DNA of 42,423 nucleotides from the sequence record PQ561394; one strand, written 5' to 3'. The first letter of the stretch is position 1. Every line of letters starts with the position of its first letter. The translations under genes and the position numbers were made by a program. The notes below the pieces were generated by a model that was not told where the DNA came from, did not search any database, and saw nothing but the letters and a program-made list of their open reading frames with translations. This document shows, in pieces, positions 1 through 42,423 of this stretch. This DNA is from Escherichia phage Ec1-ASingh.

Positions 1-900
1 ATGACCGCATCTGTATTGAACCGCATGAACTCCATCGTCGAACAGTATGTTGACGAGGAAGAACTTGACTTTAACGAAGCCACGTCTGGCGGTGGTAAGC
101 TGCTGCCGGAAGGTAAGGCACTGGCGCGACTGGTTGGCTACATTGAAGTGGGGCCGAGCGTGACCAAGCAGGCACCGGACAAACCGCCAGTCAATAAGTT
201 CTTCCTCCAGTTCGCGCTGTGGGGCAAGGCCAAGAACGGCGAGACTTACCATGAAGTTGTCAATGGTAAGATGGTGCCGGGCAAGGTGCGCACGCAGTTC
301 ATCGCTGTGAAGAAAGACCTGAACAGCAAGTCCGGCGCTTACAAACTGTTCAAGCGTATGAACCCGGACAAGACTGCGAAGCACTTCGCGCAGCTTCTGA
401 ACCACACCTTCATCGTTCCGATTATCCACAACGAATCGGGCGAGGGTGAGAACAAGAAGGTGTACGCCAACATCGACCTTGAGAACATCATGCTCGCGGT
501 TGACCCGGTGACTGACCAGCCGTACCCGGTGCCGGAGGTTGAGGACGAGACGCTGTTCAAGCTGTTCCTGTGGAACCGTCCGACCAAAGAGGACTGGGAA
601 TCCCTGTACATCGAAGGCAAGAACGACGATGGCAAATCCAAGAACTGGATTCAGGACAAGCTGCTGGAATCTCCTGAGTTCCCCGGCTCTCCGCTTGACC
701 TGCTGCTGAACGGCGCTGGTGCTGGCTCGGCAATCGCTGAGCTGCCAGAGCTGGGCGACGTGGGCCAGCCGGAGGAAGTGGCTGAGGTTAAGCAGGAAGT
801 GCAGGAGCTGGCAACGGCTGGCGCGGCTGACAAGTCGGCAGCATCCAAGCCTGAGCCGGACGTGACTGGCGATGCTGACTTCGGCCTGCCGAGTCTGTAA
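1..900 (+). CDS. hypothetical replication-module protein with acidic C-terminal tail (possible ssDNA-binding protein, speculative)
   Basis: 299-aa ORF starting at ATG position 1; coding-like composition; acidic C-terminus ending ...GDADFGLPSL; immediately follows DNA polymerase if the genome is circularised. Confidence 0.55.
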   Translation: MTASVLNRMNSIVEQYVDEEELDFNEATSGGGKLLPEGKALARLVGYIEVGPSVTKQAPDKPPVNKFFLQFALWGKAKNGETYHEVVNGKMVPGKVRTQFIAVKKDLNSKSGAYKLFKRMNPDKTAKHFAQLLNHTFIVPIIHNESGEGENKKVYANIDLENIMLAVDPVTDQPYPVPEVEDETLFKLFLWNRPTKEDWESLYIEGKNDDGKSKNWIQDKLLESPEFPGSPLDLLLNGAGAGSAIAELPELGDVGQPEEVAEVKQEVQELATAGAADKSAASKPEPDVTGDADFGLPSL

Positions 901-935
901 CTGACAATGGCACAGGGATGTGCCGTGGAGGATAC

Positions 936-1133
936 ATGCGAGAGTTAGAGCCGGGCGAGGTTATCGTTTACGACGAGCCTCGCGACATGTGCATGGTAAT
1001 CAAAAGCCGCAGCGAGAGAGTTGAAATGAGCTACGACATGTTCTTCACTTTGAAGAAGATGATTGAGAACATGCTGATGGAGAGAGTGAATGAGCAGATT
1101 GAAACGCTTGCTTCACAATGCCGAGGAACTTGA
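936..1133 (+). CDS. hypothetical small protein
   Basis: 65-aa ORF with GGAGGA 5 nt upstream of ATG 936; overlaps start of the exonuclease ORF, so uncertain. Confidence 0.25.
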   Translation: MRELEPGEVIVYDEPRDMCMVIKSRSERVEMSYDMFFTLKKMIENMLMERVNEQIETLASQCRGT

Positions 1134-2064
1134 TGACCAGTTTGATGGTTACGTGTCTGGTCGTATTCTGCTGTGTGATGCTGACTCGACAGTCTACGTC
1201 GCGGCAGCAACCACGAAGAACATCGAGACGGCGAAGACACGATTCTGTTCCGGGGTACTGACTGCCAAGTTCCTCGCCAATGCTCAGTCAGTTCGTATCG
1301 AGTTGACCGCTGCGGAGTGTACGAAAGCTGGACGGTACAAGCTGCGCGGGGCCAAGCTGTACCAAGGCAACCGAGACAAAGACCGCAAGCCCGGTCTGGT
1401 CGAGCCGTTGCGTAAAGCAATTGGCCGGAACATGTTCAACGTTCCTGATGGTGAGGACTGGTACGTTCACCTGAACTTTGAGTTCGAGGCTGACGACACC
1501 TTAATCATGGACGCGTGGACGATTGGCATTAACGATGCAGTAATCTACAGCGCGGATAAAGACCTGCGCTGCTGGCCGGGCAGGTTCCTCGACCCGTACG
1601 ACAACAAGGTACTGGAGCCGTGCAAAGGTGTTGGCCGTCTGTGGTGGCACGAGACCAAGAGTGACAAGTCGCTGATTGGTCATGGGCCTATCTTCTTTTG
1701 GGCGCAGATGCTGATGGGCGATAGTGCCGACAACATCGCTGGTGTCAAGAAGATTGGTAAGCAGACAGCTTACGATATGCTGGTCGATTATCAGGAGACT
1801 GATGACGAGTCGGCTGTGGCTGAGTTCGTGCTTCGTGAATACATGGTGCGCGACCAGAACCCATGGCCAGAAGCAGTGGCGTTGTGGCTGTACCGCACGC
1901 CGACCTACTCATTCGCAGCCCACCTCAATACGCTGACCTTGAGCAAGGAGCTGCGTGTCTGGCTGCATAAGAAATTGAATGAGGAATGGTATGCGGAAAG
2001 TGACTGGCGCGACCTTGTTGCAGATGCGGAAGAATGCGATGGGCTGTCCTTGCCCACTCTGTAA
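1090..2064 (+). CDS. 5'-3' exonuclease (FEN / T7 gp6-like)
   Basis: N-terminal ILLCDADS acidic cluster and H3TH-like motif GDSADNIAGVKKIGKQTA typical of 5'-3' exonucleases; start codon uncertain. Confidence 0.75.
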   Translation: MSRLKRLLHNAEELDDQFDGYVSGRILLCDADSTVYVAAATTKNIETAKTRFCSGVLTAKFLANAQSVRIELTAAECTKAGRYKLRGAKLYQGNRDKDRKPGLVEPLRKAIGRNMFNVPDGEDWYVHLNFEFEADDTLIMDAWTIGINDAVIYSADKDLRCWPGRFLDPYDNKVLEPCKGVGRLWWHETKSDKSLIGHGPIFFWAQMLMGDSADNIAGVKKIGKQTAYDMLVDYQETDDESAVAEFVLREYMVRDQNPWPEAVALWLYRTPTYSFAAHLNTLTLSKELRVWLHKKLNEEWYAESDWRDLVADAEECDGLSLPTL

Positions 2065-2371
2065 CGAGCCGATGGTAGACCTCAAGCTCATGGTGGTTGA
2101 CCACGACCATGTGAGTGGGGAGATTCGCGGTGTCATCTGTCGCTGGTGTAATGCTCAGCTCGGCAAGGTAGAGAACTCTGCCAACCGAGCGAAGCGCCAG
2201 CGCACAGTTGATGACTGGCTGGACAGCGCCATCGAGTGGCGACGTAAGCAACACACTGGTCTGATGTACCCAACGCACAAGACCGAGGCAGAGAAGAAAG
2301 CGGCGACAGCCGAGAGACGTAAGAAGGCGGCAGCCGCGAAAGCGCGAGCCTTAATCACTAAGGGGAAATGA
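2039..2371 (+). CDS. endonuclease VII-like junction-resolving nuclease
   Basis: Motif CPCPLC...DHDHVSGEIRGVICRWCNAQLG matches Endonuclease_7 signature; GGAAG RBS 6 nt upstream of ATG 2039; overlaps exonuclease 3' end. Confidence 0.75.
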   Translation: MGCPCPLCNEPMVDLKLMVVDHDHVSGEIRGVICRWCNAQLGKVENSANRAKRQRTVDDWLDSAIEWRRKQHTGLMYPTHKTEAEKKAATAERRKKAAAAKARALITKGK

Positions 2372-3495
2372 TGACCAAGTTAACTAATCACCAACTCAAA
2401 GAAGACATTGCCGAAGGGCTTGGCACCAAGGCCATTGCTGAGAAGCATGACATGACCGAGAGCGCCATTCGATACCGGAAGCGCCAGCTTGCCAAGAGCG
2501 GCTGGAGTCCTGAGCACGACATGACGAAGGAAGTGCCGGAGCCATATGCGGTGAAGGGTACGTCCACGCTGTACGATAAGGACGGCAACGTTGTCATGCA
2601 GTGGGTGAAGACTGCACTCGACCGTGAGCAGGAGCTGGCGCTGCTGCAAGAAGCTGTCGATGCAATTAGCGAGAGCATCACCCCGGAAGCTGCCAGACCG
2701 TACGCCGGGGGCGCGGCACCTGCCGAGCTGCTGAACCTGTTCGTGCTGACTGACTACCACCTCGGTATGCTGGCGTGGGCAGAGGAAACTGGTGACGACT
2801 GGGATATGAAGATTGCGGAAGACCTGCTGGTCAAGTGGTTCTCGGCAGCGATTGCCAGTGCGCCGCCAGCGCAGGTTGCTATCTTCGGCCAGCTCGGTGA
2901 CTTCCTACACTGGGATGGGTTGGATGCAGTAACGCCATCGAGTGGGCATGTGCTTGATGCTGACACGCGATTCCAGAAACTGGTGCGTGTGGCTATCAGG
3001 GCGCAGCGCCGCATCATTGGTATGCTGCTGGATAAGTTCCCGCAGGTTCACGTAGTGTGTGCCGAGGGCAACCACGACATGGCCAGCTCAATCTGGATGC
3101 GTGAGCTGCTGCATGTACTGTACGCCGACGAGCCGCGTGTCACTGTTGACCGCAGCCCTGACCCGTACTACTGCTATGAGCATGGCGAGACGGCGCTGTT
3201 CTTCCACCATGGTCACAAGCGTAAGGCAGAACAACTGGAGACTGTACTGGTCGCCAAGTTCCGCGAAGTGTATGGCCGAACCAAACATGCGTATGCACAC
3301 GTTGGCCACCTGCATCACAAGAAGGTGCTGGAGTCTGGTGTCATGATTGTCGAGCAGCACCGTACGCTGGCGGCGAAGGATGCCTATGCCTCCCGTGGTG
3401 GTTGGCTGAGTGAGCGCAGCGCGAGCGTGATTACTTATCATGCCCGGTACGGTGAGGTCGCACGATTCACCATTAGCCCGGAGATGTTGGAGTGA
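2368..3495 (+). CDS. HTH domain fused to calcineurin-like metallophosphoesterase (putative DNA exonuclease)
   Basis: N-terminal HTH-like segment (MTESAIRYRKRQLAKSG); C-terminal motifs DYHLG, GDFLHWD, GNHD, HHGH characteristic of metallophosphoesterases. Confidence 0.6.
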   Translation: MMTKLTNHQLKEDIAEGLGTKAIAEKHDMTESAIRYRKRQLAKSGWSPEHDMTKEVPEPYAVKGTSTLYDKDGNVVMQWVKTALDREQELALLQEAVDAISESITPEAARPYAGGAAPAELLNLFVLTDYHLGMLAWAEETGDDWDMKIAEDLLVKWFSAAIASAPPAQVAIFGQLGDFLHWDGLDAVTPSSGHVLDADTRFQKLVRVAIRAQRRIIGMLLDKFPQVHVVCAEGNHDMASSIWMRELLHVLYADEPRVTVDRSPDPYYCYEHGETALFFHHGHKRKAEQLETVLVAKFREVYGRTKHAYAHVGHLHHKKVLESGVMIVEQHRTLAAKDAYASRGGWLSERSASVITYHARYGEVARFTISPEMLE

Positions 3496-3716
3496 CGAGA
3501 ACACTGTACCAAGAAGATGTGGTGCAGCTCAAAGAGGATGGCCTCTCCATTGAGTGGGAGGCCAACACTCAGGTCGAGCTGTATAAGGATGGCACCGTCT
3601 GCATTTCGCAGGACGGTGAGGAAGTCTGGTTGCCTTGGGCATATGTCCGAGATATTATTTTCGCTCTTGAGGAAGCACACGATGCACATGAAAGACACCG
3701 TAGTAGTAGACCTTGA
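3492..3716 (+). CDS. hypothetical protein
   Basis: 74-aa ORF, GTG start preceded by GGAG; overlaps neighbours on both sides. Confidence 0.4.
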   Translation: MTRTLYQEDVVQLKEDGLSIEWEANTQVELYKDGTVCISQDGEEVWLPWAYVRDIIFALEEAHDAHERHRSSRP

Positions 3717-4209
3717 CGGCACGCTGGCCGATGGCCGTTGGCGTTTACACCTGCTGCCTCCACCGGAGCGTCGGCACCTTGATGAAGCGTGGGCCGAGTT
3801 CAACTTGGCTGGCGCTGACGACCCTGCGTTTCAGGACACGATTGATATTGTGAACGCTCTGGCCCTCACGTATCGCATTATCATCCTGACCGGACGCGGA
3901 GCCGTGGCCCGTGAAGTAACCGAGCAGTGGCTCGACGAAGCTGGTGTGGTTTACGACAAGCTAATCATGAGAGAGATTGGCGACTGCCGTAAAGACACAG
4001 AGATGAAGCTGGCGGCGCTGGAGGACATTGGCATTGAGAACATCGTGTGTGCTTTCGACGACCTGCCGCACATCGTTGACTTCATGCGTGGCCTCGGCAT
4101 CACGGTTTATGAAGTGACCCGGTACGAGGACAATCATGAGTATGTTCATGCCAATGCTAAATACGATGGCGCTGATTCTAAGGTCGATGGAGGTAAGGCG
4201 AATGGGTAA
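3682..4209 (+). CDS. HAD-superfamily phosphatase-like protein
   Basis: Begins MHMKDTVVVDLDGTLADG (DxDGT motif I of HAD hydrolases); GAGGA RBS upstream of ATG 3682. Confidence 0.55.
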   Translation: MHMKDTVVVDLDGTLADGRWRLHLLPPPERRHLDEAWAEFNLAGADDPAFQDTIDIVNALALTYRIIILTGRGAVAREVTEQWLDEAGVVYDKLIMREIGDCRKDTEMKLAALEDIGIENIVCAFDDLPHIVDFMRGLGITVYEVTRYEDNHEYVHANAKYDGADSKVDGGKANG

Positions 4210-4780
4210 GAAAGGTCAGAAGTTTATCTTAGACCCGGCACGCAACTGGGGTACTGGCACGCTGCTGAGCGACATTGCTGAGCAAGGTATCATCCTGACG
4301 TACGACGAACCGTACGATGTGCCGAATGACAGCCGCGATTACTACACCTGCGTGAAGGATGGCAAGACCCACACGCTGGTACTGGAGCCGTTCGAGGTGA
4401 AAGAAGTCGAGACTGCGTTCATCCCGGTTGACCCGTACGACCCGGCCAGTGATGTTGAGGTGGCCGTGGCCAAGAGTGCTGGGCCGGGCGGCATGAAGTT
4501 TGACGGCGGCAAGCCCCGCATGTCACTGCTGTTCGATGGCTGCCCGAATGCACTGGAGGCTGTAGCCAGCGTGCTCACCTTCGGCGCTGAGAAGTATGCA
4601 GCCCACTCGTGGCAGACTGTACCGGAAGGTGAGGAACGCTATAAGTCAGCGCTGCTCCGGCACCTGACGGCGGTGGGCAAGGGTGAGGAACTGGATAGCG
4701 AATCCAACCTGCACCATCTGGCGCACGCTGCGTGCAATGCGCTGTTCATTCTGGAACTCGAATTAAGGAAACGCAAATGA
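4202..4780 (+). CDS. hypothetical protein; C-terminal half resembles phage dATP/dGTP pyrophosphohydrolase N-domain (low confidence)
   Basis: GGAGGT RBS before ATG 4202; C-terminal pattern GGKPRMSLL...LTFGAEKYA...W...ALLRHL...HLAHAACNALFILE recalled as typical of phage nucleotide pyrophosphohydrolase-associated domain. Confidence 0.5.
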   Translation: MGKKGQKFILDPARNWGTGTLLSDIAEQGIILTYDEPYDVPNDSRDYYTCVKDGKTHTLVLEPFEVKEVETAFIPVDPYDPASDVEVAVAKSAGPGGMKFDGGKPRMSLLFDGCPNALEAVASVLTFGAEKYAAHSWQTVPEGEERYKSALLRHLTAVGKGEELDSESNLHHLAHAACNALFILELELRKRK

Positions 4781-4953
4781 GTGTTTTACTTTGGATTGTA
4801 GCTGTGGTATGGTTTGCCCTGTTCTCTGTTGTCTGTCTGGCTGCGTGCGACCAGTACAACAAGACACATGTTGACAGGTCTGGTGCAGCAGGCTTTATCC
4901 TGTGGGTATTCTTGGCTGTCATCCCTGCTATTCTGTTTGCCTGTCTTGCGTAG
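4777..4953 (+). CDS. small two-TM membrane protein
   Basis: 58 aa, AAGGAAA RBS, ATGA overlap with upstream stop; two hydrophobic helices (LLWIVAVVWFALFSVVCLAA / FILWVFLAVIPAILFACLA). Confidence 0.5.
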   Translation: MSVLLWIVAVVWFALFSVVCLAACDQYNKTHVDRSGAAGFILWVFLAVIPAILFACLA

Positions 4954-4961
4954 GAGATTGT

Positions 4962-5276
4962 ATGAGTCGTTATCAAAGAGCCATTGACGACACGGTGGTT
5001 GACCATAAAGTGTGCGGTGCCTGCATGGGTAGCGGCACCTATCGTGGCATGTTGATTGGTGGGCAGGTAGTCCTGATGGATTGTGAAGCCTGCGGCGGTA
5101 CGGGTACGAATGACCCGACACTGCAACATTCTGTACTGAGTGACTTAGGCCAGCGCAAACAAGCGCAGCCGGGATATGACGAGCCGGGCAAGCCATCATA
5201 CGGTGTAGGTCTCGTTGAGCAGTACGCCGAAGACGGCAAGCTGATTGAGCACCTGAGCAAACAAGTTAAGGAGTAG
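4962..5276 (+). CDS. small DnaJ-type zinc-finger protein
   Basis: AGGAG RBS 7 nt upstream; two CxxCxGxG repeats (CGACMGSG, CEACGGTG). Confidence 0.55.
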   Translation: MSRYQRAIDDTVVDHKVCGACMGSGTYRGMLIGGQVVLMDCEACGGTGTNDPTLQHSVLSDLGQRKQAQPGYDEPGKPSYGVGLVEQYAEDGKLIEHLSKQVKE

Positions 5277-5278
5277 TC

Positions 5279-7711
5279 GTGGATTTACTTGCAGAGCAGA
5301 TTCGACTTGAAGAAGAAGCGCGAGCCAGACACCGCGAGGGCTGGCTGGATAATATCAAAGAGGCGATGGCCAGTGGCCGCGCCGGGTCGGTGCCGTTGCT
5401 CCAGCGTATGATGGTTGAGGCTTATCCTCTGGTCGAAGCTGCGATGCAAGAAACCCTGAGCGAAACGACCCGTGGGTATGGTGCGCAGTACCGGACGTAC
5501 ATGCGTGAGATTGGCACCAAAGCGTGTGCCTCTCTCGCACTGAGCATGGCGGTGTCCGGTGCTGCGTCGGAGCAGGCGGTACTGAGTCTGCTCAAGAGCA
5601 TGGGCAAGGCACTGATGGCTGAGGTGGTGTATCTCCGGGCGAAGCAGACCGGGCCACAGCAGGCGGCGTACATGGAGCGCGTTAAGCAAGACGTGAAGAA
5701 GTCTCGCTCGAAGTCAGCGAACCACGTCTACAATAAAGCGCGTGCGTCGGCGGCGAACGTTGGGGTAGAGATTGATGTGCTGCCGCAGCGTGCGCTGATT
5801 ACCATCGGCAAGCTGATGATGAAGTGCGTCGAGCCAACTGGTCTGGTGTCCACGATTCGCGTCGGCGGCAACCAGCGCCAGCGCGGTACGGCACACTTCG
5901 CCCTGCATGAAGATGTGCTGGCTACGATGAACGACTGGCTGGACATGCCGCGTGCTGATGGCATGTGCTGCCCACCGCTGATTATCCCACCGAAGCAGAT
6001 TGCCCCGAACGGTCGCAGCGGCATGTGGCATTCCGATGGGCAGGCAGCGATGTACCGGGTCATGAGTCGCATGAACCACAAAGGGTATCGTGCATTGAAC
6101 GTTGACCCGACCCCCGTTATAGAGCCGTGTATGATGCTCAGCAGCGTTCCGTACCGAGTTAACCCAATGGTACTGGAGTTCCTGCGAACGAACCGTACAG
6201 GCGTTATGGGGCTGCCTGTGCCACCTCGTGAGCCTACACTTCCGTTCACCATCCCCGCTGGTGTGAGCTTTGCACAGTACATCAGCAAGTTCCCACCAGA
6301 GATGCAGCAGCAGATGGATGCCGAAGCTCATGAGTACAAGGTGAAGACTCGCTTGTATTACAATGAGTTGCGTAAGTTCACGTCGCAGATGCTGGCGTTG
6401 AATGGTGCAGTCAAAGAGGCAGAAAGGTATGCGCAGTACGATAGGATTTATCTCCCGACTTACGCCGATACGCGGGGCCGAATTTATTATTCTTCGACCC
6501 TTAACCCTCAGTCTATCGACGCAGTGCGAGCGCTGCTTGAACTTGCGGAACCAGTGGCTCTCGGAACTGAGGGGCTGTTCTGGCTCAAGGTTCATGTTGC
6601 GAATTGTTTCGGCTACGACGCAACAGACTTCGACGACCGGGCGGCGTGGACGGACAAGACACTCCCCCGACTACGTGAGGCGTGCCGTCTTCCAGAGGCA
6701 TTTGATTCGTTCTGGTCAGAAGCCGATAGCCCTATCAGCGCGTGGGCTGCCTCTGTTGAACTCATTCGCGCTATCGACTCAGGAAGTCCTGAGACTTATC
6801 CCTGCCGAGTGGTTACGCAATGGGACGCTACCTGTTCAGGATTACAGCACCTCAGTGCGATGCTACGAGATGAAGTTGGCGGTGCTGCTGTCAATCTTAT
6901 CAATAGCGTGGGAAGAAAAGCAGACATATATCTCAAGACGGCAGCAGCGGCGATGCAGGCTCTTGAAGATAGTGAAGCGCAGTCACCGACGCAGATGGGT
7001 ACGTGGCTTGTTTCAATCGGTATTGTCCGGGCGATGGCTAAGAAGCCAGTGATGACCTACGTGTACGGGGCAACCCGGCACGGTATGGTGGACTACTACT
7101 GCCTGTATCTACGAGAGAACCGGGTCAAGCTGCCGGACGGCAAGAGCCTGCTGGAGTGTGCGCAGTTCATCGCAGAGTTCATGTGGAATGCAATCCCTCG
7201 CGTTGTGCCGAAGGCGGCAGAGCTGATGGCATGGTTGCAGGCTATCGCGGTTGAAGCGGCAGCCAACGGCGAGTACGTGGAAATCATCGCACCGTCAGGG
7301 TTGCGGGTGGTTAATCTGTATCAAGCCAGCAAGGAGACGATGCTCAACAACATCAACCTCATGGGTATCCACAGCATTAAGCTGCGCGAGTATCTGGACA
7401 AGCCGGACGGCAGGAAGTGTGCCGCTGCGATTGCTCCGAATTTCGTACACGCCATGGATGCCAGCCACATGATGAAGGTGTTGTGGGAGATGTGGAATAA
7501 CGGGGTGTACATGGTGTCCATCCACGATTCGTTCGGGGTGGCGGCTGCACATGCCGGGTTACTCCACAAGGTCATTCGTGAAAAGTTCGTACAGATGTAT
7601 GAGCAACATGACCCAATTCAACAACTTGCTGTACGATACAATGCTGTTGCACCTGAACGGGGCAATCTGGATATCCAGCTTGTGAAACAATCAAGCAAGT
7701 TTTTCTGCTGA
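5279..7711 (+). CDS. single-subunit DNA-dependent RNA polymerase (T7-like)
   Basis: 810 aa; [26 protein letters not shown] matches T7 RNAP catalytic motif ([20 protein letters not shown]); HDSFG motif C present; GTG start after AAGGAG. Confidence 0.95.
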   Translation: [810 protein letters not shown]

Positions 7712-7739
7712 TAAATAGTGATATGTATCATTGACTTAA

Positions 7740-7760
7740 ATGAAAGTGTCTATAGTGATA
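7740..7760 (+). promoter_or_regulatory. conserved motif ATGAAAGTGTCTATAGTGATA (candidate phage-RNAP promoter for late genes)
   Basis: Located in the RNAP-structural intergenic region; followed by palindrome GTGATAGATATCAC; recurs at 8009, 35978 and inverted at 29428. Confidence 0.4.
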
Positions 7761-7821
7761 GATATCACGCTACCGGTAGCCCCGTCAGTGGCGGGGGTTG
7801 CTGCCACTAAGAGAGGATTGT

Positions 7822-8007
7822 ATGGGTAAAGAATCTCCACTTGAAAGAGTTCAGTTCACTAAAGCACAGTTAGCTCTACTGGAGAAGCACTTCGGTACAT
7901 GGTCTCAGGTAGGTAAGACAGTCACTCCCGACACTAACCTACCTCTGATTAACAGAGAGGCTGGTAAGCAAGACGTTCTGGATTTCATCAGAGAAAGAGT
8001 GATTTGA
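7822..8007 (+). CDS. hypothetical protein
   Basis: 61 aa; GAGAGGA RBS 4 nt upstream of ATG 7822. Confidence 0.45.
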   Translation: MGKESPLERVQFTKAQLALLEKHFGTWSQVGKTVTPDTNLPLINREAGKQDVLDFIRERVI

Positions 8008-8008
8008 A

Positions 8009-8428
8009 ATGAAAGTGTCTACTATGGGAAATACATCACACACGACGATGCCACTCGACATTCGCCGTGCTGTGGCCGAAGGCATTCAAGCTGAGCGGCC
8101 ATGGTCAGACCTATCTCCCGATGTGATTGTTGACAGCATGTACGAGGCCACCGCCTCCGGTTGCGTTGACGTTTACATCACTGCCGATGACGGCAGCCTC
8201 ATGGCTGTCGCTCACATCGGCAGGTTATTCGATATTCATGTGGGCGAGATGGTGGTCGTTATGGCCTCATACGTCTGGCCCCAGTACAGAAACCGTGGAG
8301 TGATGCGTGCCATCCTCCGTGTACTCAAAGACGTGGCCCGTTCAGCGGGTGTGCGTTGGTGCGGTTACTCCCATATGGTGCGGCCTTACGTTCAGGAGTA
8401 CCGCTTCATTGATTTGGAGAAACCGTAA
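8009..8428 (+). CDS. GNAT-like N-acetyltransferase (putative)
   Basis: 139 aa; segment VWPQYRNRGVMRAILRVLKDVARSAG resembles GNAT motif A (acetyl-CoA binding); start overlaps conserved ATGAAAGTGTCTA motif so true start may be ATG 8024. Confidence 0.45.
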   Translation: MKVSTMGNTSHTTMPLDIRRAVAEGIQAERPWSDLSPDVIVDSMYEATASGCVDVYITADDGSLMAVAHIGRLFDIHVGEMVVVMASYVWPQYRNRGVMRAILRVLKDVARSAGVRWCGYSHMVRPYVQEYRFIDLEKP

Positions 8429-8688
8429 TGGGTAGCGTAGGCAAAGTATTCAAGGGCATTGGCTCCGTCTTCGGACTGGGTAGCCAAAAGCCGCAGTACA
8501 CTATCAAGACTGACCCGGCGCAGGTCAAGGCAGAAACCATGCAGGCTAACCTTGCAGCCGACCTCGCTGGTGAGAACACCCCAACCATTCAGGCAGGTGG
8601 CCAAGTAAGCTCGGCCTCTGATACGCTGGGTGGTCGCCGCCGTCGCACCGGAACTGGTGTGGCAAGTAACCTCGGCATTGGGAGCTAA
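8428..8688 (+). CDS. hypothetical small Gly-rich protein (possible virion protein)
   Basis: 86 aa; TAATG overlap with upstream gene; position just before portal. Confidence 0.5.
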   Translation: MGSVGKVFKGIGSVFGLGSQKPQYTIKTDPAQVKAETMQANLAADLAGENTPTIQAGGQVSSASDTLGGRRRRTGTGVASNLGIGS

Positions 8689-8690
8689 GC

Positions 8691-10256
8691 ATGACTCAAG
8701 ACGCGCAGAACGTCAGCTATGAGTCTCTGTGGCAGAAGTACCGGGATAGCAACGTTGTCACGAAAGCGCGGGAGTACAGCCGCTACACACTGGCTAAGCT
8801 GGTGAGCGAGTACGACCGCAGTGACGTGGACGACATGAACCGCCAGCAGATTACTCGTGATTACCAGTCTGTCGGCGCTCTGCTCGTCAACAACCTGACC
8901 GCTCGGTTGGGTGAGTTCCTGTTCCCGGCTTCCGCACGATTCGTGAAGCTGAAATTAAACAAGGTGTCTGACCAACAGCGGCAGTCTATGTCGCAAGTGA
9001 ATCAGGCGCTTATCACTATTGAGAAGGCCATCGTAGACAAAGCCAAAGAGAATGGCGGCTACGCTGACCTGCTCCAGTGCATTGCCCAACAAGCTGTGAC
9101 CGGAAACGCCGCGCTGTACCGCGATATGGAAACTGGTTCGTACCGAGTGTACGGATTGGAATCCTTCGTGGTGCAGCGCGACGGTCGTGGCGTTGTGGTG
9201 GATGCTATTATCAAGGAGCGCATCCAGTGGGATTCTCTGCCGAAGGACTTTCAGAATGAACTGAACTCCAAAGGCTTCCGCTGTGGTGGGAACAAACGCG
9301 TGTGGCTGTACACCCGCGTCCTTCGCGTTCAGAAGGACAGTGGCAATTACGGCTACGAAGTAACGCAGCAGATTGGCAACTACCAAGGCTGCGTCTATAC
9401 CCCCGGTAAAGATTACTACCCTGAAAAAGTCTGCCCATGGTTATTCCCAGTGTGGTCTTTGAAGTCTGGCGAGCATTACGGTCGCGGGATTGTCGAAGAC
9501 CACGCTGGGGATTTCGCACGTCTGTCGCTCCTGTCTGAGCATTCTGCTCTGTACATGCAGGAAGCGCTGCGCGTGCTGTGGATGCTCACTGGCTCTGGCG
9601 GCAACGTCGATGACATTGAGAGCGCAGAGACTGGGCAGGTCATTCCACTCCAGAACGGCACCACGTTGTCGGGGCTGGAGGTCGGGGATTACCAGAAAGT
9701 TCAACAGGCCCGTGACGAAATCAACCAGATTGTGCAGCGACTGGCGCAAGCCTTCATGTACACTGGTGAGTTCCGTGACTCCGAACGTACCACCGCCACC
9801 GAAGTGCAGCAGGTAGCAACCAGCGCCGAGCGTGGGCTGGGTGGGCCGTACTCAATGCAGGCTAAGACCCTCCAGATTCCTCTGGCGTATGTCCTGCTCG
9901 CGGAGATTGACGAGTCCACCGTACCAGATATCGTCGGCAACATCCTGTCGCTTCAAGTCGAAGCTGGCTTGGATGCCCTCGGTCGAAGCATTGAAGCTGA
10001 GACGCTTATCAGAGCGCTCTCCGACTCGCAGGCAGCAATGGTTGCTGTCCAGAATATTAATGGCGTTGCTAACACCATCGACCCTCAGAAAGTCCTTGAG
10101 GTTATCTTTGCCTCCAATGGTGTTGCGCTGGACGACTATCGTAAGTCGCCACAAGACTTGGCCCAAGAAGGTCAGGCCATCGACAATGCAGCCGCTGCCG
10201 CCGCTGGCGTACAGCCGGGCGCAGTTGATGTAGCGCCTAACATCGCACAGATTTAA
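8691..10256 (+). CDS. portal (head-tail connector) protein
   Basis: 521 aa; GGGAG RBS; size and position upstream of scaffold/capsid as in T7 gp8 / phiKMV connector. Confidence 0.75.
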   Translation: MTQDAQNVSYESLWQKYRDSNVVTKAREYSRYTLAKLVSEYDRSDVDDMNRQQITRDYQSVGALLVNNLTARLGEFLFPASARFVKLKLNKVSDQQRQSMSQVNQALITIEKAIVDKAKENGGYADLLQCIAQQAVTGNAALYRDMETGSYRVYGLESFVVQRDGRGVVVDAIIKERIQWDSLPKDFQNELNSKGFRCGGNKRVWLYTRVLRVQKDSGNYGYEVTQQIGNYQGCVYTPGKDYYPEKVCPWLFPVWSLKSGEHYGRGIVEDHAGDFARLSLLSEHSALYMQEALRVLWMLTGSGGNVDDIESAETGQVIPLQNGTTLSGLEVGDYQKVQQARDEINQIVQRLAQAFMYTGEFRDSERTTATEVQQVATSAERGLGGPYSMQAKTLQIPLAYVLLAEIDESTVPDIVGNILSLQVEAGLDALGRSIEAETLIRALSDSQAAMVAVQNINGVANTIDPQKVLEVIFASNGVALDDYRKSPQDLAQEGQAIDNAAAAAAGVQPGAVDVAPNIAQI

Positions 10257-10266
10257 TGGAGAATAC

Positions 10267-11499
10267 ATGTTTGGTGAATCCCAACCTACTGCCGCACCCG
10301 CTCCCCAAAACGTACCCGCTGGCCCGACCTATACTCCCTCTGGTCACAGCGGTAATGATTATGGTGGAAGCCCACAGGTGGTACAGAACCCAGCGCTAGG
10401 CCGACTGGGTACGCCTATCGAGTTACCTCGTGGCGGCGCTACCCCGCAGCCAGTGCAGCCGTTCGGACAGCAGCCGGGCCTGATTCCTGCACAGGAGCAC
10501 AACCCGTATGCACAGCCCCAACAGGGAAACCCAAGTCCTTACGCACCCGTACCTCAGCAGAACCCGTATGGTGCTCCGCAGCAGACCTCTCCGTTTGCGG
10601 CACCACCAATTCCGGTTAATGGGTATCAGAATCCGGGCGCAACGCCTCCGGGCCAAGCGGCTCCGGCACAGCAGTTCCAGAACCCTGTAGCTCCACAGCC
10701 TTACGCTTTCGACCCGTACGGTCGTCAGCCGGGCCAGCCGCAGGCACCGCAACCTCAGCAGCAGCAGCCGCAACCTTTCCAACAGTTGCAGCCGCAGCAG
10801 CCGGGTCAACCGCCGCAGCAGTTCCAGAATCCCAACCTCACGGCTGATAAACTGGCGACTCAGGAAGGTGGCCTGACCGCAGAGCAGGTTGCTCAGATTT
10901 TCCCGGACGATACCAGTCGCGCCGTATTCCAAGGCATGGACACCATTGCCCGTGGCCAGAACATCGACCTGCTCGCAGCGTTCGGTTCTGCTTACGAGCG
11001 TCGTGACCCGTCTCTGGTGAACGACCGCTATCTGGCGCAGTTCGACCCACAGACTGTATCAATCCTCAAAGGTCAATTCGGCGCACTGGTTGCGGCTGGT
11101 CAGCAGCGCGACGCTGCAATCGAGCAGCAGGTTTACCAGATGGCTGGCGGCGAGGAACGATGGGGTCTGGCTGTACAGGCATTCAATACTGCTGCTGACA
11201 AGGGCACTATTGATGCTGTTGTCGCGGCTGTTAACTCCGGCGACCCTAATCAGGTACGTCTGGCAGTGAACACCATTCTCCAGTTCGCTGGTTCCGCAGG
11301 GAACTTGATTCAGCGCTCTGGACAAACTTTGACGCCTAATGGTGGCGGTCAAGCACCTCGTGAGGTTATGACCAACGAGGCATTCCGTCAGCATCTTGGC
11401 TGGCTTGAGCAGGCGCATCCTGTTGGTTCCCCGGAATACAACAAGCATTACGCCGTACTGGTAGAGCAGCGCCGTCAGGCTAAAGCTCAAGGTTACTAA
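10267..11499 (+). CDS. scaffolding protein with long Pro/Gln-rich low-complexity N-terminal half
   Basis: 410 aa between portal and capsid; residues ~1-190 dominated by P/Q/G repeats. Confidence 0.6.
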   Translation: MFGESQPTAAPAPQNVPAGPTYTPSGHSGNDYGGSPQVVQNPALGRLGTPIELPRGGATPQPVQPFGQQPGLIPAQEHNPYAQPQQGNPSPYAPVPQQNPYGAPQQTSPFAAPPIPVNGYQNPGATPPGQAAPAQQFQNPVAPQPYAFDPYGRQPGQPQAPQPQQQQPQPFQQLQPQQPGQPPQQFQNPNLTADKLATQEGGLTAEQVAQIFPDDTSRAVFQGMDTIARGQNIDLLAAFGSAYERRDPSLVNDRYLAQFDPQTVSILKGQFGALVAAGQQRDAAIEQQVYQMAGGEERWGLAVQAFNTAADKGTIDAVVAAVNSGDPNQVRLAVNTILQFAGSAGNLIQRSGQTLTPNGGGQAPREVMTNEAFRQHLGWLEQAHPVGSPEYNKHYAVLVEQRRQAKAQGY

Positions 11500-11519
11500 T
11501 TTCTTCGTAAGGATTTCTC

Positions 11520-12512
11520 ATGGCTGATAACGCTTATACCCCGAACCAGTTCCGTCCACACTGGGGTGGCGCGAACTCTGACAACGACATTCACCTTGAG
11601 GTGTATGACCGTGACGTGCAGACCCAGTTCATCTACAACTCCATCTTCCGTTCCGGTCTGACCAACTTCAAGTCTGTGGCTAACCAGTCCAACACTTGGC
11701 GTGGCGACCGTCTCGGCTCTGTGACCGTTAAAGGTCGTCGCTCTGGCGAGGCGCTGGACAACCAGCCTGTTCGCTCTGAGAAACTGATTGTCACTGTGGA
11801 TACCGTGTCTTACATCCGTATCCCGATTGACTATCAGGACGACTGGACTGCGCCGGACTTCCGTGCCGAGCTGACCCGTAACATGGGTACTGCTCAGGCT
11901 AAGGCGTTCGACCAAGCGCACGTCATCCAGCTCCAGAAGTCTGCTGACTTCGTGCCTCCGGCTTCTCTGGCTGGCGCGTTCAACGCAGGTATCAAGGAGC
12001 AGGTCACTCTGACTGGCACCGTGGCATCTGAGGAAGATGACGCGTCTGCGCTGGTACATGGCCACAAGAAAGCTATCGAGGCGTTCATTCGCCGCGACGC
12101 TGACCTTGGCCGTCTGGTTACGCTGATTGACCCGGCGTGGTTCAGCATTCTGCTGGAGCACAAGAAACTGATGAACGTTGAGTTCACTGGTGGCCGTGGT
12201 GTCAACGACTTTGCAATGCGTCGTGTGGCTTACGTGAACGGTATCCGTATCATCGAGAGCAACGCGTTCCCGCAGGCGGCAATCACTGACCACATCCTCG
12301 GCCCTGACTTCAACGTCACTGCCGACGAGATTCAGCGCAAGATGATTATCTTCGACCCGTCTCTGGCTCTGGTCACTGTCGAAGCCCAGCCGCTGTTCAA
12401 CCGCGTATGGGATGACGAACGTGAACTGACCAACGTTCTGGATAGCTTCCACATGTACACCGTGGGTCAGCGTCGTCCAGACGTGGTGGCAGTCGTCACT
12501 ACCGAGACCTAA
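11520..12512 (+). CDS. major capsid protein
   Basis: 330 aa, T7 gp10A-like size; followed by strong stem-loop; synteny. Confidence 0.8.
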   Translation: MADNAYTPNQFRPHWGGANSDNDIHLEVYDRDVQTQFIYNSIFRSGLTNFKSVANQSNTWRGDRLGSVTVKGRRSGEALDNQPVRSEKLIVTVDTVSYIRIPIDYQDDWTAPDFRAELTRNMGTAQAKAFDQAHVIQLQKSADFVPPASLAGAFNAGIKEQVTLTGTVASEEDDASALVHGHKKAIEAFIRRDADLGRLVTLIDPAWFSILLEHKKLMNVEFTGGRGVNDFAMRRVAYVNGIRIIESNAFPQAAITDHILGPDFNVTADEIQRKMIIFDPSLALVTVEAQPLFNRVWDDERELTNVLDSFHMYTVGQRRPDVVAVVTTET

Positions 12513-12522
12513 TGGTAAACTC

Positions 12523-12545
12523 GAAGCCCTTCTCTGAGGGGCTTC
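12523..12545 (+). terminator. stem-loop downstream of capsid gene (terminator-like; 10-bp stem with UUC/GAG closing pairs, triloop)
   Basis: GAAGCCC-TTC-tct-GAG-GGGCTTC; no clear U-tract, so may be a processing or stability element rather than an intrinsic terminator. Confidence 0.55.
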
Positions 12546-12568
12546 TATGATTATCACTGGGAGGTTTT

Positions 12569-13117
12569 ATGACTCTACTCGAAGCAGTAAACATTGTTCT
12601 TCGAGCATTGTCCGAACACACCGTATCTTCAACTGAGATTCGAAACCCGTCCGTTACCCTTGCACTTGACAAGATTGGTATCGCTCAGGAAGAAGTTCTC
12701 ACTGATGGTTGGTGGTTCAACAATATTCGAATCACCATCCCCCGCGAAACGGATGGTAGGGTTAAATATCCCGCCGACGCTCTGAGCTTCATCCCTGATG
12801 GGTTTGAGTGCATTGTGCGTGGCGGGTATCTTTACAACGCGCAATCCCAAACCTTTGTTTTTACAGAAGATGTTCCGGGATTGGTGACTTATGATTTAGG
12901 CTGGGAAGACCTGCCAAGTCCGGTGCAAAGACTCGTTGCTTATCAAGCAGCTATCTCTGCATACGCCGACGACATGGGAGACAACCCACCTGCCAGCGTG
13001 ACGGGCGGTTACGCTATGGCGCTCCAGCAGTGCCAGACCATTCATACCCGTCAGCGTCGATTCAATGCTCGCCAGCGTAAGAGCTGGTGGCGCTATGAGA
13101 GTGCTCGGAGAGGATAA
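12569..13117 (+). CDS. tail tubular protein A
   Basis: 182 aa; position after capsid, size like T7 gp11; synteny only. Confidence 0.65.
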   Translation: MTLLEAVNIVLRALSEHTVSSTEIRNPSVTLALDKIGIAQEEVLTDGWWFNNIRITIPRETDGRVKYPADALSFIPDGFECIVRGGYLYNAQSQTFVFTEDVPGLVTYDLGWEDLPSPVQRLVAYQAAISAYADDMGDNPPASVTGGYAMALQQCQTIHTRQRRFNARQRKSWWRYESARRG

Positions 13118-15561
13118 TGCCAGTATACCAAGGCGCTTATAAATCCATCCTCGGCGGCGTGAGCCAGCAGGTCTATACCGACCGACAGCTATCGCAGGTT
13201 GAGGAACAGGTCAACATGACCTCTGATACTGTTCGTGGCCTGCGTAAACGCCCCGGCACCCGACTGCACCGCACTGTGGATTCCACTAACGCGAACGTCT
13301 GGAGCCTTGGTAACTTTGGCCACTTACGCTTCTATACCACTAACCTCGGATGGGGCATTACCACGTTCATCGTCAACACGAAGACTGGTTACGTCACGTC
13401 CATCGTCGAGACTGAGACTGTCCAGTTCATGGGTCAGTCCAGCTATCTCGTCACGAACAACCCCGACGACATTGTATTCGCTACCGTGGGTAACACCATG
13501 TATGTTGCCAACTGCTCCAAGCTGCCCGTGCTTCTGGAGAACGAGACGCGTATGAATCCGGGTCGCCGGGGTTACTTCTTTGTGCTGGCTGGCGGCTACG
13601 GTAAGCAGTACACCGTCCGTATTGAGACCAGCGGCGGTGCTGTGTCTGCATCGTATACCACCCCGAACTCGGATGCAGGTGGGGCATCAGCACAGTCTAC
13701 CCCTGAATACATCATTGGTCAGTTGAAGACTCAGCTCGACGCTGCCATCGGCGGTGCGACTGGGCTTGAGGTTGTGCAGGTGGATGGCGCGTACATGTAC
13801 CTCCAGACCACTGCCGCGTACACTGACCTGAACGTATCCACCAACACTGGCTCCAGCTATGCGATTGCCTCGAACACGCATCGCGTCGATTTGACCACCA
13901 AACTCCCGGCACGTCTGCCGACTCAGGCTGGTGGCTTCATCATGACCGTTGGTGACGACAGCTTCGCTCAGTATTTCCAGTGGGATTACGCGAACTCGCG
14001 CTGGGTGGAGAAGGGTGCCTACGGCTCCCCGACCGGGATTAACCCAAGCACCATGCCGCTGATTTTCAGCACGACCTCGACCACGAACCAGCACACCTTT
14101 ACGCAGGGTACGTGGCCGGGCCGACTGGCTGGTGATGATAAGACCAACTCCATCCCAGCATTCACTGATGCTGATGGTGTGGGCATTACTGGACTGGCCT
14201 CCTTCCAAGGTCGCCTGATTGTATTCTCCGGGCCGTACATTACCATGGGTTCCAGCAACAAGGAAGACCGCAACAACTTCTTCCGTACGACTGTGACGCA
14301 GGTACTGGACGACGACCGTATCGAGTTCACTGCATCCAGCTTCGCCGGGGCATCGTTCCGGTACGGTATCCCGTTCAACTCTGACCTGATTCTGGCCAGT
14401 GAAGAACACCAAGCCGTTATCCCCGGACGTAACCAAATCCTCACGCCGAATAACGCCACCGCTGTGTTGACCTCGACGTACCAGATGGACACTGGCGTAG
14501 CACCGACCACCTCTGGACGCAGCCTGTATTATGCGTACCCGCGCTCGAACAGCTCGTTCTCCATCAAGGAGATGCTGCCGTCCGGCTACACGGATTTGCA
14601 GTACGTGAGTCAGGATGTGACTGACCACCTGCCGACCTATCTGGAAGGGGCCAACTCGTACATCTCTGCCAGCACCACGAACAACATCGTCGTGTTCGGC
14701 TCGACGACTGAGAAGTCCACGCTGTACGTGAACGAGTACCTCTGGTCTGGTGACGAGAAGGTTCTGTCCTCGTGGCACCGCTGGGAAATCTACGGCACCG
14801 TGCAGGCTGCATGGTTCGTCCGTGAGGTTCTGGTTGTGCTGGCTGAGCAGCAGGGCCACATGAACTTGCTCACGCTGTCCATGCGAGACTCCCCTGACCC
14901 GACTGACCCGGCGCGATTCCTCCCGGCCATTGACTACGCCCAGTTGATGACTGTGACGAACCCGGCCACGGACAGCTCGTACATCCAGTTCGCCGCGACA
15001 GGCGAGCAGAAGGCGCTGTGGGATATCATCCAGTACCGCTACCAGACTGAGGGCAACTGGGATTTCATGACGAACGTAGTGCCGTCCGGCAACTACATCG
15101 GGGCTGAGGTGGGTATCAAGTCCATCGACACCACGAACCGCCGTGTCTATCTCCAGCCATCATATGGCAGCACCTCACTGTACGTGGGCCTGCGATTCAA
15201 AGCAGTGTTCAGCCCTACGCCGCCGCGAGTGTTCAATCAGGACGGCTCGTACATGGATGTGAACAAGATGGTCATCATGCACTACAACTTCACGTTGCGG
15301 TACACGAGCCTGTTCAACATCACAGCGAGCGACCGGGGCGCGTACTCGGCGCTGAACATTATCAGCAGCCCTATCCGGTACACCAGTCAGGAGTTAGGTC
15401 TGGAGTCAGCGACGCTGGCTAAGCGTGCGCACTTGAAAGTTCGCATGGGTCTTGAGGTGGAATCCAGCAGCATGGTTGTGGACTCGTCCACGGCTGGCGA
15501 CCTGAACATTCAGGGGCTGGGTTACTTCATCAAGTTCTACAACAAAGTTCGGAGAATCTAA
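13117..15561 (+). CDS. tail tubular protein B
   Basis: 814 aa; size like T7 gp12; ATG overlaps upstream stop; synteny. Confidence 0.7.
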   Translation: MPVYQGAYKSILGGVSQQVYTDRQLSQVEEQVNMTSDTVRGLRKRPGTRLHRTVDSTNANVWSLGNFGHLRFYTTNLGWGITTFIVNTKTGYVTSIVETETVQFMGQSSYLVTNNPDDIVFATVGNTMYVANCSKLPVLLENETRMNPGRRGYFFVLAGGYGKQYTVRIETSGGAVSASYTTPNSDAGGASAQSTPEYIIGQLKTQLDAAIGGATGLEVVQVDGAYMYLQTTAAYTDLNVSTNTGSSYAIASNTHRVDLTTKLPARLPTQAGGFIMTVGDDSFAQYFQWDYANSRWVEKGAYGSPTGINPSTMPLIFSTTSTTNQHTFTQGTWPGRLAGDDKTNSIPAFTDADGVGITGLASFQGRLIVFSGPYITMGSSNKEDRNNFFRTTVTQVLDDDRIEFTASSFAGASFRYGIPFNSDLILASEEHQAVIPGRNQILTPNNATAVLTSTYQMDTGVAPTTSGRSLYYAYPRSNSSFSIKEMLPSGYTDLQYVSQDVTDHLPTYLEGANSYISASTTNNIVVFGSTTEKSTLYVNEYLWSGDEKVLSSWHRWEIYGTVQAAWFVREVLVVLAEQQGHMNLLTLSMRDSPDPTDPARFLPAIDYAQLMTVTNPATDSSYIQFAATGEQKALWDIIQYRYQTEGNWDFMTNVVPSGNYIGAEVGIKSIDTTNRRVYLQPSYGSTSLYVGLRFKAVFSPTPPRVFNQDGSYMDVNKMVIMHYNFTLRYTSLFNITASDRGAYSALNIISSPIRYTSQELGLESATLAKRAHLKVRMGLEVESSSMVVDSSTAGDLNIQGLGYFIKFYNKVRRI

Positions 15562-15562
15562 T

Positions 15563-16303
15563 ATGGGTTGGGCAGCTTTTGCTAAAGCTGGTGCCGACGC
15601 TACGAACTCCTTCATCACCACCTACGCTCAAGGACGAGCGGAACGTGCGCAGATGAAGGCTGTGCAGGCAGAGAACGAACGCCTGAACAAGCAGACGTGG
15701 CAGGCAATGGGCCAGCGCATCAACACCGTGAATCTCCAGCGTGGCCTGCTCCGGCAGCAGACTGGCACCGACCTATACAATATCAACAAGGAAGCTAACC
15801 GGGCATCCGGCGCGAGCATTAACAACGCAGCCGCTGCCGGGATTGAAGGTGCCTCTGTGGACGAGGCGGTCACGGATATCAGCCGTCAGAATCAGGAAAG
15901 CCAAGCGCAGACCCGGTTCAACGAGCAGATTCAGGAGATGAACCTCGATACCAGCATCAACGATATCATCGACACAGCAGTCGCAGCTCAGCGTTATTCG
16001 CAGAAGCCAGCGAGCAACAGCATGATTTTGGGCCGCGCCATTGGCGTATCCTCTATGCAGTTTGCTTCAAGCCTCGCGCAGACCAGCTTCGACTACATGC
16101 CGACCGAAGGTGCGAAAGGTACTGGCACGCAGAGTGGCAGTGCAGGCGCTACAGCGTCAACGTTCAGTAACCTCGGCTCCACTACAGCGAGTTATGGAAC
16201 AACTAACTGGATGCAAAAGGCTGGGGAATTTAACCCAGTTCCGGCGCAGTATCAATCAAATCGTTACATGGGCTACGGCTCAGGTTCAATCTTTGGGGGC
16301 TAA
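15563..16303 (+). CDS. internal virion protein (gp14-like position)
   Basis: 246 aa; synteny. Confidence 0.55.
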   Translation: MGWAAFAKAGADATNSFITTYAQGRAERAQMKAVQAENERLNKQTWQAMGQRINTVNLQRGLLRQQTGTDLYNINKEANRASGASINNAAAAGIEGASVDEAVTDISRQNQESQAQTRFNEQIQEMNLDTSINDIIDTAVAAQRYSQKPASNSMILGRAIGVSSMQFASSLAQTSFDYMPTEGAKGTGTQSGSAGATASTFSNLGSTTASYGTTNWMQKAGEFNPVPAQYQSNRYMGYGSGSIFGG

Positions 16304-16305
16304 TC

Positions 16306-19002
16306 ATGGCTACTATGCGTGACCAGCGTGGCGCTAACCTTAATGCTGCGCAGCAGGGATTACCAAGTGTGCAGCAGGCGCAGACTCCGTTCAGTCTCGC
16401 AGGCCGCGATACTCGCATTGACACGTTTCCTACCGAGTCCATTCAGCGCGTACTGAACATGGCCAGCCAATTGGCTGGTCGTGTCACTGAGCGTGCGAAC
16501 GAGGAAGAATACCTCAAGGGTGCCAACGCCGCCGCGAGCGGCAAGGCTGTTGAGGATTTGGATTCGAACTGGCTCACTGCCCAGTTCCAGAAGGCTGGTT
16601 ACAACGACCAGTACAAGCGTATGCAGATGGCGAAAGTCGCCTCTGATATCTCGGCTAACATGCCGCAGTACGCGAAAATGAGTCCTGACGAGTTCTTGAA
16701 GGTGGTGGACGAGAAGACCACTGGCCTGTTCGAGAACACTGATGGCATGACGCTGAATGGTCGTAAGGCTCTGCTGGAGAACCAGCTCACGTTCAGCAAT
16801 ACCCTTATCCGTACGCAGGCTGCCCAGCATGGTAAGTATCTGGTTGAGCAGCGTGCGGCGATGTACAACTCGCAGGGTAACACTCTCGTTACTCTGGCGG
16901 CTCAGGCCAAAGCAACTGGTGACGGCGGCGCGTACGCTAACGCCACGGCTGCGACCATGGCATGGGCCAAGTCCATTCTGGCAGACGAGAAGCTGCCACT
17001 GGAAACTCGCCGGACTCAGGTAACGTCCATGATGGGGCTGATGCTCCAGCAGGATTTGCGTACTCCGGTCGAGACTGCTGTGAACTCAGGGCTGTTCAAC
17101 GAGCTGCCTGCGGAAGACTTGGCCAAGCTGCAAGGTCAGATTCGTGAATCCAAATCTCGTACCGAGGTTCAGGACAACATGGGTCTGCTGGCACAGAAAG
17201 GTCAACTCGACGCACGACAAGCAGTGTTCGGTGACGTTACGCCGGAGCAGTACACTCAGACGCTCCAGCAGATGGTGGACAACAAACTGATTAGCGCCAG
17301 CGGTTTTAGCTCGGCTATCGAGTCCTTCTACAAGGACTACGCCAAGCAAGCCAAGGCCAGCCAGCTCGGTCAGGCTTACGCTACCGGGAACCAGACGTAT
17401 ATGCTCCAGCAGGGCGCGAGCGAGCAGGATGGTGCTGACGCATTCATCAAGGCTCGCATGAAGCAACCGGGCGCGACGGCAAGCTCCGTGGCATTCGACC
17501 TGCTGCAAGTTGGCGCACAGACTGGTTTCCCTTCCGCGTATAAGTCTGCCGCGAAACTGATTGAACCATCCCTGTCGAACTTCGGCACCGTGGATGAAAT
17601 GAACCCTGATGCAGCCGCTACCGTAACCGGGCTGATTGACCGCGTAACCGTGGCCGAGAATCAGGGTGACAAGACCGCGTGGACTAAACTCCTGTCCGGT
17701 CTGTCCGAGGAAAACCAAGAGAAGATGGTGTACATGCGCGAGCAGATTAAGGCCGGGCGCACCATCGACCAAGCTGGTCAGGGTTACATCAAACAGCAGC
17801 AGGACTATGCTGGCTTAACCCCGGCACAGAAATCTCAAATTCTCACGCAGCGTCAATCTGACGTTAACAATGTGGTGAACTCCCTTGAGGCTCAGGGCTT
17901 CTTCTCCCGCACTTGGCAGGGGCTGGCTGGTCTGTTCTCAGACACTCAGCAGAACCTGTTCCAAGCTCGCGTCGCATCTGGTGACATTACTGCCGCGCAG
18001 GAAATGTCGGAGGTGGCTGCCGCGTACCGCGAGGAACTGCAAGCTGTTGTCCTCAAGAACCCTAACATCACGAAGGATGGTATGGAAGCTCTGGCCTCTG
18101 CGAAGCTGGCCAACCGTGTCCTCCGCGTTGGGGAAACCACATTCAGCCCCGGCTCTGTGCTTATCGCACCGAGAGGCCAAACTGTTCAGTCTATGCTCGG
18201 CTTGCCTGCTGACGTAGCCCCCGACCGTATTGGTCGCGCTATCGCCGCACTTGACCAGACCAAGGCACCAGAAGGCTTCGAGTCGTCCTACTCCTTTATG
18301 CCAGATGGCTCCCTGAACGTTCAGTTCTTCAACAAGCAAGGTGACGTTTCTCCGAACTCGGTACGCATTCTGCCGCAGGTCGTGCAGGAACGCATCCGTG
18401 AAGATGACCGTGCAGCGGCCACTGCCAATAACGAAGTCTATGGCGACGGGAAACTCTTTGTTGATAAGACCAGTAACGTGGGTATCCGCGTGAACGGCGT
18501 GAATACTGCTGGGGTAGACGAGCAGCGTATGCTTGTTGCCCGTGGCAAACTGATTGACTTCGAAGGTATCCGCAGCACCACTTACCGTGACAGCACTGGC
18601 GTGCAGACGAACGGGGTCGGTATCTCCGACCGCAGCCCGTACTTTGCTGAGGGTCAGGCTTCCGGTATGAAAGGCGGTACTGAATGGTCTCCGCGAACTA
18701 TCCACGATACGTTCGTGGCACACACCAACATGGTAGCCCGGCAGATGCCCGGCACTGCTGCTGCACTGGGGTGGAGTCGTGACAACGATGCCCAGTTCCA
18801 GTTCATGATGCAGATGGGTTATCAGGCAGGTTCAAGCTGGTACCGTACCGATGGTGCGTACAGCAAACTGGCTGATGCAATCCGTGTTGGCGACCGAGAG
18901 AAAGCTGTTCAGGCTCTGGCTGCGACCCCGGCTTACAAGCTGTCGCAGGACGAGCGTAAGCAGTATTACGTCCAAACTCTACTCGCAGGTATGCAGGAAT
19001 GA
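16306..19002 (+). CDS. internal virion protein (gp15-like position)
   Basis: 898 aa; synteny; 4-nt overlap with next gene. Confidence 0.6.
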   Translation: MATMRDQRGANLNAAQQGLPSVQQAQTPFSLAGRDTRIDTFPTESIQRVLNMASQLAGRVTERANEEEYLKGANAAASGKAVEDLDSNWLTAQFQKAGYNDQYKRMQMAKVASDISANMPQYAKMSPDEFLKVVDEKTTGLFENTDGMTLNGRKALLENQLTFSNTLIRTQAAQHGKYLVEQRAAMYNSQGNTLVTLAAQAKATGDGGAYANATAATMAWAKSILADEKLPLETRRTQVTSMMGLMLQQDLRTPVETAVNSGLFNELPAEDLAKLQGQIRESKSRTEVQDNMGLLAQKGQLDARQAVFGDVTPEQYTQTLQQMVDNKLISASGFSSAIESFYKDYAKQAKASQLGQAYATGNQTYMLQQGASEQDGADAFIKARMKQPGATASSVAFDLLQVGAQTGFPSAYKSAAKLIEPSLSNFGTVDEMNPDAAATVTGLIDRVTVAENQGDKTAWTKLLSGLSEENQEKMVYMREQIKAGRTIDQAGQGYIKQQQDYAGLTPAQKSQILTQRQSDVNNVVNSLEAQGFFSRTWQGLAGLFSDTQQNLFQARVASGDITAAQEMSEVAAAYREELQAVVLKNPNITKDGMEALASAKLANRVLRVGETTFSPGSVLIAPRGQTVQSMLGLPADVAPDRIGRAIAALDQTKAPEGFESSYSFMPDGSLNVQFFNKQGDVSPNSVRILPQVVQERIREDDRAAATANNEVYGDGKLFVDKTSNVGIRVNGVNTAGVDEQRMLVARGKLIDFEGIRSTTYRDSTGVQTNGVGISDRSPYFAEGQASGMKGGTEWSPRTIHDTFVAHTNMVARQMPGTAAALGWSRDNDAQFQFMMQMGYQAGSSWYRTDGAYSKLADAIRVGDREKAVQALAATPAYKLSQDERKQYYVQTLLAGMQE

Positions 19003-22000
19003 TTACACAAGAATCGCTCGACAAGTTCATGGCTCCCAAGCAGGGGGCCAATGCCCCTACGCTGGTGATTCCAGCTCCCGTAAAGACTGCTGACCTCAGC
19101 ACTCCGCTGCAAGATGCCACTCGTCAGGGTGCTGTCGAGCAGTTCGATAAGATGCAGGAACTGGAAGCGACTCCGATGGCCACGGCGTTGAGCGCTTCTG
19201 TGAAGAACTGGGATACCACTCAGCTCTTTGATGCCGCCTTCAACAAGCCTACCTTTCAGGCTGACCCGGACTTCAAGCCCAACGAGGCGTTGCAGCAGGT
19301 TCAGTTCCCGATTGGTGAAGACGACAGAACTTTCCTGTTTAAATCCAAATCTATGGACGAGTTCAACTGGCGTACGCAGCAGCTCCAAGAGATGCGCGAG
19401 CGTACCCAGTTGGCTCACACTGCTCCGGTGATGAACGCGGTTCTGCAATTCGCTGACCCGCTGTACCTCGCCACCGACCTGCTCTCGATGGGAGCAGGCA
19501 CTGCCCTGAAACTAGGTCGCCTCGGAACCTCCGCTGTCGGTGCAGCTTCAACTGCTGCCACTATGACAGCGGTGGGTAATGAAGCACGCCCAGTGTCTCA
19601 GAACGAAATCATCTTTGCGGCTGCCCTGCACGGGGCGGCCACCACTGCATTCTATCGTCCGGCTCCGGTACAGCGGTCGCTGGCCGACCTGTCGCCAGAG
19701 GAATTTGCAGCAGAGATGCAGCGTCGTAACGGCATTGACCCGAACAACCCTCCGCAGTTCGACCCGAACAACGCTATGTCACCACTGGCCATGTCCTTGG
19801 GCTTTGGTGGTCGTGGCGCTACTGTGGTTGACGAGGTGCCAGAATCCATCCGTGCCACTGCGCAGCGCGGTCTCGACCTCGCCCGTCGCGGTGAGCAGAC
19901 CAACCCTAAGCGTCCGTTCCTCGAATGGTCGCTGTTCAAATCATTCAGCCAACATTCTGACGAGGCCAGTGCTCTCGCCGGGCGACTGCTGGATGACCCA
20001 CTGAATCCGAACATGACCTCCGCTGCATCAATCCAGCGCGAGACTCAGGCTCGGTTTGGTGTGCTGCTGAACCAGTATGAGGACACCCTGCGTAACGCAC
20101 TGAACACTGACGGCTGGACTAACATCCGTCGCTTCCGTGACCCAGTGGGCTATCGCCGGGCGCAGCAGGAGTTCGAAGCTGCTGTCCGTTTCGAGCTGGA
20201 CAAGCGCATGATTGACAAAGAGTTCCGTGGTGCCAATGCTAACGTGGCCGCTGCCGCCGACCGACTGGGGGAATACTCCCGCGCCGTGGGCCGCGAGCTG
20301 GAAGCGAAGGGCATGGTGGAACCGGGCTTCGTAGACAAGAACCCGTACTACTACCCGCGCCGGATGAACGTGACCAAGATTGAGCAGGCTGAGCAGTTGC
20401 TCGGCAAGAAGCCATTCATGAAGCAGATGACGACCGCTGTGCAGCGCGGTATCGGTACTGACCGTCCGACTGCCAACGTCATTGCCCATGCCATGGTTGA
20501 GCGTGCTCGTCGTAAGGGTTACGGTATTGACAACTCCGGTATGATTATCAACAAGGAAGGTCGCGATGAATTGCTCGAAATCATTGAGAACGCGAAAGGT
20601 CTCGACGAGGCTGCCAAGGCCCGTGCTTCCGCACTCCTTCGTGAGTCTGGCTCGGACGCTGGCCGACCGCCGATGCTCAAGAGCCGCATCAACATCGACA
20701 TGATGCACCAGCTCGGCCCTAACTTGCAGGTGCGTGACCTGTTCGACGACAGCATCACCAGTATGATGGACAGCTATAACCGCCGCATTACCGGGCGACT
20801 GGCTCTGCATGAAGCTGGACTGGGTACTGATGCTGAACGCGCCGCCGCTCGCGAGGCGCTGGCCAAATCCATCCCGGATAGCACGGCACGCCGTAAGGCT
20901 CTCGACCAATACGACAACATCATGGCTTACTACCAAGGTGCTCCTGTTGGTGAGGAAATGCCGGAGTTCATGCGCCAGCTTTCAGCGCTGACTCAGGCCA
21001 CTGGTCTGGCTGCATCTGGCCTGTGGCAGTTGGTAGAATACGGCACGATGATGCAACGTTTCGGGGCAGTCAATACGTTTCGCGCCATGATGCGTACAAT
21101 TCCCGAAGCACGCGCACTATTTAAGCAAATGAGGGTGTCTACTAAGGAAGGTCGTCAATTGGCTCTGGATGCCGAGGAAGCGCTGACTGCGGCTGTAGCG
21201 AGTGATATTCGTATGCGCCCAATCATGCAGCACTATGACGACATGTTCTCTGCGGATAAGTCTCCGTGGGTCATGCGTATGGAACACCTGCGCGATGCCA
21301 CGATGTTCATCAACATGCAGAAATACATCCACTTCCACCAGACTCGAACCAATGCTGCGCTCGTGATGCAGACGCTGCGTAAGGCAGCCGAAGGTGATGC
21401 CAAGGCTATTGCAGCCATGAAAACCTACGGTGCCAATGACGTGCTGCTGGCTGACATTCGCAAGCAGGTTGGTACTCATGGCACCAAGCCTGATGCTTGG
21501 GATGAAGGGGTGTTCAATCGCTCTCGCATTGTCATGATGAATGCCATGGATGACGCTATTGTTCGCGCTCGCGTAGGTGAGCTGCCTGCATTTGCTGAGT
21601 TCAGTACGCTGGGTAAGTTCCTGTTTACGTTCCGTCGATTCGTCGCGGCAACGCACAACAAGACTCTGGTTGGTACTTGGAATCGTGAGGGTGCCCGTGG
21701 GCTGGCAACGCTGATGGCGTACCAGTATCCGCTGGCGATGATGGCCACTGCTGCCAATAACGTGATTTCCGGTAAGGCATTCTCTGACCCGGATACCATG
21801 GCTCCGAACAAACTGGCTGGTCAGGCACTGAACTATCTCGGTGCTATCGGCTTTGCCTCTGAGTTCACTGGAGTTCTGACCGGGCAGCAGCGCAGCTTTG
21901 GTGCGCCGGGCCTGTTGTTCCTCGACCGCCTGTACGGTGTTGCTGGTGCCACCTCTGCTACGGCAGGTAGTCTGGCCACTGGTGATTTTGACCAAGCCGG

Positions 22001-22103
22001 ACATAACGCTCGCAAGGCAGCCGGGAACATCATTCAGGCTCTCCCACTAATCTCCATTGTGCCGGGTGTCCGAGCACTCAACGAAGCAGTTAAGGGTGAA
22101 TAA
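18999..22103 (+). CDS. internal virion / ejection protein (gp16-like position)
   Basis: 1034 aa; synteny; ATGA overlap with upstream gene. Confidence 0.6.
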   Translation: MITQESLDKFMAPKQGANAPTLVIPAPVKTADLSTPLQDATRQGAVEQFDKMQELEATPMATALSASVKNWDTTQLFDAAFNKPTFQADPDFKPNEALQQVQFPIGEDDRTFLFKSKSMDEFNWRTQQLQEMRERTQLAHTAPVMNAVLQFADPLYLATDLLSMGAGTALKLGRLGTSAVGAASTAATMTAVGNEARPVSQNEIIFAAALHGAATTAFYRPAPVQRSLADLSPEEFAAEMQRRNGIDPNNPPQFDPNNAMSPLAMSLGFGGRGATVVDEVPESIRATAQRGLDLARRGEQTNPKRPFLEWSLFKSFSQHSDEASALAGRLLDDPLNPNMTSAASIQRETQARFGVLLNQYEDTLRNALNTDGWTNIRRFRDPVGYRRAQQEFEAAVRFELDKRMIDKEFRGANANVAAAADRLGEYSRAVGRELEAKGMVEPGFVDKNPYYYPRRMNVTKIEQAEQLLGKKPFMKQMTTAVQRGIGTDRPTANVIAHAMVERARRKGYGIDNSGMIINKEGRDELLEIIENAKGLDEAAKARASALLRESGSDAGRPPMLKSRINIDMMHQLGPNLQVRDLFDDSITSMMDSYNRRITGRLALHEAGLGTDAERAAAREALAKSIPDSTARRKALDQYDNIMAYYQGAPVGEEMPEFMRQLSALTQATGLAASGLWQLVEYGTMMQRFGAVNTFRAMMRTIPEARALFKQMRVSTKEGRQLALDAEEALTAAVASDIRMRPIMQHYDDMFSADKSPWVMRMEHLRDATMFINMQKYIHFHQTRTNAALVMQTLRKAAEGDAKAIAAMKTYGANDVLLADIRKQVGTHGTKPDAWDEGVFNRSRIVMMNAMDDAIVRARVGELPAFAEFSTLGKFLFTFRRFVAATHNKTLVGTWNREGARGLATLMAYQYPLAMMATAANNVISGKAFSDPDTMAPNKLAGQALNYLGAIGFASEFTGVLTGQQRSFGAPGLLFLDRLYGVAGATSATAGSLATGDFDQAGHNARKAAGNIIQALPLISIVPGVRALNEAVKGE

Positions 22104-24487
22104 TGGCGAACAGCTATAATGCTTACGTGGCGAACGGTTCACAGACCGCATTCCTCGTCACGTTCGAGCAGCGCGTGTTCACTGAGATTCAGGTGTACCT
22201 CAACTCCGAACTCCAGACGAGCGGGTACACCTACAACTCTGTGACCAAACAGATTATCTTTGACACCGCCCCGCTCGCCGGGGTGATTGTCCGACTCCAA
22301 CGCTACACCTCTGAGGTTCTGCTGAACAAGTTCGGCCAAGACGCTGCCTTCACCGGGCAGAACCTTGACGAGAACTTCGAGCAGATTCTGTTCAAGGCTG
22401 AGGAAACTCAGGAAGCATGGCTCGCGCCGCTTGACCGCGCCGTCCGTGTTCCGAACTCCGAGGTCTCAATCAACGCACTACCGAACGTCGCTGGCCGCCG
22501 CAACAAGGCGTTGGGCTTTGACAGCAATGGCCAGCCGTTCATGATTCCTCTGGTTGATATCCCGGACTCCGCTCTGGCGATTGCTCTGGCGATGGCTGAC
22601 GGCGGTAAGTGGATTGGTACTCTTGGCGGCGGCACGTTCCTCGACCGACAGGATACAGTCTGCCTGTCTGAGTTCACCAACAACACCGGGTACGCTTCTG
22701 TCGCCGCTGCGGTACAGGCTTGCTTCGATTATGCCAAGGCCAACAACAAGGTTGTGGATGCCCGTGGCTGGGAAGGTACTGTCAGCTCTACTGTCCTGAT
22801 GGACGGCATTGAGGTTGTTGGCGGTACGTGGAACGGTACGGCTGACATTCGCCTGCTGAACGCCACGTTCCGCAACTTCTCAGCATCGAAGGTTCGTGTC
22901 TGCTACTGGGGCGGTAATGTACGCATTGCTGACTACGAGTTTACTGACCACCCATCGGCATCGAAAGTTGCCAGCATCCTGTTCCAAGGTAACGTCGCCG
23001 GAGGCAGCTACGTCATTGAGAACGGCGTACACCGCAACGGTTACTTCGGTATTCTCCAACAGGGTACTGGTGAGGCCATTGATAACGGCGTGATTCGCAA
23101 CATCGCGCTCATGGATATGGCTGGCGACGGCATTGAGATGAACGTAATCAACAAGCACTATGATGGTGGCCTGCTGATTGAGAACATCTACCTCGAAAAT
23201 ATCGACGGTATCAACCCAACCTCCAACCCATCCTTCATCTCCAACTGGGGTATCGGTATCGGTTTGGCAGGTCAAGGCCCATTCGGGTGGGATGCTGCTG
23301 AGACGCAGTACGCGAAGAACATCACAGTGCGTGGTGTACATGCTCCGCGTGGTGTGCGTCAGGTTATCCACTTCGAAGTGTCCAAGAACTGTACGGTATA
23401 CGATGTACACGCCAACCCTGACCTGACTGTTTCCAACGGTACGGGTCTGACCGCCGCTGGCGTTATCACCTACGGCTGCAAGGACATGGTTATCGACGGG
23501 GTATACGGCGAGCCTATCGTCGGCAGCACTGGTACTGACCCGGCTGCGGTACGCCTTGTCATGTGCGAGTGGGGTGCTAACCAAGCGGGTGCTGGCGGTA
23601 CTCCGGGTGCATCTAACCCATCGTTTAACATGACACTGCGCAACATCTACACCAAGACTGGTCGTGTGTATGCTGGTGTTGGCTCGGATGACGAGAACAC
23701 CAACGTATACCACCTTGAGAATATCCACTGCTACCGACTCAGCCTGTTCGGGGTAGCCACTATTCTGAACATGACCAACGTGACGGGTGTTGACTTCGAC
23801 TGCGTAGGCGACGACTCCAGCGGCGGTACGTCCTCCAATGGTGTGTACCCGCGTAAGAAGACCGTCCTCAACATGGTGAACGTGAACTTCTACGGCCCCG
23901 GCAATACTGAGGGTGCGCTGTACAGTAAAGCTCGCTATTCGGATATCAGTACGCTGAACTCCAACGTGCGTGCTATCCCGTACACCAACATCCGAGGTAA
24001 CGTGGGTGTCATCCTGTCTCCGGTCAACCGCATGTACACGCTGCCGAACGACCTCGCTACCCTTGACGGTAATGAGTTCCCTACCGGGAAAGAGTTCTGC
24101 GAAGGTACTGTGCTGTTCAAGACCGATGGCTCAGGTGGCAATTTCATCGTGACCCGGTTCGGTGCGTATATCCCGGATGACGGCAACAACTTCAAGGTGC
24201 GTGCTGCTGCCGCTGGCCAGACGTATCTGGAGCAGAACCTGACTCCGGCTGGTACTCAGGCATCCACCTCGTGGCTTTACCATAAGCCAATCTCTGCTGG
24301 TACTCGACTAAACATTCCGGGTGCCGGGCCGGGCGGCGGTACGCTCACTGTAACGGTGGTGCGTGCCCCGTATCAGGTGGACAACAACATCGGAAACCCG
24401 GTGCGAATCGACATTACACCGCCCCTTGTGACGGCAATCCCTGCGGGAACGCAGCTCGCCGCTACCTACCCGGTGGCTTACATCTAA
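22103..24487 (+). CDS. tail fibre / tailspike protein with T7 gp17-like N-terminal anchor
   Basis: 794 aa; N-terminal ~120 aa resembles T7 gp17 N-domain pattern (...VTFEQRVFTEIQVYLN...LQRYTSEV...FGQDAAFTGQNLDENFEQILFKAEE); remainder Gly/Asn/Thr-rich, consistent with a beta-helix. Confidence 0.75.
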   Translation: MANSYNAYVANGSQTAFLVTFEQRVFTEIQVYLNSELQTSGYTYNSVTKQIIFDTAPLAGVIVRLQRYTSEVLLNKFGQDAAFTGQNLDENFEQILFKAEETQEAWLAPLDRAVRVPNSEVSINALPNVAGRRNKALGFDSNGQPFMIPLVDIPDSALAIALAMADGGKWIGTLGGGTFLDRQDTVCLSEFTNNTGYASVAAAVQACFDYAKANNKVVDARGWEGTVSSTVLMDGIEVVGGTWNGTADIRLLNATFRNFSASKVRVCYWGGNVRIADYEFTDHPSASKVASILFQGNVAGGSYVIENGVHRNGYFGILQQGTGEAIDNGVIRNIALMDMAGDGIEMNVINKHYDGGLLIENIYLENIDGINPTSNPSFISNWGIGIGLAGQGPFGWDAAETQYAKNITVRGVHAPRGVRQVIHFEVSKNCTVYDVHANPDLTVSNGTGLTAAGVITYGCKDMVIDGVYGEPIVGSTGTDPAAVRLVMCEWGANQAGAGGTPGASNPSFNMTLRNIYTKTGRVYAGVGSDDENTNVYHLENIHCYRLSLFGVATILNMTNVTGVDFDCVGDDSSGGTSSNGVYPRKKTVLNMVNVNFYGPGNTEGALYSKARYSDISTLNSNVRAIPYTNIRGNVGVILSPVNRMYTLPNDLATLDGNEFPTGKEFCEGTVLFKTDGSGGNFIVTRFGAYIPDDGNNFKVRAAAAGQTYLEQNLTPAGTQASTSWLYHKPISAGTRLNIPGAGPGGGTLTVTVVRAPYQVDNNIGNPVRIDITPPLVTAIPAGTQLAATYPVAYI

Positions 24488-24498
24488 GGAGAAACCAC

Positions 24499-24804
24499 AT
24501 GGCATCCGTGAATAAGCAGCTAGACGGGCTGCACCGGATGCTGGTGGAGTATCTGTCCGACCGCTTGGCCGACGCTCGTAGGAAAGATGAACACGGTAAT
24601 ATCATCGAACCTATGGCGGCGGCTGAGCTGTCCGTACTTCGCCAGTTCCTGAAAGATAACGGTATTCAGGCTGATAAAGACCACGCCGACGATTTACTCG
24701 CGCTGCAAGAGCAGCTCAACAACGAGAAAACGGAAGCAGGTCGTAAAGATATCATGTCTGCTGCCATCAACTCAATCGCAGAAGATAGCGGGATGATGCA
24801 CTAA
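24499..24804 (+). CDS. terminase small subunit (T7 gp18-like position)
   Basis: 101 aa immediately upstream of terminase large subunit, ATGA-type overlap; AAGGAG RBS. Confidence 0.6.
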   Translation: MASVNKQLDGLHRMLVEYLSDRLADARRKDEHGNIIEPMAAAELSVLRQFLKDNGIQADKDHADDLLALQEQLNNEKTEAGRKDIMSAAINSIAEDSGMMH

Positions 24805-26564
24805 TGGATTTACAACGCCGCATGGTGATGGCAGGAATCGTTCGCGCTCACTACGAGAACAACTTCCCGCTGTTCCTGCATGACTACTTCGCATGGCTGG
24901 GCTTTGACCTCACTGAAATGCAGCTCGACATTGGCCGCTACATGGCCGACAGGACGCTCAAGAACAAGTGCGTCATGGCGCAGCGTGGTGAGGCAAAGTC
25001 CACCATCGGTATTGCTCGCGCTCTGTACGAATTTGTGCAGATGCCGAACGCCACTGTCCTGCTTGTGTCCGGTTCCGACGACTATGCTGGTACGCTGTCG
25101 CACGCTATCGTGTCGGCTATCATGCAATGGGAACGTCTGGAATGGCTCAAGCCTGAGACTCGCGCTGGCGCACGTACGTCATTTACTGACGGCTTCGACG
25201 TGCATCACGCGTTCCGTATCCCTGACAAACAGCCCTCTGTAAAAGCGGTCGGTATCTTCGGCCAGCTACAGGGGAACCACGTATCGCTGTTGATTGCCGA
25301 TGACGTGGAGACTACCAGCAACGGTAGCTCTCCTGCCAACCGCGCCCGTATCAACACCCTGACCAAAGAGTTCGCGGCTATCGCCAACGATGGTGCAGAG
25401 ATTCTGTACCTCGGCACGCCACAGACTCAAGACTCCATCTACAACACGCTCCCGCAGCGTGGCTTCGACGTTCGCATCTGGCCCGGTCGTTTCCCAACGG
25501 TTGAGGAAGAAGAACGCTACGGCGGCTGTCTGGCCCCGTGGATTAAGCAGAAGATGGAAGGCCACCCTGAGCTGCGTACCGGACACGGTATCCTTGGGAA
25601 CCGTGGCGCACAGACTGACCCGCAACGCTACTCCGAAGAAAAGCAGTTGCAGAACGAACGAGACTACCAGCAGGCAGGCTTCCAGTTGCAGTTTATGCTG
25701 GATACGTCGCTGTCGGATGCGCTCAAACAAACGTTACATCTCAAAGACTTAATCTTCTTCCACGGCTCTACGCAGTCTGCGCCGGAGGTTCTGCATTGGT
25801 CGAACCACCCGCGTCATGCCGCCGAGCTGCCACTGGATTTCCCACTGGCTCGTGCTCAGCTATTCTTGGCTGCTGATTTCTCGGACACTTATGTACCATT
25901 CGAAAATACCTCGGCGTTTCTTGACCCTGCTGGTGGTGGGTCGGACGAATCAGTTATCATTGCCACCGCTTCTGTCGGCCCGTTTATCCACGTCATCGGT
26001 ATGCACGTCTACCACGGCGGCCAGACGGAGGAAAACATCAAGGCGGCGGTAGAGTGGCTCGCTGAAACCGGGGTCAAACGGCTGGTCATTGAGGATAACA
26101 TGGGCCACGGCACCGTGACCAACATGTACCGAGGTGAGATTAAGCGCCAGAGCTTGACGATTGGCTGTGAAGGCGTGTACTCGTCCGGCCAGAAAGAGGT
26201 GCGTATCATCAACCGCCTTGGCCCAATCATGCAGCGCCACCGTGTCGTCGTACACTGGTGCGTTGTTGAAGAAGACCTGCGGCTGTGTCGCGGGATGAAC
26301 AACGGTGGTCGAGAGTTCAGCCTGTTCTGGCAGCTCCAGAACCTGACACAAGACCGTCAATCCATCCCACACGATGACCGTATCGAAACCCTATCTGCTG
26401 CCGTGTACCTGCACGCTGAGGTGCTACAGCAGGACGAACATGAAGAAGCTGCCAAGCGCGAGACGGCTGCCGCACGCGAGTTCCTTGCCAACCCAATGGG
26501 TTACGATGACTCGAAGTGGCGTAGCCATAAACCTGTGCGCGGCACGCGACGGAGAATCAAATAA
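24804..26564 (+). CDS. terminase large subunit
   Basis: 586 aa; ATPase-like segments (QRGEAKST Walker A-like, LLIADDVETT Walker B-like); synteny. Confidence 0.8.
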   Translation: MDLQRRMVMAGIVRAHYENNFPLFLHDYFAWLGFDLTEMQLDIGRYMADRTLKNKCVMAQRGEAKSTIGIARALYEFVQMPNATVLLVSGSDDYAGTLSHAIVSAIMQWERLEWLKPETRAGARTSFTDGFDVHHAFRIPDKQPSVKAVGIFGQLQGNHVSLLIADDVETTSNGSSPANRARINTLTKEFAAIANDGAEILYLGTPQTQDSIYNTLPQRGFDVRIWPGRFPTVEEEERYGGCLAPWIKQKMEGHPELRTGHGILGNRGAQTDPQRYSEEKQLQNERDYQQAGFQLQFMLDTSLSDALKQTLHLKDLIFFHGSTQSAPEVLHWSNHPRHAAELPLDFPLARAQLFLAADFSDTYVPFENTSAFLDPAGGGSDESVIIATASVGPFIHVIGMHVYHGGQTEENIKAAVEWLAETGVKRLVIEDNMGHGTVTNMYRGEIKRQSLTIGCEGVYSSGQKEVRIINRLGPIMQRHRVVVHWCVVEEDLRLCRGMNNGGREFSLFWQLQNLTQDRQSIPHDDRIETLSAAVYLHAEVLQQDEHEEAAKRETAAAREFLANPMGYDDSKWRSHKPVRGTRRRIK

Positions 26565-27244
26565 TGTCCATCATCACCATCACTGATGCACAGCGTTACG
26601 AGCTTGGCTATCGCTGCGGTATCGCAGCTAATGTGACTCAACGCTTTATCAATGATACCCGTACAGTGACGGCAGCTCAGGCTGCTGATATTGAAACGGC
26701 TATCACCAATCTGGTGGCGGCACTTGAGGCGGCTGGCTATGCTGGTACGCCGGAAGGTTCCGCTCTGCTGGCTGACGGCGCTACTGTTTCCGTGGTTAAC
26801 TCCGCAGGTAACGACTCGCACAGCGCCACTGCCAACGTTACTGGCACCACGCTGGATAACGTGCAGCTCGTCCTGTCTACCGCAGCTATGGTAGACCACA
26901 CTGACTCAACTGAGATTCGTCGCTTCGACGGCTCTATCCTTGGCATCACCACTGCTACCGCCCGTGTAGCTGACGGTCTGCTGAGTAATGTGCGGCTCCC
27001 GGCTAACGCCGACGCAGTGCTTAACGGTTCGACTTACTCCGTCCGTAACTCTGCTGGTGCTGACGGCCATAACGCCACCGCTGTCGTGGCAAGCAACGGT
27101 GCCCTCACTGGCTTCAACCTCGCCGCTACTGTGGCCATGGTGGATAACGGTGATGCACTGACTATCCCGGTCACTGGCACGTACACTGACACCGTGACCT
27201 TCGCTATTTCCGCTGGTGCAATCACTGGCATCACACTCTCTTAA
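26564..27244 (+). CDS. hypothetical protein with internal tandem ~65-aa repeat
   Basis: 226 aa; two related segments (VSVVNSAGNDSHSATANVTG...AAMVDHTDS and YSVRNSAGADGHNATAVVAS...VAMVDNGDA). Confidence 0.5.
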   Translation: MSIITITDAQRYELGYRCGIAANVTQRFINDTRTVTAAQAADIETAITNLVAALEAAGYAGTPEGSALLADGATVSVVNSAGNDSHSATANVTGTTLDNVQLVLSTAAMVDHTDSTEIRRFDGSILGITTATARVADGLLSNVRLPANADAVLNGSTYSVRNSAGADGHNATAVVASNGALTGFNLAATVAMVDNGDALTIPVTGTYTDTVTFAISAGAITGITLS

Positions 27245-27255
27245 GGAGAATCTTT

Positions 27256-27450
27256 ATGGCACTTGTTGACTCTACCGCTGCTGAACGTGCGGAGTTCGTG
27301 GCAGCCTGTAATATGGCGGCCAAGTATCTGAACGTTTGGACGGAAGACTACTTCTTCGATACCACCAACACTGAGCTGGTGGCGTATTACCAAGAGTTCG
27401 TGACCCGTGTTCAAACGGCGCTCACTAACCTGACGAACGCCGCAGCGTAA
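27256..27450 (+). CDS. hypothetical protein
   Basis: 64 aa; AAGGAG RBS; soluble. Confidence 0.45.
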   Translation: MALVDSTAAERAEFVAACNMAAKYLNVWTEDYFFDTTNTELVAYYQEFVTRVQTALTNLTNAAA

Positions 27451-27460
27451 GGGGTATCTC

Positions 27461-27949
27461 ATGAAACTGTCTCGGCTAATGGCCGGGGCAGTCCTATCAG
27501 CGTCGCTGACTCTGACGGGCTGCTCCGCAACTAGCGCACTGTCTGCTGTAACTTCGGCTGTATCTCCCAACAAGCCGGAACTGACGGCTCAGGTAGGTGC
27601 AGAAAATACGAAGCAAGGTATCGGTGTGACTGCGAAACAGTCCGATGAAACCGAAGTCGGTGATGTATCTGGCAACGCGAAAGTGGATACCGCTAAGCAG
27701 GGTTCGAATGGCACATCCATCAAGGACGTCTCAGGAGGCTCTGTAAACGCTTCTAAGCAGGGGTCGCAAATGACCCAAGGAAACGTACAGGCTCGCACGG
27801 TTATCGTCTCTCAGAGCGACCCACGCAGCCTCCTATGGGCTTTCGGCATGGGCCTTACGTGTATCCTTGGTTTAGTCATGTGGTTTGTACCATCTCCGTG
27901 GAAAAGGAAAGTGAAAGATGACGGAAGCAAAGAAGGAGCCATCTCCTAA
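27461..27949 (+). CDS. lipoprotein with C-terminal TM helix (unimolecular-spanin-like architecture)
   Basis: Signal peptide with lipobox LTLTGC at N-terminus; Gly/Ser/Thr/Gln-rich middle; C-terminal hydrophobic helix LLWAFGMGLTCILGLVMWFV. Confidence 0.5.
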   Translation: MKLSRLMAGAVLSASLTLTGCSATSALSAVTSAVSPNKPELTAQVGAENTKQGIGVTAKQSDETEVGDVSGNAKVDTAKQGSNGTSIKDVSGGSVNASKQGSQMTQGNVQARTVIVSQSDPRSLLWAFGMGLTCILGLVMWFVPSPWKRKVKDDGSKEGAIS

Positions 27950-28301
27950 CATCCACTCGCGTATGGGTGCAGTGGAGGCTCGTATGCAGACCGTAGAACT
28001 TCGACTTGACAAGCACGAGGTACAAATCGCCACTCTTGAAAAGGGCGATGCTGCAATGATTTCCAAGCTGGCTGAGAACGACCTCCGCTGGCAGACGGTT
28101 CAACAGCAGCTCCTTGTGGTTGAGCAAATTCAGGACATTCAAAAGACTATGAGCCATATCGGTAAGTTGTTTACGGCGGCGGCTCACGCTGTCAAATGGT
28201 GTCTCTTAACTGCATCCCTGTGTAGCGGTATCTACTTAGCAATCAAGGCTGGTGACTTAAGCTCACTGCAAGCCTTCATCACTACACTACTGGGGATGTA
28301 A
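27918..28301 (+). CDS. coiled-coil protein with single C-terminal TM helix (holin candidate, non-canonical)
   Basis: 127 aa; N-terminal heptad-like region; C-terminal hydrophobic segment VKWCLLTASLCSGIYLAI; located immediately upstream of endolysin. Confidence 0.4.
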   Translation: MTEAKKEPSPNIHSRMGAVEARMQTVELRLDKHEVQIATLEKGDAAMISKLAENDLRWQTVQQQLLVVEQIQDIQKTMSHIGKLFTAAAHAVKWCLLTASLCSGIYLAIKAGDLSSLQAFITTLLGM

Positions 28302-28837
28302 TGACTAACTTTGAAATCTGTATGCGGTTCACCGGGCTGGCAGAAGGTGGTTATACCAAGCTGCCCGGCGATACCGGAGGGGAAACGAATCATGGAATTA
28401 GCGACGCTCGTGATGGCAAACTGGATGGCCGAGCTTGTGGTGTCCCTACTGGGCTTGGCGGCACTATTTGCGTGCCTATCAAAGACCTCACCAAAGCACA
28501 AGCCGAAGCAATCTATCGACGGGATTACTACGCCCCCATCCGAGGTGACGAGCTTCACCCTGCGATTGCATGTGCCGTGTTTGACTACGGTGTCAACTCC
28601 GGTGTCTCCCGTGCGGCGAAAGCTCTACAGCGGGTATGCGGCGTTGCACAAGACGGGATTATTGGCCCTGCTACCGTGGCAGCAGCCAAACGTCTGGAAC
28701 CTCACTCCGCAGCAGCAGCCATCTGTGACCTTCGTATTGCGTTCCTAAAGGCTTCTACAGCCCCGACAGTGGTTCGCTATAGGGATGCCTTGGTTGCTCG
28801 TGCAAAACGCTGTAGCGCTTACTGTGCGACGCTGTAG
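28301..28837 (+). CDS. endolysin, GH108-like N-terminal domain plus peptidoglycan-binding domain
   Basis: N-terminal FTGLAEGGYTKLPGDTGGETNHGI (GH108 EGGY signature) and FDYGVNSGVSRAAKALQRVCGVAQDGIIGPATVAAAKRL (PG_binding_3-like); no N-terminal SAR/TM segment. Confidence 0.75.
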   Translation: MTNFEICMRFTGLAEGGYTKLPGDTGGETNHGISDARDGKLDGRACGVPTGLGGTICVPIKDLTKAQAEAIYRRDYYAPIRGDELHPAIACAVFDYGVNSGVSRAAKALQRVCGVAQDGIIGPATVAAAKRLEPHSAAAAICDLRIAFLKASTAPTVVRYRDALVARAKRCSAYCATL

Positions 28838-29040
28838 GGGTATCCAAAAGCTGAGGCAATGAACAGGCCGTGGGTGCAATACCCCGGCTTGAAAATTGCA
28901 CGTTTATGCTTGCCCCTCCCTCGACCCAAATGACCGCGCGTGCCCCCATAGCGTGTGCGCGGATTAGCCTCGCGACGTGCGCGATATTTGCTCGCGTGCG
29001 CTGCGCGGCGCGTCAAGAGGATTGCCTGCGTGCGGTATAG

Positions 29041-29400
29041 CTCGTGCGTGTCGCGTTCCATCGTCTGCCGTGTGGCGTGCTGTGCGCTGTCCTGCTGGCT
29101 GTGCTGTGCGGTGCTGTCCTATGGGGACGCTCTGCGCTGGCTGTGCTGTGCTGTGTGGTGCGCGTGGTCGTGCGGGTATCTGTCTCTTTTCGTCGTGCGG
29201 CGTGGTGCTGTGTGGTGGTGTGGTGGCGGTGGTGCTGCCGTGGTGCTGTCCTGTCTGCTGGTCTACTCTCTGCGCCGCCAGCTCTGCGCGTCGTGCTCTG
29301 CTACCTGCTGTTACTGTCCTACTGCGTTCACTGTCTGCCGCCTGTCATCCTGTCGGATTCCATCCGTTGACGTTCCGCGCTCGCTTGTTTCGGCTGCGCC
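29041..29400. other. adenine-depleted low-complexity tract (putative terminal-repeat / genome-end region)
   Basis: About 14 A in 360 nt on + strand (~4%), G/T/C-rich with CTG/GTG/GCG iterations; ORFs called here are composition artefacts. Confidence 0.6.
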
Positions 29401-29570
29401 GCGCTCGCTCTGCGTATCTAGCGATACTATATCACTATAGACACTTTCATAATTATCTATTGATATCAGTAACTTATGACCTATCTGATAACGGTATTCT
29501 ATCCAGTGTTGTGATTATCTAATCAAACTTTAATCCTAATGATTACAGTAACTTATCACTTTTCTTGAAA
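29401..29570. other. AT-rich block with GATA-type palindromes and T7-like CACTATAG core
   Basis: TATCACTATAGACACTTTCAT at 29428-29449; TGATATCA and related palindromes at 29454-29500. Confidence 0.5.
29438..29450 (-). promoter_or_regulatory. inverted copy of conserved ATGAAAGTGTCTA motif (candidate phage-RNAP promoter element)
   Basis: Reverse complement of 29428-29448 is identical to 7740-7760 (21/21). Confidence 0.4.
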
Positions 29571-29577
29571 ATAATAC

Positions 29578-29608
29578 TTGCAAACTGTTTTGGTTATGTG
29601 CTGTAATT
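29578..29608 (+). promoter_or_regulatory. sigma70-like early promoter P1 (weaker)
   Basis: TTGCAA ... TGcTGTAAT with 19-bp spacer; extended -10 TG present. Confidence 0.35.
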
Positions 29609-29767
29609 CATCACGTCGAAAGGCACTAGCCAAGTAGACAGTTTAACGCGGTTGTGTCGCAACATGGGCATGACGGGGCATAAGTCCGATATACTGTGCA
29701 GCCAAACAGACGGCATGAGTGACAAGCCAACCGCATTAAACATTGCTCTTTAACAATCTGGAGTGTA

Positions 29768-29796
29768 TTGACAAGGCAAGCTCACTATGCTGTAAT
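29768..29796 (+). promoter_or_regulatory. sigma70-like early promoter P2
   Basis: TTGACA - 17 bp - TGTAAT with extended TG (TGcTGTAAT). Confidence 0.55.
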
Positions 29797-29905
29797 GCTT
29801 CCACGTCAGCCAGACAAGCCGAATAGTGATGGATAAACACGTTAACACCCGCGCAGGCTAACTGGTACGGTTTAATTAACTCTGAATGGGCGCTGATTAA
29901 ATCGG

Positions 29906-29934
29906 TTGACAGGATGAAACGAGTATGCTGTAAT
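29906..29934 (+). promoter_or_regulatory. sigma70-like early promoter P3
   Basis: TTGACA - 17 bp - TGTAAT with extended TG (TGcTGTAAT). Confidence 0.55.
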
Positions 29935-29985
29935 ACGCTCCAGATTGACAGGGCAGCAAGCCAGTCAGTCAGAAGTAAAAAGTAG

Positions 29986-30014
29986 TTGACAAGCTGAATA
30001 CACTGTGTTGTAAT
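29986..30014 (+). promoter_or_regulatory. sigma70-like early promoter P4
   Basis: TTGACA - 17 bp - TGTAAT with upstream TG (TGtTGTAAT). Confidence 0.55.
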
Positions 30015-30487
30015 CAGCACCGAGTTGAAAGGTTGCAAAACAACCTGCTCTGAGTGAACGTAAACAGGCCACGTAGTGTCTCGGCCTCATGGGTATCCGG
30101 CGCAGCTAGGAACTGGTGAGGGCACCGCCGAAAGGCAATAGGGGTAGCGCCCGGTGCAAGGTAACAGAGAAGCGCGATAGACGCAGCGCAGTATCAGCAC
30201 AATACCGAACGTCTTATAAGCATTGTAGACAGTAGGGGACGTAGCAAAACACACTCGACTTTGAGCTGGCGCGTAGCAGGTTGCGCAGGGTATGACTGAG
30301 TGTTGAGCGGAGTCGCTGAAAGATACTTAAACCCGATGATATATGCCGGGTCATGCGAAATGGGCGGGGCGATTTTTCAGGGTAGTGAATCCGACAAGCC
30401 AATCAATGCCACTGAGTGCAGACTGTACGGCGCGTCACAATGGGTTCACTATCCACCTGAAAATAGCCAACAACTGGAGAAATAACT

Positions 30488-30877
30488 ATGTACCGTATCT
30501 ATGCAAGCGCATACCGCCAGAACAATGCTGAGTGTGTTAATCTGGCGCTTCATTGCAAGGCACTGCGAACGGTGCAGGATATGTTCGGAGTGATTCCGGT
30601 CACACTGACAGGCAAGTTCGACAATGCGTATGAGTTAAGCATGGTCTTTCCTGTCGATGGAATCTACGAAATCAGACAGGCTGTTAAGCTGTTCTGTAAA
30701 GCCTTTGAACAGGACTGCATCATGGTAGTGACCGATGACAATGATGCAATCTTCATGGATTCACCGTATCCGGGCAAGCCTGCTGGCAAGCTGGTCAGCA
30801 AAACAGGCGAGCAGATGGAAGCCGGGCAGCATACCGCTTGGACTTATGACGGTGAACTGTTTTGGGTAGTGGAGTAA
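30488..30877 (+). CDS. early hypothetical protein (first early gene)
   Basis: 129 aa; GGAGAAA RBS; first ORF downstream of the promoter cluster. Confidence 0.6.
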   Translation: MYRIYASAYRQNNAECVNLALHCKALRTVQDMFGVIPVTLTGKFDNAYELSMVFPVDGIYEIRQAVKLFCKAFEQDCIMVVTDDNDAIFMDSPYPGKPAGKLVSKTGEQMEAGQHTAWTYDGELFWVVE

Positions 30878-30883
30878 GGGGGC

Positions 30884-30964
30884 ATGACTATGTTCACTGC
30901 ACTGTGTGTTATAGCAGCGGCCTGCTGGGTCATTGACCAGCGCCTGAGCCGTCGCCGTGGCTGA
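30884..30964 (+). CDS. possible 26-aa hydrophobic peptide
   Basis: MTMFTALCVIAAACWVIDQRLSRRRG; GGAG/GGGGG upstream; below the ORF-track length cutoff; low confidence. Confidence 0.25.
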   Translation: MTMFTALCVIAAACWVIDQRLSRRRG

Positions 30965-30970
30965 TAGCCT

Positions 30971-30992
30971 ATAGCGTCTTGCGAGGCGCTAT
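30971..30992 (+). promoter_or_regulatory. intergenic stem-loop
   Basis: ATAGCG-tcttgcgagg-CGCTAT. Confidence 0.35.
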
Positions 30993-31025
30993 GTGAAATC
31001 AACCAACCTGACAAGGGGTACTACC

Positions 31026-31553
31026 ATGCAATTCAAATACACTAGCTTCAAAAACGTTGTCCAGCTCGACAAGGCTATCGCTGAGTCAATCAGCAGCGCT
31101 AAAACACTGCGTGAAGGTATTCAGGACGTGGCTGTAGGCATTCTGATGCACGCTTACAAACACGGTGACTACACTCGTGCTGAGCATTACGTTAATGGAC
31201 TGGGAACAGGCGTTCGCCAGAAAGCTCTGGTTGACTGGTTCGTCCAGTTCGGCGGCCTGACCATCGGTACTCGCAGCAACGGCAACGTTGGCTTCGTGGG
31301 CTGGAAAGGCGCTGAGCACATCAAAGCTAACTTTGACAAGGCCAAAGAGACTGGCTGGTGGACTTGCAAGCCTGAATCTGCGTTTGAAGGATTCGACCTG
31401 CAAGCTGCGCTCGAAAAGCTGATTGTCAAAGCTGAGAAGGCGCTGAACAAGGCGAACGAACTGCGTCACGAAGGCAAGGACGAAGACGCGAACAAGGTCG
31501 TAGTGCCTCAGAACGTGCTCGACCTGCTGCGCAAGGCTAAACAAGCTGCGTGA
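31026..31553 (+). CDS. early hypothetical protein
   Basis: 175 aa from ATG 31026 (AAGGGG RBS); ORF-track N-terminal extension probably not translated. Confidence 0.6.
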   Translation: MQFKYTSFKNVVQLDKAIAESISSAKTLREGIQDVAVGILMHAYKHGDYTRAEHYVNGLGTGVRQKALVDWFVQFGGLTIGTRSNGNVGFVGWKGAEHIKANFDKAKETGWWTCKPESAFEGFDLQAALEKLIVKAEKALNKANELRHEGKDEDANKVVVPQNVLDLLRKAKQAA

Positions 31554-31560
31554 TTACTGA

Positions 31561-31583
31561 CAGGCCATTCACTGAGTGGCCTG
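31561..31583 (+). promoter_or_regulatory. intergenic stem-loop (UUC-nnn-GAG triloop family)
   Basis: CAGGCCA-TTC-act-GAG-TGGCCTG. Confidence 0.5.
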
Positions 31584-31618
31584 AATTGTAACCACACATC
31601 AACCTCAAGGGGTATAGC

Positions 31619-31897
31619 ATGACTTTTAAAGCTGTTGACACTCGCATCAAACCGAAAGCTGGTTCCGTTCCTGCCATTATCATGGAAGCCCAGCCTACTG
31701 GCCGCATCGTCGCCACGATTGACGACACTGGCCGCCTGAATATTCAGGAAGGCGCGGAGCAACTGCCGCACTTCAAGCAAAGCCGTGAACTGCTGGAAGA
31801 ATCCGGCGACTTCCTCTGGCTGCTGGATGATGACAACGACACGCCGTACGATGGCACGGTGCGCTGGGGTCGTCAGGAAGATTTCGAAGTGGCGTAA
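31619..31897 (+). CDS. small acidic early protein
   Basis: 92 aa; AAGGGG RBS; acidic C-terminus. Confidence 0.6.
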   Translation: MTFKAVDTRIKPKAGSVPAIIMEAQPTGRIVATIDDTGRLNIQEGAEQLPHFKQSRELLEESGDFLWLLDDDNDTPYDGTVRWGRQEDFEVA

Positions 31898-31911
31898 GCC
31901 GGGATTGACTC

Positions 31912-31950
31912 AAGCCAGTGTCAAGGCGCTGGCTTTATGGCAATTCTGCC
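31912..31950 (+). promoter_or_regulatory. cassette leader 1: hairpin plus GGCAATTCTGCC box
   Basis: AAGCCAG-tgtcaaggcg-CTGGCTT followed by tatGGCAATTCTGCC, then AGGAG and ATG 31973. Confidence 0.5.
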
Positions 31951-31972
31951 CCAACCATTTAGGAGCTTCACC

Positions 31973-32254
31973 ATGTCTATCAAAACTGTAACTGCTTTCA
32001 TCACCAAACGTGACGGCGAACTGTATGGCTTCGCTGTATCTCTGAACGAAGGCCAGTACCTGCACCACGTCCGTGAAGACGGCGAACCGACTGACAACGC
32101 TGGCATTCTGGAAACGCTGGCTGGTATCCCGCTGCCGCATGAGTTCATCATCATGCTCGCTGAGCAGGACGAAGACGAGCTGAAAGCGCGTCACGGTAGC
32201 GGCCTGACGCTGGAAGAAATCGGCACCTTCGAAGCCGAGGTTGACGACGAGTAA
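31973..32254 (+). CDS. small acidic early protein (cassette 1)
   Basis: 93 aa, strongly acidic (about 21 D/E versus 6 K/R); AGGAG RBS. Confidence 0.6.
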   Translation: MSIKTVTAFITKRDGELYGFAVSLNEGQYLHHVREDGEPTDNAGILETLAGIPLPHEFIIMLAEQDEDELKARHGSGLTLEEIGTFEAEVDDE

Positions 32255-32265
32255 GCGTTGTCCTG

Positions 32266-32303
32266 CTGCGCCTTCAACGAGGGCGCAGCGTGGCAATAAT
32301 GCC
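32266..32303 (+). promoter_or_regulatory. cassette leader 2: hairpin plus GGCAATAATGCC box
   Basis: CTGCGCC-TTC-aac-GAG-GGCGCAG followed by cgtGGCAATAATGCC, then GAGGG and ATG 32326. Confidence 0.5.
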
Positions 32304-32325
32304 TTACTCAATCGAGGGTTTTACT

Positions 32326-32667
32326 ATGACTATCAAACTGGTTCTGCTGTCCAACATCGCTGCCTCTGCTTTCGGCGCAGGCGTTCCGGCTGACGCTATC
32401 ACCAGCGAGTGGGTTGGCTTCACTCAGGACGACGAGCGTTACCTGATTGCAGGCCGCAACCGCGACGGCGATTCGCCTGACGAAATCGTGGCGCACTTCG
32501 ATAACGACACCAGCTTCGCAGAGTTCCGCGAGTCTGGCTTCCCGCTGGAACTGTTCGCTCTCATGGGCGGCCACTCCTACATCGACACCGAAACACTGGG
32601 TGAAGGTGTGGTTATCAACGTGCTCAAAGAGTACGACGCGGAAGACGATATCGACTTCGACGCGTGA
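32326..32667 (+). CDS. small acidic early protein (cassette 2)
   Basis: 113 aa; acidic C-terminus ...EYDAEDDIDFDA. Confidence 0.6.
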   Translation: MTIKLVLLSNIAASAFGAGVPADAITSEWVGFTQDDERYLIAGRNRDGDSPDEIVAHFDNDTSFAEFRESGFPLELFALMGGHSYIDTETLGEGVVINVLKEYDAEDDIDFDA

Positions 32668-32673
32668 TGCCTT

Positions 32674-32711
32674 GTTGCCTCCTTGCGAGGGGGCAATGCG
32701 GCAATCATGCC
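32674..32711 (+). promoter_or_regulatory. cassette leader 3: hairpin plus GGCAATCATGCC box
   Basis: TTGCCTCC-ttgcga-GGGGGCAA followed by tgcGGCAATCATGCC, then GAGGA and ATG 32733. Confidence 0.5.
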
Positions 32712-32732
32712 TTAACCTATCGAGGATTTATT

Positions 32733-33008
32733 ATGTCCACTATCAATGTGTTTGCACTGAACAACGGCGGTCTGGCTTTCATCGTAGGCGAGACCAAAGA
32801 TAACGCACCGTCGCTGGGCGTGCAGCCGAAGCCGGACGCAAGCCACGATGAAGTAATCGGTGAAGTGCGCGAGGCGCTGGAAGACCTCGGCGGTATGCTG
32901 ATTGCCATTCAGGGTGGCAAGCTCTCCGTCGAGAAGCTGAACGAACTGGAGCCGCGCTTCATCACCAGCTTCGAAGCCGACAACGTAGACGCGGCTGACT
33001 TCGAGTAA
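32733..33008 (+). CDS. small acidic early protein (cassette 3)
   Basis: 91 aa; acidic C-terminus ...EADNVDAADFE. Confidence 0.6.
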   Translation: MSTINVFALNNGGLAFIVGETKDNAPSLGVQPKPDASHDEVIGEVREALEDLGGMLIAIQGGKLSVEKLNELEPRFITSFEADNVDAADFE

Positions 33009-33036
33009 CCCACAACCAACAACAGGAGTACAAAGC

Positions 33037-33267
33037 ATGGCTAAGTTTGAACTGGTACGCTTCATCGACCCGAACGATGGCGAAGTAACCTTCGCACAGT
33101 TTGCCAATGACCGCGAGCTGGTCGCCATCTACAACACTGAGCGCACGGCGCGGCGCTGGTTCAAGGAAGACGAGGACATGGACAGCATTGAAGATGCGCT
33201 GGCTATGCCGGGCTACGCTGAGGCTGTCGAGGCAGCACTGAAAGGCGAAGTCGTAGCGACTGCGTGA
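33037..33267 (+). CDS. small acidic early protein
   Basis: 76 aa; AGGAG RBS; lacks the hairpin/box leader. Confidence 0.55.
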   Translation: MAKFELVRFIDPNDGEVTFAQFANDRELVAIYNTERTARRWFKEDEDMDSIEDALAMPGYAEAVEAALKGEVVATA

Positions 33268-33274
33268 TTTCTGT

Positions 33275-33313
33275 CAGCCCATCCATAGCGGTGGGCTGTA
33301 GGGCAATCATGCC
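33275..33313 (+). promoter_or_regulatory. cassette leader 4: hairpin plus GGCAATCATGCC box
   Basis: CAGCCCA-tccatagcgg-TGGGCTG followed by tagGGCAATCATGCC, then GAGGG and ATG 33336. Confidence 0.5.
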
Positions 33314-33335
33314 ACAACTAACTGAGGGTTTTACC

Positions 33336-33620
33336 ATGGCTAAAGTAACTGCATACTACTCCGCTTCTGAAAAAGATATCGTTGCAATCGTGGGCGATGG
33401 CTTCGAAGAAGGCAACATGGCGCTGTGTATCTCCGGCTGCAAAGACGTACCGGAACTGAACACGGTTGAAGATGCGAAGGCTGCGCTGCCGTCGCTGGAA
33501 TCTGACATCAGCCGCATGGGTGAGCTGGCGTTCCTGCTGAACGGCGGCACCTTGAATGAGGGCGCGGCTGTGAACATGCCTGCCAAGGGCTACGAAGCGA
33601 TTGGTAGCTTCGAGGTCTAA
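33336..33620 (+). CDS. small acidic early protein (cassette 4)
   Basis: 94 aa; GAGGG RBS. Confidence 0.6.
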   Translation: MAKVTAYYSASEKDIVAIVGDGFEEGNMALCISGCKDVPELNTVEDAKAALPSLESDISRMGELAFLLNGGTLNEGAAVNMPAKGYEAIGSFEV

Positions 33621-33622
33621 GC

Positions 33623-33958
33623 ATGGCGCTGCATCCGGTCAAGGTATTCCGTGGGCCTGACATTACGGATGGGCAAGACGTGGCGGTACTGCTGTACCGC
33701 CTGCCCGATGGTCAGGAAGGGCTGGTCGTTATCGACCAGATTGAAATCTTAGGTCAGCAGATGCTGACGAGCGAGGCGACCGACGAGCAAATCATCGACC
33801 GCTTCAAAGCGTACGCCGGACGCAGGCCATTCATCATTGACCTGCTGAACGAGCAACATCATAGCGCCGCGCCGCTGGCTGTCCAGACGTGGCTCAAGAT
33901 ACTGACTCCCATCTACGAAGGGCAGATGTATCTCTTTGGTATCGACAACGAGGTGTAA
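33623..33958 (+). CDS. early hypothetical protein
   Basis: 111 aa; GAGGT RBS. Confidence 0.55.
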   Translation: MALHPVKVFRGPDITDGQDVAVLLYRLPDGQEGLVVIDQIEILGQQMLTSEATDEQIIDRFKAYAGRRPFIIDLLNEQHHSAAPLAVQTWLKILTPIYEGQMYLFGIDNEV

Positions 33959-33960
33959 TC

Positions 33961-34227
33961 ATGGCGCACTATCTTGCGAGAGTTCGTGTAATGGTCAATG
34001 GTCTGGAGCACATCGAGCGCGAGGTGGTGCAGGCTATCGACTACGAGGCAGCAGAGCAAAAGGTTGACGCACTGCTGCGGGGTGGCTGGTTCACTCACGA
34101 CACATTCAGTTGGTTCGACAGTGACACCAACTGGTACAACTTCCAAGGCGAGAACGAAGCAGCTCGCATTGAAAGTATCGACGGCATCCCAACTGAGGAT
34201 GCTCTTGTTCTCCAAAAATATATCTGA
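33961..34227 (+). CDS. early hypothetical protein
   Basis: 88 aa from ATG 33961 (GAGGTG RBS). Confidence 0.55.
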   Translation: MAHYLARVRVMVNGLEHIEREVVQAIDYEAAEQKVDALLRGGWFTHDTFSWFDSDTNWYNFQGENEAARIESIDGIPTEDALVLQKYI

Positions 34228-34237
34228 GGTACACAAC

Positions 34238-34480
34238 ATGGCACGTTCAATTCTGATTCGCATCATCGGTCACACTTCCCAGCCTGCACATTTATCTGGT
34301 GCAGTACGTGACACCACCATCGGCAAAGAGTATGACGCACTGCTGGTTGAGGCTGGCGAAGAAACGCCGGACGGTTACGAGACTGACGAGCAGGGTGTAT
34401 TCTTCGTTGACGATGTGGGTGACGAGTGCTTCGCATTCACTGCCGCACACGTTGGTCACACCATCGAAATCGTCGAGTGA
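34238..34480 (+). CDS. small acidic early protein
   Basis: 80 aa from ATG 34238 (GAGGT RBS); ORF-track extension upstream unlikely. Confidence 0.55.
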   Translation: MARSILIRIIGHTSQPAHLSGAVRDTTIGKEYDALLVEAGEETPDGYETDEQGVFFVDDVGDECFAFTAAHVGHTIEIVE

Positions 34481-34487
34481 TAAGCTA

Positions 34488-34509
34488 CAGCCTCTGCTTG
34501 CGGGGGCTG
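34488..34509 (+). promoter_or_regulatory. intergenic stem-loop
   Basis: CAGCCTC-tgcttgc-GGGGGCTG (one G-U wobble); stem and loop similar to the 32674 hairpin. Confidence 0.4.
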
Positions 34510-34536
34510 TGTCATTATCAAACGAGCGAGGTCACT

Positions 34537-34689
34537 ATGAGTGGGAGCACATACAATGCCCACGCCAACCAGATATCATACGCTGGTTACTGTGCGCTGG
34601 GCGGGGCGAGCAACCCTAACCTAATGAGCCGGGCGGTATACCTCGGCGGTCACTACATGCACCATGAATATTATTTAATCCGGGGGTAG
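34537..34689 (+). CDS. hypothetical small protein
   Basis: 50 aa; GAGG RBS 9 nt upstream. Confidence 0.35.
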   Translation: MSGSTYNAHANQISYAGYCALGGASNPNLMSRAVYLGGHYMHHEYYLIRG

Positions 34690-34691
34690 TT

Positions 34692-34976
34692 ATGGTACTG
34701 GCATCTGAATCACTTATCGAACAAGCTGGCGCAATTCGTGAGGCTGAGCATCTGCGTGGGGTAGCCGCAACGCTCGGTCATTGTGCTGGTAACGGCGGCC
34801 TGCGTGGGCACTCGGTCGGCGGCGTATTCCCCTGCGTAATTTTCTCGCGGGGCAACCCACATGAACACCTCGACTGGTGCTTCCTCGCACCGAACGGCGA
34901 CGAGTTCGACGGCTTCATCAGTTATGAAGATGCGTATGCAGCCGCGCAACAATGGCTGGAAGAAAGAGAGGTGTGA
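34692..34976 (+). CDS. early hypothetical protein
   Basis: 94 aa; GGGGGT RBS. Confidence 0.55.
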   Translation: MVLASESLIEQAGAIREAEHLRGVAATLGHCAGNGGLRGHSVGGVFPCVIFSRGNPHEHLDWCFLAPNGDEFDGFISYEDAYAAAQQWLEEREV

Positions 34977-34978
34977 CT

Positions 34979-35278
34979 ATGAGTAAGTGGAGTGAGAACG
35001 TAGCCAAGCTACAGCGTTGGTTGGTGGATGCCTTTGGCGCACCGCCAGCACCTGTGCATGACGACTCGCCGTTCCAGTACGTCGAGAAGAAAACGCAGGA
35101 GCTTAAGCTGGGCGACTACGTGGTAGCATACGGCGGGTACATCCAGCGCATCGGTGCCGTGGAATATGACGGCAGCCGACTGGTCGTTACCAAACTGGGG
35201 CATGGCCCTGAGCGTGAGTGGCAAGCGTACGAGGACGACGAGTTCACCGTGCGCGTTCTGAAAGAGGATAGCAAATGA
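34979..35278 (+). CDS. early hypothetical protein
   Basis: 99 aa from ATG 34979 (AGAGAGGTG RBS). Confidence 0.55.
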   Translation: MSKWSENVAKLQRWLVDAFGAPPAPVHDDSPFQYVEKKTQELKLGDYVVAYGGYIQRIGAVEYDGSRLVVTKLGHGPEREWQAYEDDEFTVRVLKEDSK

Positions 35279-35787
35279 TTGACTTCAAAACATTTAACCC
35301 TAAGCAGTTGGAAGTAATCAAGCTGCTGGCTGAGCACATCGACAGCGAGCCGATGCTCAGTGAAATCATTGAGTACAAGGGCGGGTACATGCCGAAGCAA
35401 AGTTACATCGGCGCGGTGCGTGCTGGTAAAGAGGCGGCGCTGGATATTATTCCGGCCACTCGTACTGGTGCGCTGCTGGCTCGCAACGTCAGCGTCATCA
35501 TCGGCATGAACATGCGGGTGGCGCAGGCTGCTGGCGACGAGGAAGCACAGGTCGAGCTGCGTCTGGCTGGCAAGCTGGCGGCGCAAGCCATGTCGAGCAA
35601 GGATATTGCTGAGCAGTATCACGACTGGTACATGGCGTGCGCCAACGTGCCGAAGGATATCAGCGAGACTGCGCTGGGTCTGCTGTTCGTGGGTGAGTTC
35701 ATTGACGCAACGATTCGTACCCTCAAGGGTAACGTTGAAGAAATGATTCGTGCAATGCTGGAGTCGAAGAATGCAACGCGACACTAA
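35275..35787 (+). CDS. hypothetical protein
   Basis: 170 aa; ATGA overlap with upstream gene. Confidence 0.6.
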   Translation: MIDFKTFNPKQLEVIKLLAEHIDSEPMLSEIIEYKGGYMPKQSYIGAVRAGKEAALDIIPATRTGALLARNVSVIIGMNMRVAQAAGDEEAQVELRLAGKLAAQAMSSKDIAEQYHDWYMACANVPKDISETALGLLFVGEFIDATIRTLKGNVEEMIRAMLESKNATRH

Positions 35788-35941
35788 GCTGGCCGTAATC
35801 AAATCACCCACCGGATTATTCTGGTGGGTTGTTAATAAACTCCAGCCGAATAAACCTTTGGCTGTACGTGATACAAAGTGGGAGGCCGAGAGTAAACTCG
35901 AAGACCTGCAACGTATAGTGCGTAATGTTATTCCGGCGTAG
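35771..35941 (+). CDS. hypothetical small basic protein
   Basis: 56 aa; GGAG RBS 8 nt upstream; overlaps 3' end of previous gene. Confidence 0.35.
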   Translation: MQRDTKLAVIKSPTGLFWWVVNKLQPNKPLAVRDTKWEAESKLEDLQRIVRNVIPA

Positions 35942-35977
35942 TCATCTACTCATGCCTGTTATTATTTAGCAGGCATT

Positions 35978-35990
35978 ATGAAGGTGTCTA
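35978..35990 (+). promoter_or_regulatory. conserved motif ATGAAGGTGTCTA (third + strand copy), preceded by hairpin
   Basis: Follows hairpin ATGCCTG-ttattatttag-CAGGCAT (35952-35976); 23 nt upstream of the 36014 start codon. Confidence 0.35.
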
Positions 35991-36013
35991 TATTGGCCAA
36001 CGTGAGGTGAACT

Positions 36014-36217
36014 ATGTTCAAAGTAATATTGTTGTTCCTGCTTCTGGTAATTATTTGGGGAGCATTATGGGTGGGTCTTGCATCATTGGTGCTTATCCCT
36101 GCTGTCGGTGAGTCAGCCACTTCAACACTGGGCACGCTGCTCGGTATGCTGGTGGGCTGGGGTCTGATGCAGTTGAGCCTGAGTGTAGGCCAGAGCCGGA
36201 GGTGGATTAAATGGTGA
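36014..36217 (+). CDS. small two-TM membrane protein
   Basis: 67 aa; GAGGTG RBS; two hydrophobic helices. Confidence 0.5.
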   Translation: MFKVILLFLLLVIIWGALWVGLASLVLIPAVGESATSTLGTLLGMLVGWGLMQLSLSVGQSRRWIKW

Positions 36218-36651
36218 AGCCAAAGTATAAAGTAGGGGATGAAATCGTAGGCGACGATGGTACTGGCACCCGGTCGGGTAAGCTGGGTATCATCGCGTGG
36301 GTTAACCCTGACCGCCGAGCGTGGGAACGTAGCGGGGAGACTCGTTACATCGTGAGCTGGATTGGTGAGCGCCTCAATGCGCAGCCGGATATCAGCCACT
36401 ACAAATCTGATTGGCTGGAGGACAACACCAGTCTGGTCAGCACGCCAGCAGAGAAGCGTGGTCGGTTCATGTGTCTACTTGAAGGTGGCAGCACGCCGCC
36501 GAAGATTGAACACATCACCGAGCGTGAAGCGCGTGATGAAGCTGAACGTTTGGCCGAGCGCCACGGTGGTACTGTCCGTGTGCTGCAAGTTGTGGCCAGC
36601 GTGAAGATGAAGAAGAAGATTCAGTACATACCGGACTGGGATAACGAATGA
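36211..36651 (+). CDS. hypothetical protein
   Basis: 146 aa; overlapping start/stop with neighbours. Confidence 0.55.
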   Translation: MVKPKYKVGDEIVGDDGTGTRSGKLGIIAWVNPDRRAWERSGETRYIVSWIGERLNAQPDISHYKSDWLEDNTSLVSTPAEKRGRFMCLLEGGSTPPKIEHITEREARDEAERLAERHGGTVRVLQVVASVKMKKKIQYIPDWDNE

Positions 36652-37358
36652 TGAAATCAGTGAGCAACGACGAGTGGCCGGAGCTGGCGAAGCGTCTGCC
36701 TGTAGGACAAAAGCGAAGGACGTTTCACAGTTGCTCGCGGTCATTCAACAAGACCAACTTCGAGTACGGTCGTGCGCCGGATTACATCTGGTGCAAGTGC
36801 CACCGCTGCGGGTACAGCCGCAAGCATGACTTAACCCATGCTGTGTATGTGCCGCCAGCGGAGGTGCAAGTGAAGGTGCCAACGGATGTGGTGCCTATCA
36901 CTGAGGTGATTGCCAAGCAGCCGCGCTTGCTGCTGCCAGTGCTGGAGCGGGAGAACCTGATGCCGCACCTGTCTATCCTGACTGCAAGCCCAACGTATGG
37001 CAGGCTGTATCTGCCGGACGACACGGGCAGTTACTGTGGTCTGGACTACACGGGCAGGCAGTTCATCCCGTGGCGCTCGCCGCACAAGCACAGCTTGGCA
37101 ATGAAGGTCAGCCCTCGCGGTAATGCTGAGACCAACTGCCTCTGGATTTATGGTGAGGTGGACGAGTATCTCCAGCAGGTACGCGACGGCGGCAACTGCG
37201 CGTTCGTTCCCAACGTGGACGACTCAACGTTGCAGGCGCTGGTCAGTGTGACGCTGGCGTATGGATACAACCTCGTGGTTATCTGCCACCACCCAAGTGC
37301 TCAGCGCATACGCCGGGAGCTGCGTGTCGTTGGGCGTGTGCAAATCGTAGGAGAGTGA
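36648..37358 (+). CDS. DNA primase (zinc-ribbon containing)
   Basis: 236 aa; Cys/His cluster HSCS...CKCHRCG near N-terminus; position immediately upstream of helicase. Confidence 0.6.
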   Translation: MMKSVSNDEWPELAKRLPVGQKRRTFHSCSRSFNKTNFEYGRAPDYIWCKCHRCGYSRKHDLTHAVYVPPAEVQVKVPTDVVPITEVIAKQPRLLLPVLERENLMPHLSILTASPTYGRLYLPDDTGSYCGLDYTGRQFIPWRSPHKHSLAMKVSPRGNAETNCLWIYGEVDEYLQQVRDGGNCAFVPNVDDSTLQALVSVTLAYGYNLVVICHHPSAQRIRRELRVVGRVQIVGE

Positions 37359-37359
37359 T

Positions 37360-38625
37360 GTGCTTGACAAGCTGTTGTTAACGGTGATGCGCGAGCGCGG
37401 GAAGTATAACTCCCTGCGACACGCCATCCCGGAAGATACAATGAGCCAGACCACGGGCTATATGCTGCGTGCTTACGGCTCATACTTTGACGCGTTCCCG
37501 GACAGTGACTTCATTGACATTGAGACACTGGGTACGCACGTTCGTTTAAAGACAGGCAGCACGCCTGAACAGATGGCAGCCTTCGATTCATTGTGCGCTC
37601 AGCTCAAAGAGTATCAGCCCACGAAGGAACAGAAGGAAGGCATCCTTGACCAGCTCGTAGAGTTGGACACCGCTGGCCGTGCGAACCTGCTGATGCAGAG
37701 GTACGACAATGGTGAAGAACTGGATATTATCTATGAGCTTGGCCGTCTGGCTGAGGGCGCACGCCGCAGTCGGGGCCAATCATCAGTTACCGATTACGTC
37801 GATGACGATGTGGTTGACATTATTAATCGCACTGATGATGACCAAGGTTTTAAGTTCGGTCTCATGTGTCTGCAAGATAGCGTACGCGTACTGCTTCCCG
37901 GCGACTCCGTTGCAATCGCTGCCCGACCTGACAGTGGGAAGACCAGCTTCATCGCGTTTAACCTTACGCGAATGGCGGCGACAGCGGCGAAGCTGTATCC
38001 GGGCAGACCAATCCTGTGGTTCAACAACGAAGGGCAGGGCATCAACATCATCCCGCGCATCTATCAGGCGGCGCTCAACTGTACGCTCCCGGAACTGAAA
38101 GAGCTGGGCGAGGACAGGAGCAAGCTGCACGCTGCGTACGCCAAAGCACTGGGTGCGCCAGCCAACGTGATTCGTGTGAAGGATATGCACGGCGCGACGC
38201 TGGCGAAAGCTGAGCAGGTTATCGAAGCGATGAACCCGTGCATCGTGGTGTGGGATATGCTTGCCAACTTCAAGCTGTCTGTGTCTGACCCGTCGAGCAA
38301 CAAGGCGAGTCAGGTTGAGCAGCTATGGCAGGAGGTACGTGAGCTGGCAGTGCGACACAACTTCGTGTCACTGGCTACGGTTCAGGTATCAGCCGATGGT
38401 GCCGACGATATGTTCCCGGCGCTTGACGCATTGAAGGATTCCAAGACTGGTATCCAAGGGGCGACTGATGTTATCGTGATGCTCGGCAGCGTGGATGACC
38501 CATCGCTGGCGGCGCGGCGCGGTGTCAGTACGCCGAAGAACAAACGCCAGATTGCTGGGCGTCCAAGCAACGTGCGGTCACAGGTACACTTCTTTGCTGA
38601 CCGCTGCCAATATGAGGATATGTAA
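37360..38625 (+). CDS. replicative DNA helicase (DnaB / T7 gp4 helicase-like)
   Basis: 421 aa; Walker A-like AARPDSGKTSF; GTG start after AGGAGAG. Confidence 0.75.
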   Translation: MLDKLLLTVMRERGKYNSLRHAIPEDTMSQTTGYMLRAYGSYFDAFPDSDFIDIETLGTHVRLKTGSTPEQMAAFDSLCAQLKEYQPTKEQKEGILDQLVELDTAGRANLLMQRYDNGEELDIIYELGRLAEGARRSRGQSSVTDYVDDDVVDIINRTDDDQGFKFGLMCLQDSVRVLLPGDSVAIAARPDSGKTSFIAFNLTRMAATAAKLYPGRPILWFNNEGQGINIIPRIYQAALNCTLPELKELGEDRSKLHAAYAKALGAPANVIRVKDMHGATLAKAEQVIEAMNPCIVVWDMLANFKLSVSDPSSNKASQVEQLWQEVRELAVRHNFVSLATVQVSADGADDMFPALDALKDSKTGIQGATDVIVMLGSVDDPSLAARRGVSTPKNKRQIAGRPSNVRSQVHFFADRCQYEDM

Positions 38626-38966
38626 TGAGCAGACTGAAAGTAGGCGACCGCGTAGTAAACGTAGATAAGGGCAGTTTGCATTACGGTGCGACTGGCACCA
38701 TCGTGGATGTGAGCGACCGCTACATCAGCATCAGCCGTGATGATGGTGCGCGGGGTTCCGGTGTCGGCGGCTCATGGACTGCGCGGCCCAAGTCTTGGCA
38801 GCTCGCAGAGGTAGCTGAGCCAGTACAACCTGTCGAGGACTGGAGCTATGCAGAAGCTGAACGACTGTATCAGGCAGCGTGTGATGCCATGTCGGTATAC
38901 AATCAGTACGTCGAGCGCAAGCCTACGACCAACTACCTTCCCGGTTCCACGCCGAGTAAGTGGTGA
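38625..38966 (+). CDS. hypothetical protein
   Basis: 113 aa; ATGA overlap with helicase stop. Confidence 0.55.
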   Translation: MSRLKVGDRVVNVDKGSLHYGATGTIVDVSDRYISISRDDGARGSGVGGSWTARPKSWQLAEVAEPVQPVEDWSYAEAERLYQAACDAMSVYNQYVERKPTTNYLPGSTPSKW

Positions 38967-39130
38967 AGGGGCGCAGCTATCGCCGTTGCTCTTGCGGCGG
39001 CAGCCTGCTGACTGAGCAGGTAAAGGGCAAGGCCACTGGCAAAGTGCTGGTGATTTATGAATGTGAAAAGTGTGGAGTAAAGCAGTATGGAAGAACGCAC
39101 GTATCGAGCGGCACCCTTAAACCAACGTGA
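38963..39130 (+). CDS. possible small zinc-ribbon protein
   Basis: 55-aa GTG-initiated ORF with CSCGG ... CEKCG (two Cys pairs); overlaps the 39087 ORF in another frame. Confidence 0.3.
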   Translation: MKGRSYRRCSCGGSLLTEQVKGKATGKVLVIYECEKCGVKQYGRTHVSSGTLKPT

Positions 39131-39278
39131 GCAGGCTACCATCCGGGCGCAGTACCGGAAGGGTGATGCGTTCCGTGGTGCTGAGGCGCTGGCTGAGCGA
39201 TTCAATGTGCCGCCTGCTGATGTGGTGGCAGTAGTGAACTTCACTTATCGTAAGGGGAAACAGAAGCATGACAAGTAA
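39087..39278 (+). CDS. small HTH (sigma-70 region-4-like) DNA-binding protein
   Basis: 63 aa; GGAG RBS; LNQREQATIRAQYRKGDAFRGAEALAERFNVPPADVVAVV resembles region-4/LuxR-type HTH. Confidence 0.45.
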   Translation: MEERTYRAAPLNQREQATIRAQYRKGDAFRGAEALAERFNVPPADVVAVVNFTYRKGKQKHDK

Positions 39279-39951
39279 TGCCGAAGTCAAGCGCGTGTGG
39301 GCAGAAGATATCTGCCGTCTGCTGCAATCCGAAGAACTGAACTTCGTGGTTGCCGGGGGAGGGGCAAGGGATACCGCGCTGGGTGTTGAGCCGAAGGACT
39401 ATGACATTGTGGTCTTCGGTTGGGGTAGCGACATAAGCCGTGTGGTTGGCCGACTGGACTGGCTGGACTCCAGACTGGAGGACTATGCCAAGCAGCACAA
39501 CCTGCCGTACGAGTTCATGCCAAGCTACCACGACGCGAGCGAAGGCGGCGACTTCGGTTCCCGTCTGTATGGTGTGTTCAAGTTAGGCCCGGTCGATATC
39601 ATCGTGAGCAAGTGTGGCTGCTGGTCACAGGTGCTGGGTGAGTTCGACTTCAACCTGAACCAGTTCTACTTCCCGTCCAGTATCCCGCGATACTCCGGGC
39701 AGTACAGCCGAGACCCCGGCGAGTTCATGGCTTACCCGTATGAGCCGAAGCTGACCGCCGACGATGTGCAGTGGTATCCGGCGCTGGCCAGTCTGGTTGG
39801 AAGCTACGACGACCTGCTGACGCTCCGTGTCTGCCGACCGGATGCCAGCCTGAGTCGCATGGCCTACATGCTGGAGAAGCATGAGAAGCTGCTGCCGTCT
39901 ATTCAGGAGTACGTGAACAGTAAGCCTGACCACTTAGGTGGCCAAGCATAG
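39268..39951 (+). CDS. Pol-beta superfamily nucleotidyltransferase, CCA-adding/poly(A)-polymerase head-domain-like
   Basis: VVAGGGARDTALGVEPKDYDIVVFG matches the GGxVRD...DxD head-domain signature; EFDFNLNQ resembles the RRDLTINA motif but lacks the Arg pair; 227 aa, head-only. Confidence 0.6.
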   Translation: MTSNAEVKRVWAEDICRLLQSEELNFVVAGGGARDTALGVEPKDYDIVVFGWGSDISRVVGRLDWLDSRLEDYAKQHNLPYEFMPSYHDASEGGDFGSRLYGVFKLGPVDIIVSKCGCWSQVLGEFDFNLNQFYFPSSIPRYSGQYSRDPGEFMAYPYEPKLTADDVQWYPALASLVGSYDDLLTLRVCRPDASLSRMAYMLEKHEKLLPSIQEYVNSKPDHLGGQA

Positions 39952-39961
39952 CGGAGGACTG

Positions 39962-42423
39962 ATGGCAATTCGAGCACAGGTGATTGACGTTGAGACCGAG
40001 AACCACGAGTGGTATGGGGAGCTGGCATCGCCGCGCTGCCCGGATAACTACGTGGTGATGCAGGGCCAGCGTGACTGTGTGCTGACCAAGGATGGCTGGG
40101 TGTTCTACGAGCGCGAGGAATACCGGTACAGTTCGAGGGAGGATTGGTTGCAGAACAAGAGCCTGCACCTGCATCCCGACACGAACATTCTGGTAGCCCA
40201 CAACGCGCCGTATGAATTGAGTTGGTGGTTCGAGCATTACGGTGACGAGTTCATCGCCTTCCTCAAACGAGGTGGCCGTGTATTCTGTACGGCGTATGCT
40301 GAGTATCTGCTGACGCACCAACAATCCCAGTACCCATCCTTGAACGAGACAGCACCGAAGTATGGTGGTACTCACAAGGTGGATGCAGTCAAGGCAATGT
40401 GGGAGTCGGGATACCTGACCAGCCAGATTGACCCTGAGCTGCTGAGCGAATATCTGTCCGGGCCGTCCGGCGATATAGAGAACACGACCAAGCTGTTCGT
40501 TGGTCAGTGGGCTGAGCTGACGAAGCAGGGCATGTTGCCAATGGCACTGACCCGGTTCGAAGGTATGCTCATGTGGGCGTACATGATGCACGCTGGTCTG
40601 CACGTTGACCGCGAGGTTGCCGAGCGCAACCGCCGTGAGTTGCAGGATGCAATCAGTGGGCTGACTGATACGCTGCTGAGTTACCTGCCAGCCGACATGC
40701 CACAGGAAGCGCGTGACCAGTTCAAGTTCACGTCAGCTTACCACATGAGTGCGTTCGTGTTCGGCGGCGTGATGAAGTACAAGGCGCGAGTCGAGCGCCG
40801 GGATGGGGATGGCAATCTCATTTACGTCAAGGTGGATGCACCACTGTTCAAGCGTGGCAAGGACAAGTGGGTCAAGCATACCAACGAGTGCGAGTGGGAT
40901 GCCGAGACCGGGCTATGGTATGACCCGGTTGAGAAGGTACACCAGACCATCTACACCAGTGGGAAGAACAAGGGTGCGCCCAAGTTCGAGAAGCTGGCAA
41001 CGGATGAAGTGGATACCAAGTGGGGTGAGGTGCTGTTCCGAATGCCGGGCCTCCTGCGTGTGCAGGACAAACGAGCGAAGGAGATTGCAGACAACCTCGA
41101 ATGGGAAGACCCGAAGCGACCGGGTGAATACCTGCGGCGCACGGGTGACTGGGTTGGTAAGCGCAGGCTTGCCGATGGCAGTCCGGTATTCAGTACGGCG
41201 GGTGAGGTGCTGGACATTCTGGCAGCTCGTAAGATTCCCGGCGTGGTGGAGATTGCCGACCGAGCCAAGGCACAGAAAGACCTCGGCACTTACTACCTGA
41301 GCGAGACGTTCGATGAAGAAGGGAACGTGACTGGCCAGTCGGGGATGATGCAGTTCATCCAGCCGGACAGTATCGTACACCACACCATCAACATGACCGC
41401 GACGGAGACGACGCGCCTATCATCGGCGCGACCTAACAGTCAGAACTTGCCACGTAAAGGCACGAGTAAAGTTAAGCAGATGTTCACCTCCCGCTTTGGT
41501 GAGGGTGGCCGCATCGTTGAGGCTGACTACTCGGCACTGGAAGTGGTGGGGCTGGCAGGGTTCAGCAAGGATAAGAACCTGATTCGTGCATTGCTCGACG
41601 GTATCGACATGCACTGTATGCGTCTGTCAGCTCAGCTCAACGAGCCATACGAGGACGTGCTTAAGAAGTGCAAGGATGAATCCCATCCTGACCATGCACG
41701 ATACAGTCAGATGCGTACTGACATTAAGCCGAAGGCGTTCTCATACCAGTATGGTGCAACAGCGCGAGGCATTGCGTACTCGACTGGTTGCTCTGAGGAA
41801 GAAGCTCAAGCGTTCATCGACAACGAGAAGGGTCTGTTCCCGGAAGTTGAAGAATGGTTCGACTCGGTTATCTTCCCAGCCGTAGAGAAAAGTGGACAGA
41901 GCAATGTGTTCAAGGAGCAGGACGAGAACGGAAGATGGCAGGTGTATCGCCGTGGTCACTTCCGGTCGCCGGGTGGAACTTGTTATTCATTCCGTCAGTA
42001 CGAGAAATGGAACAAGGCGGCGCGTGCTCACCTGATGGAATACAAACCAACTCAGATGCGTAACTATCCGATTCAGGGTGAGACCGCATTTTGGGTACAG
42101 GGAATCGGTGGCCTGCTGTTCCGCTGGCTGCTATCGAACGACTTCTTTGGTGGGCGTGTGGTTCCCATCAACCAAGTGCATGACGCATTCTATTTCGACA
42201 TTGCGCCTGACTGCCCTCACGAGTTCTTCGTTGGACTCAAGGCAATCATGGAGAGCATCCCGGAATACTATAACCACGTATGGCCAGAGTATAACCTGAC
42301 AGTGCCGTTCCCGGCAGAGGTGGAAGCAGGGCCAAGCATGTACGAGAAGCACCACGTAGAGACGACAGCCGATGAAGTGCTGGAGTTTAAGAGACAATTC
42401 CTGACGAGTAAGGGTATCGCAAT
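39962..42423 (+). CDS. DNA polymerase, family A (T7 gp5-like); 3' end runs off the window
   Basis: Open frame from ATG 39962 to window end; motifs DYSALEV (motif A), KAFSYQYGA (motif B), VHDAFYFD (motif C); appears to terminate via ATA-TGA spanning the window end into positions 1-4. Confidence 0.9.
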   Translation, partial: MAIRAQVIDVETENHEWYGELASPRCPDNYVVMQGQRDCVLTKDGWVFYEREEYRYSSREDWLQNKSLHLHPDTNILVAHNAPYELSWWFEHYGDEFIAFLKRGGRVFCTAYAEYLLTHQQSQYPSLNETAPKYGGTHKVDAVKAMWESGYLTSQIDPELLSEYLSGPSGDIENTTKLFVGQWAELTKQGMLPMALTRFEGMLMWAYMMHAGLHVDREVAERNRRELQDAISGLTDTLLSYLPADMPQEARDQFKFTSAYHMSAFVFGGVMKYKARVERRDGDGNLIYVKVDAPLFKRGKDKWVKHTNECEWDAETGLWYDPVEKVHQTIYTSGKNKGAPKFEKLATDEVDTKWGEVLFRMPGLLRVQDKRAKEIADNLEWEDPKRPGEYLRRTGDWVGKRRLADGSPVFSTAGEVLDILAARKIPGVVEIADRAKAQKDLGTYYLSETFDEEGNVTGQSGMMQFIQPDSIVHHTINMTATETTRLSSARPNSQNLPRKGTSKVKQMFTSRFGEGGRIVEADYSALEVVGLAGFSKDKNLIRALLDGIDMHCMRLSAQLNEPYEDVLKKCKDESHPDHARYSQMRTDIKPKAFSYQYGATARGIAYSTGCSEEEAQAFIDNEKGLFPEVEEWFDSVIFPAVEKSGQSNVFKEQDENGRWQVYRRGHFRSPGGTCYSFRQYEKWNKAARAHLMEYKPTQMRNYPIQGETAFWVQGIGGLLFRWLLSNDFFGGRVVPINQVHDAFYFDIAPDCPHEFFVGLKAIMESIPEYYNHVWPEYNLTVPFPAEVEAGPSMYEKHHVETTADEVLEFKRQFLTSKGIA

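Follow-up and report, generated by a model that had tools for sequence, protein, structure and literature searches.

The whole stretch of DNA analyzed here, in the following called the window, comprises 42,423 nucleotides of Escherichia phage Ec1-ASingh (PQ561394). At 39268..39951 on the plus strand it carries an ORF with an ATG start that encodes 227 aa and was assigned, by ORF and family profile, as the coding sequence of a minimal class II-type nucleotidyltransferase (NTase) of the family PHROG 1614. The sequence-only reading that preceded this analysis had described the protein by the residues GGGARD, DYD and EFDFNLNQ; the ORF as well as the residues (positions 30–35, 44–46 and 125–132) were recovered exactly as described. 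A Shine-Dalgarno-like AAGGGG of putative function is located 10 nt 5’ of the start codon (39252..39257, plus strand), and the start of the NTase gene overlaps with the stop of an upstream 63-aa ORF by 11 nt. On the downstream side follows the gene for a family A DNA polymerase (39962..42423, plus strand; PF00476, E 1.3e-30), annotated as DNA polymerase in the relatives. The position directly upstream of the DNA polymerase, as given in the earlier reading, is thus correct. The polymerase gene runs off the end of the window because the window is circularly permuted.

The phage belongs to the genus Bonnellvirus. The window is 100% identical to Enterobacter phage BHUENT7 over the tested stretch and 79–99% identical to the Bonnellvirus phages J8-65, LF82-23, the Danish ‘sur’ phages, ROV85 and Kc261. 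When considering the 27 pairs from eight Bonnellvirus genomes with dS > 0.05, we found a median dN/dS of 0.157 for the NTase gene. This indicates purifying selection, and the NTase is therefore a constrained protein-coding gene. The genome contains neither phage tRNA genes nor Rfam matches, and a function in the maturation of phage tRNAs was therefore rejected.

Two small ORFs are located immediately upstream, both on the plus strand. The first (38963..39130) encodes a basic protein of 55 aa with a CxC...CxxC zinc ribbon and overlaps in another frame with the second (39087..39278), which encodes a basic protein of 63 aa (pI 10, PHROG 31596) with three predicted helices. The frame of the zinc-ribbon ORF is conserved: all four cysteines are kept in 7 of the 8 relatives, and in LF82-23 the ORF is deleted. 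Its similarity to RNHCP is weak (19.5 bits at a cutoff of 24). The 63-aa ORF is conserved in Bonnellvirus, and according to the annotation of J8-65 it has a counterpart in LIMEzero. Both ORFs had been proposed before as a zinc ribbon and a helix-turn-helix protein. They are real and conserved in the genus, and the putative helix-turn-helix is compatible with the AF2 model of the 63-aa protein, which shows three short helices at a pLDDT of 68.

Family assignment and catalytic motifs

The family to which the NTase belongs is already known: it is represented by PHROG 1614, is labelled ‘nucleotidyltransferase’ in RefSeq and has been proposed in print as a tRNA nucleotidyltransferase. The match to PHROG 1614 (‘nucleotidyltransferase’) covers the full length of the protein (residues 2–224, E 3.5e-43, 149 bits). 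The RefSeq label is found on the orthologues in J8-65, Lidtsur and LIMEzero, and the identity to gp17 of J8-65 is 85%. On such genes the labels ‘tRNA nucleotidyltransferase’ and ‘poly A polymerase’ are common over-annotations. Curated thresholds were not reached by the window protein: the Pfam scan gave 14.8 bits for the PolyA_pol head PF01743 at a gathering cutoff of 23, covering motif A only, while NCBIfam gave 18.5 bits for pcnB/PAP I (TIGR01942, cutoff 305.65) and 13 bits for cca (cutoff 469). Among the short homologues scanned a single one, P0155, passes the Pfam cutoff with 27 bits. Likewise a single-sequence search of the PDB returned a sub-threshold match to motif A with a best E of about 1.

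[quoted passage not shown] In hhalign the family aligned with a class II set (E. coli Cca, PcnB and four canonical modules) at 98.8%, E 1.2e-16 and a score of 110 over 141 columns. Comparison of predicted structures showed a Pol-beta-like head fold with class II enzymes as the closest structural matches. The earlier assignment to the class II tRNA-nucleotidyltransferase/poly(A) polymerase type is therefore borne out by the profile search, by hhalign and by the fold. The stand-alone CCA head protein of S. pneumoniae (NP_344798.1, PDB 2la3), MenT1 and ANT(2'')-Ia match the NTase less well in structure than full class II enzymes do, and are not matched at the sequence level. With regard to CD-NTases and other defence NTases, the PADLOC models gave no match for the NTase and its best structural match is not cGAS/DncV-like. 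An exhaustive profile search at E ≤ 0.001 recovered 391 representative clusters, of which almost all have a length of 150–230 aa. Among these matches we did not find domain fusions informative on function; a 1455-aa match consists of four canonical CCA/PAP units in a row.

Motif A comprises G30-G-G-A-R-D35 ... K43-D44-Y-D46 (39355..39405, plus strand), that is the glycine turn and two putative metal-binding aspartates, and aligns to GGxVRD...DxD of PAP I and the CCA enzymes. The pattern GG..RD...G..D.D is found at a single site when all six frames of the window are translated. In an alignment of 150 homologues with 22–85% identity, G30, G31, R34, D44, D46 and R197 are invariant, so that the catalytic DxD, whose absence would have spoken against the proposed family, is present and aligned to that of class II enzymes. 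A further seven residues (D35, P42, D110, F126, D127, N129 and N131) are conserved to at least 90%. Among the 188 collected proteins of the family, GGxxRDxxxGxxx(K/R)DxD is present in 165 and FDxNxNQ in 160. D110 (codon 39595..39597, plus strand) is located in the V-D-I-I-V segment, a predicted strand (residues 109–114 in the AF2 model); in hhalign it falls, to within one residue, on the strand that carries the Glu in E. coli Cca. Judged from its conservation, the modelled strand and this alignment, D110 is the probable third catalytic carboxylate.

The segment E125-F-D-F-N-L-N-Q132 (39640..39663, plus strand) is a degenerate motif B, equivalent to RRDxxxNA, in which Asp and Asn are kept and both arginines are lost. 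In hhalign it pairs column for column with RRDLTINA of E. coli Cca, and in the profile alignment also with RRDFTINS of PAP I, so that the earlier reading was correct on the degenerate motif B as well as on the missing Arg pair. A remnant of motif D lies in the C-terminal helix (residues 195–218 in the AF2 model) with A193-S-L-S-R197 ... Y200 ... K204 (39844..39879, plus strand). A193-S-L-S-R197 aligns to E-D-P-L-R of E. coli Cca and EDPVR of PAP I; of these residues the arginine alone is retained, the ED pair having been lost. Motif E was not detected when comparing the NTase with class II enzymes. The alignment with Cca stops about 30 residues past motif D. The protein is thus much shorter than a full enzyme, as had been noted before, but it is not strictly a head domain, since the C-terminal helix aligns to motif D of the neck and retains R197.

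In comparison with class II CCA and PAP I enzymes, the NTase shares the Pol-beta-like head, the complete motif A, Asp and Asn of motif B and the arginine of motif D, but has about half the size and is devoid of body, tail and RNA-binding domain; PF12627/PolyA_pol_RNAbd gave no match in the Pfam scan. We can therefore reject a bona fide CCA-adding enzyme (EC 2.7.7.72), since RR of motif B, ED of motif D, body and tail are all absent and the length is 227 aa compared to about 370–450. PAP I (PcnB) was rejected as well, given the low NCBIfam score and a pI of 4.7 compared to 9.3–10.1 in PcnB segments. The acidic character is a property of the whole family (median pI 4.8, 98% of the members acidic). 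In E. coli Cca, head and neck have a pI of 5.3 and the tRNA-binding half one of 8.9, while PAP I is basic throughout; by this comparison of sequences the acidic pI mildly favours an origin from a CCA core. Since the NTase is acidic, RNA would have to be bound by way of the active-site cleft, through oligomerisation or with the help of a partner. Taken by its alignments, the NTase comprises the head and one neck helix of a catalytic core derived from class II, and from the retained residues it is very probably an active nucleotidyltransferase.

Distribution and gene neighbourhood

The members of PHROG 1614 (J8-65 gp17, LIMEzero ORF22, LKD16 ORF16, gh-1 NP_813759, PP99 gp21) share the same architecture of 145–254 aa and the same motifs. 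In contrast to the other members, the NTase of Bonnellvirus has about 35 residues inserted after motif B and ahead of the motif D helix (residues ~143–186); this segment is modelled with lower pLDDT. In the BFVD library the same small fold is found in many genera of the Autographiviridae, represented by LKD16, phiNV3, PP2, Ninurta, phiAS7, Friunavirus and Cd1. Evseev et al. 2020 devoted a section to the NTase as a putative tRNA/CCA nucleotidyltransferase of Autographiviridae, reported it for 37 of 46 Pectobacterium Autographiviridae compared to 60 of more than 500 others, and presented a tree rooted on LIMEzero (PMC7693777). Overall the distribution is patchy and restricted to phages. Biochemical or genetic work on the family was not found in the literature; NTases do appear in papers on the BASEL collection and on Mom hypermodification, but these are unrelated.

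The sequence-only reading had placed the NTase in the slot of the phiKMV-like DNA ligase and had stated that KxDG is not visible in the genome. Taken literally the latter does not hold, as eight K-x-D-G tetrapeptides occur by chance in long ORFs. In substance it is correct: all eight fall in non-ligase proteins, neither the NTase nor any large ORF matches a ligase family, and a ligase is not annotated in the genome or in Bonnellvirus. The genus differs in this respect from other genera, in which a ligase accompanies the NTase. The notion of a ligase slot, however, is misleading. In the phiKMV-like phage LKD16 both are present as separate neighbouring genes, in the order helicase, NTase (ORF16, 81 bits to the family profile), ligase (gp17), two small ORFs and DNA polymerase. 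The same co-occurrence was found in four further phages: phi80-18 shows the order ligase, g26, NTase, DNA polymerase; in PP99 and ECBP5 the NTase is located upstream of the DNA polymerase and the ligase further downstream; in gh-1 the ligase is found in the early region and the NTase between the amidase (lysozyme) and an HNH endonuclease gene preceding the primase/helicase. That Bonnellvirus is without a recognisable ligase and that phiKMV-like phages carry theirs near the same site upstream of the DNA polymerase could suggest the NTase as a stand-in for the missing enzyme. This is essentially refuted by the co-occurrence of the separate genes and by the fold, which is Pol-beta-like without any ligase family match. 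A catalytically dead structural remnant is likewise at odds with the invariant catalytic residues and the purifying selection, and we regard either of these two explanations, ligase stand-in or dead remnant, as most improbable.

In the other phages compared, the NTase is located between the amidase (lysozyme) and the primase/helicase in 3MF5, directly after the DNA polymerase in KP-C01 and one gene after it in Vibrio phage OWB. Since the gene orders vary to this extent, the NTase is a mobile accessory of the replication module. It flanks the DNA polymerase in 6 of 9 genera or groups and is always found inside the replisome cluster. Together with the ligase adjoining the NTase in LKD16 and lying two genes away in phi80-18, this setting would suit an enzyme acting on DNA ends or nicks in the manner of a terminal transferase, perhaps with dNTPs, and serving end protection, processing prior to ligation or evasion of DNA-end sensors. 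The RR pair of class II enzymes reads the ribose 2’-OH, as reportedly described by Li et al. 2002, and its loss could relax the discrimination against dNTPs. However, the close relatives in structure and sequence all act on RNA, the protein is acidic, and the position of the gene is variable, with the amidase–primase/helicase interval being used in T7-like phages. In addition, a gene labelled ‘polynucleotide kinase’ about 6 kb downstream encodes a PNKP-type HAD 3’-phosphatase alone (PF25109, 55 bits). Phage records with the phosphatase number 1250, most of which lack the NTase, compared to 191 records with the NTase; the two are thus not specifically linked and a common 3’-end healing pathway was rejected. 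Altogether an activity on DNA ends seems improbable to us.

The small upstream ORFs were considered as candidates for a conserved nucleic-acid-binding partner that replaces the tRNA-binding domains. When the 63-aa ORF was compared by BLASTP with the genes that precede the NTase in PP99, ECBP5, OWB and gh-1, no similarity was detected. PP99, ECBP5 and JSF38 carry a 90-aa gene overlapping with the NTase, which is not homologous to the 63-aa ORF, and other genera are without such a gene. With the exception of the LIMEzero counterpart, both small ORFs are without similarity among the NTase-flanking genes of the other genera compared. The idea of a conserved partner was therefore dropped.

Relationship to the anti-Gabija protein Gad2

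Gad2 counteracts Gabija, has 400 aa and contains a predicted NTase domain; its enzymatic mechanism was still described as unknown in 2026. Its activity against Gabija is experimentally verified. Homologues of the NTase carry a precomputed faint match to Pfam PF26128 (Gad2), and Gad2 is likewise phage-borne and NTase-like, with the same spacing from the glycine turn to DxD, a motif B reading FDFT and the S..R helix. Like the NTase it is devoid of the RR and ED pairs, and it has shorter homologues of 214–278 aa in IMG. In hhalign the NTase family aligned with the N-terminal domain of Gad2 at 93–95%, E 3e-7 to 4e-8 and a score of 50–56 over 125 columns, with motif A at one end and the S..R helix at the other. 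We further built a profile from ten Gad2 N-domains, with sequences from the supplement of the Gad2 paper, and searched with it a set of 196 targets that comprised the window protein, 188 proteins of the family, ORF16 of LKD16 and six controls from class II. This profile matched 71 of the 196 at E ≤ 1e-3, with up to 32.7 bits. A patchy distribution confined to phages, as observed for the NTase family, is moreover typical of anti-defence genes. From these similarities the NTase could be a Gad2-type anti-defence enzyme that disarms Gabija or another end-sensing or OLD-family system.

For the window protein itself the situation is different. It scored -0.4 bits against the Gad2 profile, its close relatives reached 1–6 bits, and Pfam Gad2 was unreported even at E ≤ 10. 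As the similarity was seen only between profiles, tested in both directions, membership of the window protein in the Gad2 family was rejected. With a score of 110 against class II enzymes and 50–56 against Gad2, the NTase family stands much nearer to the former. Gad2 itself aligned with class II at 73–91%, E 3e-5 to 1e-6 and a score of 41–50, which is almost as close as its alignment with the NTases, so that the kinship between NTase and Gad2 is one at the level of the superfamily. The verified homologue is without equivalents of R34/D35 and of D110, the tested Gad2 proteins, at about 400 aa compared to the 227 aa of the NTase, carry a further domain at the C-terminus, and the NTase gene is located in the replication module and not among early genes. 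We therefore consider a Gad2-type enzyme quite unlikely; the kinship is a lead, not an assignment.

A broader formulation would see the NTases as dedicated counter-defence enzymes that rebuild or cap 3’ ends which immunity attacks or senses, with Gad2 as a sister branch of the same class II-derived lineage. Candidate targets could then be the DNA ends that Gabija-like systems sense, or tRNA tails after cleavage by Cas12a3-like or CdiA-like nucleases. This formulation is unlikely in our estimate, if less so than a Gad2-type anti-defence enzyme.

A possible role at the 3’ ends of host tRNAs

The architecture suggests a catalytic head with the first neck helix, working without body or tail. D44, D46 and D110 would hold two metal ions, while R34, R197 and the Asp and Asn kept in the degenerate motif B would grip the incoming nucleotide. 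A nucleoside monophosphate would then be transferred, independently of a template, onto the 3’-OH of a nucleic-acid end. The likeliest target of such a reaction would be the 3’ acceptor end of host tRNA, so that tRNAs may stay chargeable when their tails are trimmed or cut in infection. Because the residues for CCA specificity and for checking the ribose are missing, the nucleotide specificity is probably unlike that of a true CCA enzyme.

The sequence-only reading had proposed repair of tRNA 3’ ends, RNA tailing or nucleotidylation of a host target, all of them hypothetical. We prefer a role at the tRNA end on account of the ancestry of the enzyme and its patchy and host-linked distribution, and because tails of tRNAs have been proven to be targets of immunity. 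The closest relatives of the NTase all act on RNA 3’ ends. Cas12a3 immunity targets tRNA tails (PMC12851939), and toxSAS and MenT are reported as further cases. The extension of tRNA ends by MenT toxins poisons tRNAs, which is the opposite logic to a repair by the NTase. Several observations argue against the preferred role. Without body and tail, and without a match to PolyA_pol_RNAbd, there is nothing obvious to bind a tRNA. Motif B is without its ribose-sensing RR and motif D without the ED half of its base template, the protein and 98% of its family are acidic, and the curated cutoffs of Pfam and NCBIfam are unmet. The phage is without tRNA genes of its own to mature. Furthermore, the site among replication genes, beside a ligase in some genera, fits a role at DNA ends equally well.

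Alternatively, the NTase could be an RNA tailing enzyme similar to poly(A) polymerase, marking transcripts of host or phage for 3’ exonucleolytic decay or else stabilising them. We assign RNA tailing a low probability, comparable to that of an action on DNA ends. Maintenance or repair of tRNA 3’ ends stands as the single most likely role, doubtful as it is when taken by itself. Our full proposal, a stand-alone, catalytically competent and truncated class II NTase that keeps the 3’ ends of host tRNAs chargeable, is put forward as a tentative possibility.

The NTases of this family keep every catalytic residue of class II enzymes, have lost the residues and domains for CCA specificity, and are found with preference in phages of certain hosts. 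Immunity is now known to include systems by which tRNA 3’ tails are cut, extended or pyrophosphorylated, and Gad2, distantly related to the NTase, is a proven antagonist of Gabija. The NTase of Bonnellvirus and its relatives could therefore reveal a new counter-defence chemistry, or may prove to carry out ordinary RNA tailing.

A conserved low-confidence loop in the nucleotidyltransferase

In the predicted (AF2) structure of the 227-aa nucleotidyltransferase a low-confidence loop connects two strands (residues 86-98, window ~39523..39561, + strand). Residues 88-94 within this segment have a pLDDT below 50 and are the sole very low-confidence part of the model. Despite the low pLDDT the loop sequence S-Y-H-D-A-x-E-G-G-D-F-G-S-R is strongly conserved in the Bonnellvirus clade. 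The loop is reminiscent of the flexible loop that is important for function in CCA-adding enzymes, its putative counterpart.

Genes neighboring the nucleotidyltransferase

Two small basic ORFs are located upstream on the + strand: one encodes a CxC...CxxC zinc ribbon (38963..39130), the other a three-helix protein (39087..39278). They share 44 nt, which are read in different frames. The genus Bonnellvirus retains the two ORFs throughout, but their annotation varies between public records: some list the first, some the second and some both. LF82-23, a Bonnellvirus relative, shows a clean deletion of the zinc-ribbon ORF. On the same strand, 3’ of the helicase gene, we found a 113-aa protein (38625..38966) with a sub-threshold Xrn1 SH3-like match at the N-terminus (20 bits vs a cutoff of 26.2), while its C-terminus matches PHROG 19629 (unknown function). 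In Vibrio phage OWB (locus L012) gp13 (8411..8989) lies between the DNA polymerase and nucleotidyltransferase genes and shows weak similarity to the “nucleotide modification associated domain” Nmad5 (24.6 bits vs a cutoff of 27).

Ends of the window

The genome is circularly permuted in the window, and the DNA polymerase ORF (39962..42423) extends past the window’s 3’ end. Judging from the comparison with the Bonnellvirus relative J8-65, the polymerase stop should overlap the ATG of the next gene at window position 1 (39962..42423 joined to 1..4). This gene encodes a 299-aa protein of PHROG 862 (unknown function). The record of Enterobacter phage BHUENT7 is longer than the window by 121 bases.

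Phosphatase and diphosphohydrolase genes and DNA ligase

The product of 3682..4209 (+ strand) consists of a PNKP-type HAD 3’-phosphatase domain alone (PF25109, 55 bits; DLDGTL motif); it lacks a kinase module, although the gene is annotated as “polynucleotide kinase” in relatives. The same phosphatase is carried by 1250 phage records, and a Mre11-like “DNA repair exonuclease” gene adjoins it. At ~4202..4780 (+ strand), a position occupied by dNMP kinase and DNA ligase in the related Gajwadongvirus phages, lies a protein whose N-terminal domain is of the dATP/dGTP diphosphohydrolase type (PF18909, E 5.5e-33). Searching the whole window and comparing it with the relatives’ loci L010, L011, L017 and L021, we found no recognizable DNA ligase in Bonnellvirus phages, in contrast to their Gajwadongvirus, Phikmvvirus, Pokrovskaiavirus and Ghunavirus relatives. 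Bonnellvirus phages presumably rely on the host ligase.

Follow-up and report, generated by a model that had tools for sequence, protein, structure and literature searches.

In phages of the T7, SP6 and phiKMV types, the packaged DNA is of unit length and carries short, exact repeats at its termini. The closest described relatives of the sequence studied here belong to the genus Bonnellvirus, in which the records of J8-65, Kc261, megetsur, RZ4 and Lidtsur are classified. Nine phages of this genus were described in one study (PMC7552041) and Kc261 in another (PMC8402661), and terminal repeats are mentioned in neither of the two papers. The paper on J8-65 gives the methods for sequencing and assembly, while the way in which the ends were determined is not stated (PMC4179555).

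Here, we analysed a stretch of DNA of 42,423 nucleotides, referred to as the window, in which a gene for DNA polymerase is open to the last base. The window is almost certainly a complete, non-redundant Bonnellvirus genome, obtained from a circular assembly that was reopened downstream of the DNA polymerase gene, and comparison with J8-65 suggests linear packaged ends elsewhere in the map.

The DNA polymerase gene spans the ends of the window

The frame that begins with an ATG at position 39962 on the plus strand extends to base 42423, a length of 2462 nucleotides that corresponds to 820 codons and the two bases AT, and contains no stop codon. The other two frames of 39962-42423 contain 28 and 48 stops, and the chance of such an open frame is about 1e-17 by arithmetic, (61/64)^820. 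The openness of the frame to the last base, which had been pointed out in the initial annotation, is thus a property of the sequence and not due to chance. The end of the window together with bases 1-4 reads ...GGT ATC GCA ATA TGA, which gives a protein of 821 amino acids that ends with ...FLTSKGIAI. The gene codes for a family A DNA polymerase, as indicated by the open frame, the Pfam domain DNA_pol_A and the homology to J8-65, and it is interrupted by the 3' end of the window after codons 1-820 and the bases AT of codon 821. Codon 821 (ATA, Ile) is completed by base 1 of the window on the same strand; the TGA stop codon of the polymerase occupies bases 2-4, and bases 1-3 are the ATG of the next gene, in an ATGA overlap. 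The initial annotation had proposed this arrangement, with ATA-TGA across the two ends and the stop codon overlapping the ATG at position 1, and it can be read directly from the joined sequence.

The match to DNA_pol_A (E=1.3e-30) spans residues 410-794 and extends to position 380 of the 381 in the profile, which means that the catalytic domain of the polymerase is complete, and another 27 residues lie beyond it. The protein is 90% identical to the J8-65 polymerase over residues 1-821. According to the annotated records, the polymerase has 821 amino acids also in J8-65, Kc261 and megetsur, and 819 in Lidtsur. The C-terminus ...SKGIxI/L and the ATGA overlap with the next gene are present in all four relatives. 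The overlap of four nucleotides is conserved and commonplace, and the apparent wrap-around of the polymerase is an artefact of linearisation rather than a biological feature.

The ends of the window are adjacent in independent sequences

To follow the join, we used a query that consisted of 600+600 nucleotides across the window ends in a search against a phage collection. The join was contiguous over all 1200 nucleotides in 20 phage records, with an identity of 100% in PV874197.1 (Enterobacter phage BHUENT7) and 99.3% in the Escherichia phages megetsur and mellemsur. For a further 15 records from Bonnellvirus the identity was 81-98.8%; these were HHU8, LF82-23, altidsur, aldrigsur, usur, Kc261, ROV85, forsur, glasur, RZ4, J8-65, smaasur and Lidtsur, of which J8-65 and Lidtsur are represented by two accessions each. 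The remaining two records were from LIMEzero in the genus Waewaevirus, which matched the join at 70.9%. The features beneath the match were a DNA polymerase followed by a hypothetical protein in every annotated record. The junction between the polymerase and the next gene is located at many different record positions across the genus, which shows that arbitrary rotations are common in Bonnellvirus.

The exact protein encoded by the first gene of the window (1-900) is also present in public assemblies, where at least 18 contigs code for it. At six of six such loci that were read, a gene for a DNA_pol_A protein of 821 amino acids is located upstream and ends four nucleotides inside the 1-900 gene. 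Among them are Logan contigs that derive from different SRA runs and measure 42,610, 42,176, 42,358 and 42,408 bp. The two ends of the window are thus adjacent in independent sequences, namely the 20 GenBank records and Logan contigs from several SRA runs. The initial annotation had named a polymerase frame that continues further, or unrelated sequence before position 1, as findings that would speak against its reading. We looked for both and found neither: in every relative, window position 1 is preceded by the 3' part of the polymerase gene, and the frame stops four nucleotides later.

The first 25 kb of the window match PV874197.1 at 100%. This record comprises 42544 bp, is labelled circular and UNVERIFIED, and is unannotated; the stated host is the Enterobacter cloacae complex and the source human urine from India. 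Its two ends overlap by exactly 121 bp. When one 121-bp copy was removed and the sequence was reverse-complemented and rotated, 42,423 bases remained that aligned to the window over 42423/42423 positions. The sole difference is at the intergenic position 30916, with an A against a G. The 121-bp stretch that is present at both ends of the record occurs as a single copy in the window, where direct comparison places it at 29111-29231, and the record ends map to 29231/29232. A literature search found no publication on BHUENT7. The window is effectively Enterobacter phage BHUENT7, a sequence that is already in GenBank.

Gene content and classification

The 47 annotated proteins of J8-65 were translated and used as queries against two joined copies of the window. 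Homologs were identified for 45 of the 47, all on the plus strand and in the same cyclic order. In the protein search, J8-65 gp04 and gp10 had no counterpart in the window; both are small early hypothetical proteins in a variable block. The mutual coverage in blastn was 97-98% between the window and megetsur and between the window and Kc261, and no stretch of megetsur of at least 250 nucleotides was left uncovered by the window. The window contains no integrase or host genes, and a scan of its entire length for tRNAs gave none.

The genes described below are all located on the plus strand, and where no other evidence is given their assignments are based on homology to J8-65. The gene at 1-900 encodes a conserved hypothetical protein of 299 amino acids that is similar to LIMEzero gp24 and J8-65 gp19 (77% identity to the latter); it matches phrog_862, a family of unknown function, with E=2.3e-76, and has no match in Pfam. 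It is followed by a 5'-3' exonuclease (1090-2064), an endonuclease VII (from about 1979 or 1991 to 2371) and a DNA repair exonuclease (2368-3495), identified from the Pfam domains 5_3_exonuc and Endonuclease_7, phrog_704 and the J8-65 homologs, and by a polynucleotide kinase at about 3682. The single-subunit RNA polymerase (5279-7711; Pfam RNA_pol with E=6.3e-83, and RPOL_N) is 76% identical to that of J8-65, and its position after the genes for DNA metabolism is of the phiKMV type. The structural genes code for the portal (8691), scaffold (10267), capsid (11520), tail tube proteins A and B (12569 and 13117), internal virion proteins (15563-22103) and a colanidase tailspike (22103). The small terminase subunit is encoded at 24499-24804 and the large subunit at 24804-26564; the latter is 92% identical to the J8-65 protein and contains the T7-type domain Terminase-T7_RNaseH-like (PF22530, E=1.1e-23). 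A spanin (27461) and an endolysin (28301-28837; 91% identity to the J8-65 protein) complete the linear map, in which the endolysin is the last gene, and in J8-65 the endolysin is the last coding sequence ahead of the right terminal repeat. The first early gene (30488-30877) is similar to SAM hydrolase/anti-restriction proteins, with 93% identity to J8-65 gp01 and an annotation as anti-restriction SAMase in megetsur. It is followed by small early genes, a primase (36648), a helicase (37360), a nucleotidyltransferase (39268) and the DNA polymerase.

The gene order across the join is largely as stated in the initial annotation, except that the polymerase was said to be followed by the exonuclease and endonuclease genes; it adjoins instead the hypothetical gene at 1-900 and a small open reading frame, and the exonuclease starts only at 1090. 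The term phiKMV-like, used in the same annotation, is appropriate for the layout but not as a group name, as the genus is Bonnellvirus. The phage encodes its own single-subunit T7-like RNA polymerase, and its genes are on one strand in the order early, replication, RNA polymerase, structural, terminase and lysis, which are features of the Autographiviridae and of Bonnellvirus. The nucleotide identity also exceeds the level of about 70% or more over the genome that is used for the genus: Kc261 and RZ4 are 87% identical to the window, and J8-65 is 84.6% identical over 87% of the first 25 kb, with 89% of the window in blastn alignments. The window represents the genome of a lytic, T7-like podophage from the genus Bonnellvirus in the family Autographiviridae. 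It is a known phage of a known genus, with no new biology.

The terminal region

To locate the physical ends of the genome, we aligned the region from the endolysin stop codon to the start of the SAMase-like gene in five bonnellviruses. The ends were placed from one relative, J8-65, which is the sole examined record with annotated repeats. The left boundary of the J8-65 repeat corresponds to window position 28921, within the motif CCTCCC|TCGACCC, which is invariant in the five genomes. The right boundary corresponds to about 29165 and is followed within 10 nucleotides by GGGTATCTGTCTCTTTT, conserved in 5/5 genomes, while 29131-29300 is the least conserved part of the aligned terminal region. 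The segment 28921-29165, as the homolog of the 259-bp repeat of J8-65, is a putative direct terminal repeat, and its outer edges would be the left (about 28921) and right (about 29165) ends of the genome. No direct repeat of at least 30 nucleotides is present anywhere in the window, so the terminal repeat would occur there as a single copy. The records of Lidtsur, Kc261, megetsur, LIMEzero and RZ4 contain no terminal repeat and are opened at arbitrary or gene-start positions. The virion DNA is most likely a linear molecule that carries direct terminal repeats near 28921-29165, and with a second copy of the repeat the packaged DNA would probably measure about 42,423 + 245 nucleotides, or about 42.7 kb, which is about 245 bp longer than the window. 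The natural origin of the map would then be the terminal repeat near 28.9-29.2 kb and not position 1, in agreement with the initial annotation, which had placed the genome end between the lysis genes and the early genes.

Three candidate early promoters of the host type, with the pattern TTGACA-N17-TGTAAT, are located on the plus strand at 29768-29796, 29906-29934 and 29986-30014. They were identified by a pattern search, in which three exact matches were obtained against 0.02 expected, and they are conserved in the relatives. A fourth, weaker promoter-like site is located near 29578. All four candidate sites are oriented toward the early genes, an arrangement that is also seen at the left end of genomes of the T7 type. 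A scan for promoters and terminators over 28700-30600 detected no promoter, since the rule applied by the scanner demands an A at the second position of the -10 element, which TGTAAT does not have. There was no match to Rfam in 28800-30500 at E<=1, and the folding of the conserved leader at 30015-30240 was no more stable than that of shuffled controls (z = -0.71).

A tract of about 460 nucleotides (28940-29400) is almost free of A on the plus strand. The tract is of low complexity and GT-rich, and it spans the putative repeat and about 230 nucleotides beyond it. Across the bonnellviruses its composition is conserved, whereas its sequence is poorly conserved. The open reading frames inside the tract were rejected as genes, having no PHROG match and being rich in Cys, Val and Arg. 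It is conceivable, although we consider it unlikely, that the tract has a role in the processing of concatemers, in packaging or in the first stage of genome entry, or that the true repeat differs from that of J8-65 and corresponds to, for example, 29111-29231. The tract might be comparable to the arrays of short repeats beside the terminal repeat of T7.

Alternative configurations of the genome

If the window were a fragment of a larger replicon, such as a prophage, a plasmid or a longer phage, the polymerase would continue past its end and the ATA-TGA would be a coincidence. The contact of the polymerase frame with the window end is the single observation that fits this explanation, whose probability is negligible. 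The join is contiguous in 20 records, the length of 821 amino acids and the C-terminus of the polymerase are conserved, and the DNA_pol_A domain is complete inside the window. Furthermore, PV874197.1 and the independent contigs are all 42.1-42.6 kb in size, and the gene complement of J8-65 is present with no integrase or host genes. An origin from a prophage or plasmid was rejected on the contiguity of the join, the identity to PV874197.1, the end of the polymerase and the Logan contigs. The initial annotation was right to describe the window as a complete genome in an arbitrary rotation; the contiguity of the join, the match to PV874197.1, the conserved end of the polymerase and the complete gene set, with 45 of the 47 J8-65 proteins, are direct observations. 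A separate question is whether such a genome has fixed ends. It could be circular in the virion, or packaged by the headful mechanism and circularly permuted, and any rotation would then be equally valid. The circular label of PV874197.1 is consistent with this, as is the arbitrary rotation of most Bonnellvirus records, which lack terminal repeats. However, the large terminase has the T7-type RNaseH-like domain, the type species J8-65 was deposited as a linear sequence with exact 259-bp terminal repeats, and the motifs at the repeat boundaries are conserved in 5/5 aligned genomes. Phages of the T7, SP6 and phiKMV types are known to package unit-length DNA, and a circular label is the usual outcome when the repeats collapse in an assembly. 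A genome with no fixed ends is therefore very improbable.

Within the terminal region, the position of the ends depends on which repeat is considered. The 121-bp repeat of PV874197.1 (29111-29231) could itself be the repeat with which the packaged DNA ends, or a true end could coincide with either edge of it. The break of this record at 29231/29232 falls within a terminal non-coding region of about 1.6 kb, which represents about 4% of the genome and would be an unlikely place for a random break, and the right boundary could have shifted given that 29131-29300 is the least conserved segment. Against this, the 121-bp repeat does not start at CCTCCC|TCGACCC and neither of its edges is on a conserved motif. 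The circular label given by the depositors fits an assembler overlap that was left untrimmed, 121 is a plausible k-mer length for an assembler, and the low-complexity, GT-rich tract is of the kind in which assemblies break. We therefore regard the 121-bp repeat as a rather doubtful candidate and prefer the ends that correspond to the J8-65 repeat.

Origin of the rotation

A complete genome that was reopened after circular assembly can be accounted for by the following scenario. The T7-type terminase would act on concatemers and cut them downstream of the endolysin gene and ahead of the early promoters, which would give ends at about 28921 and 29165. Short-read assemblers collapse the direct terminal repeat of linear virion DNA, and an assembly that closes on itself is the expected result. 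The sequence was deposited as a circle with an end overlap of 121 bp. This overlap was almost certainly trimmed later, and the circle was opened again on the first base of the gene that follows the DNA polymerase. Because the ATG of this gene overlaps the upstream stop codon, a cut at the gene start separates the final four bases of the polymerase gene from the rest and leaves them at window positions 1-4. A random cut would fall on the A of a start codon in about 1 of 800 cases, an arithmetic estimate for about 55 genes in 42.4 kb. At these odds, the rotation was probably set at a gene start during the preparation of the sequence, and would reflect data handling, not biology.

In practice, the window should be annotated as a complete genome that is written circularly, with its two ends connected prior to gene calling, and the polymerase should not be described as truncated. 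The case also illustrates that Bonnellvirus records are available in many arbitrary rotations, and that the label circular on a T7-like phage reflects collapsed terminal repeats.

Comparison with related phages

The record of BHUENT7 (PV874197.1) differs from the window in that it represents the opposite strand, is opened at 29231/29232 and retains the 121-bp overlap. The phages megetsur (MN850608) and mellemsur (MN850570) originate from wastewater in Denmark, with E. coli K-12 as the isolation host. They have a nucleotide identity of 97.4% to the window over the first 25 kb and a collinear map. The polymerase of 821 amino acids and the ATGA overlap in megetsur are as in the window. However, the last residue of the polymerase is Leu in megetsur and mellemsur but Ile in the window, some of the small early genes differ, and the two records are opened at other arbitrary points.

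Escherichia phage J8-65 (NC_025445), the first bonnellvirus to be described, shares the gene order and the colanidase tailspike with the window at a nucleotide identity of about 85%. It was deposited as a linear genome with a direct repeat of 259 bp at each end, whereas the window holds a single copy. Pantoea phage LIMEzero (Waewaevirus) and the phages of the phiKMV and T7 types are similar to the window in that their genes are on one strand, the RNA polymerase gene follows the genes for DNA metabolism and the terminase is of the T7 type. The phiKMV- and T7-type order of host promoters, early genes, replication, RNA polymerase, structural genes, terminase and lysis is also that of the window. 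LIMEzero is more distant, with an identity of about 71% at the polymerase junction and a nucleotide coverage of about 58%. Its polymerase consists of 814 amino acids, and the overlap with the next gene is eight nucleotides in LIMEzero as compared to four in the window.

A-poor tract at the inferred genome end

The plus strand between positions 28940 and 29400 is nearly free of adenine, containing 4-6% A as compared to 23% genome-wide, and the AT skew falls as low as -0.86. This tract is of low complexity, rich in GT and CTG, with degenerate TGCTG/GTG repeats. It covers the inferred terminal repeat (28921-29165, placed by homology to the 259-bp repeat of phage J8-65) and extends roughly 230 nt further. 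Across the bonnellviruses, the composition of the tract is kept and the sequence itself is poorly conserved. Three long open reading frames lie on the plus strand here, at 28955-29440, 28977-29522, and 29044-29370, each with a translation rich in Cys, Val, Arg, and Leu. A PHROG search with the three frames gave no match, and they look like composition artefacts; their counterparts in Lidtsur (gp55) and Kc261 carry the annotation hypothetical protein.

The length of the Kc261 genome is given as 42,203 bp in the publication (PMC8402661), while the GenBank record (MW250275) contains 42,432 bp. The difference of 229 bp is near the size of a terminal repeat.

Gene content and host

The tailspike (22103-24487) shows 95.6% identity to the colanidase of J8-65, and its gene is 87% identical at the nucleotide level to the colanic acid-degrading gene of NST1. 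Phages isolated on E. coli K-12 are 97% identical to the phage studied here. Despite this, the stated host of PV874197.1, the matching record of Enterobacter phage BHUENT7, is the Enterobacter cloacae complex. The sole mismatch to this record is at position 30916, with an A in the window and a G in PV874197.1, and is located in the intergenic region between the SAMase-like gene, which ends at 30877, and the next frame.

The endonuclease VII frame (1979-2371, from its first possible start) shares 86 nt with the exonuclease gene (1090-2064). The true start of the frame is uncertain because the gene callers selected different starts on two near-identical contigs that carry the exact ORF1 protein, giving products of 110 and 99 amino acids, respectively.

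Candidate early promoters and leader

Upstream of the first early gene, pattern matching identified three exact TTGACA-N17-TGTAAT sites as promoter candidates, at 29768-29796, 29906-29934, and 29986-30014 (three observed versus 0.02 expected). A weaker candidate, cTTGCAA...TGTAAT, is located at about 29578-29607, and all four sites are kept in the relatives. None of them was called by a consensus promoter scanner, which misses candidates of the TGTAAT type because of the G at position 2 of the -10 hexamer.

The last promoter is followed by an untranslated leader (30015-30235) that extends to the first gene. An Rfam search with the leader gave no match, and its predicted fold was not more stable than shuffled sequences (z = -0.71). 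The leader is 80-88% invariant in five bonnellviruses, including the distant Lidtsur, and the sequence flanking it is less conserved. A stretch of about 100 nt (about 29641-29738), located between the first two early promoters, is placed by the alignment in the window but not in J8-65, megetsur, Kc261, or Lidtsur.
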